Notes: generated from the sequence alone by a model not told the origin. A stretch of 64,000 nt of DNA from a virus (IMGVR_UViG_3300011962_000024:1-64000); one strand, 5' to 3'. Positions 1 through 64,000 are shown, counted from the stretch's first letter. Program-made: numbers and translations.

Positions 1-33
1 CACCGCTAAGTGACTGGATTTCTTGAGGTTTTT

Positions 34-78
34 TGGTCGGGACGGAGTGATTCGAACACTCTACCCCTTGCACCCCAT
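34..78 (-). repeat. att site: 3' half of tRNA-Pro(GGG), left copy with one mismatch
   Basis: Reverse complement reads ATGGGGTGCAAGGGGTAGAGTGTTCGAATCACTCCGTCCCGACCA (anticodon loop, T arm, CCA). The 5' half of the tRNA is absent. Similarity to the right copy extends back to position 1 (terminator). Confidence 0.9.
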
Positions 79-205
79 ACAGGTAATTACCCGTCCGAGC
101 AAATCCAATGCAATCCAAAGCCAATGGTCAAGCCATTGATTTTACTGGCATTCAGCCTTTTGACCGTCCAAAATGCTCCGAAGCCATACGAACAAAGCCG
201 ATCTC

Positions 206-258
206 AATTGGCAACCAATTGGCAACCAGGCAATCTCAATTGGCAACGAATTGGCAAC
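206..258 (+). repeat. Four copies of AATTGGCAAC (206, 217, 238, 249), likely integrase arm-type sites
   Basis: Two tandem pairs at 11-bp spacing between att and the integrase start. The same pair recurs at 27928 and 27939. Confidence 0.7.
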
Positions 259-274
259 GGAGAAGCATGACTTA

Positions 275-1630
275 ATGGCCAAGATTACAGATCGCCAGAT
301 GACCGCCAAACCCGGCGCGAGTGACAAGTGGCTGAGCGAGGTCGCCATCTGGGGGCACGGCAGCTTGGTCGCGCGCATCACACCCAGTGGCGAGCGTCTT
401 TTCTATTTTCGCTACACCAATAGCAGCGGGGAGCGCGTTACCTACCCAATCGGCACATATAGCCGTGAAGGCAAGGAAGGCACCATGACTCTGGCAGAAG
501 CGGGTGTACGGGCCAAAGAGCTGGCTGGCTTACACAAGTCCGGGGTGCGAGATATTCGTGAGCACCTGGAGGCCGAAGAGTCGGCACGTGTCGCTGCCCG
601 TAACGCGGAGATCGCTCGACTGGCTGCGGAAAAGGCCGCATTCGAAGCGGAACAAGCTCGGCACGCGGCAAGAAAGACAGTCACTGAGCTCTTTGAGCAC
701 TGGGCAAATGTCGATCTGATCAATCGAAAGGATGGAGGCTCTGAGGTTCGCCGGATGTTTGAGAAGGACGTCCTGCCATTTTTGGGGGAGATGGCCGTGG
801 CCGACGTGAAAAAAGGCCACATCACCGAAGTGACCGACGCCCTCCTCACTCGGGGCGTCAATCGCATGGCCAAGATGATATTTAGCCTGATGCGTCAGAT
901 GTTCCGTTTTGCTGTGGACCGGGATCTGATTGAGCATGATCCAACTGCCAGCATCCGCAAGGCTAAGATCGGTGGTAAAGATATCGAGCGTGACCGAGTG
1001 TTGAGTGACGATGAAATCCGCACCCTAGCCAAACTAGCTCCTGAGGCCGGTTTGTTACTGTCCACCGAAGCAGCAATTTGGATCACCCTCTCCACCTGCT
1101 GCCGCATTGGCGAGCTGCTCAACTCACGATGGGAGCATCTTGACCTTGCAAAAGGGATTTGGACGATTCCAGCCGAGAACAGCAAAAATGGTAAGCCACA
1201 TAGCGTTACTCTGTCCTCGTTTGCTATTCGAAGATTTGAATTACTCAAGTCCCTCAATAATCATTCCGAGTGGGCATATCCTAATACTAATAATAGCGGG
1301 CCCGTTTGCACAAAAACTGTTACCAAGCAGATCGGCGATAGACAACGCCTACCAGGCCAGGGGGTACTGAGCAATAGAAGCGCCAATGCCCAAGCACTGC
1401 TTCTTCCAGGGGGAAAGTGGACCCCTCACGACTTGAGACGAACAGGCGCAACAATCATGACAGCTCTCGGCGTGCTTCCCGAAGTGGCTGAGCGCTGTCT
1501 TAACCATACAGAGGAAAACAAGGTCAAACGTACCTATCAACGGCATAGCTACACAAAAGAAATGGGCGCAGCTTGGAAAACCCTCGGCCAACACCTTGAA
1601 AAATTAACCAGCCCAACGGATACCGCATAA
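275..1630 (+). CDS. int: Tyrosine recombinase/integrase (P4-like, with N-terminal arm-binding domain)
   Basis: Motifs CRIGELL, NSKNG, HDLRR, LNH and C-terminal Tyr. Start moved to ATG 275 (MAKITDRQM) because the upstream in-frame stretch is the repeat array. Confidence 0.93.
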   Translation: MAKITDRQMTAKPGASDKWLSEVAIWGHGSLVARITPSGERLFYFRYTNSSGERVTYPIGTYSREGKEGTMTLAEAGVRAKELAGLHKSGVRDIREHLEAEESARVAARNAEIARLAAEKAAFEAEQARHAARKTVTELFEHWANVDLINRKDGGSEVRRMFEKDVLPFLGEMAVADVKKGHITEVTDALLTRGVNRMAKMIFSLMRQMFRFAVDRDLIEHDPTASIRKAKIGGKDIERDRVLSDDEIRTLAKLAPEAGLLLSTEAAIWITLSTCCRIGELLNSRWEHLDLAKGIWTIPAENSKNGKPHSVTLSSFAIRRFELLKSLNNHSEWAYPNTNNSGPVCTKTVTKQIGDRQRLPGQGVLSNRSANAQALLLPGGKWTPHDLRRTGATIMTALGVLPEVAERCLNHTEENKVKRTYQRHSYTKEMGAAWKTLGQHLEKLTSPTDTA

Positions 1631-1648
1631 TAAAGCAATCCGAGAAAA

Positions 1649-2725
1649 TCAACTCCCCGCAATAATTTTTTTAGCAATTGGATCCTTTTCCAGCATCTCT
1701 AAAATCAACACATATATCTTACCAACTTCACACTCAATACCTTGCCCGCCAAGATCAACAAGAACCTCTTCCTCAGCCTGCCTAGCAATTATTCTAGGCT
1801 GAAGCCTTGCCCGATAAGGGGCATTCTTTTGTAGTGCCTTCAGAATTGACTCATGAACTGCTCGATCATAATAAATTTTCTTTTTACTTTTCCCGACACC
1901 TCCCTTATACCCCCGCTCGCGAAGTGCTTTTTCTTCCAAAGGATATAAATAAAAGTACTTTTCAATATTACTACAAGCCTGTCGAAAAGCCTCCTTGTAG
2001 CCTTCCTGATTAGCAGCCTTCAAGCACGAGTAAGCCTGGGCTGCATAGATGAGAACGAGTTCCTCCAAGTAGCGCTGATGTGTTTTCGTGCGAACCTTTT
2101 TATCAATTTTTGACGACAGGTAAGTTATATAACTAGAAGAATCCCTGCCCTCCATTTCAGCCAGCAGCTTTTTGACCGAACCTAGCCCACCCCCTATAAA
2201 TTGAAATCCATTTCCATCGGTTGAGCACATGCTCTCAATCCGAAGACAAAGATCTCGAAAGCTTTCAAGCTCAGCTGAATCAAAGAGCTTATTTAAACCT
2301 TCATTTTTTACAAAACTTATCTTCTCGATAGCAGCTCTTGCCTCGCACAAAAGAGCCGCCTCCAATTCAAAATCATTATTATTTTTTAATTTTGCTACTT
2401 TGCGATATGCCTCATCAATTCCGAACCAGTCAACCGAATTTTTTTTCAGCTCACCGTTTTCAGAAGGCCCAACCAGATCAACAAAAAAATACGCGCAGGT
2501 CCCTGCACCACCAAAATAAAAACCATCTCCGACAGACGCTACCTTGACTCTCAATCCGCTCTCACCAAAAACCGAGTCTATGATTGCTCTCTCTGCCGTT
2601 TTGCCTTCCGTCAGTTCAGTTCTAATAAAGTATCCACCAACTTCTCCCGGCTCATTGCGTAACAAGACACGACCAGCATCATCAATCAAGACTGCCAAGT
2701 ACTGTTTTACTTCGGCCTGATCCAC
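1649..2725 (-). CDS. Hypothetical protein with a degenerate N-terminal Nudix-like domain
   Basis: 358-aa AT-rich ORF. AVLIDDAGRVLL...EGKTAERAIIDSVFGESGL resembles a Nudix box that lacks the RE..EE residues. Confidence 0.55.
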   Translation of the reverse strand: MDQAEVKQYLAVLIDDAGRVLLRNEPGEVGGYFIRTELTEGKTAERAIIDSVFGESGLRVKVASVGDGFYFGGAGTCAYFFVDLVGPSENGELKKNSVDWFGIDEAYRKVAKLKNNNDFELEAALLCEARAAIEKISFVKNEGLNKLFDSAELESFRDLCLRIESMCSTDGNGFQFIGGGLGSVKKLLAEMEGRDSSSYITYLSSKIDKKVRTKTHQRYLEELVLIYAAQAYSCLKAANQEGYKEAFRQACSNIEKYFYLYPLEEKALRERGYKGGVGKSKKKIYYDRAVHESILKALQKNAPYRARLQPRIIARQAEEEVLVDLGGQGIECEVGKIYVLILEMLEKDPIAKKIIAGS

Positions 2726-3111
2726 TCTTGAGCCCCTTATAAAAATGCTAACAAGCGAGCATTACTCTGGCCTTATATTATCCACCATGGTGCCTGGCAG
2801 ACAAGCAACCAACTGCGCAGGCTGTTGACCATTATTACTATAAGCCCGGCGGATTGAGGCGATATCTTTTTACCAAAACTACTTTGAAAAACGCTGGGCG
2901 GGCCCAGCTAAACCAGCGGAGATCGCAACAGGCCCAGCGCCTTTCCTTCTTGGTTCGAGATTTTCTACGTAACCGGCATACTCCGAATCACCAACATCAA
3001 CCCAGAACCGCAAACCTTCATAATTAGAAAACCATTCGGTTCCGTTGCTGTATTTTTCTACAAAATCGGCCGATAACTGTCACCAATGTGCGCAGCGCCT
3101 CCGGGCTAGGC

Positions 3112-4368
3112 TTACCGTACCACCATCAGCTCATCCCACCGCGTCGTATACCGCTGGCTCATCATCTCCCGCTTCATTTCCCACTCCGCAGTGGTCGGGA
3201 TGCGTCCTAGCCTTACCGTACCCCTGCCCTCACGCGCGTTGATCTGATCGACCACGGCCATAAGCCGATCGGCACCAGGTCGCACCGCGGCGGCGAACAG
3301 GTCGCCAGTGAATTCGCCGCGCTGCCGCAGATCCATCAGCAGCACTTCCGCTTTGCTGTAGGCGTAACCCTGCCGGTAGATGGCCTCAAGCCCGCGCACG
3401 GCCGCAGCGGCGAGCACGCGAGTGTCGTCGGTCGGGTACGGCAGAGGGCAGCTGATGGCGTTCGCGTATCGCGGCTGGTTGGGGTTGTGCATGCCGGTGC
3501 GGATGGCAACCTGCAGCGCGCCGGCCAGGCTTTGCTGGGAGCGCAGCTTCTCGGCGGCCTTAGTAACGTAGGCCACGACCGCTTCGCGAATCGGCGCGAT
3601 ATCGCGCAGGCGGCTGCCGAACATCTTGGATGAGCAGATCATCTGTCGCAGCGGTACCGCCTCCTCCAGCTCGAGGCAGGAGATCCCGCGCAGCTCGCGG
3701 GCGGTTTTCTCCAGCGCCACGCTGAACTGTCGGCGCAGCGATGCCGCATCGTACTGGGCCAGGTCCCAGGCTGTTTCGATACCTAGCGGACGCAGCCGAG
3801 CGGTCAGCCGCCGGCCAACGCCCCACACCTCGGCTACCTCGGTCATCTGCAACAGCTTGTCGCGGCGCTCAGGGTCGCGAAGGTCGATCACCCCACCGGA
3901 CTTGCGCCACGTTTTTGCCGCCCAGTTGGCGAGTTTGGCCAAGGTTTTCGTCGGCCCAATCCCCACCCCCACCGGAATACCGGTCCAGCGCAGCACCCGC
4001 TCACGCGCCTCTCGCGCAAGCGGCACCAGATCGCCCGTCATCCCTGTCAGGTCGGCGAATGCCTCGTCGATGCTGTACACCTCGATTCGCGGAAACATCC
4101 CCTCCAATGTCGCCATCACCCTGGCGCTCATTTGCCCGTAGAGTTCGTAGTTGCTGGAGAAGCACACCACCCCCCACTCACGTATCTGGTCACGCCACTG
4201 GAAATATGGCGCCCCCATCGGTATGCCCAGGCGTTTCGCTTCACGAGTGCGGGCGATCACGCAGCCATCGTTGTTGCTCAGCACCACCACCGGCACATTG
4301 TCGAGCCACGGCTGGTAAATGCGCTCGCACGAGCAGTAAAACGAGTTGCAGTCGATCAGCGCGAACAT
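3112..4368 (-). CDS. umuC: Y-family DNA polymerase V catalytic subunit UmuC
   Basis: [33 protein letters not shown]-terminal [11 protein letters not shown]. Start overlaps the umuD stop. Confidence 0.95.
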
Positions 4369-4781
4369 AATTGGTGGAGATTGTGCGTGGCCACGCCCCA
4401 CACATGCAGGGATTCGGTAACAGGAATGGCGCGGTAGTCCGGGTTCTCAGGTTGCAACCAGACACCGGCCGGCGTGATCTGTAGCCGCTTGACCGTCATT
4501 CCGCCATCGACGTAGGCAACCACAATGTGGCCGGAACGCGCCTCCAGCGCTTTGTTGACCACCAGCACGTCACCATCGTAGATCCCGGCGCCGATCATGC
4601 TCGGGCCTTCGACACGGACCAGGTACACATGCGGCGTGCGGAGATCGATCAGCTCATCGATGGATAGCGTGACCTCCTCATAGTCGGCCGCTGGCGAGGG
4701 GAAACCCGCAGGCACGCGGGTATTGATGTACTGCAAGAAAGTGGGAGAAGGGCCGATCTGGCCCAAGATGGTGGCGCGCAT
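4356..4781 (-). CDS. umuD: UmuD (S24 autopeptidase)
   Basis: [12 protein letters not shown] cleavage motif, GPSM (Ser), TVKRL (Lys). Confidence 0.95.
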
Positions 4782-4799
4782 GGTACTGCTCTGCGATTA

Positions 4800-4815
4800 C
4801 TGTACATATATACAG
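4800..4815. promoter_or_regulatory. LexA (SOS) box
   Basis: CTGTACATATATACAG (CTG-N10-CAG) between the divergent umuD and SRAP genes. Confidence 0.9.
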
Positions 4816-4881
4816 TTAACAACGAGCACCACATTCGGTCAATGTAGAGATGCAGCCAATCGATAGCAGGCTGGAGGGGAT

Positions 4882-5574
4882 ATGTGCGGTCGTTTCACGC
4901 AATACCGAACAGCGATCCAGTATCTGGATGCGCTGCGCTACGACAAACCCATTGAGAGCGGGATCGACCCAGAGCCAATCAACCGCTACAACGTCGCGCC
5001 ACGCTCACGCGTGATGATCGTCTACGAGACGGATACAGGCCTGCGCATGGCCAAGCTGCCTTGGGGATATCAACCGTTCTGGGCAGCGGGTAGGCGCCCG
5101 CCAGCGATTAATGCACGGGTTGAGACGGCAGCGACAAGCCGGTTCTTCCGCGATATCTGGGCCACCGGCCGAACGCTGGTTGCGGCCGATGGCTGGTACG
5201 AGTGGGTCAAGGATCCATCGGACCCGAAGCAAAAGCAGCCCTACTACATCCGCCGCAAGGACGGCGAGCCGCTATGGTTTGCAGCATTGGCGCAGATGGT
5301 CCGCGCCAGCATGGCTGATCGCGCTGGCGACGGCTTCGTGATCATCACCACCGACAGCGACCAGGGCATGGTGGACATTCATGACCGCCGGCCTGCCGTG
5401 CTTGAAGCGGATCTGGCAAGGGAATGGATCGAGCCGGACCTACCGCTGGAGCGAGCCGAAGAGATCGTGAGACACCTAGCTTTACCGGTGGAAGCGTTCG
5501 AGTGGTTTCCAGTCATCCGTGCCGTGGGCAACGTCCGCAACGAAGGCCGCTCGCTAATAGAGCCAGCCAGCTAA
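4882..5574 (+). CDS. SOS response-associated peptidase (SRAP/YedK family, abasic-site protection)
   Basis: N-terminal MCGRF, RYNVAP, INARVET, YEW, IHDRRP. Confidence 0.93.
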   Translation: MCGRFTQYRTAIQYLDALRYDKPIESGIDPEPINRYNVAPRSRVMIVYETDTGLRMAKLPWGYQPFWAAGRRPPAINARVETAATSRFFRDIWATGRTLVAADGWYEWVKDPSDPKQKQPYYIRRKDGEPLWFAALAQMVRASMADRAGDGFVIITTDSDQGMVDIHDRRPAVLEADLAREWIEPDLPLERAEEIVRHLALPVEAFEWFPVIRAVGNVRNEGRSLIEPAS

Positions 5575-5576
5575 AT

Positions 5577-5789
5577 TCATCGCACTTCCGTCAGCAGCTC
5601 CTCACGAAGAACCTGGACCCCATCCGGCGCCTCGATGACCAACCTGAATTGACCTCGCGATTCCACCCATTCGCCCTGTATCCAAATTCCTTCGGTCAAT
5701 AGCTGACGGATCAGCTCAGCAGGATCTCCTGCCGCTATCCCGAGCCTGACACGCTGCCCCCTATTCCGATTTATCAGAAGCTTTCCCAT
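5577..5789 (-). CDS. CsrA/RsmA-like small protein
   Basis: LLINRNRGQRVRL...RLVIEAPDGVQVLREEL matches the CsrA pattern L.L.R..GE.I.I...R.GI.AP..V.V.REE, with an internal insertion. Confidence 0.6.
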   Translation of the reverse strand: MGKLLINRNRGQRVRLGIAAGDPAELIRQLLTEGIWIQGEWVESRGQFRLVIEAPDGVQVLREELLTEVR

Positions 5790-5892
5790 GAATTCTCCTT
5801 GATGATTGGCATAGGATATTTAGCACCGGCACAAACTGCTGTGCCTGATAGCTCAACGAGCAGCGCTGTTTAACTTTCCAGGGAGTGGCTTA

Positions 5893-6306
5893 ATGGCTGG
5901 CGAAGTAGGGTTTTGCGAGTGGCATGCTTGGTCTGAACGATCCAACTTGCCCCATAGCGACCAGCCAGGCGTCTACTTCATCGCCCGCAGCAAAAAGAAG
6001 CCAGACAACCATCGGGTCAATAACGACTTCATCATTTACATTGGTGAGACGACCGGCCAGACCCTGGCCGACCGTCTACGTCAGTTCAACACGTCAGCAT
6101 TTAGTGAGCGGCCCGGCCATTCGGGCGGAAACACGTTTAGGCTGACCCTCCTCGAAACCACCCCGTTAGAACATCTATGGGTGTCGGCATGCCCTGTAGA
6201 TTTGGGCGAGCCGTACACTGCCGCATATATCAAGCACCTTGAGCGAAAGCTGATCTGGGAATTCGTCTGTACATGGGGCTGCTATCCTCTCTGTAATCGA
6301 TCCTAG
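5893..6306 (+). CDS. Stand-alone GIY-YIG-like nuclease
   Basis: PGVYFI...IIYIGET...LADRLRQF...ERKLI...P..N motif series. Confidence 0.65.
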   Translation: MAGEVGFCEWHAWSERSNLPHSDQPGVYFIARSKKKPDNHRVNNDFIIYIGETTGQTLADRLRQFNTSAFSERPGHSGGNTFRLTLLETTPLEHLWVSACPVDLGEPYTAAYIKHLERKLIWEFVCTWGCYPLCNRS

Positions 6307-6313
6307 AGCCTCG

Positions 6314-6535
6314 CTAGCAGAACAGATCCCCCAGCGAAGCAGGCGTCCAGTTCATGATGACCAGCTCACCGGTCACGGCCGCTTTGCCCTGTCTCTGGTT
6401 CGCCACGCTGTAGCAGATATCAAGCTGCTCAAAGTGGAAGCCCTCGAACACGCGACGGATGTCGGGATGGTCGTTGACGCTTACCATCACCCTGCCCTTG
6501 CAACGGCGCACAATGTCATGCCATGCGTTGATAAG
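6314..6535 (-). pseudogene. C-terminal remnant of a phage DNA adenine methyltransferase
   Basis: RRCKGRVMVSVNDHPDIRRVF...ELVIMNW. The upstream YQRMA-D is out of frame by one base, and the catalytic N-terminal part is missing. Confidence 0.65.
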
Positions 6536-6552
6536 CCCTCCGCAAAGGCTAA

Positions 6553-7986
6553 CTACATCAGTTCAATCTCGGCAACTCGCCCACCCGTAACCTCCCTAAC
6601 AAGTCCTTTTTCCACCAAATAATCCACCGCTCGATTAAGGCGGGCAGCGCGACGCAGTGCAGAGGGGCCACGCTGCAGAATCTCATTCCTCCTAGTTTTC
6701 CTGAAGACTGAATGATCACATCTGGCACGCAACCACGAAATCAACATCTCGGCATCAATAACAACTTGAGGCGAAAACGAGAACTGTCTCTTGTAAACCT
6801 CAGAGCAGCTAAGAACAATTTTTTCAGCAGACAATAATTCCGACAAAGAAATCCTAGAGCAACCGACCTCAAAAAAATGCAACAATGCAGCAACCCTAGA
6901 AATATTTTCCGCCAGTTTCGATGCATGATCACGAGCACGCTCATAGCGCCCCCCAACCTGAAGCTCCTTCTCAATTCTATTGTGAATTCTGATCAACTCC
7001 TCGCCCGCCTCTGCAGAGAACTCGACCAGCAACTTGCTCGAATCCCTAGACTCGAACTTTCTAACGTTTTCCTCTAGTAGATACTCCATTCGTTTCTCAT
7101 AATCACTCAGCCCGATCAAAACTTTACCTTCAATAAAACGAGAGCCTTGAGTTGACTTTGGGAAAAACATCAAAGACCTTGCAAAGAACCCCGACGCCTT
7201 ACCAATCTCACCCTTCCTTTCTAAGTACTCTTGAAAAACCAATGGCTGGACGCCAATCCCTATAGTGAAACGAACGTCTTTCAAGGAGTAATGCCCCGTT
7301 GAAGCCCGCCCCACTTCAATACCGGACCCATCCCACAAGGCATTCATTATTCCCACTTGATTAATAGCACCTCTGAGAGCTATATCACCCTCACTGGTTA
7401 GTAGCGCTTCGGACGGACAATCCGTTTCAAGCGCTTCAGTCAAGGCGGCTCGAGTGACATCCTGCTGAACCATTTTGAATATAAATGGACGCACCGGTTC
7501 GGAATTTGCGTGAGCCAGAAGAGCAACTTCGAGTTTCTGATATGTATCTGACCCCTGATCCTCCAAAAGCATAGCTTTTTGGATTTTCTTTTTCTGCTTC
7601 TCCCAAAGCTCCCAAAGAACAGACCACTCTCTGACCTTCTGGACCCCTATTCCCTCCCTCTTCTCACGGAAAGCTTTTAGGACATCCATTGCTATTTTTT
7701 CTACAGAAGATTTTCTTTCTCCCGAGAGTGCAATCGTAAAAATCATCAATGATACCGGGCCAACACTCCCCCACGGCCTTTTAACGTCTATCAAGTACTG
7801 GCAGACCAAGGCAATAACGGCAAGCAGCACAGAAACAACCAGCTCAACTGGGGCCTTAGTTTGCTCCGCAATTCCCAACACAGTAGTTTTAAATAACGGG
7901 TACGCATCAAGCCAACCTATATCGATAAAAGAATAGGCATCCTCACCGCAATCAAATCCATCATCCGAAATATACTGCACAACCAA
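6553..7986 (-). CDS. YfjI/DUF3987 family P-loop protein
   Basis: ALSGERKSS Walker-A-like motif, D.T..AL...L, SEG, LWDG, GFFARSL. Typical position downstream of alpA. Confidence 0.75.
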   Translation of the reverse strand: MVVQYISDDGFDCGEDAYSFIDIGWLDAYPLFKTTVLGIAEQTKAPVELVVSVLLAVIALVCQYLIDVKRPWGSVGPVSLMIFTIALSGERKSSVEKIAMDVLKAFREKREGIGVQKVREWSVLWELWEKQKKKIQKAMLLEDQGSDTYQKLEVALLAHANSEPVRPFIFKMVQQDVTRAALTEALETDCPSEALLTSEGDIALRGAINQVGIMNALWDGSGIEVGRASTGHYSLKDVRFTIGIGVQPLVFQEYLERKGEIGKASGFFARSLMFFPKSTQGSRFIEGKVLIGLSDYEKRMEYLLEENVRKFESRDSSKLLVEFSAEAGEELIRIHNRIEKELQVGGRYERARDHASKLAENISRVAALLHFFEVGCSRISLSELLSAEKIVLSCSEVYKRQFSFSPQVVIDAEMLISWLRARCDHSVFRKTRRNEILQRGPSALRRAARLNRAVDYLVEKGLVREVTGGRVAEIELM

Positions 7987-8040
7987 GCACCTTATTTATT
8001 TTTAATAAATTTTCATTACCCCATGCTCATCAGAAAAATA

Positions 8041-8292
8041 TTATCGCCTGGCGTTGAGCCAACGTTTAACGTCGTCGGCCAGCCAGCCTACCGCAATCCC
8101 TTTCGCCGACAGCCGCATTGGTCTCGGAAATGAAGGATCGTGGCGAGGACTGTTTGGGTTTAGCCAGTCATACAAGGTCGAGCGAGACACAGACAGAAGA
8201 GCGCTTAGCTGTCTCATTCGTAGCACTCTCACCTCTGGCCTATCTAGCAACCACAGATCCCTAATTGCGTGGTCTGCTTGTTGATTATTCAT
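8041..8292 (-). CDS. alpA: AlpA-family transcriptional regulator/excisionase
   Basis: LSVSRSTLYDWLNPNSPRHDPSFPRPMRL...VGWL. Confidence 0.9.
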   Translation of the reverse strand: MNNQQADHAIRDLWLLDRPEVRVLRMRQLSALLSVSRSTLYDWLNPNSPRHDPSFPRPMRLSAKGIAVGWLADDVKRWLNARR

Positions 8293-8563
8293 CGGCTATC
8301 TCCTATGTGATCGACGCCGCCATCTTATTTTTGGCTCGGCGTAACCACATCAGCTCTGCTTAGTCGTTTTGAAGAACCACGAAGCAGGCGCATTGACGCG
8401 CAGCATGAATTATGCTAGGAGATAGCTGATAAAATTAATAAATGACGCTTGCCACCTGCTACCCTTGCTACCGAGTAGCAAAAGTAGCGAGGCTTTCGGT
8501 TCATTCGAATTTTTTTCAACCCTACATAACTGCCATGACATCACCATCAAGAAGGTTCATCCC

Positions 8564-8893
8564 ATGTCATTGCAGTGCCCTCGCTGTCACTCCCCCAAAG
8601 TCGCTTCCTTCCACCAGGCCATGAAGATCGCCGCTGCAGTCGGCACCGTCGGCGGTGCTGCACGTGGCGTCAGTGCTGCATTGGCTGGCGGGAAGGCTGG
8701 CGCAGCCATTGGCTCTGTCGCCGGTCCTGTAGGCATCACCATCGGCTCTGTCTCAGGCGCCATTTTCGGCGGCCTGGTCGGCGGTGTCGGCGGCTGCGCT
8801 CTCGGCGCACAACTCGGCGACAAACTCGACCGCCACGTCCTGGCCCACAACCTCTGCCTGCTCTGCGGGCATCGCTTCAACCTGCCGACCTGA
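8564..8893 (+). CDS. Glycine-zipper membrane protein with terminal CxxC pairs
   Basis: MSLQCPRC...Gly/Ala-rich hydrophobic core...CLLCGHRF. GAAGG upstream of ATG 8564. Confidence 0.7.
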   Translation: MSLQCPRCHSPKVASFHQAMKIAAAVGTVGGAARGVSAALAGGKAGAAIGSVAGPVGITIGSVSGAIFGGLVGGVGGCALGAQLGDKLDRHVLAHNLCLLCGHRFNLPT

Positions 8894-8989
8894 TCAGACG
8901 GCTCAACACCCCGCCTCTTCTTTAACTCCAGCCGGTGCTGCGCGCTGCGCAGCGCTGTATGCCGGCGCGCACCTAAAGGAATCGTTCTC

Positions 8990-9958
8990 ATGGCTCATTT
9001 CGTCGAAACAATGGCCTACGCCGGCGCTACCCCGTGGCACGGGCTGGGCAATAACCTTCCGCAGAAGCAGCCCATCGAGGTCTGGCAGCGGGAAGCCGGC
9101 ATGGACTGGGAAATCCAAGAAAGCCCCGTCCACTTCAAGTCCGACGCCATCGGCCATCTCGGCACCATCCATTCCTTCCCGGAACAGAAGGTGCTCTATC
9201 GCTCGGACACCAAGGCCCCGCTGTCTGTGGTTTCCAAGCGTTACCACACCGTTCAGCCACGCGAGGTGCTGGAGTTTTATCGTGATCTCACTGAAGTGTC
9301 CGGTTACGAGCTGGAGACAGCGGGCGTGCTCAAGGGTGGCCGCAAGTTCTGGGCCTTGGCGCGTACAGGGCAAGGCACAGCCATCAAGGGTAACGACCAG
9401 GTCAACGGCTACCTGCTACTGGCCACCTCCTGCGACGGCACCCTGGCGACAACAGCGACGCCGACCACCATTCGCGTGGTGTGCAACAACACCCTGACCA
9501 TCGCGCTGGACGGCACCAGCCGGGCGATCAAAGTGCCGCACAGCACCCGCTTCGACGGCGACCTGGTGAAAAAGCAGCTCGGCATCGCTGTCTCGCAATG
9601 GGACGATTTCATGTACCGCATGCGCCATCTGGCCGAACGCAAGGTGCAGTGGCATGAGGCGATTGGGTTCTTCATGAACGTGATGTGCGAGGTCAGCCCC
9701 ACCGGTCAACTACCCGAACAGCTACCGAACGAACGCGCCCTGCGCAAGGTTCAGGAGCTGTACGAAGGCCGTGGCCGGGGCAGTCAACTGGCATCAGCCA
9801 AGGGCACCGCTTGGGGCCTGCTCAATGCTGTGACCCAGTACGTCGATCACGAGCGCCGTGCGCGCAGCACCGAATACCGCCTCGACTCGGCCTGGTTCGG
9901 CCAAGGCGCGCAGATCAAGCAACGCGCCCTAGACGCAGCACTGCAACTCGCCGCCTGA
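8990..9958 (+). CDS. DUF932 family phage/plasmid-like protein
   Basis: MAYAGATPWHGLG, YLLLATSCDGTLAT, RVVCNNTL, GTAWGLLNAVT. Confidence 0.85.
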   Translation: MAHFVETMAYAGATPWHGLGNNLPQKQPIEVWQREAGMDWEIQESPVHFKSDAIGHLGTIHSFPEQKVLYRSDTKAPLSVVSKRYHTVQPREVLEFYRDLTEVSGYELETAGVLKGGRKFWALARTGQGTAIKGNDQVNGYLLLATSCDGTLATTATPTTIRVVCNNTLTIALDGTSRAIKVPHSTRFDGDLVKKQLGIAVSQWDDFMYRMRHLAERKVQWHEAIGFFMNVMCEVSPTGQLPEQLPNERALRKVQELYEGRGRGSQLASAKGTAWGLLNAVTQYVDHERRARSTEYRLDSAWFGQGAQIKQRALDAALQLAA

Positions 9959-9981
9959 CCCTTACACCCCATCAACCATAT

Positions 9982-10016
9982 CGCCCGGTCAGCTTCGCGC
10001 TGGTCGGGCGTTTTTA
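9982..10016 (+). terminator. Hairpin followed by a T-tract after DUF932
   Basis: CGCCCGGTCAGC-TTCGC-GCTGGTCGGGCG followed by TTTTT. Confidence 0.55.
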
Positions 10017-10035
10017 TGTCTGCAAGGTGAACATC

Positions 10036-11040
10036 ATGAAAGCAACTTCATTGAATCGCAGCACCGGCAAGCCCCGCCCTGCCCTGCGTCTGGTCAGCAC
10101 CAAGGAATTACCGCGCGAGGATTGGCTGCAGATCCGCAAGCAAGGCATCGGTAGTTCGGATGCCGCGGCTGCCGTGGGCCTGAATCCCTACAAGTCGCAG
10201 CTGGAGCTGTGGCTGGAGAAGACCGGACGGGATGCAGCCATGCCCAAGGCCGATCCGCAGGATGAGGAAAGCCCGATGTACTGGGGCAACGTGCTGGAGC
10301 CCATCGTGGCCTGGCACTACAGCACGCGCACCAAGAACAAGGTGCGACGCATCAACGCCGTGCTGCAGCACCCGGATCCGGAATTGCCCTGGATGCTGGC
10401 CAACATCGACCGTGAGGTGATCGGTGCCGACGATGTACAGATCCTCGAATGCAAGACAGCCGGCATAAACGGGGCACGCCTCTGGAAAGAGGGCGTGCCT
10501 GAATATGTGCAGTTGCAGGTGATGCACCAACTCGCCGTAACCGGCAAGCAGGCGGCGGATGTGGCGGTGTTGCTGGGTGGCCAGACGCTGGAGATCCACC
10601 GTATCGAGCGGAACGAGCAGATGATCACTCGCCTGATCGAGCTGGAGCGTGCGTTCTGGCAGTACGTCGAAACGGACACACCACCCCCCGCCGACGGCAC
10701 TGCCTCTGCTGAGGCTGCCCTGCGCTGCCTGTATCCCGAGGATGACGGCCAGACACTCGACTTCAGCGGCCACGCGGGATTGTCGGCTACCTACATCGAA
10801 CTCAAAGCTGTACGTCAGTCGATCGCTGAGAAGGAGAAACGCGAGGCCGTGCTTAAACAGATACTGCAACAAGCCATGGGCGAAGCCAGTCGGGCGGAGT
10901 TCAGCAACGGTTACGTCAGCTGGCGCAAAGCCAAGGACAGCGTGAGCTTCGACGTGGCCCGACTGCTCCAGGAACGACCGCACCTGCAAGCCAAATACTC
11001 GCTGACCAAGCCTGGCGCACGGCGCTTTCTGGTCGGCTGA
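10036..11040 (+). CDS. YqaJ-like viral recombinase / lambda-exonuclease family
   Basis: WLQIRKQGIGSSDAAA, YWGNVLE, ANIDRE, LECKT, YVQLQVMHQL. Confidence 0.9.
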   Translation: MKATSLNRSTGKPRPALRLVSTKELPREDWLQIRKQGIGSSDAAAAVGLNPYKSQLELWLEKTGRDAAMPKADPQDEESPMYWGNVLEPIVAWHYSTRTKNKVRRINAVLQHPDPELPWMLANIDREVIGADDVQILECKTAGINGARLWKEGVPEYVQLQVMHQLAVTGKQAADVAVLLGGQTLEIHRIERNEQMITRLIELERAFWQYVETDTPPPADGTASAEAALRCLYPEDDGQTLDFSGHAGLSATYIELKAVRQSIAEKEKREAVLKQILQQAMGEASRAEFSNGYVSWRKAKDSVSFDVARLLQERPHLQAKYSLTKPGARRFLVG

Positions 11041-11127
11041 CTCCACCCTCTTTCCCTCAATCCCTCCCTGGGCAGTCCAGGCAGTTCGCGCTGCGTGGCT
11101 GGCCTATTTTGCTTCAGGAGAACCACC

Positions 11128-12030
11128 ATGCTCAAAGGTCTGGCTATCACCCCGCCGGTACTCGGGCGGATTTCCATCGGCAAGGTCATCGAGAAAAACG
11201 GTAAACGCCTGCCGGAGAAGGACGACCAGTTCACCATCACTTCCCAGGTACAGAGCCGCGACGGCTGGCTGGTACACCCGCTCAACGATGAATTGCGCCA
11301 AGGCAAGGACGACAAGCTGCGCAGCATTCCGGTACGGCTGCTATTCAACGAGCCGGAACTGAATTTCCGTGCGGACTACACGTTGTTTGATCGCCAGTCC
11401 GGTCGCCCGGTCTGTGTCGGCAATGGCGAAACCTGCAAGCGGGTTGCCCAGGAAGGCATGCAATCGCTGCCCTGCCCTTCGCCGGATGCCTGCTCGCTGG
11501 CTAAGGGCGGAGCCTGCAAGCCTTATGGTCGACTGAACGTGGTCATTGGCGACGAGGATCCGCTGGGCAGCTTCGTTTTCCGGACCACCGGCTTCAACAG
11601 CATTCGCACCCTGGCGGCTCGGCTGCACTACTTCCAGGCCATCTCGGGCAACCGCCTGGCCTGCCTGCCGCTAGAGCTGCGTCTACGCGGCAAGTCCACC
11701 CGCCAAAGCCACGGTGCGCCGATCTTCTACACCGACCTGACCGTGCGCAGCGGCATGGACATGACCGAAGCGCTGCGCCTGGCAGCTGAACTGGATGAAC
11801 AGCGGCAAGCGGCGGGCTTCGATCAAGCCGCACTGGATGAAGCAGCACGACGTGGCTTCGGCAATGGCGCCTTCGAGGACGGCGAGGAAGACGTCGGCGC
11901 CATCGTCGAGGAGTTCTTTCCCGTCGAAACCAGCAGCGAGCAGCCATCCCCCAGATCCACTTCGCACACGTCGGGCAAGCCCAGCCTGGCGGAGAAGCTG
12001 GAAGCCCAGCATCAATCCCTGAATGCCTGA
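11128..12030 (+). CDS. Cys-rich YqaJ partner protein (Gp3/RDF-like), probably recombination-related
   Basis: AGGAG RBS. LGRISIG...DDQFTIT, Cys cluster C.GNG..C...PCP.PD.C...CKPYGRL, FRTTGFNS. Directly follows YqaJ. Confidence 0.65.
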   Translation: MLKGLAITPPVLGRISIGKVIEKNGKRLPEKDDQFTITSQVQSRDGWLVHPLNDELRQGKDDKLRSIPVRLLFNEPELNFRADYTLFDRQSGRPVCVGNGETCKRVAQEGMQSLPCPSPDACSLAKGGACKPYGRLNVVIGDEDPLGSFVFRTTGFNSIRTLAARLHYFQAISGNRLACLPLELRLRGKSTRQSHGAPIFYTDLTVRSGMDMTEALRLAAELDEQRQAAGFDQAALDEAARRGFGNGAFEDGEEDVGAIVEEFFPVETSSEQPSPRSTSHTSGKPSLAEKLEAQHQSLNA

Positions 12031-12056
12031 GCCTGATCACCCGGCCCAAGGAGCTC

Positions 12057-12557
12057 ATGATGAGACTGCACAAAATCAAGGCCGGCGAGGCCGCTGGCAC
12101 CTACCTGATCGAATCACCGGTCACTGAAGCCGACATTCTGCTGATGGCCAAGCAACTGGCCAGCCAGCGCCTGCGTCGAGGGCGCCAGCTCACTGCGCCA
12201 CGTGACGTGTTCAGCCATCTGCAGACGCTACTCGAAGCCTATGAGCACGAAGTCTTTGCCTTGCTGATGCTCGACAGCAGGCACCGAGTCATTGCTTTTC
12301 ACGAGCTGTTCCGGGGCACCCTCGATGGTGCCAGCGTCTACCCCAGGGAGGTCGTCAAGATCGCCCTGGAGCACAACGCCGCCGCCATGATCCTGGTGCA
12401 CAACCATCCATCCGGCGATCCCGAACCCAGTCAAGCAGACCGCACGCTTACCACGAAATTGCAGGACGCGTTGAATTTGGTCGGCGTGCGAACGCTCGAT
12501 CACATCGTGGTGGGCCACGAAGGCTGCGTGTCACTGGCGGAGCTGGGCTACCTATAG
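12057..12557 (+). CDS. radC: RadC/JAB domain protein
   Basis: HEVF, VYPREVVK, HNHPSGDPEPSQAD, LDHIVVG. Confidence 0.92.
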   Translation: MMRLHKIKAGEAAGTYLIESPVTEADILLMAKQLASQRLRRGRQLTAPRDVFSHLQTLLEAYEHEVFALLMLDSRHRVIAFHELFRGTLDGASVYPREVVKIALEHNAAAMILVHNHPSGDPEPSQADRTLTTKLQDALNLVGVRTLDHIVVGHEGCVSLAELGYL

Positions 12558-12567
12558 GGAGGTGAGC

Positions 12568-12741
12568 ATGAAGCTATTGATGCGGACCTTCGCTGCGGTG
12601 TTCGTGTTTGCAGGCATCCTCGCGGGTTGCCTGGCGATGTTGCTGCTGGTGATTCTGATGGTGCGTTTTCCGCCGCTGCTGATCGCGGTGGTGCTGGCGT
12701 GCTGGCTTTACCGAAAGCTGCGAGCTCGAATGACTCAATGA
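12568..12741 (+). CDS. 57-aa membrane peptide (not in ORF track)
   Basis: GGAGGTG RBS. MKLLMRTFAAVFVFAGILAGCLAMLLLVILMVRFPPLLIAVVLACWLYRKLRARMTQ. Confidence 0.6.
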   Translation: MKLLMRTFAAVFVFAGILAGCLAMLLLVILMVRFPPLLIAVVLACWLYRKLRARMTQ

Positions 12742-12756
12742 CCTACCGAAACCAAC

Positions 12757-12780
12757 ATGGGCAGCCGAAAGGCTGCTCAC
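12757..12780. terminator. Hairpin between convergent operons
   Basis: TGGGCAGCC-GAAA-GGCTGCTCA. Confidence 0.55.
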
Positions 12781-12817
12781 AGGTTTCGCCGCATTTCTTT
12801 TTTTGCGCAGTGGCCAA

Positions 12818-13099
12818 CTAACGCTTCTTGGCTGACTGGTAAACAGCCCCGCGCTCGCGCTTGCCCACGCTCACCACCAGCACAACCACCCGCTCATCCT
12901 CGACCCGATAGACCAATCGATAGCCAGCTGTGCGCAGCTTGATCTTGTAGTGCCCCGGCAAATCCCTGAGCGCATCGGCCTGCACCTTGGGCGTTTCAAG
13001 ACGCTCACGCAGTTTCTTCTTGGCCTGCTCGCGCACCGTATGACCTAGCTTCTCCCACTCTTTGAGCGCGGAGGGCAGGAATTCAAGCTTATAGGTCAT
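12818..13099 (-). CDS. relE: RelE/StbE-family toxin
   Basis: YKLEFLPSALKEWEKL...YKIKLRTAGYRLVYRV...VVSVGKRE. Confidence 0.9.
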   Translation of the reverse strand: MTYKLEFLPSALKEWEKLGHTVREQAKKKLRERLETPKVQADALRDLPGHYKIKLRTAGYRLVYRVEDERVVVLVVSVGKRERGAVYQSAKKR

Positions 13100-13334
13100 C
13101 CAGATTCACCGGGATACCCTGTTCACCGGAGCGAGCTTTCACCACCTCAATCAGATCCAGATCGTCCAGGCGCTCCATCATCTGCTCATACAACTCGGCA
13201 GGTACCATGTAGCCCATGACGCGATTGTGGTTGAGAACCGCAACCGGCATCCCACCAGCACCTGCCATAACGCCAGATGGATTCTTCTTCAGCTCAGAAA
13301 CGCTGACAGCGACATCGGCCAATACACTCTGCAT
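13089..13334 (-). CDS. Phd/YefM (StbD-like) antitoxin
   Basis: VSVSELKKNP...PVAVLNHN...YMVPAELYE. Overlaps the toxin start. Confidence 0.9.
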   Translation of the reverse strand: MQSVLADVAVSVSELKKNPSGVMAGAGGMPVAVLNHNRVMGYMVPAELYEQMMERLDDLDLIEVVKARSGEQGIPVNLDDL

Positions 13335-13468
13335 ATTATGACTCCTTTTCAGGTCGTTATTTTGGTCTTATAGCACCAGCATAGCAAGGCACCGAGCATC
13401 CGTGCTCTATTCCGAATTCACTGATAGTGCTCGAAAGCAACCGCCTCTGGCTGGTTCGGCTACACAAC

Positions 13469-14173
13469 TTACCCCCTGCTGGTACCGAAGCCTCGCTGGC
13501 GGTCCCCGTAGGATTTAGTAGCCCTTTTGCAGAGGTAGCTGGCCCGATGAAACAGCGCTGGCAACTCATCGCCCCCATCTCGACGTATCTCACGATCGAT
13601 TCGGTACTCAGCATCCTTTGGGATGTGCACCAGCCCCCTCACCTGGTCGACCGGTAGCCCCAGCGCACTTGCCCAAGACTCCTGAATACGGCTGATCATA
13701 TTCACCCGGTCTGAACCCAGACGCCCAATGGTGTAGTAGGCATCGCGGTTCAACAGGATCAGCAAGTGATAATGCTGTCGTCCTCCCTGACCGATCTCTC
13801 TCGACCAGACGTACCGTACTTTGCAGCCACGCGAGTAGCCTCGCTCAGCCACCCTCTCCTGGTGGTACTGAATCTTCTTCGTGAACGATTCAAAGAACCG
13901 GCTGATGACCTGGTTCGTATAGGCGTAGTCGGGTAGCTCGACACCCTGAGGTAAACGGAGATCCACTCTGAAGGCTAGGACCCTCGGATACTCATCCAAG
14001 GCCAGCTCAATGGTGCGCTTGAGATCAGTCAGGTACTCACGGATGTAAGGACCTTTTTCTTTCTGAACGGGAAAGCCTGCGAAGATGTCGTCGTAGTACA
14101 GGTGGAGGTTGGTATTGGCAGAATGACGGAGCGGGTAGCGCTGGGCGGGATGGGTGTACGTATCGTTGAACAT
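13469..14173 (-). CDS. Inovirus Gp2 / YagK-YfjJ family protein with HUH-like motifs
   Basis: RVLAFRVDLRLP, YVWSRE...QHYHLLILLN, RASYLCK...GFGTSR. Confidence 0.8.
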   Translation of the reverse strand: MFNDTYTHPAQRYPLRHSANTNLHLYYDDIFAGFPVQKEKGPYIREYLTDLKRTIELALDEYPRVLAFRVDLRLPQGVELPDYAYTNQVISRFFESFTKKIQYHQERVAERGYSRGCKVRYVWSREIGQGGRQHYHLLILLNRDAYYTIGRLGSDRVNMISRIQESWASALGLPVDQVRGLVHIPKDAEYRIDREIRRDGGDELPALFHRASYLCKRATKSYGDRQRGFGTSRG

Positions 14174-14917
14174 GGTTATGGCTTCTCAGTGGTTGAGTTT
14201 CATAACCGGTGCCCATTCTGTATTTTTTAACCGTTACAGCTTATCTGTCTGATTACCTTTCGATTGGATACGTATCGTTCCTCCTTGGTGATGAGTGTGT
14301 AACGGTTATCGTGGCTTGGTACCAGTAGATACGATGGTGGATATTTGTAAATCGAATTAGCACGAACCCTTCGGGTAGTAAGAGCTAAAGCATAATACCC
14401 GCACCGCAACTGACAGCTCCGACCGGCTCGATGAAATCTACCCTTATCACCAAGCCGCAGCGTCAATTTTTGACAGAACCGTATTCCGGATTTAAACCAA
14501 GTCAAAAGCCCCATCAACTATCGCCGAGGCCGTGGAACAATCCTGCCGGGTTCATCGTCAAACCAGTCGAGCGGGCCATGCATAGAGCTCATCTTTCTAT
14601 CCTACACGATGGTCTGAGCTGCTCGTAGCCAAGGCTCACTAGTAACTCTTTTACGCAGCTACTTCTACTTAGCTATACCTAGCTATTGAGTCGCTACAAA
14701 AAGATAGCGCCGCGATGGTTGCATCCTACCAATAGTGCCATACATGGCAGTGAACGTGTCGCAGAAATCCATTTTAGGTACACGTAGTACTCCGTATGTC
14801 GTCAACAAAGACACGTTAACCGGGGTCTGCCGCGTAAGGGAGCGCATCGCGATCAGTGCCAGCCGGCCTTTGATAGATGATGGTTTCAGACTGGCTCAAT
14901 TCAGAGACGATCCCACC

Positions 14918-15508
14918 TCAAAGCATTCCGGTTAGCTTGGCCATCACGGCCACGATGTAGCCGCTGATAATAGATAGGCCAATGACTCCCCACGGACGAG
15001 TCCACCATTCCCCATCAGGACTAGGTGGCATAGGTTGTTGAAAGACGTTTACCTGCCCAATATTACTGGCAGAGATTGTTGGGTCGGCAACAACTCGACT
15101 CTGCATCATCGAATTGCGCCATTGAAGGTCTTCGACACGATCAATCTGACGTTGAATGCGCGCTTTAAGTCGTCGTCCGGCAAGCACAAGCTGTTTGCCT
15201 ACAATCATGACACCGACAAGCCCTAGAAAAAGAAGATTTCCGTAGGTAAATGGATCGGTCTGATTGATGGTTGGCACGTTATGCCAGACAAACCCGATGT
15301 AGGGCGAGGTTGCTTGATAGAGTGCAGCGATAAAGTTTTGGATCACCGCACCAAGACGCCACAACAGAGCCGAGTCACTCATAGCTTGCGCTGAACGATA
15401 AACCGCCATCAGCAAGCTAACAAAGTAGAAAGTTGCCCCACCGAATAATAGCGCACCGCCAACACCTCGTTGGATTCGAGAGCGCGTTACAGCCTGTTGT
15501 ATGTTCAT
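14918..15508 (-). CDS. YniB-like membrane protein
   Basis: Three hydrophobic segments. M..QQA...R..G, FVWHNVP and RVEDL resemble the YniB family. Confidence 0.55.
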   Translation of the reverse strand: MNIQQAVTRSRIQRGVGGALLFGGATFYFVSLLMAVYRSAQAMSDSALLWRLGAVIQNFIAALYQATSPYIGFVWHNVPTINQTDPFTYGNLLFLGLVGVMIVGKQLVLAGRRLKARIQRQIDRVEDLQWRNSMMQSRVVADPTISASNIGQVNVFQQPMPPSPDGEWWTRPWGVIGLSIISGYIVAVMAKLTGML

Positions 15509-15612
15509 TCGCTGTCCTTATGGAATGCCATCGTCTGAAACAACGCTGGCCAACTGCTAGCTAGGCGCAAGCCGATCTAAACCAGTCGCCATCTAGCGTT
15601 GAAGTTTCTCCA

Positions 15613-18600
15613 TTATTGGCTACAGATGACCTGCAAGTCACATCCAATAGTTTCTTTCAGGTAGGCCATGGCCGCAGCAATGACCATGTCCTGGTCTTCG
15701 CTACGGCTAGTGGCTGATATTCCTGGTTGAACAATCAGCACCTCCGCGGCAATGGACTTGAACCGGCTCTGTCTGAGCAACTCATTCAGCCGCGCCGCAC
15801 TACCCTGGAAGAAGCGAGTAGGACGTACAAAAGATTTCAAACGCTCTTCACGTCCAAGCAGGTGACGGCATAGATCTACAAACCTCCATTTCCACTTAGC
15901 GGAACGCACAGCTTGCGAGCAGACCTCTACAGCATCCTTGATGCGCTCCCCCTTTGTCGCAGCGCCGGAGTATTTGCAGTGGATCATGACAAGCCGGATA
16001 ACGTCCCCCTCCTCCTTCAAGCACACGAGATCGGCCGCCTCACCAGCCGAGTCGTCATCGAAGACGACATCAAAATTTCCATCCATGTATGCCTGAGCCA
16101 CCTTCCATTGGATTGAGTCTTTCCGCCCTACACCATCCTTCCAGTAGCTCTCTTTGGTCAGATCAAACCCCGTCCAATCCCATGGCTCGAACTGGGCAGC
16201 ATCAAGAGTCAACTCGCGAGGATTCCTCGGCTGTATAAGCAAATTGCCATCGAGCTCACTGAGGTCGACGAAACGAACCAAGGGGGGGTAACTGCAGAAA
16301 TACTCATCAAGTCTCCAGCTACGCTTCCCAATGGAGATGGTCAGTGGATCACCACCAGTCTGCTGCACCTTGAAACCCAGCTGAGCGTCGAGCCGAAGCT
16401 CGAACTCCCCAACCCTGTCGTCTTCCCCAGCGACCAAGGCGAACTGAAGCAGACCCGTTGTAAGTGAAACGAAAAATAGTTCGTACATGTACAGAGGCTG
16501 CGCGTCTTCTTGACCCATCGGGCAGAGCGCAATCCGATCTTCCGAGACGCCCAGAAGCTCGGCGGGCCACTCAATAGCCAAGACAATCTTGGTTGCTGGG
16601 AACTCTTCAATCTCCGACGGTACGAGAACGTTCGCGATGATGTTTTCGATGTTAATCGTGTCGTCCAAAAGCTTGGTACCGACGCGCCGGCACCAGTTGA
16701 TAAGTGCTGGAATAGAGCCTTGATCCCGTGACCACACTCGCCCCTTGACGGAGCATCCTACCGATACGCGTGCGCCCTCTTCCCACCCCGTCCCGCTGAC
16801 ATTGTTTTTGACCGAGTTATGTCGTTCGGTCAGCCCCAACGCCTCGTCGACATCTCCTCCCGTGTACATGGCAAAGCTGAGATTGCGACGCCCATGCTTT
16901 TTGACCCCGATGTTCTGTAGCATCAAGCGGTTTATGTGCCCCAGGCTGCGGAACATCTGCTCACCCTTGATCAATACCGCTTCGCCGGCAACGGCTTCGG
17001 CAAGCTCGGGAAACAGCGAATCATGATTGGTTGAGGACAGGTAAAGAAGGCCCTGTTCCACGTCATGATGCAGAACAAATAGCGCCCACTCGCAATCCAG
17101 AACACCCTTGGTGTTTGTCCATCGGACACGGGACTCAGCCCTGGTGACAAAATAAACGGTCGGGCTTTGCTCGTGTTGCCATACGGCCTGAAGCGTGAGG
17201 TTGGTCGGGAGACCAAAATGGAAACGCTCTCCAGCGAACGCCCTAGCCCGGTATACGGCGGTACTAAATTTGGGCCTGAGCAAGTGCGGTGACAAGACTA
17301 TCGAATCAGACCGGCCATAATCGTCGAAACGCTTGGAAGCTTGCAGGAAAGCCACCAGCTCCGCGTGATCCCGAGCAGCTGCTGAACTCATTTCGGAGAG
17401 AATGACGTTCCAGTCCGCATCCTCACTGTACAAACGCTCCAAGGCATCAGAAACGCTCTTGTCGCCAATATTGGCAACCACAGTGGCATTGCCGATCCTC
17501 TCACCGGCCACACGGGTGAAACGCCCTACAAATTGCAGCAGGATCGCCAAGCTTCGGTGCATGTCATGTACAGCAGCAACCTTCAACTGCGGTAGGTCAA
17601 AACCTTCGCCGAGCATGCCTACGCAGATGACGATCTTCGCTGCCCGTTTTTTCAGCGCAGCGAGCCGTAATTGTGCCTCCTCAGATTCGGAATGGATCAG
17701 AACAGGACTTAAGTCACCAGCTATCGCTTGATAAAGCTCTGCAACGATGGTGGCTCGCGCAATGCTGGAACAACGCGCCATCAAAAGATGATCGAGCCCT
17801 TGATCTAGATCGCTTCTTAGCTGCCTAACAGCTACCTCGGCAATGGCCCTATCGGCGTCCTGCGGGCTGGCTTGTACTGGTTCGAAGCGAATATGCTTGA
17901 AGTAATCATCGCGCTGCGCTGCGCCCAACGGGTAATTGAAGATGACCTTCCCATCTACAAGCTGGGTGTCACGTCTAAACGGCGTGGCTGTGAACTGGAG
18001 AGTGGGAATGCCTCGGAATGCGTCTTTGAGGTGAGTCCAGCTCGTAGCAGGCACGTGATGTGCTTCATCCAAGATGAGCGCCTTACACCGGCTGGCGAGC
18101 CCCTCAAGGACCGCTGTAGGCAAGCTAGCCCCTATTGAACCTACGGTTGCGACCACAACGTTACAGTGCTCGAACATGAGCAGATCCGCTTGGGTCTTGG
18201 GCCGTTTTTTCATGATCCCGACAATCGGGTTTGGCACATCCGCGGGTAGTACGCCGATGGATCGTAACAAGCCGAAGGTAATGAACTTGTTCGCGGTCTG
18301 CTCTCTGAGGGCATCCCAGGGCACAACTACTAGGATCGGATCGCGAGCATAGGCCGCCAACGCAGCCAGCATTGTTTCCGTCTTGCCGGTACCTGTCGGC
18401 ATGACGATGGTCGCTGGAGCTCGCTCCAAGCTCCAGTGAGCCCCAATGGCATGCAGAGCACCTAATTGAGGTGGACGTAATCCCCAGCCCGATTGACCCG
18501 ACTCGCGCGTCTCAGCGACAAAACGCACCTTGCCATTCCAGCATGCAGAGATTTCACGCGAGTGAGCCGTCGGACCTACCGCCGCTCGATGTTTATGGAA

Positions 18601-18870
18601 CTCGTCAAGCAGCCGATGACGAGCCCAACTGAACTTGCCGTCACTCTCGAGTAGTACTCCGTCCACACCCTCCGGCAGCTGCACATCCTTGCGGGAGGTG
18701 ACAATTACCCGCTCTTCATTATCGAAGCGTCTCAATGGCTGCTTGATCTTCGCCGACACGTTGATTGAGGTTTCGACGACGAGTGAGACCTGGAGCGCCG
18801 GACGGATCTGATGCCGAACAGCACCAATCGAATATCGCTCTTCAAAAATAAGTGCGGGTAGCGTGAACAT
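15613..18870 (-). CDS. SF2 (DEAD/DEAH) helicase with a long C-terminal region ending in a PD-(D/E)XK-like nuclease
   Basis: LRPPQ, MPTGTGKT, DEAHH, TATP, EGFD, QFVGRFTR. C-terminal DDDSAGEAADLV...IHCKYS. Confidence 0.8.
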   Translation of the reverse strand: MFTLPALIFEERYSIGAVRHQIRPALQVSLVVETSINVSAKIKQPLRRFDNEERVIVTSRKDVQLPEGVDGVLLESDGKFSWARHRLLDEFHKHRAAVGPTAHSREISACWNGKVRFVAETRESGQSGWGLRPPQLGALHAIGAHWSLERAPATIVMPTGTGKTETMLAALAAYARDPILVVVPWDALREQTANKFITFGLLRSIGVLPADVPNPIVGIMKKRPKTQADLLMFEHCNVVVATVGSIGASLPTAVLEGLASRCKALILDEAHHVPATSWTHLKDAFRGIPTLQFTATPFRRDTQLVDGKVIFNYPLGAAQRDDYFKHIRFEPVQASPQDADRAIAEVAVRQLRSDLDQGLDHLLMARCSSIARATIVAELYQAIAGDLSPVLIHSESEEAQLRLAALKKRAAKIVICVGMLGEGFDLPQLKVAAVHDMHRSLAILLQFVGRFTRVAGERIGNATVVANIGDKSVSDALERLYSEDADWNVILSEMSSAAARDHAELVAFLQASKRFDDYGRSDSIVLSPHLLRPKFSTAVYRARAFAGERFHFGLPTNLTLQAVWQHEQSPTVYFVTRAESRVRWTNTKGVLDCEWALFVLHHDVEQGLLYLSSTNHDSLFPELAEAVAGEAVLIKGEQMFRSLGHINRLMLQNIGVKKHGRRNLSFAMYTGGDVDEALGLTERHNSVKNNVSGTGWEEGARVSVGCSVKGRVWSRDQGSIPALINWCRRVGTKLLDDTINIENIIANVLVPSEIEEFPATKIVLAIEWPAELLGVSEDRIALCPMGQEDAQPLYMYELFFVSLTTGLLQFALVAGEDDRVGEFELRLDAQLGFKVQQTGGDPLTISIGKRSWRLDEYFCSYPPLVRFVDLSELDGNLLIQPRNPRELTLDAAQFEPWDWTGFDLTKESYWKDGVGRKDSIQWKVAQAYMDGNFDVVFDDDSAGEAADLVCLKEEGDVIRLVMIHCKYSGAATKGERIKDAVEVCSQAVRSAKWKWRFVDLCRHLLGREERLKSFVRPTRFFQGSAARLNELLRQSRFKSIAAEVLIVQPGISATSRSEDQDMVIAAAMAYLKETIGCDLQVICSQ

Positions 18871-18928
18871 ATACCGTCATCCTTGGTAGGTCAGATGCCC
18901 ATCAACGCTTCGATGAGGCTATCGAAAC

Positions 18929-19177
18929 TTAACCGAGATCTCGCTGCGCTATCCTGCCCCGGATCCACTCTTGAACTTCGCTTTCAACCCAGCCAACACT
19001 CCGACCAACCAGGGGAACTGGTTTTGGGAATCCCCCCTCACCAGTGAGCTCTTTACGCCCAATACCAGGCGTTGCATGAGGTGCTAACTGACTCCAGCCG
19101 ACTGCCGCCACTTCACGCTCGCGAAAGGCATCGTAAAGGCTTCCAGATTCGCCACGCACCATCCACATTCGACTCAT
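18929..19177 (-). pseudogene. Chimeric remnant: mrr-like restriction endonuclease N-terminus fused to an AlpA C-terminus
   Basis: MSRMWMVRGESGSLYDAFREREVAAVGW (Mrr-like N-terminus) followed by GGFPKPVPLVGRSVGWVESEVQEWI (AlpA tail). Confidence 0.7.
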
Positions 19178-19200
19178 GTCTTCTCCTGCGGAATAAAAAA

Positions 19201-20673
19201 TCAGTCAACCACTTCTGATCTAGGCAGACTCAAAGATACCTCTCGAAAAGCAAGCAGTGCCGCTTCGAGATGCTCAATGATCTCCTGCTGGAGAACATCC
19301 GGTGGCGGCAGATCTTCAAGGTTGTCCAGGCTGTCGTCCTTGAGCCAAAAGATGTCGAGACTGGCCTTGTCGCGCGCCATTAGTTCTTCGTAGCTGAAGA
19401 ACTTGAACCGATCAGTAGCCACTCGCTCGTGACGATTTTCCGGGTTGTAGCAGGTGATGAAATCCTGCAAATCGTCCAGCTTGAGCGGGCGCGTCTTCAG
19501 AGTGAAGTGCTTATTGGTGCGCAAATCGTAGAACCAGATGCCCTTGGTGTGTGTCTGCCCATCCTTGGGCTTGGCGTCGAAAAACACCACATTGGCCTTC
19601 ACGCCCTGGGCGTAGAAGATGCCGGTGGGCAGGCGCAAAATTGTGTGTACATCGCAGTTCAGCAGAAGCTTGCGCCGAATTTTTTCGCCTGCCCCGCCTT
19701 CAAACAGAACGTTATCTGGCAACACCACTGCCGCTTTACCGTCCACCTTAAGCATGCTGACGATATGTTGCAGAAAGTTGAGCTGCTTGTTCGACGTGGT
19801 TTCCCAGAAATCCTGCCGCTCGTAAGTCAGCGCTTCCTTATCTTCATCGCCCTCTTCATTGGTGATGGTCATGCTGCTCTTCTTGCCGAAGGGCGGGTTG
19901 GCCAGCACGTAATCCACCTTGCGTTTGGGCTCGGAGATCAGGGCATCAGAACGCTCAACAGAAGGCTCCCCGTACAGTTCACCAATGTTGTGCAGGAACA
20001 GGTTCATCAAGCACATGCGGCGAGTGTTCGATACGATTTCATTGCCGTGGAAAGTCTGGTCACGCAGAAATTCTTTCTGGCGTTTGTCCAGCTTGGCACC
20101 CGGGCGCGTCAGCCAGTTGTACGCGCCCAGGAAAAAGCCGCCGGTGCCGCAGGCCGGGTCGGCAATAGTTTTCATCGGTTCGGGCCGCACGCAGGCAACC
20201 ATGGCATCAATCAGCACGCGTGGCGTGAAATACTGGCCAGCACCGCTCTTGGTGTCTTCGGCGTTCTTCTGCAACAGACCTTCGTACAGATCACCCTTGG
20301 TATCGGCATCCAGGCTGATCCAGCTTTCGGCATCAATTAATTGCACAAGGCGGGAGAGTTTTGCCGGGTCCTGAATTTTATTTTGTGCCTTGAAGAAGAT
20401 GGCGCCTAGCATACCCGGCTCGTTGCCCAGCTTGTGCAGTGTGGCCAGGTAATGAGCCTCCAGCGGCTCGCCGACCTTGGAAGTCAGGCTCGCCCAGTCA
20501 TAGCCCTTGGGGATGTGGGTGTCCCGGTTGTAAGGCTCCTGCGCATATTCATGCGCCAGCTTTAAAAACAGCAGGTAGGTGAGTTGTTCAAGGTAGTCTC
20601 CGTAGCCCACGCCGTCGTCGCGCAGGGTGTTACAGAAGTTCCAGACTTTCTGGACAAGGGTACTTGTGTTCAT
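19201..20673 (-). CDS. hsdM: Type I R-M methyltransferase subunit M
   Basis: GAGQYFTPR, DPACGTGGF, ANPPFG, LRLPTGIFY. Confidence 0.95.
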   Translation of the reverse strand: MNTSTLVQKVWNFCNTLRDDGVGYGDYLEQLTYLLFLKLAHEYAQEPYNRDTHIPKGYDWASLTSKVGEPLEAHYLATLHKLGNEPGMLGAIFFKAQNKIQDPAKLSRLVQLIDAESWISLDADTKGDLYEGLLQKNAEDTKSGAGQYFTPRVLIDAMVACVRPEPMKTIADPACGTGGFFLGAYNWLTRPGAKLDKRQKEFLRDQTFHGNEIVSNTRRMCLMNLFLHNIGELYGEPSVERSDALISEPKRKVDYVLANPPFGKKSSMTITNEEGDEDKEALTYERQDFWETTSNKQLNFLQHIVSMLKVDGKAAVVLPDNVLFEGGAGEKIRRKLLLNCDVHTILRLPTGIFYAQGVKANVVFFDAKPKDGQTHTKGIWFYDLRTNKHFTLKTRPLKLDDLQDFITCYNPENRHERVATDRFKFFSYEELMARDKASLDIFWLKDDSLDNLEDLPPPDVLQQEIIEHLEAALLAFREVSLSLPRSEVVD

Positions 20674-20674
20674 C

Positions 20675-21487
20675 TCAGGCCTCTAAGAGCTCTTGTATCC
20701 ACGGATGGGCTTCGCTTCGCTGCCCCCGCAGAAGAAAATGCATATCGCCGCTATAAGGTGAATCACGGTCAATTGCGCGCCGCAGTCGCGCTGCTACCGC
20801 CTTGAAGTCGCCCACACGATTTGGATCGTGTGTGGCCAGATCAAACAAGCGTTTCCCTTCATCCACGTCCGCCATCAACTGAACTGCCGCTGTGTGGCGT
20901 CGCTTGCATGTCGGCTCGTAGTGCAAGTGATAGATCTCGATGGACTCTTCAGCCCGCCGCCGGGAGGTAGGATCAGTACTGGTCGCGCACGGTTGACCGT
21001 TCTCTTGATGACAGCCGAGTAGGCGCCAGTCGGATATTTCACAAGGGTCGAGCAGCATTGGCTGCTCCGCCGCCACTGGCCCGGCCGCGTAAACACGCTG
21101 GGCTTCATTGACCAAAGGAAAACGATCCGCCTTGCCGCCCGCGGTGCCTCCCTCCTGATCTTTGCGCCGGCTGTTGCAGTAGGTACAGGCATAGCGAAAG
21201 TTACTTTCGTCAAAGGTCAGCCAACGGTAGCCAGCGTGCGGGTTGGCCGCATCGCTGACACAGTTCTTTGGCCGAAAGTGATCAACGGCGTTGTCCGACC
21301 GATCCACGTGTGTTTCGCAGTACCAGCATTTGTCATGTAAAAGGCTGGCTAGCCCATCTTTGAGTTCGCGCCAGACAACACCGTGGTCATTCGGGTCAGC
21401 GCCGTTTGCAACAGCCTGCGATGCCGTTTGTGCACGCTGGTTCCAGCCCGTAGGTTTGACCAGCTTTGAGCGGTCAACGTACCTCAT
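20675..21487 (-). CDS. HNH endonuclease (PtuB/Septu-like)
   Basis: KCWYCE...VDHFRPK...GYRWL...NFRYACTYCN, KADRFP, LLDPC. Confidence 0.85.
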   Translation of the reverse strand: MRYVDRSKLVKPTGWNQRAQTASQAVANGADPNDHGVVWRELKDGLASLLHDKCWYCETHVDRSDNAVDHFRPKNCVSDAANPHAGYRWLTFDESNFRYACTYCNSRRKDQEGGTAGGKADRFPLVNEAQRVYAAGPVAAEQPMLLDPCEISDWRLLGCHQENGQPCATSTDPTSRRRAEESIEIYHLHYEPTCKRRHTAAVQLMADVDEGKRLFDLATHDPNRVGDFKAVAARLRRAIDRDSPYSGDMHFLLRGQRSEAHPWIQELLEA

Positions 21488-23232
21488 GGAGCATCCTCTT
21501 TAGAGGCCTCGGGCTTATCAGCCAATAGTTCGGCAATCAAACGCTTGGCCAATGCCTCTCGCTCAGCGCGCGGCATCTGCACCACTTTCTTCGCCAAGGC
21601 CACAGGCTGCTCGGTTTCAAACTGCTGAACAAGCAGCGCATTCCGCAAACGTAGGTAACGCGAATACTCGTCGTCCGGATGGAAAAAACGGAATCCAAGG
21701 CGGTCTAGCTGCGCGTTGATGCGATCCAGATCTTGCTGCTCTTGGTCTGCCAGGGTCTCCTTGGCAGCAAAAGCACGCTGAGCCTCCAACAGTTCTTGTG
21801 TTGGCAGATCAAGGGAAGACGCAATGCCAAACATGTCGCTGGTGACAATGGCTGCATAGCCCATTCCGCGCGGCGCCATTTCCGGATAACACGCCACAAT
21901 CTGACGCTGTCCATCCTTCTTGGTCATCCGCAGAATCTGCACCTGTTCGCGATCCAGTTCTGCAATGGCCAGCGGGTTATGAGTGGTGAGCAGGATATGG
22001 CTGGTTTCTTCCTGCTTTGTGCCGCTGGCGATGAACTGCTTCAAGTACGAAATGTAGTCAACACTCCACCTTGGATTCAAATGCGTGTCCGGCTCATCCA
22101 GCAAAAAAAGGCTTTCATCCTCGGCGGTAAAGCGCAGCAGGCCCAACACGGTCAGCAATTGCTGCTCACCCTCGCTCAGTTCTCGGAACGTAACGCTGCC
22201 ATCGTTTTTCTTCAGGCGCACACGGATGCGCACCTCCTCGATCAACTCTGAAACGTAGGTGCTCTCCAAGTCTCGGAAAAATTGTGCCGGCTGCTGCTCC
22301 CCAACCAGGCGCCGAAGGGCCCCAATATCCTTGACGTACAAATACTGGAACTCTGTTGTCTCCTTGTTCCAAAGCGTAACTTGCTTGTCCCGCCTTACCC
22401 TGATAGGGGCTAAAGAAATGCTTTGCAGGCGATCGAGGAATGTCTGAACAACTCCTTTTGCCCCCCAAAACCTTTCGTCACCAGCGCCATCAACCTTCTT
22501 ATTCCCGCGTCGCTTGCTCCAACCAGGCTGTTTCAAAACAAAGAGAACTGACTCGACCCCTTCGTCAGGATCAATGCCCATATTGTTCTCCAGAAGCTCT
22601 CGAACTTCTGGAGACTGCTTAATCATGAAGGCCAGCAACACGAATTGGCTGTGGACAGGCATTGCATAGAACAGTCGCTTCAATCCGGGGTCTTCACCGT
22701 TGCGCAGCTTACTGTCGTAGTTCTCGAGGTAAGGCCGAAATACCTCGTGCATGCGCGGGCTCTCGCCCGAGTAGTAGCTAAACACGTAGCGTGGCAGGTA
22801 CTCACTGTCCGCATTCAAGAAAGCCGTGAGTTTGATGGCATTGCCACGCAAGGCCGACAACGGCTGCTCGATGTCGATGATTGGGATCAGAATGCCTTCA
22901 CCACGGGCTTGCGCATCCGTCGCAACGTGAATGGTGAAAGGCTCTTTCTCACGATCCGGATCGGCATCAATGTGAATGTGCCGCAGATTCTCGCCCGCCC
23001 CCATGCGATAGGCCAGTTGGAAGGCGAAACCGGGAGTGCGCTTCTTGGCGATCAGGTCGCGGAAGATAATGGCTAACGCTTCCAACACGTTGGACTTGCC
23101 GGTGCCGTTCCAGCCGATTACCACTGTCACCCAGTGATCCTGATCGAAGTCGATGGTGACGTTTTTCAGGTTCTTGAATTGGTGCGTTGGGCTGTCCTTG
23201 ACGCTGCCAATGGTGAGTTTGTCCAAGCGCAT
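21484..23232 (-). CDS. ABC-type (AAA_21-like) ATPase, PtuA/Septu-like, restriction-system associated
   Basis: Walker A GWNGTGKS, signature LSEGE, Walker B LLDEPD, H-loop TTHNP. Confidence 0.88.
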   Translation of the reverse strand: MRLDKLTIGSVKDSPTHQFKNLKNVTIDFDQDHWVTVVIGWNGTGKSNVLEALAIIFRDLIAKKRTPGFAFQLAYRMGAGENLRHIHIDADPDREKEPFTIHVATDAQARGEGILIPIIDIEQPLSALRGNAIKLTAFLNADSEYLPRYVFSYYSGESPRMHEVFRPYLENYDSKLRNGEDPGLKRLFYAMPVHSQFVLLAFMIKQSPEVRELLENNMGIDPDEGVESVLFVLKQPGWSKRRGNKKVDGAGDERFWGAKGVVQTFLDRLQSISLAPIRVRRDKQVTLWNKETTEFQYLYVKDIGALRRLVGEQQPAQFFRDLESTYVSELIEEVRIRVRLKKNDGSVTFRELSEGEQQLLTVLGLLRFTAEDESLFLLDEPDTHLNPRWSVDYISYLKQFIASGTKQEETSHILLTTHNPLAIAELDREQVQILRMTKKDGQRQIVACYPEMAPRGMGYAAIVTSDMFGIASSLDLPTQELLEAQRAFAAKETLADQEQQDLDRINAQLDRLGFRFFHPDDEYSRYLRLRNALLVQQFETEQPVALAKKVVQMPRAEREALAKRLIAELLADKPEASKEDAP

Positions 23233-23234
23233 AC

Positions 23235-25061
23235 TCAGGCCGCCAACAGTTTCAACTTGTCATACAGCTTGCGGCCCTGCGCATCGGTCACAGCCTCCAC
23301 TGCAAGCCGGCCTGCCTTGTCGAGCTTGCGCAGCTCGGCATACAGCTCTTCAATACGTTCGGTCAGCGCACCGTCGGCTACACCACAGCGGCGGAAGGCT
23401 TCTTGCGCCGGTACCCAGCCGCCCGCCTCGGCAAGCACGTCGATCAATCGGCTCACCACGGTGGCGATCTCCTTTCCTTGTTTGGTTTTACGCGGTTTGG
23501 GCTGCTTGGCGCGTTCCGCCCTCTCGGCACGAATGCGCTCCAGCAGTGCACTGGCCGGGGCGTCGTTCGGGTCTTGAGGCACCAGTTGCCCAGCGAAGGC
23601 GGCGCGAAGAATGTTTTGGCGTTGGGCGGTGGATTGTTTGAGAGCAAGATCAATGGCTTTCAATTGCGCTGCCGCTTCGCTCTCTGCTTCACTCAACAGT
23701 TGAATAGCTGAGACTTGTTCGTCCATTGGTGGCACAGGGACCGCGAGATTAATAAATCTTCCAAGGCTAACCTTTTTCTGTGCAACACCTTGTGTCATTG
23801 GCCTGATCTGGCTCTTACCAATTTCAGAGTTAATAGCAGCCTTTAAGAACCCGGCAATCATCAAGTTTGGTTCACAACGAATCTTTATACAGTCGGCGGT
23901 AATTACAGCTGGCGGCTGATTTTCAGGATATACATCCGCGTCACCAGGTGGCTCACCCATTTTAGTTACCAAAACATCACCAGACTGGATGCGATGAGCA
24001 TTCAATTCCTCGGCTTTTTCCGGCGTCACGTACTTTGTGTATTCGCCTCCGTAGTTACCACTTCGAATATTCCGCACAAATACAAGTGGGACGCCCGAGT
24101 CACGATAATCAGGAACCTTAAGATTACTGCCAAAGGGGCCAATGGCGAGGCTGTATCTTTCATCTGAGGAAATCTGCGCCACACTCGCCCACGCCCACCC
24201 TTCCGGCAGTTCGGGCAAATCGGTGGTGTCAGGCAGCACCGGCTCGGGGTATTTCTTCTGCCAGTCCTTGGGCGGTGTTTTGCCTTGCCCCTTGAACCGG
24301 GCGAGCTGCCTGGCCTCCCAGCGGACGCGGCGCTCGATAAGGATGCGCGCCAGCAGTTGAGCGCCGGTTTCGGATGGCGGGTTTTTGATCCGCCATTCGG
24401 CAGTAAGCGCTCCCTCCACGGCGGATTTCAGCAGCGATTGCCGGTATTGCTCCAGCTTATTCTGCGCGGCCTTTAGTTCTGCCACTCCGGCATCAAGGTC
24501 AGAAAGCAGCTCTTCGAGCTTGGCGACGATACGGGTTTGTTCCGTAGCGGGGGGGAGGAGGAATGGGATGGTTTTAGCCAGATTCTTTGAAGAAATGCTG
24601 GCTTGATTCACGTGGTTGGTACAACGATGCTTCATGTACCCTGCCATCCACAGAAAATGCAATTGCCGGGCGACAAAGACGGAGTTCACCCCATCCTCAG
24701 GGCGAATGCGGGTCATGTGATTAGAGAAGGCAAAGCCGCCTTCACGAGCAGAAACTACCGCAGTCTTGCCAACTAACTCGGCAGAGTTTGTATTGTTGAA
24801 TAAGACGTCACCCTGGCGAAGTTCAATGCCATGGCTCTCGGCCACTGACTTGACAACTTTCAGATCGATCTGACCATCACGGTCGACATTCATAGGTCGA
24901 AGGTGTGGTACTCCGGCACCAGCGGAGTTGTGTTTTCCGCTGGCAAAGCCAGGACTCACATCCGCTGATACTTCTTCCAGAGACACAAGACTCCAACTCA
25001 ATGGCAGAGTGATATTGGCAAAGGGATAGCTCTGCATTGCGACGTCGCTAAACTCACTCAC
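23235..25061 (-). CDS. hsdS: Type I R-M specificity subunit S with a C-terminal extension
   Basis: Two TRDs with PP..EQ..I helical spacers, AFAGQLVPQDPND. About 80 extra residues at the C-terminus. GTG start overlaps the hsdR stop. Confidence 0.92.
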   Translation of the reverse strand: MSEFSDVAMQSYPFANITLPLSWSLVSLEEVSADVSPGFASGKHNSAGAGVPHLRPMNVDRDGQIDLKVVKSVAESHGIELRQGDVLFNNTNSAELVGKTAVVSAREGGFAFSNHMTRIRPEDGVNSVFVARQLHFLWMAGYMKHRCTNHVNQASISSKNLAKTIPFLLPPATEQTRIVAKLEELLSDLDAGVAELKAAQNKLEQYRQSLLKSAVEGALTAEWRIKNPPSETGAQLLARILIERRVRWEARQLARFKGQGKTPPKDWQKKYPEPVLPDTTDLPELPEGWAWASVAQISSDERYSLAIGPFGSNLKVPDYRDSGVPLVFVRNIRSGNYGGEYTKYVTPEKAEELNAHRIQSGDVLVTKMGEPPGDADVYPENQPPAVITADCIKIRCEPNLMIAGFLKAAINSEIGKSQIRPMTQGVAQKKVSLGRFINLAVPVPPMDEQVSAIQLLSEAESEAAAQLKAIDLALKQSTAQRQNILRAAFAGQLVPQDPNDAPASALLERIRAERAERAKQPKPRKTKQGKEIATVVSRLIDVLAEAGGWVPAQEAFRRCGVADGALTERIEELYAELRKLDKAGRLAVEAVTDAQGRKLYDKLKLLAA

Positions 25062-27838
25062 GCCACCAAGTCCTCATTCAATTCATTCATCAGCGTATCC
25101 AGTTCCTTGCCGAACAGGCCCCAGGCTTTCTGCAAACCACCGTTATCGGCCAGTTCGGCGTAATCAAAATCGTCGCGGCTAATGCTGCAACTGCTGGCAA
25201 TATGCTCTTTCATCAGGCGCAGCCATTCAGTCTGCTCCGGTGTGAACGCGGTGCCGCGCAGGGCATTGTGGCGGAAGATCCAAGCTTGGAAACGTTTGTC
25301 CACTTCGTCAGCAAAGGGCTTGAGTTCGCCATCCAACCCCAGCGCAAAGCGCACCAAAGACACCAGGTCAGTCAACTGCCGTTTGCGGTCTACGCCTTTC
25401 ACGGCCGAGGTCTGCACCCGGGCATAGGCGCCCCAAAGTCGCTCGGTAGTGAGCATCAATGGCGGTTTGCTCAGGTGTGCGTGGAGGTCTTCCAGCATGT
25501 CAAAGGTAAGCGCACGGCGTTGGTAGGGCTGTTGGTAGAAAAAGCCCAGCGCGGCGATTTCATCCTTGTGCTGAGCGATGTAGTCGGCAAAGGTCTGAAT
25601 CACCGCCTTGGCCTGCGTTTCGGCCTGCTCACTGAACCCGCTGAAGGTGACCTGATCGAGGTTGATGTGGTCGATGAGCTGCTCGCGCTCGCGGCGGGCG
25701 CTTTCGATTTCGTCGCGCAGTTCCGGCTTGTCGAAGGGCGCGCAGGCAGCAGCAACGCGCTCAGCTCGGGCGGCTTCAATCTCTTCGAGCAGCAAGGTGT
25801 CCTCAGAGCGCGTGATGCCTTTGGCCTCGGCCGTGACTAGCGCAGCTTGCACGATAGCGTCCGGGTCCAGCGCAGCGATCAGACCTTTGCCGAGTTCACC
25901 TATTGAAATGCCACCGCTGACCTTCTCGATGCGCGCCTGTGCTTTGTCGTCCAGCTGCTTGGCCAGTCGCACAAGTCGGTTGGCGAGCGAGAGCACGGTG
26001 TCGTCGTCGCGACTACCCATGGCCACGCCTTGCAGCAGGTTCTTGAGAGCCATGCCGGGCTTTTTCTCCAGCGGGCGGCTTTCGGTCTTGAGGCTTTTTT
26101 CCACGCCCACGGCGTCGATTAGGACGAAGCGGGTCTTGGCACCATCAGCGCTGTTGTTGACACGCTTCAGGCTTTCGCCATCGAGGCTGCGCACACCACG
26201 CCCCTTCATCTGCTCGTAGTAACCCTTGCTGCGCACGTCACGTATAAATAGCAGCACTTCAAGCGGCTTCACGTCGGTGCCGGTGGCAATCATGTCCACG
26301 GTGACGGCAATGCGTGGGTTGTAGTCGTTGCGAAAGCTGCTGAGAATGCTGTCGGCGTCTTCCTCAGCACGGTAGGTGACCTTTTTGCAGAAAGCGTTGC
26401 CCTGGCCATAGACCTCGCGCACGATGTTGATAATGTCGTCAGCGTGACTGTCGGTTTTGGCGAAAATCAAGGTCTTGGGTGTTTCTTTGCGCGCCGGGAA
26501 AATCTGCGTTTCCACCGCCGTTTTCATCGCCTGAATCACCTGGCGGATCTGGCTCACGTTGACCACCGATTTATCCAGCTCCTTGCCGGTGTAGGTGGTG
26601 TCTTCTTCGGTTTCACCCCAACGTTTTTTGCGGGTGGCGCGGTCGCGATGGTCTACCCACTCTCTGGCCTTCAGCTCCGCGCCCTTCTGGGTGATCTCGG
26701 TTTCGATCTCAAACACGTCGTAGCCTACGTTGACACCATCCGCCACGGACTGCTCGTAGGTGTACTCAGCAACGATGTTTTCGTTGAAGAAGCCGAAGGT
26801 GCGTTTGTCAGGTGTGGCGGTGAGGCCTATCAGGCTGGCATCGAAGTAATCGAGCACCTGCTTCCACAGGTTATAGATGCTGCGGTGGCATTCATCGATG
26901 ATGATGAAGTCGAAGGTTTCCACCGGTACGGCCGGGTTGTAGCGGACGAGCTTTTCCTGCTTGGCGGTTTGCTGTACTTCGTTGAGCGAAACATCCTCGG
27001 CAGTCTCATCAATCGGCTCACCACTCAGAATCGAGTACATGCGCTGGATGGTGCTGATGCACACCTGCGAATGCGGATCGATGTTGGGCGAAGCCAGCCG
27101 CTGCACGTTGTAAAGCTCGGTGAACTTGCGGCCATCATCTGGAGGCGTATAGGCCATGAATTCCTGATGCGCCTGCTTGCCGAGGTTGCGGGTGTCGACC
27201 AGGAACAGGATACGCTTGGCGCCACCGAACTTGAGTAGGCGATAGACCGAGGTGATGGCGGTGAAGGTTTTGCCCGCGCCGGTGGCCATGTGCACCAAGG
27301 CGCGAGGTTTGTTCAATGCCAGTGATTTTTCCAGCCCGGTAACGGCGCTGATCTGACAGTCGCGCAGATTTCTTTCTGGCAGCGCTGGCATTTGTTCGGC
27401 CAGACGGCGACGGAGGGTTTCAGGCTGCGCCAGCCAGGCGGCCAGCGTTTCCGGCTTGAAGAAGTGGAAAATTTCGCGCGAACGCGGCACCGGATCGGCG
27501 CCATCGGTAAAGCGGATGATCTTGCCGGTTGCTTCAAACAGGAAACGCAGCGGTGCATTGTCTTGGCGATGTTTGAGCGTGGCGTTGGCGTAGCGCTCCG
27601 TTTGGCTTTCTGTGACTGTGAGGTTTACCCCCGCGCCGTCTTTTTTAGCTTCAATTACCCCGACGGTGACCCTGTCAACAAAAAGCACGTAATCCGCAGG
27701 CCCAGAATCAGTCGGAAACTCTCGCACAGCCACGCCACGAGCCGCACCTAAATTAAGCTGCTTCACGTCCTGGATGACCCAGCCAGCTTGTTGTAGCTTC
27801 TGGTCAATCTGCTGACGTGCTTCTGATTCTGGCGTCAT
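25058..27838 (-). CDS. hsdR: Type I restriction endonuclease subunit R
   Basis: ADYVL...VIEAKK nuclease motif, MATGAGKT, DECHR, TATP, MIATGTD, QMKGRG. Confidence 0.95.
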   Translation of the reverse strand: MTPESEARQQIDQKLQQAGWVIQDVKQLNLGAARGVAVREFPTDSGPADYVLFVDRVTVGVIEAKKDGAGVNLTVTESQTERYANATLKHRQDNAPLRFLFEATGKIIRFTDGADPVPRSREIFHFFKPETLAAWLAQPETLRRRLAEQMPALPERNLRDCQISAVTGLEKSLALNKPRALVHMATGAGKTFTAITSVYRLLKFGGAKRILFLVDTRNLGKQAHQEFMAYTPPDDGRKFTELYNVQRLASPNIDPHSQVCISTIQRMYSILSGEPIDETAEDVSLNEVQQTAKQEKLVRYNPAVPVETFDFIIIDECHRSIYNLWKQVLDYFDASLIGLTATPDKRTFGFFNENIVAEYTYEQSVADGVNVGYDVFEIETEITQKGAELKAREWVDHRDRATRKKRWGETEEDTTYTGKELDKSVVNVSQIRQVIQAMKTAVETQIFPARKETPKTLIFAKTDSHADDIINIVREVYGQGNAFCKKVTYRAEEDADSILSSFRNDYNPRIAVTVDMIATGTDVKPLEVLLFIRDVRSKGYYEQMKGRGVRSLDGESLKRVNNSADGAKTRFVLIDAVGVEKSLKTESRPLEKKPGMALKNLLQGVAMGSRDDDTVLSLANRLVRLAKQLDDKAQARIEKVSGGISIGELGKGLIAALDPDAIVQAALVTAEAKGITRSEDTLLLEEIEAARAERVAAACAPFDKPELRDEIESARREREQLIDHINLDQVTFSGFSEQAETQAKAVIQTFADYIAQHKDEIAALGFFYQQPYQRRALTFDMLEDLHAHLSKPPLMLTTERLWGAYARVQTSAVKGVDRKRQLTDLVSLVRFALGLDGELKPFADEVDKRFQAWIFRHNALRGTAFTPEQTEWLRLMKEHIASSCSISRDDFDYAELADNGGLQKAWGLFGKELDTLMNELNEDLVA

Positions 27839-27927
27839 GATGCTGATCCCTGCGATTTTGGCTCCGTTGAGCTAAAACTTTGGACTTGCTGCGACTCACA
27901 TGACAGGAGTCTGAGCAAGCCAGTCTC

Positions 27928-27948
27928 AATTGGCAACCAATTGGCAAC
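27928..27948 (+). repeat. Tandem AATTGGCAAC pair, right-end integrase arm-type site
   Basis: TCTCAATTGGCAACCAATTGGCAACCAG is identical to the stretch at about 202-229. Confidence 0.7.
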
Positions 27949-27992
27949 CAGAAAGCGACTTTTTAGGGGCCCCAGAAAAATCAGCGAGCATA

Positions 27993-28028
27993 AAAAAATC
28001 CAGTCACCGCTAAGTGACTGGATTTTTT
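27993..28028. terminator. tRNA-Pro downstream intrinsic terminator, duplicated with att
   Basis: AAAAAATCCAGTCAC-CGCTAA-GTGACTGGATTTTTT. A partial copy starts at position 1. Confidence 0.85.
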
Positions 28029-28037
28029 AGGGTTTTT

Positions 28038-28082
28038 TGGTCGGGACGGAGTGATTCGAACACTCGACCCCTTGCACCCCAT
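28038..28082 (-). repeat. att site: 3' half of tRNA-Pro(GGG) at the island/prophage junction
   Basis: Reverse complement reads ATGGGGTGCAAGGGGTCGAGTGTTCGAATCACTCCGTCCCGACCA. No 5' tRNA half follows. Confidence 0.9.
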
Positions 28083-28302
28083 GTTAGACGCTTAACGCAC
28101 CTAACCCTTTGATATGAAAGAAAATCACCCACTATTCAGGCAGGCAAAATAAGCGCTTTTCTGTGGTTTTGCAAACGCTAGAATGCGGCCTCCAGCGGAG
28201 GTTTTGCGCACCCTTCTCGCCCGTTCTGGGCAAACCAATCCCCCTCAGCAACAAGACGACACCCGCCGCGGTCAACTCCTCATCGAGCAACGAGGCGCAA
28301 TC

Positions 28303-29010
28303 ATGTGCGGACGAATCACACAATACAGCCAGGCGGTGGAATACCTGTTCGCCCTGGACCCTCAGCTGTCGCTGGTCGGCGGTTTCGACCCTTCTCCGAT
28401 TGGCCGCTACAACGTGCCGCCGCAATCAAGGGTTCAGCTGCTGCACCAGGACGAGGACGGGCTTCGCATGGAGCCGGTCAAATGGGGATACGCCCCGTTC
28501 TGGGCGCAGGGGAAGAGACCGCCGGCGATCAACGCCAGGGTAGAGACGGCGGCCACCTCGAAGTTCTTCCGCGACATCTGGCAGACCGGCCGGGCAATCG
28601 TGCCGGCTAATGGCTGGTACGAATGGAAGAAGGACGAGGCCAGCCCGAAGATCAAGCAGCCATACCTGATCAAGCGCCGCGGAGACGAGCCACTATTCAT
28701 GGCAGCGCTCGGGCAGTTTCAGCGGGGCGGCGCGTTGGAGCCGAGAGATAGCGACGGGTTCGTCATCATCACGGCTTCCAGCGACGTCGGGATGATCGAC
28801 ATCCACGACCGCAGGCCGGTGGTGCTGTCGGCTGAATGCGCGCTGCACTGGCTGGATCCGGAACTGTCGCCCGATGAGGCCGAAGAGATCGCCCTGGAAC
28901 ATAGCCTTGGTGTCGAAGAGTTCGAGTGGTATCCGGTTGATCGTGCCGTAGGCAACGTCCGCAACGACGGCGCACACCTGATCAAGCGAATCAGCGATCC
29001 GGTGCTGTAG
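28303..29010 (+). CDS. SRAP/YedK family protein (second copy)
   Basis: MCGRI, RYNVPP, INARVET, IHDRRP. Homologous to 4882-5574. Confidence 0.92.
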   Translation: MCGRITQYSQAVEYLFALDPQLSLVGGFDPSPIGRYNVPPQSRVQLLHQDEDGLRMEPVKWGYAPFWAQGKRPPAINARVETAATSKFFRDIWQTGRAIVPANGWYEWKKDEASPKIKQPYLIKRRGDEPLFMAALGQFQRGGALEPRDSDGFVIITASSDVGMIDIHDRRPVVLSAECALHWLDPELSPDEAEEIALEHSLGVEEFEWYPVDRAVGNVRNDGAHLIKRISDPVL

Positions 29011-29054
29011 CCGCTGATCTGCAAGCGCTGGATCGGATTTCATCCGCCCTGATA

Positions 29055-29070
29055 CTGTGCGCATATACAG
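29055..29070. promoter_or_regulatory. LexA (SOS) box
   Basis: CTGTGCGCATATACAG, 14 bp upstream of the ATG at 29085. Confidence 0.8.
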
Positions 29071-29084
29071 CTTCAGAGCAGATC

Positions 29085-29825
29085 ATGGGCCGCGACATTT
29101 CCCTAACTCACCGCACCAGCATGACCGTCGAGCGCTGGCATCGCATGCTGGACGACACCGCAGAGCGCCGCGACCTTCCCCGGCTCTACCGGGATAACCT
29201 TGTCGAGGCCGCCGACGACATGCTTCGAGCGGGAATCATCGACCCGCTGGAGCACTTCGACCTGCTAGAGCTCGCCAATGCCGCGTACTCGCACGAGATC
29301 GAAGAGCAGATTTACCTGTACCGGTACTTCCAGCATTCGGGGAATTACGACGTGGGCAGCGGCGATCAGCGCATAGGTATTCTGCGCGGCGTTCGCTTCT
29401 ACCTTGAAACGGACAAATTCCGCGAACCGGCCAGCTACCACGCACGGATCGAAGGCACCGACAAAGGGCTTGAGCTCATTACCAACTACGGCGGCCGATC
29501 GCTTGGTGTGATCGATGGGAAGCTGCTGGTGACGCCGAGCGGCGAGCGGCACGAGCTGTTCGAGACCTCAAGAATGCAGGCTGGCGTAGACGCTCGGTCA
29601 ATCAGTGACCCCGACCTGTACCGCACCGCGCTTGATGCTATTCAGCTCGCCAAGGAAGAAGGCGATACAAAGCGGCATGTGGCGCTGATGATGCGGGCCA
29701 GCGTGTCGATCTTCATGCCCTGCCCCGCCTGCGATGACTCGTTCAGCATGCGAGAGGACTGCGGAGAATGTGAAGGCCAGGGGTTCGTGCGCGAGACGCC
29801 GGAGCGGTTCAGGTGGAGGAGTTAG
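29085..29825 (+). CDS. Hypothetical protein with C-terminal zinc finger, probably SOS-induced
   Basis: CPAC...DCGECEGQG at the C-terminus; LexA box upstream. Confidence 0.7.
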   Translation: MGRDISLTHRTSMTVERWHRMLDDTAERRDLPRLYRDNLVEAADDMLRAGIIDPLEHFDLLELANAAYSHEIEEQIYLYRYFQHSGNYDVGSGDQRIGILRGVRFYLETDKFREPASYHARIEGTDKGLELITNYGGRSLGVIDGKLLVTPSGERHELFETSRMQAGVDARSISDPDLYRTALDAIQLAKEEGDTKRHVALMMRASVSIFMPCPACDDSFSMREDCGECEGQGFVRETPERFRWRS

Positions 29826-30046
29826 CGGCAGGCCTTATTTCCGGCCAGCAGCTCCTCCCGCGCCACATTGACCGCGGGCGGCGCAGTGATGCAAACGACG
29901 ATCTGTCCGGGCGTTCTGCTGTGGTAAAGCTCAAGCCAGATGCCCTCCTTTGTGAGCTGGCGATACAGCTCGGCCGCATCCGCTTCGGTTTCTGGCGACA
30001 GGAATATCCGCTGGCCTGGCTTGCGATTGATGATGAGATTTCCCAT
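29822..30046 (-). CDS. CsrA/RsmA-like small protein (second copy)
   Basis: LIINRKPGQRIFL...VCITAPPAVNVAREEL. AAGGAGG RBS. Homologous to 5577-5789. Confidence 0.6.
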   Translation of the reverse strand: MGNLIINRKPGQRIFLSPETEADAAELYRQLTKEGIWLELYHSRTPGQIVVCITAPPAVNVAREELLAGNKACR

Positions 30047-30107
30047 ATATCCTCCTTGATTGGGTCACCTCACCATACAGGTGGAGGCGAAGGCGCGCTG
30101 TGACCTC

Positions 30108-30629
30108 CTACTCGCCTGCCCTCACCGCCCGGGCCCACTCCTGCAGATACGCCAGCTTCTCCCGGTCGCTGATCATTCCGCCTCGGATATTCCAAACAGC
30201 TGATCCAGCTGCTGCACTGAGTTCGACGCTGGTTGCATCGCCCAGGCCGCCGGCGCCGGTGGTGGCGGACACTGTGGCGTCGGCGCGGGCAACTCGGACT
30301 TCGATACGCAGCCGGCGGCGCTCATCGTCAGCAGCAGAATACTCGCGGCGCAGGCGGTCATTTTCAGCTTGTGCATGAGTCAGTTTCTCGGTTGAGGTTG
30401 TGTCGAGGATGCCCAGGCGCGCTTCCAGCACCAGGCGATCGGTCTGCTGCTTGAGGATCACCGCGGCGTTTGCTTGGGCGGTCAGGCGCAGCTGTTCCGA
30501 CCATTCCGCTTTGGTGCTGGCGAGATCCTGCTGGACATCCATGACGCGGCACTGCTGCACCCCGCCGATCAGCAGCGCGGCCAGCAGCCACCACGCCGAG
30601 GACGGGACCAGCTTCAGCCAGGCGGTCAT
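30108..30629 (-). CDS. Rz: Rz-like inner-membrane spanin
   Basis: N-terminal TM, coiled coil, C-terminal RLRIEVR...LQEWAR. Follows the endolysin. Confidence 0.8.
   Translation of the reverse strand: MTAWLKLVPSSAWWLLAALLIGGVQQCRVMDVQQDLASTKAEWSEQLRLTAQANAAVILKQQTDRLVLEARLGILDTTSTEKLTHAQAENDRLRREYSAADDERRRLRIEVRVARADATVSATTGAGGLGDATSVELSAAAGSAVWNIRGGMISDREKLAYLQEWARAVRAGE
30173..30376 (-). CDS. Rz1: Rz1-like outer-membrane spanin lipoprotein, nested in Rz
   Basis: Lipobox LLLTMSAAG-C, Pro-rich mature part (PQCPPPPAPAAWAM). Alternate frame inside Rz. Confidence 0.78.
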   Translation of the reverse strand: MHKLKMTACAASILLLTMSAAGCVSKSELPAPTPQCPPPPAPAAWAMQPASNSVQQLDQLFGISEAE

Positions 30630-31114
30630 GCCAGCACCCCGCCGGCCATGGAATAAGCGGCCAACAGCTGGTCAACGTCATGCTCGTGCTGCCCATACCC
30701 GGCCCCTGGCAATGAAGCCCAGCGGCTGCGGCACTTGTGGATGGCCTGCTCGATGCGGCCTGCCTTGATGTCCTCAAGCGCTCGGCACTCGCGGATCAGC
30801 TGCAGCGCGATGAGGTCCTGATTGATCGGCGTGAACCCGCCCTTCAGGTTCAGCTGTGCGCGGTAATGATCCCAGTAGCGCGACAGGATCTGGTATCGGC
30901 CCGCAGCGGTTGAGTGGATCTTCAGCTTGGGCAGCCAGACGGAGCGGCGCGGGTGGTCGAGGTACGACTCAAACAGGCCGCCGCCGACCACTACGTCGTA
31001 GCCGTCATCCTTGGTCGGCTGGCGGTCGTTATCAGTGCCCTCGCTCCAGGCGATCAGGTCCAGAAAGGCGAGCGCGTTCGCGCCGCCCGCTTGGGCAGCT
31101 GAGATTCGAGGCAT
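30626..31114 (-). CDS. Endolysin (lambda R-like lysozyme/transglycosylase)
   Basis: AFLDLIAWSEGT, STAAGRYQIL, FTPINQD, RWASLPGAGYGQ. Confidence 0.92.
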   Translation of the reverse strand: MPRISAAQAGGANALAFLDLIAWSEGTDNDRQPTKDDGYDVVVGGGLFESYLDHPRRSVWLPKLKIHSTAAGRYQILSRYWDHYRAQLNLKGGFTPINQDLIALQLIRECRALEDIKAGRIEQAIHKCRSRWASLPGAGYGQHEHDVDQLLAAYSMAGGVLA

Positions 31115-31116
31115 GG

Positions 31117-31509
31117 TTAATCTCCAGACAAAGAAAACCCCGCACTTGGCGGGGTCTGGTTGTATCGATGGGCGCCGCCTATTCGGACGCCGGCCCACAT
31201 TGCGTATGCACGCCATCGAGCAATGCCCGACGAGCGCAGCGCGTTGAGGAACACCCGATCGGCATCGGCGCGGGATAGCTGGCCAGTCGAATAGAGCCAG
31301 TCGTGCAGCGCCGCCGCCGCGTGTCCGTACTGCCCCAGCAGCGCGAATGTCATCGGCCAGCGCGGGACTGAGGCGAAGTCAGTCTCGAAGCCGGCTGGAA
31401 CCTCGATCAGGCCGTGGTCAGGATCCAGATATGAAAAAGGCGCCAGGAGGCGCCATGTTTTGCGGTCGGGCTGCAGCTCAACCTGCAGTGGGTGCGGGAA
31501 CCGGTCCAT
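31117..31509 (-). CDS. DUF1353 family protein
   Basis: VPAGFETDFASVPR...AAALHDWLY...ADRVF. Confidence 0.8.
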   Translation of the reverse strand: MDRFPHPLQVELQPDRKTWRLLAPFSYLDPDHGLIEVPAGFETDFASVPRWPMTFALLGQYGHAAAALHDWLYSTGQLSRADADRVFLNALRSSGIARWRAYAMWAGVRIGGAHRYNQTPPSAGFSLSGD

Positions 31510-31969
31510 CGGGCCAGCCCTCCTCCAGCATCGCTTCGGTGAAGGTGCCGTTGGTAAGAGCATCTACCAGCTCTTCCTCACGGTCGAAGCAGGCTTGCAC
31601 ATAGCTATCTACCGCCTTTGCCGCAGAGATCAGCGTTTCGGAATCGAGAGTCACCCACGTGCCGTCTGCCAGCTTCCAGCGTCGACTGTGCTGAGGGTCG
31701 ATGGTTGCCCGCAGCGCGGCGCCGTTCAGCAGCGTCTTGGTTCGATCGTCGGTCTCAATAAGCATGCCCGCGATCTCGATACCGGCAACTTCAGCCTGCC
31801 AGCGGCGGGCAGCGACAATGGCGGCAACATCAAAGGGCGGCGGCGCCAGATATTGAGCCACTTCATCCGGCGTCATCGGTACGAGCGCTGGATCGATGTA
31901 GGAATCCTGCGATCCATCAGACTCGTAAGCCAGCACTTGGCCGGTTTCGGGGTTTCGAAAGTATTTCAT
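31478..31969 (-). CDS. Tail fibre assembly / DUF4376-like protein
   Basis: MKYFRNP...AYESDGSQD; RRWQAEVAGI...WKLADG.WV.L. Follows the fibre gene. Confidence 0.7.
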   Translation of the reverse strand: MKYFRNPETGQVLAYESDGSQDSYIDPALVPMTPDEVAQYLAPPPFDVAAIVAARRWQAEVAGIEIAGMLIETDDRTKTLLNGAALRATIDPQHSRRWKLADGTWVTLDSETLISAAKAVDSYVQACFDREEELVDALTNGTFTEAMLEEGWPDGPVPAPTAG

Positions 31970-33507
31970 CAGCGCAGCTCCGACCAGAGGCCGATCGTTT
32001 GGGATCCGGCAGTGATTGTGTAGGTGTAGGTCTGGCCGTCGGGAACGATAAAACTTGCGTACATAAAGTCACCGCCAGACAGTGCGAACAGCAAAGCGAC
32101 ATTCACGCCATTTACTTTGATCAGACCTGATCCTCCAGCGCCCTGCGTCGCCTTTATGGATACCTGAATGGGTCGCCCGGTTGAGTTCGTATAGGTGACT
32201 CCTGTTGCGCGACTGGCAGTGACATCCTGCCAAGCCTGGCCATATCCCAAGCCGGGAGACACGTCCGATATTTCAAGAACCGCCTTGGCTTGTTCCGCGT
32301 CCTGTGCAGAGAAAAGCGTTTGGATAAATTCGCTGACGTTACCTTCGTGAAAAAAGGGGAGCCAGTCACCCCATAAGCCCTCTGTCTTTGTCCTGAACGC
32401 CACCCCCTGCGTACTCAGCGTAGCCCCGAAGAAAACCTGTACCGCGAACCCGGATGACGCCCCTATTTGCCGCAGGTAGCCAAATGCGCGCCAACCGTTT
32501 GTCCAGGCTGATGAGTAATACATGCCGTTCTTGTCTAGCGTGTCCGCATCTGTAGGCCCCAGCAGAACGGATGGGCCGCCTAGACCGAATGCTCCCACGG
32601 ACATCAAGGCGCCGGGTGTAGAGTCAGTCTGCGAGATTTGAACGTCTGCATTCGCAGCGCTGCCCAACTGAACATTGCCGCTCTCATCCGGATCAACACC
32701 ATTCACAGACGAAACCGTTCCGCCTCCCTGAGGACGAATGTTGGTCGCCTCGGCAGCGGTAGCGACGAACCCTAAGGGGCCAACATACATGCCGGTCGCC
32801 GGTTTGTTCGATTCGCCGCCAGTCCAGTCGGTTACTTGCATCACGATCCGTTCGCCGTCTGGCACGACCGCAATGACCGGAGTCCACCCCGCCCCAATAG
32901 CGGCTACTGCTGCGGCGCTGGCGGCGGCAGCTTGGGCGCTGTCGTCTGCACTCTCGGCGGCTGCTTGAGCGGTATCACGTGCCGCAATGGCCTCAGGCGT
33001 CACGTCACCTGTATCGCCCTTCTCGCCAGCAGGGCCTCGCGCTATCGGAGCGCCGGCCGACCAGTCCCCCGATGCCGAAGACAGCTTCAGGTAAAGCCGC
33101 TCGGTGTCGGAAGCGTAATACGTGAATCCGGCGTTGGCTGAGTCGTACTGATCACGACCGTTGAGCGTGCCGGTCGCGTCGATCTTTAGTGTCGGGCCAA
33201 AGGTTCCAAGCTCGGACAGTATGGTGCCGAACTCATCGACCACTTTGCGCAAACGATCGGCTGACTCCTTCACGTACCCCTGCAAGGGGGCCAGCGCATA
33301 GGCTCCACCGCTACCCGACTCGCCTTGGTAGGGTGGCGATATGCTAAGCACCGTGGCGCTGGCGATGTTGGTTACCTCGTACCATCGACCATCCGGGCCG
33401 CGAAAGGCATCGCCAACCCTTGCGTTTGCACTGAACGCCGTACCGGTGCCGGTGACCGTGTCGCTATTGGCCGTGACGGCGACTGTTCCTTGGTTGTACC
33501 AGGGCAT
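31969..33507 (-). CDS. Tail fibre protein
   Basis: MPWYNQGTVAVT N-terminus, short collagen-like GPAGEKGDTG, C-terminal GYGQAWQDVTASR...TYTNSTGRPI. Confidence 0.85.
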   Translation of the reverse strand: MPWYNQGTVAVTANSDTVTGTGTAFSANARVGDAFRGPDGRWYEVTNIASATVLSISPPYQGESGSGGAYALAPLQGYVKESADRLRKVVDEFGTILSELGTFGPTLKIDATGTLNGRDQYDSANAGFTYYASDTERLYLKLSSASGDWSAGAPIARGPAGEKGDTGDVTPEAIAARDTAQAAAESADDSAQAAAASAAAVAAIGAGWTPVIAVVPDGERIVMQVTDWTGGESNKPATGMYVGPLGFVATAAEATNIRPQGGGTVSSVNGVDPDESGNVQLGSAANADVQISQTDSTPGALMSVGAFGLGGPSVLLGPTDADTLDKNGMYYSSAWTNGWRAFGYLRQIGASSGFAVQVFFGATLSTQGVAFRTKTEGLWGDWLPFFHEGNVSEFIQTLFSAQDAEQAKAVLEISDVSPGLGYGQAWQDVTASRATGVTYTNSTGRPIQVSIKATQGAGGSGLIKVNGVNVALLFALSGGDFMYASFIVPDGQTYTYTITAGSQTIGLWSELR

Positions 33508-33577
33508 GCTTTTCTCCAGGCGTAAAAAAGCCCGCTCGGGGCGGGCTCTGCTTATGTTCTTCGCGCTACGTCAGGCT

Positions 33578-34387
33578 TCATCCAAACGGTAACGGGAGCG
33601 TGGATGCGTCGATGTAACTCGCGCTTGGCAGTCTCGCGGTGGGTATATCGAAGAATCCGTATTCCACGATGTGCGGAGGAGTGAAGAATGGGTCTATCAG
33701 GCAGCCCGCTTCCGTTGCCATCGCGAACACTAGGCTTCCCCCTGCGCCGTAAGCGCCTTCCTTCGCTGATATCCGCTGCGTTCCATGCTGCGTGGCGTGG
33801 AACATTGCCCTTGACCACTGATTACTGACAGCGCAATCACCTGTCGCAGGGAATGAGATCGTGTCCATGACCGATCTGCCCCAGCCGTAGTCTCCTAGCA
33901 CGGTTGTAGTTGCCCCGATATATCCTCTGCCGACTCCCCTAAACGTGTCAGGAAGTGGCGCGACTGCTGAGCCGTTGATATCCATGAAGGGCATGCCAGT
34001 GTCTAGGGTGCACACTCCGACGTCGTCCCAAAGCCGCATCTTCGCAGGACCTGGCCCCCTGTCTCGCATCAAATCGAACACGTAATACTTAACCGATGAC
34101 GATGCATGCGCATACCAGTAGGTAAAGGAATTACCGGTCCTGACGATCTGTTGCAGGACGGCTCTGCCGGCGACGAAAACAATTGGCGCTTCCGCCGTGA
34201 CAGTAAACCCGTAGATGCTGTCGAAAATCCCCGTCGGGTAGTACGTGTTATTGCTGATAAATTGGCGCCGCTTTTGCTCTGCAGAAGTTAGATACGTCAT
34301 ATATCCAGACTTGATCAGTCCGAACGTCACATAGTCTGAGTCGACGAGGTTCTTTCCGGTCTCGTCCCACGTCCTGAAAAAACCCAT
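33578..34387 (-). CDS. Putative tail-tip accessory protein
   Basis: Beta-rich ORF coupled to the preceding gene, between J and the fibre. Paralogous-looking G(F/L)R.WD motifs. Confidence 0.55.
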   Translation of the reverse strand: MGFFRTWDETGKNLVDSDYVTFGLIKSGYMTYLTSAEQKRRQFISNNTYYPTGIFDSIYGFTVTAEAPIVFVAGRAVLQQIVRTGNSFTYWYAHASSSVKYYVFDLMRDRGPGPAKMRLWDDVGVCTLDTGMPFMDINGSAVAPLPDTFRGVGRGYIGATTTVLGDYGWGRSVMDTISFPATGDCAVSNQWSRAMFHATQHGTQRISAKEGAYGAGGSLVFAMATEAGCLIDPFFTPPHIVEYGFFDIPTARLPSASYIDASTLPLPFG

Positions 34388-34692
34388 CAGTACACCCCGT
34401 AGTGGACTTCATAGTTGCCCCCAGTCCAGCCTCCGGTCCCGGCAAATATCCAACTGAATACTCCGTTGCCGTCGTACACCACGACCGGGCGACTGCCGAG
34501 AAATGTTCCGCCAGGATTCGGTACCGGGACGATCACGAAAAACACGGTGCCGGGCAGGTCGATTGTCACCGTGAGGCTGCCGCTGCTCTGTGGCGGAATA
34601 GCGAACTTGCCGAGCACCTTGCTCACGCTTCCCGTCTCTCGCAGCAGCAGCCTGCCCTCCTCGTCGTAGGACCGGTAGATCACTCCCATCAT
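34387..34692 (-). CDS. Small tail-tip accessory protein
   Basis: Overlaps the J stop. YRSYDEEGRLLL...YGVY pattern. Confidence 0.6.
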   Translation of the reverse strand: MMGVIYRSYDEEGRLLLRETGSVSKVLGKFAIPPQSSGSLTVTIDLPGTVFFVIVPVPNPGGTFLGSRPVVVYDGNGVFSWIFAGTGGWTGGNYEVHYGVY

Positions 34693-37600
34693 CAGCCCCC
34701 GATGCCGAATTCAAGGCCCTTGACCCCATTGGGGTGATAAGCCGTGATCACCTTGTTGTTGATGGTGATCCTCCCCTCGCCTGGCAGCGATCCATTCACC
34801 TCGAACTCATTGGTCACGAAGTTGATTCGAATCCCCTGCTGCCCCTTGACGTAATCCGGTGACCGCAGCTCCCCGGTCACAATCAGGTTCACGATATCGG
34901 CCTGGTTGAACACGGCCGAGTTCGCGAATATCTGCCCGCCCTGAACCACGAACGGAGTGATCAGTTCGCCGCTCGACTCATCCAGGATGGCGAAACGCTG
35001 GGCGAAGGCGAGAATCTGCGCCTCCTGCTCCTCGCCTTCCACGCCGATCGCAAGGCCAGCCATGACGGTGCGGCCGTCGACTGTTGTCTGCGTCTTGATG
35101 GTAGTGAGCGCGGAGGCCTTGCCTTCAAAATCAACGAGCGCCTGCGAGGTCTGTTGAACGGCGGCCGAGGTGTCGCCGACCGTGGCATCGAGCTGGTTGA
35201 TCTGCTCGGCCATGGCCATGTTCTCGGTCGCCACCGTCCGGGCTACCTGGGTGATGCGCGCTGCCGAGTCCCACCCCTTCAATGCATCCGCCAGCTCGCC
35301 TTCGCCGTCATCGTCCCGGTAAGCCGCCTGCAGAACGGCCAAGCTCGAGGCGGTGGCCGTCACGATCCCATCGAGCACGCTGATGCCAGCCGTGTTCTCC
35401 GCGACCTGAACAGCAAGACCGTTGGCGGTTTCGACTACCTGGCCGACGTCCATCCAGAGGTTGTCGTTCGGCGGCGCGTTGCTGCCGTCCGGTGCTGCTG
35501 GGACGTCAACCAGGGCCTGGTACAGCCGGCGGCCATTGGGTCCGCCGCGAACCGCATCGCCCTGTGCGTAGGCTTGGTCGGGGTCATAGGCCAGCGCATC
35601 AACGGCCTGCGATACGGCCTCTTGGATGCGCTCGTTGACCGAGCCCGGGCCGTCGCCGTCGATCAGATCGATTCGCTCGAGCAGGTCCTGGCCGAGCTCG
35701 GACTCGGTGATCTGGCCGGTGATGTAATCGAGGATCGCAGACGCATCGGCGCTGCTCTGCCCCATCACCCAGTCAGACCATGGGCCGATGTTGCCGGTAC
35801 GGTCCACCAGCCGAGCCCGGAACCAGAACGTCACGCCGGCAGCAAGACCGGTCATGGTATGGGTGTTGGCTGGGTAGGCGTAGTCGCCCAGGTGCAACGC
35901 GTCCTCCTCGCTCTGCGCCGAACCATACTGGATCTCGGTGCGGAGCGTGTCCTCTGCGCCGGCCGGAAAGCCCCACTCCAGCCGGATGCCGAATATCTCG
36001 GGCACTGCGTTCAGGAATGCCACAGCCGGCGGCGTGCCGGACTTGCCGGCCAGCTCGATCGCCTCGCTGTAGCCCCAAGGACTGCTCACATCCAGGCTGT
36101 TCAGCGCGCGAACGCGAATTTGGTAGGTGCCGGCGTAGATGCCGACCACGTCCAGCTCGGTCCCGCCACTGCGGCCAGCATAGACCCAGGCCGCATCGCC
36201 CCGGCGCCACTCCACGTCGTAGCGCGTTGCGCCGGGCGCGACATCCCACATGACCGTCATCGTCGTGACAGCCATGGTCTGCTCCAGCATCCAGTCGCTG
36301 ATCGCGCGGATGTTTTCGGGCGCGGCCTGAACACTCGAGGGGATGGACGTGACCGGGCGCTGGCTGATGATCGCACCGGTATCGACCGCTGCGTGCTTCC
36401 CCTCGACGTACTTGCTTGCGGTGATCGAATATTCCAGCGGACCAGACTCGCCAATGCTGACGATCCGGTAGCGTTGCGCGGCCAGGTTGGGCGTTTCCCA
36501 GGCCCATACGCTTTGCGCCACGGGGGCAGCGTCGAAAGATGGAGAGACGGTGATTTCGGCGCCATCCACCAGCAGCACTTCGCGTGTCTGGGCAATGCCG
36601 TCCGGCATGATGCAGGTCAGTTCGTCGCCGGCCTGAACGCCTTCCACCTTGTCTGCGACGATGACGCTAGCCGTTGCGGACCGCGCGCGACCGCCGATAC
36701 GGCGACCAGCCCGGGCATTGTCCGCCACGCGAATGATCTGTCCAGGGCGGGCGCGGATTCCGTCAAGGCCAACTGCAAATGTAACCGTCTCGGTTTCCAG
36801 CAGATTGGTCAGCAGCGCCCAGCGCCCGGCGCGCTGAGCCTGCCCCTGCGAGGTACAGCCAAGAGCAGAGATCTCTACCGTCTGCACACCAAAGCGCGCC
36901 ACAGCATCATCGTCCTGCACGTACTCGATCTTCGCCCGGTACATGTCCGCCGGATCGTTCCAGCTGACAAGCGCGGCGCTGTAACGGGTCGAGCGCTTGC
37001 TGCCCTTATAGGAAAACTTGCCCTCTTTGACGTTGGCGTTGGTGTAGGTGTAAACCGGGTCGGCCGGCATGTCGGCGGAGACGATCGCCTGGCCGGCGCC
37101 CCAATACGTGATGCCGCGAAAGATAGCCGCAATGTCCTGCAGCGCTTTGTAGGCGTCAGCGCGCTTCTGCAGGTAGAGGTTGCAAGTGAAGCGAGGCTCC
37201 TGGCCGCCCATGCCGTCTCCGACCATCTGGTCGCAGTATTGCGCGATCTGGTACAGCCCCCACTTGTCCACCTGGCCCGCGTCGATGCGGTCGCCAAGCC
37301 CATACCGCGGGTGCAGCAGCAGGTCGTAGTAGACCCATGCCGGATTGTTGCTGTACGCGAGCTGGAACGTGCCGTCCCAGATGCCGGAGTAGGTGCGAGT
37401 CTCGGGCTCGTAGTTGCTCGGCACACGGATGATTCGCCCGCGCGCATGGTAACCCCGGCGCGGAACTGCGCCGCCGAACGACTCGGCGTCGAACGAAACG
37501 CCGATGACGGCCGAGTTCGGATAGCGGAACTTGGCGTCGATGATTTCGGTGATCGACTTGATGTTCACTGTGTCGGCGATGGCCGAGGATGTGCTGTTCG

Positions 37601-38171
37601 CGGTCAATCGGCGAACGCGAATACGCCAGCCGCCGGAACCTTCCGGCAGGTCGATACGCACCGATCGTTCGTAGCCGCCCGTGGTTTTCCCATCGAAAGC
37701 GCCGCGAAGTACCTCTTGGTATGCACCAACGCCGACGGCTAAATCAATCGCGTACTCGACACGGTAGCCGGTCGTGTCGCCGTTGCTGGTGTTCTGCCTA
37801 GCCAGGCGCGGCACGGAGAAATTTACGCGCACAGCAGACAGATCGGCGTTCGTGACCGAGCGAACCCAGGGCGAAGCGGCCTGCAGCTCCACGCCGATGT
37901 TGATCTCGTTCTCGACCTGCGGGAAGCCAGCCAGATAGGCCTGATCCTGGCTGCCGGTACGCTGCTCCCAGGTAAAACCGGCAAAACCAGACGTTCCGGG
38001 CGTCTCGTCGAGGTAGATCGATGCCGCGCCGTTGACCAGCCCATAGATTTCGCCTTCAGAAATCAGGTCGATCAGGCGCGCATAGGCGGTGCTGACCAGG
38101 CTGTCGGGCGACTCTTTCGGTGTGCGCGGCTTGTCGCTGCCTCCCTTGGCGCCCTTGATCATTACTGTCAT
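34692..38171 (-). CDS. Host specificity / central tail fibre protein J
   Basis: KGAKGG...PKESPDSL, DLISEGEI, YSNNPAW, EPRFTCN, FnIII-like repeats, coiled-coil C-terminal region. Confidence 0.92.
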   Translation of the reverse strand: MTVMIKGAKGGSDKPRTPKESPDSLVSTAYARLIDLISEGEIYGLVNGAASIYLDETPGTSGFAGFTWEQRTGSQDQAYLAGFPQVENEINIGVELQAASPWVRSVTNADLSAVRVNFSVPRLARQNTSNGDTTGYRVEYAIDLAVGVGAYQEVLRGAFDGKTTGGYERSVRIDLPEGSGGWRIRVRRLTANSTSSAIADTVNIKSITEIIDAKFRYPNSAVIGVSFDAESFGGAVPRRGYHARGRIIRVPSNYEPETRTYSGIWDGTFQLAYSNNPAWVYYDLLLHPRYGLGDRIDAGQVDKWGLYQIAQYCDQMVGDGMGGQEPRFTCNLYLQKRADAYKALQDIAAIFRGITYWGAGQAIVSADMPADPVYTYTNANVKEGKFSYKGSKRSTRYSAALVSWNDPADMYRAKIEYVQDDDAVARFGVQTVEISALGCTSQGQAQRAGRWALLTNLLETETVTFAVGLDGIRARPGQIIRVADNARAGRRIGGRARSATASVIVADKVEGVQAGDELTCIMPDGIAQTREVLLVDGAEITVSPSFDAAPVAQSVWAWETPNLAAQRYRIVSIGESGPLEYSITASKYVEGKHAAVDTGAIISQRPVTSIPSSVQAAPENIRAISDWMLEQTMAVTTMTVMWDVAPGATRYDVEWRRGDAAWVYAGRSGGTELDVVGIYAGTYQIRVRALNSLDVSSPWGYSEAIELAGKSGTPPAVAFLNAVPEIFGIRLEWGFPAGAEDTLRTEIQYGSAQSEEDALHLGDYAYPANTHTMTGLAAGVTFWFRARLVDRTGNIGPWSDWVMGQSSADASAILDYITGQITESELGQDLLERIDLIDGDGPGSVNERIQEAVSQAVDALAYDPDQAYAQGDAVRGGPNGRRLYQALVDVPAAPDGSNAPPNDNLWMDVGQVVETANGLAVQVAENTAGISVLDGIVTATASSLAVLQAAYRDDDGEGELADALKGWDSAARITQVARTVATENMAMAEQINQLDATVGDTSAAVQQTSQALVDFEGKASALTTIKTQTTVDGRTVMAGLAIGVEGEEQEAQILAFAQRFAILDESSGELITPFVVQGGQIFANSAVFNQADIVNLIVTGELRSPDYVKGQQGIRINFVTNEFEVNGSLPGEGRITINNKVITAYHPNGVKGLEFGIGG

Positions 38172-38734
38172 GCCCTGTCCTCTACATAAACACCGCCCGA
38201 AATCACCGCAGAGCCGACGATCAGTTCGCCGTACAGCAGCGGGACCGGGTTGCCTTGAGCCTGGGTATTCACTGCGCCGTTGAATGCATAGCTGGAGCGA
38301 TTGTTGGCTGAATCAGCCGACTCGGCGGCGCTCGGCTGGGGAGAGAGCATCATCACGGCGCCGCCGACGGCCATTGCCGCGCCAGCCATCATCATTGCTG
38401 GGCCCCAGGTTGATCCGCCCGTAAAGAAGCCGGCAACGATCAGCACGATGCCAACGACAACCTGGAATATTCCGCCCTGCTTGGCCCCAGCTGGCACCGG
38501 AGCAATCCGAATGTCGTCGCGCCCCGCCGGGTTCTTCAGCGACTCCGCATTGATATTTTCCCGCCCGTAGAACACGGCATACCCGCCGGGCGCGTTTGTC
38601 ATGTGGCTCTCGAAGCCGGGAAGCATCACGGACAAGGCGCGCACCGCCTCCGCGGCATTGGCCACCGCCAAGCGATGGACCCGGCCAAACTTAGCCCCCA
38701 GCTTTCCGTACAGCCTGATCGTCTTGAGTTTCAT
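38168..38734 (-). CDS. Tail assembly protein I (lambda-like)
   Basis: IRLYGKLGAKFGRVH, GNPVPLLYGE..VGSAVIS. Confidence 0.9.
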   Translation of the reverse strand: MKLKTIRLYGKLGAKFGRVHRLAVANAAEAVRALSVMLPGFESHMTNAPGGYAVFYGRENINAESLKNPAGRDDIRIAPVPAGAKQGGIFQVVVGIVLIVAGFFTGGSTWGPAMMMAGAAMAVGGAVMMLSPQPSAAESADSANNRSSYAFNGAVNTQAQGNPVPLLYGELIVGSAVISGGVYVEDRA

Positions 38735-39452
38735 GGCGCCAAATGCTCACTGTCTTTTCCAGCCAATAGCCGCCGTACGGGTCGCGCCTGGAGTCGCGTC
38801 CGTAGAGGTGATGGAGGATTGATTGCGGAGCCGGGTAGTGTTCCGGCTCGGAGACCAGAACGCCCGATTCGAGATAGATGCCGGCGTGATTCGGGACCGG
38901 CGCGCGGATCTGCATCAGCACAACATCGCCGTGCTGCAGGCCTGACACTTGCCGGAATCCCGCCGCCGGAAGCAGCTCCCGGTAGTAATCCTTGCCCTGA
39001 TCCCACCAGCCGTCCTCGCGCTCGTAGCGGCCGAGGTCGACGCCCAGTTCACGCCGGTAGAAGTCCAGCACGATCGAAAGGCAGTCATGCACGCCGTGCA
39101 CGAATTCCCGGCCGATCAGTGGCGCCTGCCAACCTTCAGGCTTGAGCCAGACGTGTCGGCCGGCCTTGCCCTGCTCCACCGGTATGATTGCCCAGGGCAC
39201 GCCCGATTCCTCGCACGCCACACGGTCTGCAACGCTGGGCTGCGCCGGATAGTCGGGGTGGCTGTGCACCACGGCCTGCACTTCGCCCTCGCGTATGGCG
39301 GCCTTGTAGTCAGCGGGGTCGATGACGAAGTGCTCGTCTGGCGTCGAAGCGATGTTGCGGCACGGCCGGTACTGGCCATCCACAATGAGTCCGCAACTTT
39401 CGACTGGGTAGCTGGATTCCGCGTGCCGCCTCGCTGCTGCTGGTAGTCGCAT
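38691..39452 (-). CDS. Tail assembly protein K (JAB + NlpC/P60)
   Basis: ESCGLI, VVHSHPD, GVHDCLS, PNHAGIY. Confidence 0.9.
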   Translation of the reverse strand: MRLPAAARRHAESSYPVESCGLIVDGQYRPCRNIASTPDEHFVIDPADYKAAIREGEVQAVVHSHPDYPAQPSVADRVACEESGVPWAIIPVEQGKAGRHVWLKPEGWQAPLIGREFVHGVHDCLSIVLDFYRRELGVDLGRYEREDGWWDQGKDYYRELLPAAGFRQVSGLQHGDVVLMQIRAPVPNHAGIYLESGVLVSEPEHYPAPQSILHHLYGRDSRRDPYGGYWLEKTVSIWRHETQDDQAVRKAGG

Positions 39453-39506
39453 GATCTGCACCCACAAAAAAGCCCGCGCGTGGCGGGCTGAAGGATTGAT
39501 GCTGCG

Positions 39507-40169
39507 TCAGCGCGTGAGGGCTGCAGCGGGGAATCCGCCAAAGTTCAGAACGCCATTGGCGCCGAATCGCAGCTTGCAGCTCTGCAGCCGCTTGCCGCAT
39601 TTATCACGCGCCGCGTCGGTCGTGATGATGTCGTATTCGTCCGCCACCGGCGGGCCGGTGTAGCCGCATTCCGCGCTCCGGTAACGCCACGGGCAATAGT
39701 TGGCAATGATCTGCCGGCGAGGCAGCTGCACACCTTGGAAGTCCATGGCGCTTGCGAGCTCAAACTCCACCGCTTCGGACGTTTCGCCAACCTTCTGCTC
39801 GATGAACCAGATTTCAGGCGGGAACTCCTCGTCCGGGTCAGCATCGGGCATACCGTCAAGGTATTTCGCCAGCGTCCGGCGCCTGGTCAGCTTGGCGCCA
39901 ACCATGTCGTCGAACTCGAGACATAGCGCGGTGATGAACCCGCCCACGTTGCCCATCTTCAGGCTCGGCGACGGGTTGCGGCTGCCGCTCATCTCGAAGC
40001 CGCTGGCCTCCAGTGGCCACGGGTCGTACTGCACGCCTTGCCATGTGATCGACCCTGCGTCGTGGCTGTGAAAGTGGTACGTCTCCGCGCCGATCGCCTC
40101 GGCATCAAGGCTGTACAGCGTCACGATTTGCCCGGGCTCCAAACGCTGTACGTCTGTCGATAGCGTCAT
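39507..40169 (-). CDS. Minor tail protein L
   Basis: PRRQIIANYCPWRYRSAECGY...DKCGKRLQSCKLRF, FGGFP. Confidence 0.92.
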   Translation of the reverse strand: MTLSTDVQRLEPGQIVTLYSLDAEAIGAETYHFHSHDAGSITWQGVQYDPWPLEASGFEMSGSRNPSPSLKMGNVGGFITALCLEFDDMVGAKLTRRRTLAKYLDGMPDADPDEEFPPEIWFIEQKVGETSEAVEFELASAMDFQGVQLPRRQIIANYCPWRYRSAECGYTGPPVADEYDIITTDAARDKCGKRLQSCKLRFGANGVLNFGGFPAAALTR

Positions 40170-40516
40170 GGGGCGTGTACCTCTTCAAACGTCGCAGTCA
40201 GCTGAAAATTGCCGGCACCCTTGGCTGCCAGCGTGTACCCGGAGCGGCACTTGAACAGCTTCGTCGCCCCGAACGGAGTAACCCACTCGAACGCCTTGTA
40301 GCCGCCCTGCCGATCCAAGAACTCAGCCATCGCCTTGACCGGCATCCCGCTGCCCGTTTCCCAATGGCCCATGGCCGAGATACGCCACGTTTCGGTGCGG
40401 GTATTGATGCCGTCGCCGGCCTCTTGCGTGTACCCGTCGCCCATATCGGTGCGCAGCGTCCGCTGGCTCACGTCGATCGAGGCAGAGTTGTCGATGGGGA
40501 AATCGAAGACTTCCAT
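40166..40516 (-). CDS. Minor tail protein M
   Basis: GDGYTQ..GDGIN, FLDRQGGYKAFEW. Confidence 0.88.
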   Translation of the reverse strand: MEVFDFPIDNSASIDVSQRTLRTDMGDGYTQEAGDGINTRTETWRISAMGHWETGSGMPVKAMAEFLDRQGGYKAFEWVTPFGATKLFKCRSGYTLAAKGAGNFQLTATFEEVHAP

Positions 40517-42990
40517 CAGCGGCCGCCTCCATACATGCTCCATAGCAGCCCGCCAGGGCGTGATTCTTTCTCAATCATCGACAGGAATGTCGCCCTCATT
40601 GCGCCAGCAGCCATCTCTCCCTGAGCCCGAGATTCCTCGAGCGACATTCCTGCCTGAGATTCAACAACGACCTGAGCGGTAAAGTTGATCTGAGGTTTTC
40701 CGCTGCCCCCCTTGCCACTGCCCTTCCCGCTCTTCGTGTGATCGATGATCGTCTCATTCGGGTGAACCATCGCCATGAAGCCACCCTTGCCATCCAGGCC
40801 GCCGACTCGCGGGCCGTAGCCGGTATGGCCGCCGCCTTCAAATGACATGGCCGCGCTCGTCACCTGCGCAACTAGGTTCGCCCCCGCCGCCGCAACAGCA
40901 GCGATGTTTGCGAACTTTTGCCACGGAGTCAGTGCGGTCGGGTCGGCCAGCGCCTGGGTAAGCGCGGTGCTCAAGTTGAGACTTGCTTGGGCAATCGAAA
41001 ACGCCTTGCTGGCAGCAAACATAACCCGGTACGCCGCACTCTGATCACGGCCGGCGGACTGCAGGACGGACGCCATATCTGCAAAGCCCTGAGATGCAGC
41101 TGTCAGGGCCACTTGCTGGCTTGCGGCATCTATTTGAGCCATCCGGTCCCGGTGCTGCTGGTGGATGTTCTCTACGCGGGCGGCATATTCCTGTTCAAAG
41201 CCTTCCAGCGTATTTAGGTAGGCCTTCTGCTTTTCAAGCTCCGTGTCTCGCCAATGCTCCTGAGCTTCGGCCTGCTCTTGCAGCTTTGCCAGCTCTCCAA
41301 AAGCACCGCCAAACATCGCATCAGCCCCGGTTACGGTCGGCGCTTGTGTCACGCCCTCGACGGTACCCGGCGCATTATCAGCATTCATCTGGATTTCACG
41401 GATGGCTTTCAGCGTCCGCAGGCGCTCCGCCGCCTCGACATTGCCCTGACGCTCGTATTCCGCAATCTTCTCGGCGTACTCCAGTTCGAACTGTGCGTCG
41501 TTGGCGGCCCGAAGCTGGCCTGACTCGCGCAGGATGTCGATGCGGATCTTTTCTTGCTCGGTCAGCTCGCGCTTGGCGTCCAGTTCACGGGCGAGGCCGA
41601 TCAAGTACTCGGCTTGCTGCCCGACGATGCCCTTCAGTGAGCCCTGCTCAATCTCGAAACGCAGGCTGGAGAATTCGCTTGTCTGCCCGTAGAGCGCGAG
41701 TTGACGGGCCAGAGACTTCTCCATCGACTGATAGGAGTTCGTCAGCTTTTTCGCTTCAGCGTCAGCTGCCTTTGTGTCCGCTGCGATTGCAGACACCAGC
41801 TTTCTCGTTTCGGAAACCGCCTTCGGCGGCTCGGCTGGCGCCGGCAGGTTGGCGGCAGGCCGATTCATGGCGTCATTCAACGCAGCCTGGATCTTTGCAA
41901 TTTCGGCGTCCAGCTCCTGCTCGTTGTAGTAGGAGACCATGCCGTCACGGCCGAAGAAGACCAGCTTATCGAGGGCGCCCCCCTCCTTCATCTTCTGCAG
42001 CCGAACCAGCTCATCATTCAGCCGCACAACGTCGTCGGCCGCGATGCCATTCATCATGGCCGCCATCTCGTCAGCGCCCCAGCGAACAATGCCAACAGTC
42101 TCTCGCATGGCTGACGCGATGCCGCTAAATGCAGTAACCACGCCTGCCGCTAGCTGCTGTGCCGCTTCTACTGTCGCCGGGTCGGCCAATATGTCCGCCA
42201 GCTCACCAAGCGAATCCACCAACACACCGCTAGCGCCAGAGGTCTCATTGACCTTCCCTACAAATACGCCGAATTGGGTTTGAAGGTTGACCAGGGCGTC
42301 CTGCACAGACGTTTCCATCGCGTCCGCGAGCGCCTTGTTCTCATCGCGGCTGCGGCGAAGGCCTTCGTTAAGCGCCTCTACTGATAGCTTGCCGGTAGCG
42401 CCGAGCTTGCGGATCTCTTCGGTGGTTCGCCCGGTTGCAGCGGCAATGCCGTTCACGATCGATGGAGTTGCAGCCAGGATCGACGCGAAGCCGTCGGCGT
42501 CAATCTTTCCCTTCATCAGCGCCTTGGAGTATGCGTCCATGGCAGTGGTGGCCTGATCCGCGCGCGCGGCATCACGCACCAGCGCGTAGGAGAAGGAGTC
42601 CGTGATATCCAGAACTTCGGACGTTGCGTATCCGAGATCGCGAAGCGTGTCAGCCGTGGACAGGTATACTTCTTGCGCTTCGCTGAGGGCTCGATAGGTG
42701 CCGTTGGCCGTTTCCAGCAGCCGCGCCTGCACCATCTCGTATTCTTCAGTGCTGCTTGTGGCGTTCCGTATACGGGAGGCCATTTGGCCGTATTCATCGG
42801 AAGCCCGGATAACAGCGCGGACGCTCAAAAAAGCCGCCAGTGGCGCCGCTACGGACCGCACGACGCTACCCAAGCTCCCGATGCTGCGCTCGGTGCTCTT
42901 CGATGCCTTCTCAAGCTTGCCGAGGTCCGTTCCCGCCTTGGCGGCCTGCGTGCTGTCGACAGCGACGACCAGCTTTGCGTACTCAGTCAT
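40516..42990 (-). CDS. Tape measure protein
   Basis: 824 aa, Ala/Gln-rich helical sequence with a tape-measure motif. C-terminal GGHTG..VHPNE. Sits upstream of M-L-K-I-J. Confidence 0.9.
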   Translation of the reverse strand: MTEYAKLVVAVDSTQAAKAGTDLGKLEKASKSTERSIGSLGSVVRSVAAPLAAFLSVRAVIRASDEYGQMASRIRNATSSTEEYEMVQARLLETANGTYRALSEAQEVYLSTADTLRDLGYATSEVLDITDSFSYALVRDAARADQATTAMDAYSKALMKGKIDADGFASILAATPSIVNGIAAATGRTTEEIRKLGATGKLSVEALNEGLRRSRDENKALADAMETSVQDALVNLQTQFGVFVGKVNETSGASGVLVDSLGELADILADPATVEAAQQLAAGVVTAFSGIASAMRETVGIVRWGADEMAAMMNGIAADDVVRLNDELVRLQKMKEGGALDKLVFFGRDGMVSYYNEQELDAEIAKIQAALNDAMNRPAANLPAPAEPPKAVSETRKLVSAIAADTKAADAEAKKLTNSYQSMEKSLARQLALYGQTSEFSSLRFEIEQGSLKGIVGQQAEYLIGLARELDAKRELTEQEKIRIDILRESGQLRAANDAQFELEYAEKIAEYERQGNVEAAERLRTLKAIREIQMNADNAPGTVEGVTQAPTVTGADAMFGGAFGELAKLQEQAEAQEHWRDTELEKQKAYLNTLEGFEQEYAARVENIHQQHRDRMAQIDAASQQVALTAASQGFADMASVLQSAGRDQSAAYRVMFAASKAFSIAQASLNLSTALTQALADPTALTPWQKFANIAAVAAAGANLVAQVTSAAMSFEGGGHTGYGPRVGGLDGKGGFMAMVHPNETIIDHTKSGKGSGKGGSGKPQINFTAQVVVESQAGMSLEESRAQGEMAAGAMRATFLSMIEKESRPGGLLWSMYGGGR

Positions 42991-43360
42991 TGGTCACTCC
43001 AAAGTGCAAAGCGTGGTTTTCGGATATGCGCTCGATCTGTCTGCGCAGGCGCGGGTTCGAAGTGAGCAGCTGTGTAATTTCGGACGGCTTCTTCATCGGC
43101 AGTGACCAGTCGGCCACCAGCGCAGATGCCAGCGTCGAGCGGCGCAGCCGAATCAGCCGTTTGCGCTCAGCCGGCTCTGCGGCGTCAAACAATGCTCGGT
43201 AATGGTCGGCCCGCTCCGCAATGGCCGCTGCTACAGCGACGAATTCCAGGCTCAGCACTGAGCGCACTCGCACCCACTCACGGTTGCCTGAAAGATCGAC
43301 GAGTTCAACGCGCACACCCCGGCTTGCCTTGGTTCGTGTATAGAAGTCTTGGGGGCGCAT
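42983..43360 (-). CDS. Tail assembly chaperone paralogue
   Basis: MRPQDFYTRTKASRG...EWVRVRSVLS...LVADWS aligns by eye with 45343-45732. Confidence 0.65.
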   Translation of the reverse strand: MRPQDFYTRTKASRGVRVELVDLSGNREWVRVRSVLSLEFVAVAAAIAERADHYRALFDAAEPAERKRLIRLRRSTLASALVADWSLPMKKPSEITQLLTSNPRLRRQIERISENHALHFGVTND

Positions 43361-43417
43361 CTTTTCTCCAGGCGTAAAAAAGCCCGCGCTGGGCGGGCTC
43401 GAGAATTGCGTAAGTTG

Positions 43418-43786
43418 TTATGGGGCGAACTTGACCAGTTTCGTCACGGCCTTGGCCGTACATTCAAGCGCCAGTGTTTTGCCGTCCGAGAATGTCACCT
43501 CGCAGACGTTCCGCGTACTGGAGTAGAAGGAGCCGGCAATCGCTACCACAATGCCAATCACTGCGCCCGCTACGCCAAGAAACATGGTACCGAGAGCGCC
43601 CAGCAGTACAGCTCCTGCAACGGCGCCCATGATTCCGAACTTGCGCTCTTTCTCCGTGCGGCTCACTACGCCTGATACCTGCTCAGGCGAATAACTAGCC
43701 TTCTGCGCCGCCTCGACAATGAGCCTTGGCCCGGCGATGTAAGCACTGCCTTTTAGCCCAAACGATCCGCCGATCACCTTCATCAC
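43418..43786 (-). CDS. Moron: small membrane protein
   Basis: Gly/Ala-rich TM pair. Followed by its own terminator at 43375-43400. Confidence 0.65.
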   Translation of the reverse strand: MMKVIGGSFGLKGSAYIAGPRLIVEAAQKASYSPEQVSGVVSRTEKERKFGIMGAVAGAVLLGALGTMFLGVAGAVIGIVVAIAGSFYSSTRNVCEVTFSDGKTLALECTAKAVTKLVKFAP

Positions 43787-43815
43787 GACCCCACTCAGCT
43801 ACGTCGATGGATGGA

Positions 43816-44457
43816 CTATTTCAGCGCTGCGGCTACCTGCCTGGCGCCAAGCAGCTCCTCAAGCTTTCGCTTGAATGCTTGAGGTACCGCCGCTTTGGCG
43901 TGGCCAGGCGGATTGAAAGCGCTGCCTCCCAGATTTTCGCGGCCTGAAATCTCGCTTTCGGCAATGATTTCTCCCGTCGAGTCGCATACGTACGCTTTCA
44001 CGTCGTAAATCAGCGCTGTGTTGTTGAAGGTGTCAGACTTCCATTCGTTAAGCTGCAGCAACAGCAACTTCTCTGCACCCGAGCGCCTAAGTTCAGCAAT
44101 CGCCCTTTCTCGATTCAGAGAAGGCGCAATGGATATCGGGACTGCCTTCGCGCCGCCTTGCACTAGGGACCGAACCACTGATTCGGTGAAGTCAGTCGAT
44201 AGAGGTTTTCCGCTTTGCGTAGTCACGTCAAACGGGTTGCCGAAGCCCCCGCGCTGCAAGCCTACAAAATCCGGGGTTTTGGCTCCCGAGAGCACATAAG
44301 GCCTCCGATCCTGAGCTGCCACGGCAACCATGGACGCAGCTTCGACATCAAACAAAACCATTGCATCGTGATAGCTGTGCTTGTTGCCAACCGCGCAACC
44401 TGACAGTAGAACGACCGCAGCCAGGCTCAGCAAACAACCCTTCAATACTCGCGACAT
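43816..44457 (-). CDS. Moron: lipoprotein
   Basis: Lipobox VLLSG-C and GGAGGGGG RBS. Confidence 0.75.
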   Translation of the reverse strand: MSRVLKGCLLSLAAVVLLSGCAVGNKHSYHDAMVLFDVEAASMVAVAAQDRRPYVLSGAKTPDFVGLQRGGFGNPFDVTTQSGKPLSTDFTESVVRSLVQGGAKAVPISIAPSLNRERAIAELRRSGAEKLLLLQLNEWKSDTFNNTALIYDVKAYVCDSTGEIIAESEISGRENLGGSAFNPPGHAKAAVPQAFKRKLEELLGARQVAAALK

Positions 44458-44647
44458 TATGCCCCCTCCCTCGATAAAGGACGGAATGTAGCAGAACGCC
44501 TTGTCCCTGCCACTGTGCGGCCATCCAGCCTGGCCAGATCAACAGCTACCTGCCGCTGGAAAGGCGTAGTAGCGTTGTGACTCCACCAACCGGCCCCGGC
44601 CAATGCGTGAGACCCATGGACGGGGCGAGATGACCTAGGAGGTCAAG

Positions 44648-44881
44648 ATGTCTGAGCAGAAAGAAAACATAACGCCATTCCAGGTAGGGGTTATGGCGGC
44701 CATACAGGTAATTGGTACGTCCCTGGCAGTGCTCGACCCTACAAAGCGAGAGGCGGTCAACGATGCCATTGTTCGCCTGCTGGATTCTATCCCTGAAGAC
44801 AAGAGCCTGGCGGACGGGTCTTCCCAGGGTCACCTTGCCCTGAAAGCGCTTCAGAAAGGGCTTCGCCTAGATCTGAAGTAG
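44648..44881 (+). CDS. Moron: small protein, antisense to the late operon
   Basis: AGGAGG RBS upstream; 77-aa amphipathic sequence. Confidence 0.55.
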   Translation: MSEQKENITPFQVGVMAAIQVIGTSLAVLDPTKREAVNDAIVRLLDSIPEDKSLADGSSQGHLALKALQKGLRLDLK

Positions 44882-45016
44882 CAATAACCGCCTCAAAATC
44901 GTCCAGCAGCTTACCTGCCGATTGCTGGGCGATTTGCCGCCCGACGTTCGGATGCTCGTTCATGCCTCACTCCTGCGGCCCTGCCGCTCAGTTTTGTGAA
45001 TCTCGGTGTCGTAGAA

Positions 45017-45382
45017 TCATGCGCATCCGTTCGCAACCCGATCCTCAACGGTTGCAAGCCGGCGCATCAGCGTGATCTCGTGTGGCCTTAGCTGCCTGCC
45101 GTACAGATCAGCCCACGCCTTCAGTTCGGCCAATGACGTGACCGGGCGAGCGCTGCAATACCACTCCCACACATAGGCCAGTTCCGGCGGACACGGCGGA
45201 CCGTCCAGGCGGCTCGGCCGTTTGCCTGTCTTCTCCGCGATGGCTTCCAGCTGCGCGCGGACGGTGATGCGCTTGTCCGGGCCTTTCTTTGGCCTGGGCC
45301 CGGCAGGCTTCAGTAGGCCCAGTTGATGCTCGGCGTGCGCGATCAGTCCTTCGGCGAGCCCGTCGAGCGTTTCCCAAAAAAA
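45017..45382 (-). CDS. Tail assembly chaperone GT extension, reached by -1 frameshift
   Basis: Open -1 frame after T-TTT-TTT: WETLDGLAEGLIAHAEHQL...PPCPPELAYVWEWY...ELKAWADLYG..LRPHEITLMRRL, ending at TGA 45017. Confidence 0.8.
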   Translation of the reverse strand, partial: FFWETLDGLAEGLIAHAEHQLGLLKPAGPRPKKGPDKRITVRAQLEAIAEKTGKRPSRLDGPPCPPELAYVWEWYCSARPVTSLAELKAWADLYGRQLRPHEITLMRRLATVEDRVANGCA

Positions 45383-45732
45383 CGGCGGCGGTCACTCGCG
45401 AACCGGTCCACCTCGGCGGCGATGTAGGGCGATTCGCGCAGGAACTCCAGCAATGTGTCCTCGCTGAAATCCTCGAACGACCAGCCGATGACCAGCGCCG
45501 CGTTCAGCTGCAACCGGGCCTGCTCGGTCTTGGCGGTCTTCTCGGCCTCATCCTTGATCGATGCGACGCCCAGCAACTCACGCCGGAACTCGTCCAGCGC
45601 CGTGCGGAACTCGTCCGAATCAACGCCCCGTATCAGCAGCCACTCATCCGTTGCGGTGCCATCAGGCAGGGAGAGCTGCATGCGCTCCCCCTCGTTCGCC
45701 TTGGCTCGGGTGAAAAAGTCACTCGGCTTCAT
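45343..45732 (-). CDS. Tail assembly chaperone G
   Basis: Follows the major tail gene. Ends RRRFFGK over the slippery run TTTTTTTGGGAAAC. Confidence 0.85.
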   Translation of the reverse strand: MKPSDFFTRAKANEGERMQLSLPDGTATDEWLLIRGVDSDEFRTALDEFRRELLGVASIKDEAEKTAKTEQARLQLNAALVIGWSFEDFSEDTLLEFLRESPYIAAEVDRFASDRRRFFGKRSTGSPKD

Positions 45733-45741
45733 GCAAACCCC

Positions 45742-46650
45742 TTACGCCGAAATGCGGGTGATGGTGATCTCGGTGTCGACGGCCTGGTCGTTGAACGCCC
45801 GGAAGTCATAGGACTGGATGATCGGGTCGTCGCCGCTGCCTTCTTCGCTGGATGTGGTCAGCTTGGCCCGGGTCATGCTGACCTGGTAGCTGTTCTCGCC
45901 GTCGGTGAGCGTGATGACCAGCGGCGTCTTCGTCTCGCCGAGGTATTTGGCCTTCAGTCGGTCATCCTCGATGTAGGCTGACAGACTGCCGGAGACGTTG
46001 ATGCGACCCAGCTTGATGTCGTAAGCGTCGCGCGAAAACAGGCGATAGATCGCCTCCATGCCGTTGTCGAGCGACAGGTTCAGCGCGGTCGCGTGGTTGA
46101 GACCGGTGCCACCTTCGGTCAGCGAGCCTTCGAAGGTCGTCATCATCACAGTTTCGGTCGGATCGGCGATCGACTCCTCTACCGCGTCGAAGACATAGGC
46201 CTCTTCTTTGGTGCCAATGATCGAGAACGTGACGCCGATCTTGCCCTGTAGCGGGCAGTCGATGGCAACCGTGCCAACCTCGCAGCCGCGATAGATCAGC
46301 CAGCGGCCGATGTCCTCGTTGTGCTTGAGGATGGCGAACTTGCGGCGGATCGAGCCGGTCTTGAGAACGTTGTCGGTCCAGGTGCCGTGGAAAGCCGCCT
46401 CGAGCAGCATGTCGAAGGTCCCAAAAGTCAGTTCCGCTTCCAGGTCTCCGGTCACGCTGGAAACGCCACTGCGGGACTCGGCCATATGGCGGCCCGGCAG
46501 CATCTCGTCCGACTCCAGCTCCTCGACGGATTGGCTCAGGCCGTTGGTAATCAGTCGAAGTGGAATCCACGCGACGGCTGGGTCCAGCGTGCCGCCGACG
46601 CCCTCGAGCTTGATGTAGGTGTTCTGATTGACGCCTTGTGCATAGGGCAT
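45742..46650 (-). CDS. Major tail tube protein
   Basis: ESDEM..GR, GDLEAEL.FG.FD.LLEAAF.GTW. Position in the tail operon. Confidence 0.85.
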   Translation of the reverse strand: MPYAQGVNQNTYIKLEGVGGTLDPAVAWIPLRLITNGLSQSVEELESDEMLPGRHMAESRSGVSSVTGDLEAELTFGTFDMLLEAAFHGTWTDNVLKTGSIRRKFAILKHNEDIGRWLIYRGCEVGTVAIDCPLQGKIGVTFSIIGTKEEAYVFDAVEESIADPTETVMMTTFEGSLTEGGTGLNHATALNLSLDNGMEAIYRLFSRDAYDIKLGRINVSGSLSAYIEDDRLKAKYLGETKTPLVITLTDGENSYQVSMTRAKLTTSSEEGSGDDPIIQSYDFRAFNDQAVDTEITITRISA

Positions 46651-46711
46651 TTGCTATCTCCAGAAATGCAAAAGCCCGCTCAAGGCGGGCCGCAGTGTTC
46701 GTGGTTGTGGG

Positions 46712-47134
46712 TTATGCAGGGAAGGTCCAGGCGGTGCAGTAGACGCTGATGCTGACAGACTGCCAGACGTCCTCCTGGCGAATCTGCGAGCGCTCGGCGC
46801 GCCGTATCAGTACGCCCTGACCTTGGTAGTCGAGGCGCTTGCCAGACTTGAAGAACGTCAGCGCCTTGTCAGCATCGGCCAGAATCGGGCCGGTTCCGGT
46901 CCCTTTCGGGTGGAACAGGTCAACCTGCAGGATGCCTGCCCATTCCTGCGGTGCATCCGCGCCCATGGCAGCCGGACCTCTCCCGCTGGGCAGTCCGGTG
47001 AGGCGCGCCCAGCTCTGGCCGGTGACCGGGTCGAACTTGACTCCTTCGAACGCCGTGCGCTCCTGCGGCATGACGCCCGAGGCGAGATAGGCCGATACCA
47101 GGGCGGCGTTGATTTTGGTTTCGGACATGGTCAA
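46712..47134 (-). CDS. Tail terminator (DUF4128-like)
   Basis: GILQVDLF.PKG.G pattern; position. Confidence 0.75.
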   Translation of the reverse strand: MTMSETKINAALVSAYLASGVMPQERTAFEGVKFDPVTGQSWARLTGLPSGRGPAAMGADAPQEWAGILQVDLFHPKGTGTGPILADADKALTFFKSGKRLDYQGQGVLIRRAERSQIRQEDVWQSVSISVYCTAWTFPA

Positions 47135-47526
47135 ACCCTGTTCTTGCGGGCCGCGGCCTCGACCATCTTCTGCACGCGGTCCATGTTGCGCTTGACCATG
47201 CCCTCAGGCGCTTGAGTTGAACTGCCTTCTTCGAGAGTCATGATGTAGGGCAGGTTGTTCGACAGATAGGTCACCTGCCCTGCCCCCTCCGGTGTCTTCG
47301 CCTCGACCTCGGCAATAGCCTCGCCGCCGCTCTTGTCCAGGCGCTCCGTCTCGCCTGCAACAGGGGAGCCCGGGGCCGTTTGCCAGTTCCCACGCGCCCG
47401 CCCTGTATCTACTGGCGTGGCCTTGATCACACCGCTGAATAGCTCTAGCGTCGCCACGCGCGTGATCTTGTTGTGCGCCTCGGTCGTCTTCGTTGTGAAA
47501 CGGCGGATGTCGTTGGAGAATCCCAT
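47131..47526 (-). CDS. HK97 gp10-like tail completion protein
   Basis: TPVDTGRARGNW, SNNLPY...LE.G.S.QAP.GMV. Confidence 0.85.
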   Translation of the reverse strand: MGFSNDIRRFTTKTTEAHNKITRVATLELFSGVIKATPVDTGRARGNWQTAPGSPVAGETERLDKSGGEAIAEVEAKTPEGAGQVTYLSNNLPYIMTLEEGSSTQAPEGMVKRNMDRVQKMVEAAARKNRV

Positions 47527-47942
47527 TAGCGCCTCACTTGCAGCTCGTAGGCCAGCACATCGCCGGTTGGATTGATGGTTTGGATGCTGATGATCTTCCA
47601 GGTCTGCCCAGATGCAGTGACAGTGGTTTCGGGCGACGGCGGCCATTCCAGAGGCTGCAGGATCTCCGCGTCATCGACACGCTGTAGCATCGGCAGGAAC
47701 AGCTTCTTGTCGTCTCGAAGGATCTGCGTGCCGTCGGCGTATTGCTGGCCGGATGACTGCAGGTTGTAGTTGTCGAGGATGGCCCGGGCCTGCTGGGTCT
47801 TGGTTTCACCCGGCGTGGCTACCCCAGTTACAGGGTCATAGCCGCCAGCGGTAACGATTTGCAGCGTAACTAGCTCGCCGATCTCAGCCACCACCGCGGC
47901 CGCCTCAGCCATGCCGTCGAGGATTTCAGCGCGAAGGCTCAT
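47526..47942 (-). CDS. Head closure / head-tail adaptor
   Basis: YDPVTG...GD; synteny. Confidence 0.7.
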   Translation of the reverse strand: MSLRAEILDGMAEAAAVVAEIGELVTLQIVTAGGYDPVTGVATPGETKTQQARAILDNYNLQSSGQQYADGTQILRDDKKLFLPMLQRVDDAEILQPLEWPPSPETTVTASGQTWKIISIQTINPTGDVLAYELQVRR

Positions 47943-47943
47943 G

Positions 47944-48318
47944 TCAGACCCTTTTGAGCATCATGATGCCGGACCGACGGGTCCAGGGCGCCAGCAGCGC
48001 CAGGGCGAACGACTCGCCGGCAGTGGTCTGCTTGGAACCCTTGGCGAAGGTCTTGGCCGTGGTGACCGGGCCGGCGGTTACGCTGGTGCTGACCACCTCC
48101 CGATCTTCTGCAGCGAAGATTCGCCCCGCTGCAGCCTCCTTTGCGATCTGCGCCCCGGCCAGCTTTATCTCGCTGGGCACCGGCTCGGGCACAGGTCGCG
48201 TTATCTTGGCCGTCAACCAGGCGTTGGCCATCGTGACGGCAAGGACTGCATCACCGGTACCGGCCCAGCCAGGACCAAGCAGGGCATCAACATCGGCAAC
48301 GGTGATGAAGTCGGTCAT
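47944..48318 (-). CDS. Head-tail connector protein
   Basis: FITVADVD...VGP pattern; synteny after the capsid gene. Confidence 0.7.
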   Translation of the reverse strand: MTDFITVADVDALLGPGWAGTGDAVLAVTMANAWLTAKITRPVPEPVPSEIKLAGAQIAKEAAAGRIFAAEDREVVSTSVTAGPVTTAKTFAKGSKQTTAGESFALALLAPWTRRSGIMMLKRV

Positions 48319-48321
48319 TGA

Positions 48322-48669
48322 TCAGTCCTCGGTGGTTTCCGGATCGGCCGCGCCGCCGGCGTTCGGCTCAGTTGCCGGGATCAGCTTCTGCAGGTCGGCC
48401 TTCTTCGCGCTGGCGTCGAATTCGATGCCCTGCTTGGTGAGCCATTCCTTCAGATCGGGCACGCCCATCTTGTGCGGATCGGTTTCGCCGCTGGACTCTG
48501 GCTTGGCCTTGCCGCCGACCTTGATTCCCGCTGCCTCGTAGGCCTCGGCCACGCCGGGAAACTTCCCGTCGACGACCACCTCCTTTGCGCTGCTGATGAC
48601 GCCGAGGAAGGCGGTGCGGTAGCAAACATCGCGGTCCTTGCCGGGCTTATCGGTGTAAATGACTTTCAT
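48322..48669 (-). CDS. Small head-associated protein with HeH/LEM-like C-terminus
   Basis: MKVIYT; DLKEWLTKQGIEFDASAKKADL. Confidence 0.65.
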   Translation of the reverse strand: MKVIYTDKPGKDRDVCYRTAFLGVISSAKEVVVDGKFPGVAEAYEAAGIKVGGKAKPESSGETDPHKMGVPDLKEWLTKQGIEFDASAKKADLQKLIPATEPNAGGAADPETTED

Positions 48670-48716
48670 GATTGTCTCCGCTGAGGAATGGGCGCCGGTG
48701 AAGGCGCCCTGGCTGG

Positions 48717-49697
48717 TTAGCCGCCGGCGGCGGTTCCGCTGATGACAGCTGCGAACGGCACCTGCTTGCGGTCGAATACCCGCTGCCAGTTGGCCGCGTT
48801 GGCGTACTGCGCAGCGGTCGGCGATGCGTTCTGCGCGGTGGCGCCCTTCCAGCTGAAGCCCGCCGGCTGCAGGATGTAGGTCTTGCGCTCCCACAGCACC
48901 TCGGCGCCGCCGCCATTACCACCGGACGGCTTGCGTTCCAGTTCCACCGGGTTGGTCGGCGAGCCCTCGCCATAGCCGAACGCGCCGGAGCCGAAGAACA
49001 CCGACAGGTACTGGCCCTCGGCGTACACCATGCCGTCATCCATGAACACCGGCTTGCCCAAGTAGGTGGCGAGGATGATGCGGCCATCGCTGTCGCGGAT
49101 GTACTCGATCATGTCGGCCTTGACCATCTGGTTCATGACGACCGAGTGCACACCGATCGCGCTGAACTGGTCGGCCGCGTCACCGGCGGTGAACGCAGCG
49201 TCCTGAAACGCGGTGGCCGCAATGGATGCGCCGGCGTCGATCACCATGTCGCCGCCATTGTTGGCGATGTTGGACGCGATGATGCCGCGCGCTGCGCCCA
49301 GCAGGTAGCGCTGCCACTGACGGGTCCAGTAGGTGCCGAAGCGGTTGCGGATGTGCTGCATCGGCTCGGTGTTGGCCAGCTCAGCGGTGAGGTCAGCGAC
49401 GCCGTAGCCCTTGTTCAGGTACAGGACGCGGGCATTCATGCTCGCCTGGCTGGCTTTGCCGACTTCGCCCAGGTCGTCCGGGTCATCGTTGGAGATGTTC
49501 GGCGCCTCGTCGGCGTCCAGGTCCTGCCAGTAGGCGATTTCGGCGGTGCCCTGGCTGCCGCTGGCGATGCCATCCAGCACCGGCGAACGGGTGACGATGC
49601 CGGAGTCGTAGACGGCGGTTTTTTCCGGGCTGTTTACCGGATCCAGTGTTGCGTAGTACTCGCCGACGAAGATGTCGGTCAGTTGAGTGGTGGCCAT
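48717..49697 (-). CDS. Major capsid protein
   Basis: 326 aa, between scaffold and neck genes. YWQDLD, NWQRVFDRKQVP. Confidence 0.85.
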   Translation of the reverse strand: MATTQLTDIFVGEYYATLDPVNSPEKTAVYDSGIVTRSPVLDGIASGSQGTAEIAYWQDLDADEAPNISNDDPDDLGEVGKASQASMNARVLYLNKGYGVADLTAELANTEPMQHIRNRFGTYWTRQWQRYLLGAARGIIASNIANNGGDMVIDAGASIAATAFQDAAFTAGDAADQFSAIGVHSVVMNQMVKADMIEYIRDSDGRIILATYLGKPVFMDDGMVYAEGQYLSVFFGSGAFGYGEGSPTNPVELERKPSGGNGGGAEVLWERKTYILQPAGFSWKGATAQNASPTAAQYANAANWQRVFDRKQVPFAAVISGTAAGG

Positions 49698-49700
49698 GAG

Positions 49701-50471
49701 TTATTGCCCTCGGGTTGCCATGAGTTTTTTGAATTCCTCGGGCTTCTCTCGGGCCAAGCGCGCACGCTCGACTTCGTTGAGATCGCCCCATTTTTTGGCA
49801 GCCTTGCCACCGTTGTCGCCGGTAGGTCCGGCACCCTGAGCCCTTGGCCAGAGGTGTGATGCGGTTTCCCGCAGCGATTCCGCCCATTCGAGCGGACTGA
49901 GCGGGGTCTTGCCGTCTTTGCCGTAGATGACCTGGCCATCTGCGTCGACAGCTACTGCCTCGCCGTTTTCGTTGAGTGTGAAGGTGCCCTTGGCGCGCAG
50001 GATGATGTCCTCGGATGCCTCGGGCAGCGCGCCGGCTTTGAGCGCGGCGCCGCGGATGGAATCAGCCAGCACCTTGTCGCTGAAGCGCTTGGCGAAGGAC
50101 TCGGCCTTGTCGGCCCGCTCCTTCTCGGCCTGCAGCTGCCTGTCCAGATCGGCGCGCAGGCGCTCGGTGCGCTTGCTGATCACCTCGTCGAGCTTGCCCT
50201 CGGCCAGCAGGCGGGTTTCCTCGTCCTGGCTGGCCTTCTGGAGCAGCGACTTGACCGCGCCAATGTCCAGGCCTTCGAACTGGCCCTTGAACTGGTCCAG
50301 ATCGGTTTTCAGGGTCTTGTTGGCACCCAGCAGCTCTTGGTTCTTGCTCTTGAGGCCAGCGACCTCGGTGTCCAGGTACTGCTGCACCTTCCCGCCCAGC
50401 GCCTCCTTGAGGGCTTTGGCTTGGGTTTCATCGAGCTGCAGGCCGAGTTCGGCAGGGTCAAAGTCAAACAT
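49701..50471 (-). CDS. Capsid scaffolding protein
   Basis: Coiled-coil, GLKSKNQELL, C-terminal GAG..G; precedes the capsid gene. Confidence 0.75.
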   Translation of the reverse strand: MFDFDPAELGLQLDETQAKALKEALGGKVQQYLDTEVAGLKSKNQELLGANKTLKTDLDQFKGQFEGLDIGAVKSLLQKASQDEETRLLAEGKLDEVISKRTERLRADLDRQLQAEKERADKAESFAKRFSDKVLADSIRGAALKAGALPEASEDIILRAKGTFTLNENGEAVAVDADGQVIYGKDGKTPLSPLEWAESLRETASHLWPRAQGAGPTGDNGGKAAKKWGDLNEVERARLAREKPEEFKKLMATRGQ

Positions 50472-50595
50472 TGGTGGTTCCCCTCGGGATTGGAGCGGCC
50501 TGGCCGCGCTGTGGCCGGATGGCCAGAAATGAAAAAGCCCCGACCGAAGTCAGGGCTCTAGAAATGGAAAACCCGGCGCTGGGCCGGGTCTTTGG

Positions 50596-50796
50596 TTATC
50601 TGGTTTTGATGATCAGCGGAATGGGATTGCCCATCACCTGGATGAATGCCTCATCCTCGTGCAGTTCTGGCTCGCAAACAGGGCCTCCAAGTGGCTTCCC
50701 GGCCAGATCGCGCGCCTGGGTCTTATACGCAACAGGCCTGCGGATTACGTCGCCGCCAGGCATACGCACAAGCATGGTTTCTTCGCCTTCACTCAT
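50596..50796 (-). CDS. Hypothetical phage protein
   Basis: 66-aa ORF coupled to the upstream gene; followed by two hairpins. Confidence 0.45.
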   Translation of the reverse strand: MSEGEETMLVRMPGGDVIRRPVAYKTQARDLAGKPLGGPVCEPELHEDEAFIQVMGNPIPLIIKTR

Positions 50797-51041
50797 GCCA
50801 TCACCACTCTTTCACCCCTCATGAAGCAATGCCCACACAGATACTGCTTCGTCCCGCCCTGCGGCTTGCCATTCTTGTAGATCATGCCGACCTTCGTCTC
50901 GATGATCTCCCCGCCGCCGCACCGGTGACAGCGGAACGGATGCGCGGCGGCAGGATTGGCCTTGCGCGCCTGCTTGAGCTTGGCGGTGTTCGTCTGCTCC
51001 TGGGAGCCTTCGATCACATGGAATGGGTGCTTGGTAGTCAT
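50793..51041 (-). CDS. Small zinc-ribbon phage protein
   Basis: CHRCGG...LCGHCF. Confidence 0.65.
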   Translation of the reverse strand: MTTKHPFHVIEGSQEQTNTAKLKQARKANPAAAHPFRCHRCGGGEIIETKVGMIYKNGKPQGGTKQYLCGHCFMRGERVVMA

Positions 51042-51048
51042 GACGCCA

Positions 51049-52134
51049 TCATAGCCCCGCTTTCTCGAAAGCGTCAGCGTCTCGCCTCCTCAATTCGTCG
51101 AGCGTGTAGACCTTGCCGCGCGAATCGGTGAAGCGGTCCACCGTCAGCCCACCGTTGCGGAACAGCTTGCCGCGCTCCGCTCCAAGCACCTCGTCCTGGA
51201 ACGCCGCCGGCTTGCTCTTCAGCCATTGGCCATAGCTGATGTCAGCCGCCAGCTGGCCGTCCATGCTCGCCTGCGTGCCCGGGTCGATCTCGGACTTACT
51301 TAGGCCAAGCGCTTCCCAGGCCGAGGCCAGCACCGGAACCGACGTGCTTCTGCAGCCCCAATGCCGCGGCGGCTGAGGCCCGGTACCGATCTTGAACTTC
51401 TTACCCGAGAGCGATGCGCAGGTGAGCGTGGTTCGCCCGTCCAGAGTGGCCAGAAACTGCCATTCTTGGATCAGGTCCGCGTTCGCCTCGAATGTGGCCT
51501 GGCGCGCGTAGTTGGCCGTGTGGTTCACCGCCGTACGCACCAGAGCCTCGGCGCCGCGCCGGTCGATCGCCAGCAGGCCGTCGGCGTACTTAAGCGCCCT
51601 GGTGCCGCGTAGCCGGCGAACCATTTGACCGATCGTTTCGCCCTCGACGAAGCCCATCCGGATTGCATCGCGGATTCGCTCAGCTCGCGCCGCCTCGATG
51701 TCCTTCAGCGCCTCCCGTAGCAGCTTGCCCTGGAATGGCCTGGCCATTGCCGCGGCGTGTACCTGCGAAGCGGACACCGCACTGACAGTCAGTTGCTCAG
51801 CAACCGCCGCCGGCAGAACCGCCTGGATGGCCCGGTGCTGATAGCTCGCCTCATACCCGGCCAGTTCCAGCAGGGCCTGGTCCAGCTCTTCGCCGGCCGC
51901 GCGGTACGCCTGGGCATTGAGCTGCTGGACCTGCACCAGCATCTGGTCCAGCCGCTGCACAGTAAACGACTCGGGCGGCAGGCGCTCCAGCGCTTCGGTC
52001 AGCCTGGCGAACAGGTCATTGTCCACTCGGTTGAGCAGCGCTATGAAGCGCCGCACCACCCCGCCGCCGTACCGTTGCAGGTATATCTGGTGGCCGATGG
52101 CGAGGTCGGCCAGCTTTTCGTTGGCCGTTGGCAT
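51049..52134 (-). CDS. Minor head protein (Mu F / SPP1 gp7-like)
   Basis: ATLDGRTT..C..L.G, PPRHWGCRS. Confidence 0.85.
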   Translation of the reverse strand: MPTANEKLADLAIGHQIYLQRYGGGVVRRFIALLNRVDNDLFARLTEALERLPPESFTVQRLDQMLVQVQQLNAQAYRAAGEELDQALLELAGYEASYQHRAIQAVLPAAVAEQLTVSAVSASQVHAAAMARPFQGKLLREALKDIEAARAERIRDAIRMGFVEGETIGQMVRRLRGTRALKYADGLLAIDRRGAEALVRTAVNHTANYARQATFEANADLIQEWQFLATLDGRTTLTCASLSGKKFKIGTGPQPPRHWGCRSTSVPVLASAWEALGLSKSEIDPGTQASMDGQLAADISYGQWLKSKPAAFQDEVLGAERGKLFRNGGLTVDRFTDSRGKVYTLDELRRRDADAFEKAGL

Positions 52135-53505
52135 TTACATCCCCCCAAGGTCCGGGCCCTGCTCCTGAATCAGCCCTAGCTCGGTCTGCCAATCGCGCTC
52201 GGGCAGCTTTCCGGTCGTGAGGTAGAGCCAGAACGAGTCATGGCTGACGATGCCGGCCTGCGCCGCAGTCAGCAGCTGGGCGGCGAGCTGAGGATCAACG
52301 CCCACCGACGTAAAGTCCGGCTTGACGGTGAATGACACTTCTTTTTCATCGAAGCCAAGCCAGTCGGCGATGTAGCGCAGGCCCTGCTCGAGCCCTTCGG
52401 CCGCGGTGATAACCATACTGTGCAGCGTGGCGTGCTGGTCGTTCTGCCGGGCCTTGCGTGCCTCTCCCGACTCGGTGCCGCCGATATCCATGACCTTGGC
52501 ACCGGCCTCGAGCGCTGCATTGCGCTGATCATCCATCGCCTGGCGGACGGCCTCGATGCCGGCGCCCTGAAATTCCAGATAGCCGCATGAACCATTCGGG
52601 CCAAGATCCCAGGCAGCGGACGGGCCGGTGACCGAAAGGTCAACGTTTTCATCCAGCCCTGAGACCCACGGCTGCGGGTGGCTGGTTTGGTGCAACGCGG
52701 TGAAATAGTCAGCGCTCAGCTGGTAGGACTTGAGTGCTGCCCGCGCCATGCTCAGCAGTGGCACTTCATCCACGTCCGGGCCGTTGTCGGTCGAGCCGCA
52801 ATAGACGACCGGGATGTACTCAAGCCCCTTGACCAGGCGCTGATCTGCGCCGGTGGTGCCCAGCGCCGTCTCGCCGTCCACTACCTCGCCCGCATCGTTC
52901 CAGACCGAGCTGTAGCAGACCCCGTCGCGCATCGCGAAGACGCGGTACACCGGCTCGCATTCATGGCTGAACTCGTCGTTGCCCGCCTTCTCCCGAAACT
53001 CGCGGAACACAGCGAGCACCAAGTCCTGGCGGCCGCTCTGGCTGGCTGTTTTCCAGTTGATCGCGTTGACTGCGGCATAGGTCGAGAAGTACGGCAGGCC
53101 GTTGTCGTCGATGTTGGCCACCAGCGGGATGCGGCCATGCGAAATGATCTGCCGCACCAGGCGGAAAAACAGCTGCTTGAGGCCGAAGCCGTCAGCGGTG
53201 GCGTTGTCCAGCAGCCCTTTCATGCCCGCCGGCAGCTCGATTTCGGGCTGCAGACGCGTTACCAGGCCCATCATCGAGCGCAGGCTATCGCGCACCCAGT
53301 GTTCGTACTGAGCCCGGTCCCGGTAGTTGTCGTACAGATAGCGGTTGCCGGCGGCGTCCTGCTTCTCGGCTTCGACCATGCCGCTCGGCTTGGGCAGGTT
53401 GGCGGTGTTGGCCTTGACGGCCTCCTCGCCTTCCAGCGCGGCGTCCATTAGCTGCCACTCGGGCAGGTGCCGGTCGTAGTCGGGGTTGGTGGATTGAACC
53501 GGCAT
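52135..53505 (-). CDS. Portal protein (DUF4055-like)
   Basis: Follows TerL. Y..Y..RA, PLL..A..L..YQ.SADY...LH....PQP. Confidence 0.85.
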   Translation of the reverse strand: MPVQSTNPDYDRHLPEWQLMDAALEGEEAVKANTANLPKPSGMVEAEKQDAAGNRYLYDNYRDRAQYEHWVRDSLRSMMGLVTRLQPEIELPAGMKGLLDNATADGFGLKQLFFRLVRQIISHGRIPLVANIDDNGLPYFSTYAAVNAINWKTASQSGRQDLVLAVFREFREKAGNDEFSHECEPVYRVFAMRDGVCYSSVWNDAGEVVDGETALGTTGADQRLVKGLEYIPVVYCGSTDNGPDVDEVPLLSMARAALKSYQLSADYFTALHQTSHPQPWVSGLDENVDLSVTGPSAAWDLGPNGSCGYLEFQGAGIEAVRQAMDDQRNAALEAGAKVMDIGGTESGEARKARQNDQHATLHSMVITAAEGLEQGLRYIADWLGFDEKEVSFTVKPDFTSVGVDPQLAAQLLTAAQAGIVSHDSFWLYLTTGKLPERDWQTELGLIQEQGPDLGGM

Positions 53506-54806
53506 TATGAGAGTCCTCGGATACGGCGGGTGCCGGCAGTGCGTTTGATGATCGGGAATTCTTTGTGGATGAAGTAGCCGCCCGCATCCGGCCGGTGGTC
53601 GTTGCCCTGGCTCTTGTCCGGCTCCCCATTCGAGCCCCACACCTGCTGCTCTAGGTCGTCGGCATAGGTCGGGCAGCGGTCGGCGTTCACGCGATACCGC
53701 CGCTCACCTGCTGCGTTGCAGAACATGGCGTTCATGGAGTTGATGCGATCCTTCACAGGCGGGTTTGCCGACGGCGCCGACACGATGAAACCTGCTTGCT
53801 TCAGCAGCGCGATGTCGGTCTCGCTGGCGTTCACCGACTTCCTGGAATCACCAGAGGCGTCCGGGTAAACCCTGATTTCGCGGGTCTTGCTGTACTCTCC
53901 ATCGGCATACAGCCAAAACCGCTCCTTGAGCTGGCGAATCATGTCGGGGGTGTCGTACGCGTCGATCACCTCATCCACCGCGTGGGGCATACCCAGGCGT
54001 TTGACGTGGACGATTGCTGCCATGTGCCCGACGTTGAAGTCCATCCCCACGAATATTGGCTCACCAGGCTCCACCACCTCACTGCTACCGTTGAGCTTGC
54101 GGTCGTAGGCTGTGTAGATCGACCCGGACGTCAAATTCACGAACTGGCCGTTCAGATAGGCCATGATCAGCTGTTCGGGGTATGAATCCATCAGGGACGG
54201 GATGTAGTCGTCTGGCAGATTCAACTCATTGTCGAAGGTGCTCGCCTGGACCAGGCCGTACATCCCATTGAGCGCTGGCTTCTCGCGCAGCTGCTTCACA
54301 AACTGCTGATGTACGAACTTGAAGCCCTCTGGCGTCGTGGTGACGTCTACGCCGTTTTTGAGGCCGTCCACCTTGTACCGCATCCGGGCGATGATCTTGC
54401 GCCAGGCCTGCTGAGCTTTCGCTGCCGGCAGAACATCCAGCTCATCGACAAGGGCATGCCCGATCTTGAAGCCAACAATGGTCTGCGGCTTCTCCATGGA
54501 GCGGCAGATGGTTGTGCTGCGATATTGACCGCCGCTGTAGAACTCGACCTCCTTATCGCTTTCCTTGGTCTTGACCCGAAGGCCCCAGTCGAAAGCCACC
54601 TCTTCAATGGTCGGGAAGAAGATGTCGCGGATCTGCGGATAGGTCGGCGCAAAGTAGCCGGAATTGATGCGAGGCCATTCCCACACGTGCTTGCAGATTC
54701 CAGCGCACCCTACCCAGGTCTTGCCGCTGCCGAAGCCAGCGACGAACCCGCGGAATTTGTGTTGCATCTGGAGGAAGCGCGCCTGCGGGACGTTAAGCGT
54801 CGGCAT
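53505..54806 (-). CDS. Terminase large subunit
   Basis: AGFGSGKT Walker A, VDELD, TTTPEG, GMDFNV nuclease motif, DH..DA.GY. Confidence 0.93.
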   Translation of the reverse strand: MPTLNVPQARFLQMQHKFRGFVAGFGSGKTWVGCAGICKHVWEWPRINSGYFAPTYPQIRDIFFPTIEEVAFDWGLRVKTKESDKEVEFYSGGQYRSTTICRSMEKPQTIVGFKIGHALVDELDVLPAAKAQQAWRKIIARMRYKVDGLKNGVDVTTTPEGFKFVHQQFVKQLREKPALNGMYGLVQASTFDNELNLPDDYIPSLMDSYPEQLIMAYLNGQFVNLTSGSIYTAYDRKLNGSSEVVEPGEPIFVGMDFNVGHMAAIVHVKRLGMPHAVDEVIDAYDTPDMIRQLKERFWLYADGEYSKTREIRVYPDASGDSRKSVNASETDIALLKQAGFIVSAPSANPPVKDRINSMNAMFCNAAGERRYRVNADRCPTYADDLEQQVWGSNGEPDKSQGNDHRPDAGGYFIHKEFPIIKRTAGTRRIRGLS

Positions 54807-55272
54807 CAGACTTTCTCGCATCCACAACGGTCACGGTCACGCTCGAAGGCGCAACATCGCCAGGCCCCGCCTCAACCTTAGGCTGGCGATTCACATAGAC
54901 GTCCCCGCACTCCTTCGCCGCCTGCTCCAGCAGCTGAGCCGTCAGCGCCATGTTCTTCATGTTCTCGGCCTTCTCGGCCATTCGCCCCAGAGCTCGCAGT
55001 CGGTATGCGCGATTGGCGATCGGAATCTCGGCAGTTTCTTCGCGGAAGCGCTTGCGGGTGTCATGGAAGAGGTCGGCCCACTTCTTGGCCAGCCTCTGCC
55101 CGGCGTACTTGCTAGGGTCGTGCGACTCGACCTGCTGCCGCGTAATCGTGATGCCGAACTCGGTCTTGACCGCTTCAGCTACCTGCGATGGCGTGTCGAA
55201 ACAGGCCAGCGCCTGAACGATGTACGCTTTGACCTCGCTTCGAAGCACTGCCATAGAGATGCCATCCGTCAA
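54793..55272 (-). CDS. Terminase small subunit (DUF2280-like)
   Basis: IVQALACFDTPSQVA, HDPSKYAG, IPIANRAYRL. Confidence 0.85.
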   Translation of the reverse strand: MTDGISMAVLRSEVKAYIVQALACFDTPSQVAEAVKTEFGITITRQQVESHDPSKYAGQRLAKKWADLFHDTRKRFREETAEIPIANRAYRLRALGRMAEKAENMKNMALTAQLLEQAAKECGDVYVNRQPKVEAGPGDVAPSSVTVTVVDARKSDADA

Positions 55273-55286
55273 ATCCTGTCACTGAA

Positions 55287-55916
55287 TCAGGCCGACTTGA
55301 GCAGACAGGTTCCGCAGGCCCTCGAAATGTTGATCCTTGCCACCTCGGGCGGCTGGTTTGCTGCGTCGATCAGCTCTTGCACGCCTTGGCTTGCCCCATA
55401 CCGGCGAACCACGCCGACAAATTCCTCGACGTCATGGCCGCGCACCTCCAGCTTCGGGAGGCCTTCTTGGGTGAACTTGGGTGCGCCGAAGGCATCCTTC
55501 GCCTGGGCTATGTGATACAGCTCGTGTTCGACAAGAGCGCAGAATTCCGCGTCGCTGCATTGCGAGCAGTAGTCCGCCGCCAGGGTGATGAGGTACGCCG
55601 GCACTCGCCCGAACCAGTTCATCATCTGCTGCTCTTGCCGGGCCTTCTGCCATCCACCGGCGCGGAACATGACCTGCTCGGCCTGGCCTATGACTACGCG
55701 CCCCTTCTTGGCAAAGGAAGCCGATGCCCATAGGACGCCAATGTCGGCGTCGATCAGATGCGCATGGTCAGGGTTATGGATGCTGCCGGTGTCGGCGAGT
55801 ATCTGATCGCTGATCCACCCCCACACCTCGGGCGCTGGACGCAGGATGATTCCGAACTCGCCCACCTCAACCAGATCAGCGTGTGGCATGGGCCGGATGG
55901 TCATGTGCCACCTCAA
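55287..55916 (-). CDS. Putative phage metallopeptidase
   Basis: LVEHELYHI (HExxH), GHDVEEFVGVV.RYG. Confidence 0.8.
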   Translation of the reverse strand: MRWHMTIRPMPHADLVEVGEFGIILRPAPEVWGWISDQILADTGSIHNPDHAHLIDADIGVLWASASFAKKGRVVIGQAEQVMFRAGGWQKARQEQQMMNWFGRVPAYLITLAADYCSQCSDAEFCALVEHELYHIAQAKDAFGAPKFTQEGLPKLEVRGHDVEEFVGVVRRYGASQGVQELIDAANQPPEVARINISRACGTCLLKSA

Positions 55917-55991
55917 ATGTCAACGTAACCCTTGAAACGCAGGCAACAAAAAAGCCCGCTTGGATAGCGGGCCAATCAGCAAAGAGACGGT

Positions 55992-56438
55992 TTACCCTTT
56001 TGCTATCGAGTACGAAATCGAGCGCAGTATTTCATATACAGATTCATCGCTAGACGGCCCGAAGGCAAATTCGTTCTCGGTGTCACTTCCTGCGAAAACG
56101 CCCTTCTCATTAACAGTCAGAGCCCAAACTGGATGCCACTCTGTCTGGTCGAGCCGGTTGCAAACAGCTTTTTCGATATGCACGATCGCTTGATGGCCGG
56201 TATCGCCGATCGATAACTCCGTTCTCCCTCGCCCGTTTCCATACGGCGTTTGGATCGAATAGAACCCATCGGGTTGCGCTTCAATATGCAAGCCAAGCAA
56301 CTCGGGAATGAAATCTACCGAGGCAAAAGTAACGACCTGCTTCATTATTATTTCAGCGCGGCGCTTCAACTTTCCTGTCGCGCTGACAGCTTCGACGACT
56401 TGTTCCAGCCTCTCTTGCCGGATCCTTGTGAATGACAT
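55992..56438 (-). CDS. Moron: AT-rich hypothetical protein
   Basis: GGAGAG RBS before ATG 56438; own terminator at about 55946-55973. Confidence 0.55.
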   Translation of the reverse strand: MSFTRIRQERLEQVVEAVSATGKLKRRAEIIMKQVVTFASVDFIPELLGLHIEAQPDGFYSIQTPYGNGRGRTELSIGDTGHQAIVHIEKAVCNRLDQTEWHPVWALTVNEKGVFAGSDTENEFAFGPSSDESVYEILRSISYSIAKG

Positions 56439-56517
56439 ATTGGCTCTCCGTTGGCAGAAGGACGCAGTATGCGTCCCGACGCGGAGCCACCACAACGCCG
56501 CCACTTCTTTTTCCGCG

Positions 56518-56754
56518 TCACAAGCGCACCCGATCTACACCGGGACTACTCTTAAGTAGCTGCCGCAAGCGTGCAGCTAAACCCGCTTTCAAAGGGAGAC
56601 TCCCTCCATCCACTCCAAGCAAGCCGCGCTTGATATCGGCCCAGATCACGCGCTGGATCTCGTTGCCGTTGACGAATACGCGCCGCACACCGCGACCATC
56701 GTTCCAGTGATGGAAGTGCTCGATCATCCCCTCCTCCGCTCTCGCCCGTCCCAC
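56518..56754 (-). CDS. Hypothetical phage protein
   Basis: Short ORF coupled to the holin-like gene. Confidence 0.4.
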   Translation of the reverse strand: MGRARAEEGMIEHFHHWNDGRGVRRVFVNGNEIQRVIWADIKRGLLGVDGGSLPLKAGLAARLRQLLKSSPGVDRVRL

Positions 56755-57032
56755 CCATAGGGATGGCGCAGCACCTTGGAGAGATTGCCCCCGCAGCGCA
56801 TCAACGAGGCCGTGAGCACGGCCAGCAGCAGGACCATGGGCCAGGCCTTGATCGGGACCACAAGCTCGCCGGCGAGGATGTAGATCACCGTCGCGCCACA
56901 GCAGGCCATGATCAGGGCGGCCATGATCGAGACGTCGCGGCGGAACTGGGAGCTGCCTCGGCGGTAGGTGAACATCCGGACGAACATCAGCAGGCTCAGG
57001 GCGAGGGTTGCGTAGGTCAGGGACTTATCCAT
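56724..57032 (-). CDS. Holin-family membrane protein
   Basis: Three TM segments, FTYRRG, GGNLSKV. Confidence 0.75.
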   Translation of the reverse strand: MDKSLTYATLALSLLMFVRMFTYRRGSSQFRRDVSIMAALIMACCGATVIYILAGELVVPIKAWPMVLLLAVLTASLMRCGGNLSKVLRHPYGWDGRERRRG

Positions 57033-57384
57033 CGATACCACCGTTCGGCGACGAGGATTGGCGCCGCCTCTTGAGTGCTGCCAGGGATACGGTCACCACC
57101 ATCAGGGATGCGCCGAAGGCAGCAGAGGCCGGCAGCGCGAAGGGGTTGATCCCCCATAGCTCGATCCCGGTGATCGCGGGAGCCAGCAGATAGCCCATGA
57201 CGAACGAAATCAGGAAATAGGCCAGCCTCTCGGGCAGGTGCAGTTCCTTGGCGCTGATGAAGTAGATCAACGACCCGCATAGCGATCCAACAGCTGCAGC
57301 GCTGTCCACGCCAGCCAGTAGGCCTGCTATACCCGCGCCCGCCATTCCGGCAGCTAGCACGCCGGTTGATGTTGGCTCGGCCAT
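57025..57384 (-). CDS. Putative holin
   Basis: MAEPTST..., multiple TM segments, GGAG RBS. First gene of the late operon. Confidence 0.75.
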   Translation of the reverse strand: MAEPTSTGVLAAGMAGAGIAGLLAGVDSAAAVGSLCGSLIYFISAKELHLPERLAYFLISFVMGYLLAPAITGIELWGINPFALPASAAFGASLMVVTVSLAALKRRRQSSSPNGGIDG

Positions 57385-57525
57385 TCGGGGGACTCCAGGA
57401 ATAAAACGCCCGGGGAGGTCGGGCAAAATAATCAGGCTCCTCGATGTGCGTCAGTCCGCTCGGAGCTGGGAAGAAGACACGGGAGCCAGAAACGACAAAG
57501 CCCAGCGCTTGGCCGGGCCCAAAAA

Positions 57526-57601
57526 TGGATGCGAGGGCCGGATTCGAACCGGCGACCTTCGGGATATGAGCCCGACGAGCTGACCACTGCTCCACCACGC
57601 A
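57526..57601 (-). tRNA. Prophage tRNA-Met(CAT) of initiator type
   Basis: 76-nt cloverleaf: TGCGTGG TG GAGC AGTGGTCA GCTC G TCGGG CTCATAT CCCGA AGGTC GCCGG TTCGAAT CCGGC CCTCGCA T CCA. Confidence 0.9.
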
Positions 57602-57705
57602 TAAACGAAAAACCCCGACACGATGGCCGGGGTTCTTTTGGGTCACTCCTACACGTGCGCAGGAATGACAGGATGGGGAAATATTCGGCATTCCGGCAAC
57701 GGAAG

Positions 57706-58266
57706 TCAAGCTGCTTCGCTTTGAAGCACTCCTTCTGCTCGCAATATCTGCTCGGCCTCCTTCAGCGCCTCGCCAACCATGTCTTCCAGGGTCTTGACTA
57801 TCAGGCTCCGCCAGTGCCTCCGAGTCCGCTCTGGGCTGGCCGTCTCGTCCCAGTTGTTCATGTCGTACCAACCGGCGGGCAGGACGATCAGGTCGCGCGT
57901 TGAGCGCTTGCCATCCACACCCTTGAGCGGCGGGATTGCCCAGGTCGTCACCGCCCGATCTACAAACAGTCTCGGGGCGTGGCTTGCGATGAGCGGCACC
58001 AGCGCATGGATAGCCTCAACCTTGCGCAGCTTATGAGTGCTAAACCTGGCAACCAGTGCATTCCAGTGCCGCGGTATCAGTTGGCTATGCAGCCGAGCGA
58101 ACACCCAGCAATCCGCATTCATGCGGTCCTCTGGCGAAACACTCATCCCAGCGGGCCTCCCCTCCCCCGCCGCGTACATGCGCTGCCAGGCTTGCTTGGC
58201 CGTGTTGTCGATACATTCCGCCGCTAGGGCGGATACCACTGCAGCCAGTGTGCTTGGATAGATCAT
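57706..58266 (-). CDS. Late gene regulator / antiterminator Q-like
   Basis: Position after ninG and before tRNA/holin. HWNALVA.FST, PERTRRHW helix-turn-helix-like end. Confidence 0.65.
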   Translation of the reverse strand: MIYPSTLAAVVSALAAECIDNTAKQAWQRMYAAGEGRPAGMSVSPEDRMNADCWVFARLHSQLIPRHWNALVARFSTHKLRKVEAIHALVPLIASHAPRLFVDRAVTTWAIPPLKGVDGKRSTRDLIVLPAGWYDMNNWDETASPERTRRHWRSLIVKTLEDMVGEALKEAEQILRAEGVLQSEAA

Positions 58267-58850
58267 GCGGCCTTCCCCTTCAGGCTTCTGGTCATTGCAC
58301 GGAACGAGGCCTTCATCGCCTTCAGCTCCTCGATGGTGTAGCGCTGGGGCTCGTGGGGCCCCTCAAGCCACTCAACCTGATCGGCGCCGATGCGCTCCAC
58401 CAGGTTGATGCGGTAATTCACGATGTCGCCGGACTTGTGGTTATTGCAGGGGGCACACTGCTTATGGACGTTTAGCGGGTTAAAGCGCAGTTCTGGATTG
58501 GCCCCGACTGTCCGGTAGTGCCCCGCGTGGTACTGGCCCTGGTGATGCCGGCCGCAGCTGATGCACGGCAGGTCGCGATCCCGTTCGCGGATCCACTCGT
58601 TGAAAGCCGCCTGGGTCTCGCGCAGGTGATCGCCCTTGGTCTTGATGCGTTCCCGCGCAGCGCGGCGGGCTGCCCTCTCCTGCTGTTCCTGGCGGCGCGA
58701 CTCCCTCGCTTTCTGCGTCTGGGTCAGCGCGATAGCACAGCCGACGCTGCAGGCAGTCTGCAGTGGCCGAGCGGGCACGAACTCAGCTCGGCAGGCGGTG
58801 TTGCGGCATTTCTTGGGCCGTACGGCCCTGGTGAGCTTGGTTTGCTTCAT
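58263..58850 (-). CDS. ninG: NinG/Rap recombination endonuclease
   Basis: QAAFNEWIRERD..LPCISCG, AGHYRTVG, NVHKQC..CN..KSG. Confidence 0.9.
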   Translation of the reverse strand: MKQTKLTRAVRPKKCRNTACRAEFVPARPLQTACSVGCAIALTQTQKARESRRQEQQERAARRAARERIKTKGDHLRETQAAFNEWIRERDRDLPCISCGRHHQGQYHAGHYRTVGANPELRFNPLNVHKQCAPCNNHKSGDIVNYRINLVERIGADQVEWLEGPHEPQRYTIEELKAMKASFRAMTRSLKGKAA

Positions 58851-59350
58851 GCAATAGCCCTCCGCAAGACCGGGACCACATGACCAAGCCCTGCCCTTTC
58901 CAGCGCAGCGACATTTGCTAGCCCGTAGGCAACCAGGCAGATCGGTGCGCCGGAGTTGAATGCCGCCCGGCTGCCATCGATGCGGTGAAAGTGTGGGCGG
59001 CCCTGAAGAAACAGCACGGCGTCGGCTGCGCCCCAGACCGTCTCGAAGAACATGGCTGTCTCGGTGCGGGCCGGGATCAACGCGATTCCGTTGCCATGCG
59101 CGGCGAGCTTGCGCATCCACTTGATTGCCTCGCGGCCGAATGGCGGGTTCATCCATACGCGGCCATGCCACTCTCGAGCTAGGCCGTCATCTTCCTTGCA
59201 GAAGTGAGCGGCGGCGGTCGGCCAGGGGCGGCGCGATTCATGCGGCGAACATGGGTCTAGGTCAAACGAGCCAAGCGCGGCCAGTATCTCCGGCGGCGTC
59301 AGCCATTCATCAGTGCCCATGACGGGCGATTGGTGTCCTGACATGCTCAT
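58847..59350 (-). CDS. Phage DNA N6-adenine methyltransferase
   Basis: DEWLTP, FDLDPC, DGL...W, VWMNPPFG. Confidence 0.88.
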   Translation of the reverse strand: MSMSGHQSPVMGTDEWLTPPEILAALGSFDLDPCSPHESRRPWPTAAAHFCKEDDGLAREWHGRVWMNPPFGREAIKWMRKLAAHGNGIALIPARTETAMFFETVWGAADAVLFLQGRPHFHRIDGSRAAFNSGAPICLVAYGLANVAALERAGLGHVVPVLRRAIA

Positions 59351-59571
59351 GCCGCCACCTCCCCGAACAGCTCGAGCTGAACTTCGCCGCGCTCGAGGTA
59401 TGTCTGAGCGCGACGGTGCGCCATGTTCTTCCGGAAGGCCGCGAGCTCAAGCCGCCGATCAGCCGGGCCGGCACCTAGATAGCGGGCAAACGCCAGGTTC
59501 ATACGCGCTCGCTCGGTCCAGAAGTTCCGGTTTGCTACCGGGCAGACCGTGATTTCTTCGAGGGTCGTCAT
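59347..59571 (-). CDS. Hypothetical phage protein
   Basis: Translationally coupled; ends VQLELF. Confidence 0.55.
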   Translation of the reverse strand: MTTLEEITVCPVANRNFWTERARMNLAFARYLGAGPADRRLELAAFRKNMAHRRAQTYLERGEVQLELFGEVAA

Positions 59572-59840
59572 GCCTCCACCTCGCGGGATTTCTGGCGCTC
59601 TGGCTGGAAGTCGCCGCGCAGGGGCATGAGGTTCCTTTCATGCTCAATAGTCGAATCCTCACCAACGGCAACGTGCCAGCCAGGTCTCCCGCTCGAAGGG
59701 CGGAATACATATGAACGCTTTCCGTCGATCGAGGTGACGATATCGCCAGGCATCACGAACCTAATCAGCTCTACCGCCCTTCCCATGAAATGCCCCGACA
59801 GAGCCAGCGCCAGATCGCCCGGCTTGAATTGGTTATTCAT
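59568..59840 (-). CDS. Hypothetical phage protein
   Basis: Coupled ORF MNNQFKPGDLAL...LMPLRGD. Confidence 0.6.
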   Translation of the reverse strand: MNNQFKPGDLALALSGHFMGRAVELIRFVMPGDIVTSIDGKRSYVFRPSSGRPGWHVAVGEDSTIEHERNLMPLRGDFQPERQKSREVEA

Positions 59841-60424
59841 GCAAAGCCCCCCATCACTTCTGCCGCCGCCATCGCATCGGCCTCGGTCTCAAAATGCGCC
59901 GACAGCACCAGCCGCCAGCAGGCGTTGAACACGTCCCGGTAAAGCGGCTCGAACGCCGTGTCGTCCATGGCGGCCCAGCTGATGGACTTGGCCTCCTTGC
60001 GGATACCGTCCGGGGTCTGCACCAGGTGGAAATGCCCTGCTTCGATGGTCACCCAGTCGCGGAAGGCCTCGCGGCTCTTGTCCACTGCGGGAAATCGGTC
60101 GGCGCGGTCGGCCTCGAGCTTTTCCAGGTACGCCTGCACTGCGGCGCCCAGTTGCCCTGGCTTGCCGTTCAGGTCTTCGAAGTACTTGGCCAGGCCACGA
60201 ATGCCGCGCAGCTCCTGCCGGGGAATGAGCCCGCCCTTCGGCTCCCAGTACTCCCAGGCCAGATCGAGCATGGCGAAGAACTTGCCGTGGAATTTTGCGT
60301 TCCGCATGCGGGTGAATTTGCCGTGCACGACCTGGCCGGCCTTCCACTTCTGGACGGTCTCGCGGTCGGCTTCCGTGGCCGGGACCAGGCCCTGGGCGGT
60401 GCGGATGAGTGCGAGGTCAGCCAT
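59837..60424 (-). CDS. DUF1367 family protein
   Basis: RNAKFHGKFFAML, FRDWVTIEAGH, KSISWAAMDD..F..LY. Confidence 0.8.
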   Translation of the reverse strand: MADLALIRTAQGLVPATEADRETVQKWKAGQVVHGKFTRMRNAKFHGKFFAMLDLAWEYWEPKGGLIPRQELRGIRGLAKYFEDLNGKPGQLGAAVQAYLEKLEADRADRFPAVDKSREAFRDWVTIEAGHFHLVQTPDGIRKEAKSISWAAMDDTAFEPLYRDVFNACWRLVLSAHFETEADAMAAAEVMGGFA

Positions 60425-60521
60425 TTCGCCCTCCCCGCTTCACCCGCACCAGAAACTCCAGGGTCGCGCACGCGGCGATGGCGATCAGGAAGGAGAGTGT
60501 TGGGATTAGGAATGCGGTCAT
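60417..60521 (-). CDS. 34-aa membrane peptide (not in ORF track)
   Basis: MTAFLIPTLSFLIAIAACATLEFLVRVKRGGRNG. Start overlaps the upstream stop (ATGA) and its stop overlaps the next start. Confidence 0.45.
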   Translation of the reverse strand: MTAFLIPTLSFLIAIAACATLEFLVRVKRGGRNG

Positions 60522-61294
60522 GCCTTCACCTCCAGCGCAGCCAGCGCGTCCAGTTGTTCTTGGCGACGCTTTTCGAAACGCTCCTGACGCTCACGGAGAT
60601 CAGCGACGCGCTTGGCTTCCTTCGCCGCTTGCGACTCAGCTACCGACGCCTTCACGAGCTGCAACTTGGCGCGCACGTCTTGGCTCGGCATCGCAACGCG
60701 CCCAGTGATCAGGCCAGCAATGGCAGCACCGTCCTGGGTGATCGGCTCGTGCGTCAGTTGCTCGCGGTATTCCTGAACGACCGGCGCGGGAAGACGGCCA
60801 AGGCGCCCGGCCTCCTCCACTGCCATCAGGCGGCGCTGGGGGTCGAATCCGGGAGACAGCGACCACTTGACCGGCCTGCCTTCGCGGCGGGCGGTGTCAA
60901 TCAGGCGCTGGTAGGCGGACAGAAACGACATGCGGGCACCGACCTTGTCGCCGGCGTCGAGAATCGCGCGAGCTGCACCAAGGGCCAGCTGGATTTCGTC
61001 AGTCAGCACAACGCTGTCGAACTCATCCGATGCTGCCAGGGCGAGCGACCAGGCTTCGTTGGGCTCAGGACGGCCATCAGCAGCCTGAACACGCTGAAGG
61101 ATTGCCGCCAGGGTCAGCTTGCCGGTCAGCTCCTTCCGGCATGCGCGCAGAGCGGCAGCAATATCCTCCATGCCGTACTCGGCGAGGTCTTCAGCCATAA
61201 GCTCGGCCGCATTGGCGCTGATCGCATGACCCAGGGTTTCAGCGGTCGCGCACAGGGCGGCGGCCAGTTCAGCTTGTTGGTCACAGGAAAGCAT
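60518..61294 (-). CDS. Replication protein P-like / helicase loader
   Basis: Follows the O-like gene. LTGKLTLAAI..R....DGRP..NEAW, DKVGARMSF..AY.RL. Confidence 0.65.
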   Translation of the reverse strand: MLSCDQQAELAAALCATAETLGHAISANAAELMAEDLAEYGMEDIAAALRACRKELTGKLTLAAILQRVQAADGRPEPNEAWSLALAASDEFDSVVLTDEIQLALGAARAILDAGDKVGARMSFLSAYQRLIDTARREGRPVKWSLSPGFDPQRRLMAVEEAGRLGRLPAPVVQEYREQLTHEPITQDGAAIAGLITGRVAMPSQDVRAKLQLVKASVAESQAAKEAKRVADLRERQERFEKRRQEQLDALAALEVKA

Positions 61295-62195
61295 TGCGCT
61301 TACCTCCCTTCTGGCGGATGCGCTCAGCGGCTTCCTGTGCGGCGTTGATGTTGGCCTGGGTCTGCTCGATCTGGCGGGCAGTGGCCCCGTTGATCTGGCG
61401 TCCCGTCTGCCATTGGGTGTGGAACGCCTCGGCCTTGGCGAGCAGGTCGTTCAGGTTGTGGCAGCCGTTGATCAGGCGTGCGTCGTTGACGGTCAGGTAG
61501 AACGCGGCCACCTGTGGCGCAGCGTCTGCCCCTAGGCGGTCGATCAGCTGGCCGACCTGCCCCCCGGCTTTGGCATTCCAGACAGGCCAGGTGCCGTAGC
61601 GCTTGCGGTAGGCGAAGGCGTAGTTGGCCCAGGTACGGAAGGTTTTGCAGGTCTGGTCTTTGGGGCCCGGCATGTCTGCTGGGATTTCAACGCGTGGCCT
61701 CACCGGCTCGAACGGAACGACCTGACCCGTGGCGACCGAGGCGTCAGCCTGGGGCGGCAATGGTTCATTGACCGGTTCATTGACCGGTTCATTGACCGGT
61801 TCAAGAGAGTGACTGGTTCTGGGTGCAGCTCCTGCACTACCCCCTGGTGCAGGAGATTCACTAGGGGGTGCAGCTCCTGCACTACCCTGGTGAACATGCT
61901 GCACTACCCCTGGTGCAGGAGATTCACCACCAAGGGTCAGGAAATACACGTTCGACGAGTTCCCCTTAGGGCCTCCCTTCCTGATTTCCTTGCGGAGCAG
62001 GCCGGACTCGCAGAGCGCGGCAATGTGGTTCATCACCGACCGCTTGCTGATCTCACATTGATCGGCGATATGCTGGTACGAGGGCCAGCACTCGCCCTGA
62101 TCGCTGGCGTTGTCGGCCAGCTTGATCAGCACCAGCTTGCGCAGTGGATTGCCGACGCGAATCTTCATCGCGGCGACCATAAGTCCCATGCTCAC
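61281..62195 (-). CDS. Replication initiator O-like (N-terminal HTH)
   Basis: KLVLIKLADNASDQGECWPS...IA..CEISKRSV; internal iterons. Confidence 0.85.
   Translation of the reverse strand: MSMGLMVAAMKIRVGNPLRKLVLIKLADNASDQGECWPSYQHIADQCEISKRSVMNHIAALCESGLLRKEIRKGGPKGNSSNVYFLTLGGESPAPGVVQHVHQGSAGAAPPSESPAPGGSAGAAPRTSHSLEPVNEPVNEPVNEPLPPQADASVATGQVVPFEPVRPRVEIPADMPGPKDQTCKTFRTWANYAFAYRKRYGTWPVWNAKAGGQVGQLIDRLGADAAPQVAAFYLTVNDARLINGCHNLNDLLAKAEAFHTQWQTGRQINGATARQIEQTQANINAAQEAAERIRQKGGKRNAFL
61762..61927. repeat. Phage replication origin: iterons inside the O-like gene
   Basis: CTGCACTACCC(C)TGGTG three times and GGTGCAG inverted copies at 61821-61927. GGTTCATTGACC three times at 61762-61797. 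Confidence 0.7.
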
Positions 62196-62995
62196 GCGGC
62201 ACCCCCGGCGACAATCCTCACCAATTCGGCAAAACGCTCGACATACCAGTGAGGCTGCGTTTCGCGAGGAGAATGAGGGCTGGTGAGGTTTTTGCCATAG
62301 CGCTGCCCTTTCTCGGTGACAGCCCAGAAATGGACGGTTTCGCGCTTGGCGTTCACGCGGGACATCTGCTTGATGATCCCGGCGTCGCGCAGCTTCCAGT
62401 TAAATGGCGCAGCTGCGCACTTTATGCCGTGCAGCTTCAGCAGTTCGGTCAGCGGCTTAGTGGGCATGGAACCGCCGCCGTCACCAGCATCTGGCGCCGC
62501 ATCTATCGCATAGGCAGGCAGAAAGCTTGGCTCCAGACCATTGTTCTCGGCGATCTTGGCCAGCATCAGAATCTGGCTGGACGGTGCCGGCTTCAGCAGG
62601 CGAGTGAAGCACTCCATGATGGCGATCTCGCCGATCACCTTCGTTCCATTCGACGTCACGGCGACGCGTGACGCTTCCTGCTGCTCAAGTTCGCGCCAGC
62701 GGCGGATCACCTTCATCCGCAGTGCGGCACTGTATCCGGTCAGCAGGCAGTCGGTATGCTCGCGGTCCAACAGGTACTCGGTCTGGCGGCGCCCGCGACC
62801 ATCCAGGTAGATATGCTCAAAACTGAGCACATTGGCTTTCAGGTCGGCAAGCATCGTCAGCACGTCGCGCTTCACGTTGGTGTGGCGCTTCCCGGTGAGC
62901 TTGGCGATCTCGCGAGAGGACATAGTCCGAGTCACGGAATCGTCCGGCGTGAAGCCACGAGACGCAGGGTTGATCGTAGTGTTCAGGTTTTGCAT
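62192..62995 (-). CDS. Rha-family regulator / antirepressor
   Basis: TMSSREIAKLTGKRH.NVKRD, LLTGYSAALR.KVI.RW.ELE. C-terminal antirepressor-like TEKG..YG...ETQP. Confidence 0.8.
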   Translation of the reverse strand: MQNLNTTINPASRGFTPDDSVTRTMSSREIAKLTGKRHTNVKRDVLTMLADLKANVLSFEHIYLDGRGRRQTEYLLDREHTDCLLTGYSAALRMKVIRRWRELEQQEASRVAVTSNGTKVIGEIAIMECFTRLLKPAPSSQILMLAKIAENNGLEPSFLPAYAIDAAPDAGDGGGSMPTKPLTELLKLHGIKCAAAPFNWKLRDAGIIKQMSRVNAKRETVHFWAVTEKGQRYGKNLTSPHSPRETQPHWYVERFAELVRIVAGGAA

Positions 62996-63193
62996 ACTGA
63001 GAACCTCAGGCTTTTGCAAAGAATCAGCCCGCCCGCCAGCGGGCTTTTTCATGTCTGTAATTCCGGTACTGGATAGCCGTACAGCTAAACCAGACCAATA
63101 CCGCCGCTTCGCTTGCCTGCCTAAGATGGAATCCATGGAAACCACTGACAGGGACGTTGCTATGCAAAGACGATCACCCCAACACCCTGCCGC

Positions 63194-63397
63194 TCATGCC
63201 GCCCGGCTCTTCGGCTGCTGGGAAGGGAACGGGCGCAGCTCTTCGGCGGTGTGCGTGCCGTCGGCATGCTCAATGACATAAATCTCGCGGCCGACACGAA
63301 GCGCTTTGTTCAGCGCGCCCTGCGTGAGACCGAGGGTCTTGGCAGCCTCGGTCTGGCCTTTGGCCTCAGCGAATTCTTTAAGAGGAATGCGGCGCAT
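63194..63397 (-). CDS. cro: Cro-like repressor
   Basis: GQTEAAKTLGLTQGALNKALR.GREI...AEELRPFPS, lambda Cro-like. Confidence 0.9.
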   Translation of the reverse strand: MRRIPLKEFAEAKGQTEAAKTLGLTQGALNKALRVGREIYVIEHADGTHTAEELRPFPSQQPKSRAA

Positions 63398-63430
63398 TGC
63401 TCTGCTCTCCTAGTTTGTTCTGCTTCAGAA

Positions 63431-63492
63431 TATCTCTTTAGGAGATACGGAACAACTCCTATGGAGATAGGCAGATATTTCCGCCGGGAATA
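63431..63492. promoter_or_regulatory. Three 17-bp operators (OR-like) between cro and cI
   Basis: TATCTCTTTAGGAGATA (63431), CAACTCCTATGGAGATA (63453), TATTTCCGCCGGGAATA (63476). Confidence 0.75.
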
Positions 63493-63502
63493 GAATCCGA
63501 AA

Positions 63503-64000
63503 ATGAAAAAAGACCGACGCCCTTTGCAGGAGTGGGAGAAGCAGGAGTGCGCCTCGCTGAAGGCGGAGTTCTTGGCTTACAACCTATCCCCGCCCAATGG
63601 AAAAAAGCTCACTCAGGAAGAGGCTGCGCACGCTCTTGGAATGAGCCAGGGGACTTTCAGCAGTCACCTGAACGGCTATCGAGCCCTCAATAAAGAAATG
63701 GCTGCGACCCTCGCAAAGATGCTCGGTATCCCTGTCTCGCGGTTCAGCAAAAGGCTGGCAGAAGAGATTCAGGCCATGTCCGAGGCGGCCGGAATCAACG
63801 AGGCTTCGGCTGGCGCGGCCCGAGACGCAGAAAGCGGCTCAGCATCTTCTGCCGAACTGGTGCTCGAGATGCTTGCCAAGGCAGGCAAGCTCACACCCGA
63901 AGGTCGCCAGGCCATTCTCTCGGCAGTCGATGAGGCGTCTGATTCCCCTCCTCCCAGTAACGTCATCACGCACGACTTCTCCGGCCTGCGCGTGCGCCCG
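63503..64000 (+). CDS. cI: CI-like repressor (truncated by the window edge)
   Basis: MKKDRRPL...LTQEEAAHALGMSQGTFSSHLNGYRALN HTH. Open to the end of the window; divergent from cro. Confidence 0.85.
   Translation, partial: MKKDRRPLQEWEKQECASLKAEFLAYNLSPPNGKKLTQEEAAHALGMSQGTFSSHLNGYRALNKEMAATLAKMLGIPVSRFSKRLAEEIQAMSEAAGINEASAGAARDAESGSASSAELVLEMLAKAGKLTPEGRQAILSAVDEASDSPPPSNVITHDFSGLRVRP

What the first reader, a model, noticed from the sequence alone, without database searches (positions are those of the whole stretch)
19201..27838. Type I R-M operon with an ABC-ATPase + HNH (Septu/PtuAB-like) pair built in between hsdS and hsdM
Seen: hsdR-hsdS-ATPase-HNH-hsdM is one tightly coupled unit. The junctions are a GTGA overlap, a 2-bp gap, an ATGA overlap and a 1-bp gap. 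The ATPase has all ABC motifs and the HNH has a CxxC/DH..P/N..CxxCN signature. No reverse transcriptase is present, so this is not a retron. Established: PtuAB acts alone as Septu or is held inactive by a retron until triggered, and PrrC is an ABC-type tRNase held inactive by a Type I R-M enzyme until phage anti-restriction proteins disturb it. R-M-associated ATPases have been noted bioinformatically. Inference: here the R-M complex replaces the retron as the guard, and the ATPase/HNH pair is a fail-safe that fires when Ocr/Ard/Stp-type inhibitors hit the restriction enzyme. I know of no experimental characterisation of this arrangement, but could not search.
Basis: partly seen in the sequence, partly recalled or inferred. 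Interest (0 to 1): 0.78.

Follow-up and report, generated by a model that had tools for sequence, protein, structure and literature searches.

The report
Septu nuclease pair wired to HsdS
An intact type I restriction-modification operon carries a genuine Septu ATPase/HNH-nuclease pair directly behind a specificity gene (hsdS) that has gained a small winged-helix tail seen only where this Septu branch follows, so the two defence systems look like one built unit, though how they work together is untested.

Summary
On the minus strand, hsdR-hsdS-ptuA-ptuB-hsdM (27838-19201) is one tightly packed operon. The junctions and the ATPase and HNH motifs are exactly as described.

The ATPase and nuclease are full-length Septu PtuA and PtuB by PADLOC profile. 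PtuA is also confirmed by fold.

New here:
- In 77 of 77 informative related loci (5 phyla, two different type I backbones), ptuA starts 1-17 bp after hsdS, or overlaps its last 11-14 bp.
- Every such HsdS ends in a conserved ~70-aa acidic winged-helix tail.
- The tail is absent from all 12 HsdS examined from the same R-M family that lack ptuAB.
- In 1.84 billion representative proteins the tail occurs only at HsdS C-termini.
- 19 of 43 informative loci have no intact hsdR beside them, so the constant partner is HsdS/HsdM, not the restriction subunit.
- The hsdS-hsdM gap of this R-M family is also a general cargo slot (Fic, GmrSD, RloC-like, DarTG and others).

Best reading, inferred and about 0.45: PtuAB is docked on the methylase core through the tail and acts as a PrrC/Ronin-like back-up effector.

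Embedding of defence systems in R-M loci is published. I found no description of the HsdS tail or of this obligate linkage.

This scan has already reported the same coupling on other DNA (at least 8 earlier findings).

Verdict: a new variant of a known kind.

The parts
25058..27838 (-). hsdR, type I restriction subunit (926 aa). It carries an N-terminal nuclease region, an SF2 helicase and an EcoEI_R_C domain. It looks intact.
   Evidence: Pfam ResIII, DEAD, Helicase_C and EcoEI_R_C. PADLOC REase_I. GAGKT at 187 and DECH at 315.
23235..25061 (-). hsdS, specificity subunit (608 aa) with two target-recognition domains
   Evidence: Pfam Methylase_S, two stretches. PADLOC Specificity_I, 336 bits. 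Related to EcoKI HsdS 2y7c, E 3.6e-24.
23235..23489 (-). 3' end of hsdS. It encodes a basic linker and a ~70-aa acidic winged-helix tail (HsdS aa 525-608) found only in ptuA-linked HsdS.
   Evidence: Conserved in 49 genome loci. AF2 model pLDDT 85.6 with H-b-H-H-b-b topology. Best PDB matches are winged-helix proteins. The exhaustive search finds it only at HsdS C-termini. The tail HMM misses all 12 ptuAB-less HsdS.
21484..23232 (-). ptuA, Septu-type ABC ATPase (582 aa)
   Evidence: PADLOC PDLC00302, 1111.6 bits, full length. Motifs. The AF2 model best matches retron I-A PtuA and E. coli Septu PtuA, E 1e-14 to 1e-12.
20675..21487 (-). ptuB, Septu-type HNH nuclease (270 aa). It overlaps ptuA by ATGA.
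   Evidence: PADLOC PDLC00330, 359 bits, full length. CxxC / DH / CxxCN motifs.
19201..20673 (-). hsdM, type I N6-adenine methyltransferase (490 aa). It starts 1 bp after ptuB.
   Evidence: Pfam N6_Mtase (225 bits) and HsdM_N. PADLOC MTase_I, 655 bits. DPACGTG and NPPF motifs.
1..78 (.). Distal copy of a 78-bp direct repeat (a tRNA-like 3' end plus terminator hairpin). It bounds the 28-kb island that carries the operon.
   Evidence: 95% identical to 28005-28082. A third, partial copy lies at 82385-82435 of the record.
28005..28082 (.). Proximal copy of the direct repeat, 167 bp upstream of hsdR. It is the border between the island and the neighbouring prophage.
173..1630 (+). Tyrosine integrase of the island, next to the distal repeat
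   Evidence: Pfam Phage_integrase, Phage_int_M and Arm-DNA-bind_3

Best explanation
Shown:
- The window holds an intact type I R-M operon with a genuine Septu pair (PtuA ABC ATPase, PtuB HNH nuclease) between hsdS and hsdM.
- The operon is cargo of a 28-kb integrative island.
- This PtuA branch is always placed directly after hsdS.
- Those HsdS, and only those, end in a basic linker plus an acidic winged-helix domain.

Inferred:
- The winged-helix tail is a docking module that tethers a PtuA oligomer, with PtuB bound to PtuA's C-terminal extension, to the HsdM2-HsdS methyltransferase core.
- In the resting state PtuAB is held inactive on that core, as PrrC is held by EcoprrI, RonA by Ronin HsdMS, and retron-type PtuAB by RT-msDNA.
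- When a phage anti-restriction protein (a DNA mimic such as Ocr or ArdA, or an Stp-like peptide) occupies or distorts the core, PtuAB is released or switched on.
- Its HNH nuclease then cuts a cellular or phage nucleic acid. tRNA-Tyr or DNA are the substrates known for other PtuAB. The result is growth arrest or abortive infection as a second line behind restriction.

HsdR is an optional addition. In this window it is present, so the locus would give restriction first and Septu as the back-up.
For: - **Identity of all five genes and tight coupling:**
- **PtuA fold:** it matches solved retron and Septu PtuA.
- **Linkage in genomes:** of 52 genome loci with PtuA at 58% identity or more, all 50 in which ptuA is matched from its first residue have an hsdS-frame ORF ending within a few bp of the ptuA start (gap 1-10 bp, or an 11-14 bp overlap). 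The other two are a ptuA remnant and a contig-end fragment. The loci fall into two architectures: hsdR-hsdS-ptuAB-hsdM, and hsdM-hsdS-ptuAB with an HsdM only ~38% identical. They come from Pseudomonadota, Bacteroidota, Myxococcota, Planctomycetota and Acidobacteriota.
- **Independent sample:** 25 of 25 metagenome loci found through the tail have ptuA 5-17 bp downstream.
- **More distant PtuA keep the arrangement:** E. coli MB06233 (found by blastn at 69% nucleotide identity) and two plasmids (PtuA 42-44% identical) show hsdM-hsdS-ptuA-ptuB, and the tail HMM still hits their HsdS at E 4e-38, 2e-8 and 1e-7. The other three plasmid hits (36-40% identity) also have an S-subunit gene annotated under or beside the match, but I did not inspect those loci.
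- **Tail absent without ptuAB:** 12 HsdS of the same R-M family without ptuAB end after the basic stretch, and the tail HMM gives E > 0.06.
- **Tail occurs nowhere else:** the exhaustive phmmer search of 1.84e9 representatives gave 116 hits. Two are false positives. All the rest lie at the extreme C-terminus of their protein, and the full-length ones are HsdS-sized.
- **Tail properties:** it folds as a winged helix (pLDDT 85.6) and is acidic (median net charge -3), whereas the linker is basic (+7). That fits protein docking better than DNA reading.
- **HsdR is dispensable:** 19 of 43 informative loci lack an intact adjacent hsdR while S-PtuAB-M stay intact.
- **Published precedents for sequestered effectors:** PrrC and Ronin and retron-held PtuAB that is toxic when displaced. 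Septu and retron PtuAB cleave tRNA-Tyr.
- **Expression hint:** RNA-library contigs of a near-identical strain bridge each of the S/A, A/B and B/M junctions. This is only a weak hint.
Against: - No interaction, toxicity or trigger was or could be tested here.
- Within the hsdR-hsdS-ptuAB-hsdM architecture, tail divergence tracks HsdM (rho 0.58) better than PtuA (rho 0.29). There is therefore no specific tail-PtuA co-evolution signal beyond linkage.
- From the R-M side ptuAB is one of many cargos in a hot spot. Only 3 of 30 homologous loci carry it.
- Stand-alone Septu needs no partner.
- No natural HsdS-PtuA fusion was found among the tail hits.
- An earlier scan note on a related E. coli locus records later odds of only 10/100 for its bold reading.
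Confidence: 0.45

Rival explanations
1. HsdMS-directed nuclease. The methyltransferase core with its tail recruits or activates PtuAB on unmodified recognition sites, so that PtuAB acts as an additional or replacement restriction nuclease. In HsdR-less loci it stands in for HsdR. On this view it is not an abortive-infection back-up.
For: - 19 of 43 loci keep hsdM-hsdS(tail)-ptuAB without an intact adjacent hsdR, and so do E. coli MB06233 and two plasmids.
- In those loci PtuAB sits where a nuclease partner would be expected.
- Stand-alone PtuAB nicks DNA (cited).
- HsdM keeps its catalytic motifs.
Against: - In the window HsdR is intact, so a second DNA nuclease would be redundant.
- Characterised PtuAB act as toxic, infection-triggered effectors on tRNA-Tyr.
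- Nothing shows that HsdR is absent elsewhere in the HsdR-less genomes.
Confidence: 0.2
2. Two independent systems. ptuAB is simply cargo in the hsdS-hsdM hot spot, kept there by co-transfer and co-expression. The tail belongs to the mobile cassette for another reason, for example as a regulator or as a fused antitoxin-like element that stabilises the locus. It plays no sensing role in defence.
For: - The slot holds many unrelated defence genes: Fic, GmrSD, Schlafen-like, DarT-Macro, AbiEii, a CBASS cyclase, and the PDC-S06, PDC-M28 and PDC-M62 candidates.
- This agrees with the published 'embedding' pattern.
- PtuA identity is nearly uncorrelated with HsdM identity within the hsdR-hsdS-ptuAB-hsdM architecture (rho 0.16). 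That points to frequent cassette exchange.
- Septu works alone in other bacteria.
Against: - Random cargo does not explain why this PtuA branch is never found away from hsdS in 77 loci plus E. coli and the two plasmid loci inspected.
- It does not explain why linkage to hsdS, not to hsdM or hsdR, is kept across two R-M families and gene orders.
- It does not explain why a folded 70-aa domain under clear conservation is added to HsdS only there.
Confidence: 0.2

Closest known systems
Septu type I (stand-alone PtuA/PtuB; Doron 2018; E. coli structures 8EE4/8EEA)
   Same: - An ABC ATPase plus an HNH nuclease encoded by two overlapping genes.
- Full-length PADLOC PtuA and PtuB profile matches.
- The PtuA model matches 8eea/8ee4 at E ~1e-12.
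- PtuA's C-terminal ~50 aa are exchanged together with the PtuB type in most loci that carry the second PtuB type. This fits the published PtuA-CTE/PtuB-CTD interface.
   Different: - This branch is never stand-alone in the loci examined. It always follows an hsdS that carries a dedicated winged-helix tail.
- Sequence similarity to solved PtuA is low: 22-46 bits, in the ATPase core only.
- PtuB has no sequence match in the PDB.
Type I-A retrons / Septu type II (Ec78/Eco7, Ec83): PtuAB co-opted and sequestered by RT-msDNA
   Same: - A PtuAB effector is attached to a separate sensor module encoded just upstream.
- The best structural matches of the window's PtuA are retron PtuA (9n69, 9kjx, 9nnb).
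- It is a precedent that PtuA acquires extra elements to bind a partner and is toxic when released.
   Different: - There is no reverse transcriptase or ncRNA here.
- The upstream partner is HsdS.
- The added element lies on the partner (the tail), at least as far as the sequence shows.
PrrC-EcoprrI (anticodon nuclease embedded in a type IC hsd locus, released by T4 Stp)
   Same: - An ABC-type ATPase effector is encoded inside a type I hsd operon.
- The effector family is almost always embedded, whereas most R-M loci lack it.
- An RloC/PrrC-like AAA_13 gene (PDC-S06) occupies the very same hsdS-hsdM slot in a related locus, L086.
   Different: - PtuA is a different ABC clade, and its nuclease (HNH) is a separate protein.
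- The R-M family and gene order differ.
- No trigger is known.
Ronin (hsdS-hsdM without hsdR plus the 61-aa toxin RonA; 'decoy immunity', Silas et al. bioRxiv 10.1101/2023.04.06.535777)
   Same: - An HsdMS core is proposed to cage an effector that anti-restriction proteins release.
- Many relatives of this locus are likewise HsdR-less hsdM-hsdS-effector modules.
   Different: - The effector here is PtuAB, not a small membrane protein.
- The window's copy keeps an intact HsdR.
- The tail has no counterpart described for Ronin.
Defence systems 'embedded' in Hma, BREX, DISARM and type I R-M loci (Payne et al., bioRxiv 10.1101/2024.01.29.577857)
   Same: The general pattern, including Septu embedded in Hma and the idea that embedded ABC-ATPase systems back up the surrounding system. 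The cargo diversity of the hsdS-hsdM slot fits it.
   Different: That work treats embedded systems as separable. It states that only 0.7% of Septu are embedded in Hma. In the passages I read it does not describe a Septu branch obligately tied to hsdS or a Septu-specific HsdS domain.

Membership tests
Septu (PtuA/PtuB) | PtuA: an ABC-type ATPase with Walker A, signature, Walker B and H-loop motifs, matching PtuA profiles over its full length | tested here: met
   PADLOC PDLC00302, 1111.6 bits, profile positions 1-572 of 576. Motifs. Pfam AAA_21, AAA_15 and SMC_N.
Septu (PtuA/PtuB) | PtuA fold like the solved PtuA structures | tested here: met
   AF2 model pLDDT 77.5. The top Foldseek hits are all PtuA chains (9n69, 9kjx, 9nnb, 8eea, 8ee4), E 3e-14 to 9e-12, TM 0.33-0.49.
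Septu (PtuA/PtuB) | PtuB: an HNH nuclease encoded directly downstream of ptuA | tested here: met
   PADLOC PDLC00330, 359 bits, positions 1-270 of 271. C54xxC57, D69H70 and C101xxC104-N105. ATGA overlap with ptuA. The NCBIfam retron-type PtuB and HNH models match only below their cut-offs.
Septu (PtuA/PtuB) | A self-sufficient two-gene system with no obligatory third partner | tested here: not met
   This branch follows hsdS in 77 of 77 informative loci, in E. coli MB06233 and in the two plasmid loci inspected. Those HsdS carry a dedicated tail. Functional dependence itself was not tested.
Septu (PtuA/PtuB) | Protects against phage; ATPase and HNH activities are required | not testable with these tools
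   Needs phage challenge of the cloned operon and of point mutants.
Type I restriction-modification system | HsdR (nuclease plus SF2 translocase), HsdM (N6-adenine MTase) and HsdS (two TRDs) encoded together | tested here: met
   Pfam and PADLOC matches for all three. Catalytic motifs are present.
Type I R-M, EcoAI/EcoEI (type IB) family | HsdR reaches the NCBIfam equivalog cut-off for EcoAI/FtnUII or PRK11448 | tested here: not met
   NF046051 scores 186 bits against a cut-off of 550. NF008521 scores 371 against 729. The EcoEI_R_C domain is present. The system is therefore IB-like, not a family member by this test.
PrrC-EcoprrI type guard | The effector is a PrrC/RloC-family (AAA_13) anticodon nuclease | tested here: not met
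   PtuA shows no AAA_13 match, and PrrC is not among its 25 best of 128 PADLOC families shown. A true AAA_13 gene sits in the same slot of the related locus L086.
PrrC-EcoprrI type guard | The effector is held inactive by the R-M complex and released by a phage anti-restriction factor | not testable with these tools
   Only the genetic linkage and the HsdS tail speak for it.
Ronin | hsdS-hsdM without hsdR, plus the small toxin RonA | tested here: not met
   hsdR is present and intact in the window. No 61-aa ronA-like gene lies in the operon, whose genes abut each other.
Type I-A retron (Septu type II) | A reverse transcriptase and ncRNA next to ptuAB | tested here: not met
   No RT domain in any operon gene. 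The gene upstream of ptuA is hsdS.

The most novel reading that the evidence does not exclude
HsdM2-HsdS(winged-helix)-PtuAB is one holo-complex and a third regulatory mode of the Septu effector, beside the stand-alone and retron-held modes. In it a type I methyltransferase core serves as the sensor, of anti-restriction proteins or of unmodified DNA. HsdR is an optional accessory. The HsdR-less four-gene modules on plasmids and in E. coli would then be complete defence systems of a kind not yet described.
Probability: 0.4. Interest if true: 0.75.

Novelty: new variant of a known kind. Interest (0 to 1): 0.6.

Why it matters
PtuAB is currently known in two forms. In one it senses infection itself. 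In the other it is held by a retron. A branch that is hard-wired to the specificity subunit of type I methyltransferases through a dedicated adaptor domain would be a third solution.

It would also turn the long-standing PrrC idea, that R-M enzymes guard suicide effectors, from a single classical case plus Ronin into a testable and widespread design principle. The arrangement occurs in 5 phyla, on plasmids and on integrative islands.

The system offers a clean genetic handle: delete about 70 codons of hsdS. Tractable homologues exist in E. coli and on plasmids.

It would matter for annotation too. These loci are now split into 'RM type I' plus 'Septu', and HsdR-less copies look like orphan methylases.

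Tried and rejected
- **HsdR/PtuA similarity.** The PADLOC PtuA profile PDLC00302 also hit HsdR residues 2-133 (61.6 bits). Direct BLASTP of HsdR against PtuA found nothing (best E 0.02). I take it as a profile artefact and leave it unexplained.
- **Natural HsdS-PtuA fusion.** I looked for one among the tail hits. The two long hits, P0230 and P0223, are TPR and SdrD repeat proteins, so they are false positives.
- **Stand-alone tail genes.** The 70-76-aa hits are singletons, mostly on contigs of 0.5-5 kb, and one clusters with a 511-aa protein. They are probably fragments.
- **Profile search for the tail in metagenomes.** The tail alignment was too variable for a pattern scan. I used the single protein P0128 instead.
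- **Tail-PtuA co-evolution.** Pairwise-identity correlations do not single out PtuA as the tail's partner: within the hsdR-hsdS-ptuAB-hsdM architecture, rho is 0.29 for tail versus PtuA and 0.58 for tail versus HsdM. The pairs are not phylogenetically independent, so this is descriptive only.
- **L084 extension.** Its HsdS has a different ~60-aa C-terminal extension before a PtuA-like ATPase. The tail HMM does not detect it (E 0.41). It is a positional analogy only.
- **Near-identical DNA.** None was found in E. coli genomes or plasmids.
- **Promoter and terminator scan.** Nothing above chance.
- **RNA evidence.** RNA-library contigs leave parts of hsdS and hsdR uncovered in two runs. This is not evidence of anything. 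One RNA run (X5) gives a 10-kb contig that covers the same stretch as the DNA contig with the same TRD replacement and nearly the same differences, so it may be DNA carry-over.
- **Relatives of the window's own genome.** I used the genome of L001 as the centre instead.

Full report
**1. What is there**

Five minus-strand ORFs fill 27838-19201:
- hsdR: 926 aa
- hsdS: 608 aa
- an ABC ATPase: 582 aa
- an HNH protein: 270 aa
- hsdM: 490 aa

Pfam, NCBIfam and PADLOC identify the three hsd genes. HsdR has ResIII/DEAD helicase domains and an EcoEI_R_C domain. HsdM matches N6_Mtase at 225 bits. HsdS has two Methylase_S stretches. The catalytic motifs are intact.

The inserted pair matches the PADLOC Septu profiles over their full length: PtuA PDLC00302 at 1111.6 bits and PtuB PDLC00330 at 359 bits. 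All ATPase and HNH motifs are present.

An AlphaFold model of PtuA (pLDDT 77.5) has only PtuA chains as its top PDB matches. These are retron I-A complexes 9n69, 9kjx and 9nnb and E. coli Septu 8eea and 8ee4, at E 3e-14 to 9e-12. Plain sequence similarity to them is weak, at 22-46 bits.

No reverse transcriptase is present.

**2. Setting**

The record is classed as a virus record of 82,465 bases. A 78-bp direct repeat occurs at 1-78 and at 28005-28082. It is the 3' part of a tRNA-like gene plus a terminator hairpin. Its tRNA part occurs again at 82385-82435.

The operon therefore lies on a separate 28-kb integrative island, in tandem with the prophage that fills the rest of the record. The island carries a tyrosine integrase, UmuDC-like genes, and SRAP, DUF3987, DUF932, YfjJ-like and AlpA-like genes.

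Pseudomonas sp. HS-2 carries the same operon at 91-96% nucleotide identity, but with different flanking cargo.

**3. Is the linkage more than chance? The view from PtuA**

A pattern scan of one genome per species returned 52 loci whose PtuA is 58-98% identical.

- In all 50 loci where ptuA is matched from its first residue, an hsdS-frame ORF ends within a few bp of the ptuA start (gap 1-10 bp, or an 11-14 bp overlap). The other two loci are L018, a ptuA remnant, and L047, a contig-end fragment.
- Two architectures occur. One is the window's hsdR-hsdS-ptuAB-hsdM, with HsdM at least 65% identical. The other is hsdM-hsdS-ptuAB, whose HsdM is only 37-41% identical and so belongs to a different type I family.
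- The hosts span Pseudomonadota, Bacteroidota, Myxococcota, Planctomycetota and Acidobacteriota.

What stays constant is hsdS followed by ptuA and ptuB, not the R-M family or the gene order.

More distant relatives keep the arrangement. These are E. coli MB06233 (found by blastn at 69% nucleotide identity) and plasmids of Pseudoalteromonas donghaensis and Vibrio vulnificus (PtuA 42-44% identical). All three show hsdM-hsdS-ATPase-'hypothetical'. The other three plasmid hits (36-40% identity) also have an S-subunit gene annotated under or beside the match, but I did not open those loci.

**4. The HsdS tail**

All ptuA-linked HsdS end in a basic linker followed by a conserved segment of about 70 aa. 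Its invariant residues are L19, W25, Y50 and L53 of alignment A2, and mean column identity is 60%.

- **Fold.** With that alignment it folds confidently (pLDDT 85.6) as helix, short strand, helix, helix, beta-hairpin. This is a winged helix.
- **PDB matches.** The best Foldseek matches are winged-helix proteins such as TFE-alpha, Stf76, PadR/LmrR and Fur. The scores are weak (E ~1e-2, TM 0.5-0.58), so only the fold class is assigned.
- **Charge.** The domain is acidic (median net charge -3, range -8 to 0) and the linker is basic (median +7). This argues for protein docking rather than DNA reading.

Three tests tie the tail to ptuA.

- **(a) Absent without ptuAB.** Twelve HsdS of the same R-M family whose loci lack ptuAB end right after the basic stretch. 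An HMM of the tail scores them at E > 0.06. It scores the two ptuAB-linked HsdS from the same genome sample at 6e-41 and 1e-26.
- **(b) Found nowhere else.** An exhaustive phmmer search of 1.84 billion representative proteins found 116 hits. Two are repeat-protein false positives. All the others lie at the extreme C-terminus of their protein. The full-length ones are HsdS-sized, and the shorter ones look like fragments.
- **(c) Always followed by ptuA.** An independent metagenome sample found through the tail gave 25 loci. All 25 have ptuA 5-17 bp downstream.

The tail HMM also detects diverged tails in E. coli (4e-38) and on the two plasmids (2e-8 and 1e-7). An earlier first-stage note on this genome had guessed a docking module. 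The co-occurrence is now tested.

**5. The view from the R-M system**

In 401 Gammaproteobacteria genomes, 32 have an HsdM homologue at E <= 1e-100. Of the 30 loci returned, only 3 carry ptuAB. Two of the ptuAB-less loci, L079 and L081, come from the unpublished genomes G299 and G042. They enter only this count.

In the others the order hsdR-hsdS-[0 to 3.3 kb]-hsdM is kept. The gap holds the following cargo:
- Fic/DOC genes
- GmrSD
- Schlafen/AlbA_2 proteins
- DarT-Macro
- AbiEii-WYL
- a CBASS-type cyclase
- an RloC/PrrC-like AAA_13 protein (PDC-S06)
- PDC-M28
- a more distant PtuA-like ATPase with a PDC-M62B/M01B-like partner
- nothing at all

The slot is thus a general cargo hot spot, in line with the published 'embedding' pattern. 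The R-M system does not need ptuAB.

**6. HsdR is optional**

Among the 43 loci with at least 3.5 kb upstream, hsdR status is as follows.

| Architecture | Intact hsdR | Remnant | None detected |
|---|---|---|---|
| hsdR-hsdS-ptuAB-hsdM (window type) | 22 | 2 | 5 |
| hsdM-hsdS-ptuAB | 2 | 0 | 12 |

- In the window-type architecture, 7 loci therefore lack an intact hsdR.
- In the hsdM-hsdS-ptuAB architecture, I scanned the large neighbouring ORFs of 7 of the 12 hsdR-less loci (and of one metagenome locus) with Pfam. None is a type I HsdR.
- E. coli MB06233 and both plasmids inspected also lack an adjacent hsdR.

Selection thus keeps HsdS(tail)-PtuAB-HsdM, not the restriction subunit. If there is a guard, it is the methyltransferase core.

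**7. Other internal evidence**

- In most loci where PtuB is of a second type (31-43% identical, PADLOC PDLC00343-like), PtuA aligns only to residue ~530. PtuA's C-terminal extension is thus usually exchanged together with PtuB. L033 and L050 are exceptions. This fits the published PtuA-CTE/PtuB-CTD interface.
- Pairwise-identity correlations do not show specific tail-PtuA co-evolution. Within the window-type architecture the tail tracks HsdM (rho 0.58) more than PtuA (rho 0.29), and PtuA is almost uncoupled from HsdM (rho 0.16). This points to frequent exchange of ptuAB cassettes.
- Between the two architectures, mean identity is 48% for the tail, 62% for PtuA and 41% for HsdM.
- RNA-library contigs of a near-identical cultured strain bridge the hsdS/ptuA, ptuA/ptuB and ptuB/hsdM junctions. 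This is only a weak hint of co-transcription.

**8. Mechanism**

Shown:
- The gene identities.
- The obligate hsdS-ptuAB linkage.
- A ptuA-specific winged-helix tail on HsdS.
- The dispensability of hsdR.

Inferred:
- The tail tethers PtuA, with PtuB bound to it, to the M2S core, which keeps the effector silent.
- Anti-restriction proteins that occupy or distort the core release or activate PtuAB.
- PtuAB then cleaves tRNA or DNA and stops the infection.

The precedents are:
- PrrC-EcoprrI.
- Ronin, whose HsdMS suppresses RonA until ArdA or Aop1 (and, in the native host, Ocr) is expressed.
- Type I-A retrons, where RT-msDNA holds a PtuAB that is toxic when displaced.

I give the full chain about 0.45 and a physical HsdS-PtuA contact about 0.65. 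The rivals are:
- PtuAB as an HsdMS-directed or HsdR-replacing nuclease: 0.2.
- Functionally independent systems whose tail has another role: 0.2.

**9. Comparison and novelty**

- Embedding of defence genes in R-M, BREX and Hma loci, and the back-up idea, are published.
- NCBIfam even holds a model named 'restriction system-associated AAA family ATPase' (TIGR04435). This PtuA matches it below the cut-off, at 143 bits against 300.
- Seven full-text searches and eight papers read gave no description of a Septu branch tied to hsdS, of the HsdS tail, or of HsdR-less hsdM-hsdS-ptuAB modules as a unit.
- Within this scan the same coupling has been reported before on other DNA, in at least 8 earlier findings. 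For one of them, a later check gave its bold reading 10/100.

I class it as a new variant of a known kind: a Septu effector under a PrrC/Ronin-like R-M guard.

**10. Limits**

- There was no multimer prediction and no experiment.
- The locus samples come from pattern scans seeded with this PtuA or this tail. They cover the branch well but are not a census.

Noticed in passing
window 1-78, 28005-28082; record 82385-82435: Three copies of a tRNA-like 3' end (the first two extended by a terminator hairpin) show two elements integrated in tandem at one site. One is a 28-kb integrase-bearing island (79-28004) that carries the R-M/Septu operon. The other is a ~54-kb prophage. The 'virus record' therefore includes a non-phage island.
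   Followed up: partly
window 18929-19177 (-), compared with L001 14025-15262: The 82-aa 'AlpA-like' ORF downstream of hsdM is a deletion fusion. Its first ~47 aa match the start of a 340-aa ORF that lies after hsdM in Pseudomonas sp. HS-2. Its last ~39 aa match the AlpA-like gene. About 0.94 kb present in HS-2 is missing here.
   Followed up: partly
window 15613-18870 (-): This 1085-aa SF2 helicase-type gene (ResIII/DEAD; weak PbeA and DndF-like hits) is absent from the otherwise collinear HS-2 locus. There the AlpA-like gene abuts the YniB-like gene. It is therefore variable cargo of the island.
   Followed up: partly
window 23658-24185 (within hsdS): In a near-identical cultured strain (DNA run X6 and RNA run X5), 526 bp of one target-recognition domain are replaced by 502 unrelated bases. 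The tail, ptuAB and hsdM stay 95-99% identical. This looks like a specificity swap inside an otherwise fixed operon.
   Followed up: no
L084 (G165:C1:2294389-2303689): A related R-M locus has, in the same slot, a more distant PtuA-like ATPase (PDLC00293, 150 bits) with a PDC-M62B/M01B/PtuB-like partner. Its HsdS (573 aa) carries a different ~60-aa C-terminal extension that the tail HMM does not detect. HsdS extensions may be a wider way of coupling ABC-ATPase effectors.
   Followed up: partly
L083-L100 (hsdS-hsdM gap of related loci): The gap between hsdS and hsdM of this R-M family is a cargo hot spot. It holds Fic/DOC, GmrSD, Schlafen/AlbA_2, DarT-Macro, AbiEii-WYL, a CBASS cyclase, an RloC/PrrC-like AAA_13 gene (PDC-S06), PDC-M28, and DUF5655/NucS-like genes.
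   Followed up: yes
window 25058-27838 (HsdR residues 2-133): The PADLOC PtuA profile PDLC00302 matches the N-terminus of HsdR at 61.6 bits, although HsdR and PtuA show no direct similarity. It is probably a contaminated profile, but it remains unexplained.
   Followed up: partly
L013, L017, L019, L022, L024, L025, L034-L040, L052, L101: Two PtuB types occur in the same operon frame (PDLC00330-like and PDLC00343-like, ~32% identical). In most of these loci the last ~50 residues of PtuA change together with the PtuB type. This fits a PtuA C-terminal extension that binds PtuB.
   Followed up: partly
L131 (E. coli MB06233, NZ_CM129883.1 3563148-3579059); L132, L133 (plasmids): HsdR-less hsdM-hsdS(tail)-ptuA-ptuB modules occur in an E. 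coli chromosome and on mobilizable or conjugative plasmids. They are annotated only as methylase, S subunit, AAA ATPase and hypothetical protein. They would make convenient experimental models.
   Followed up: partly
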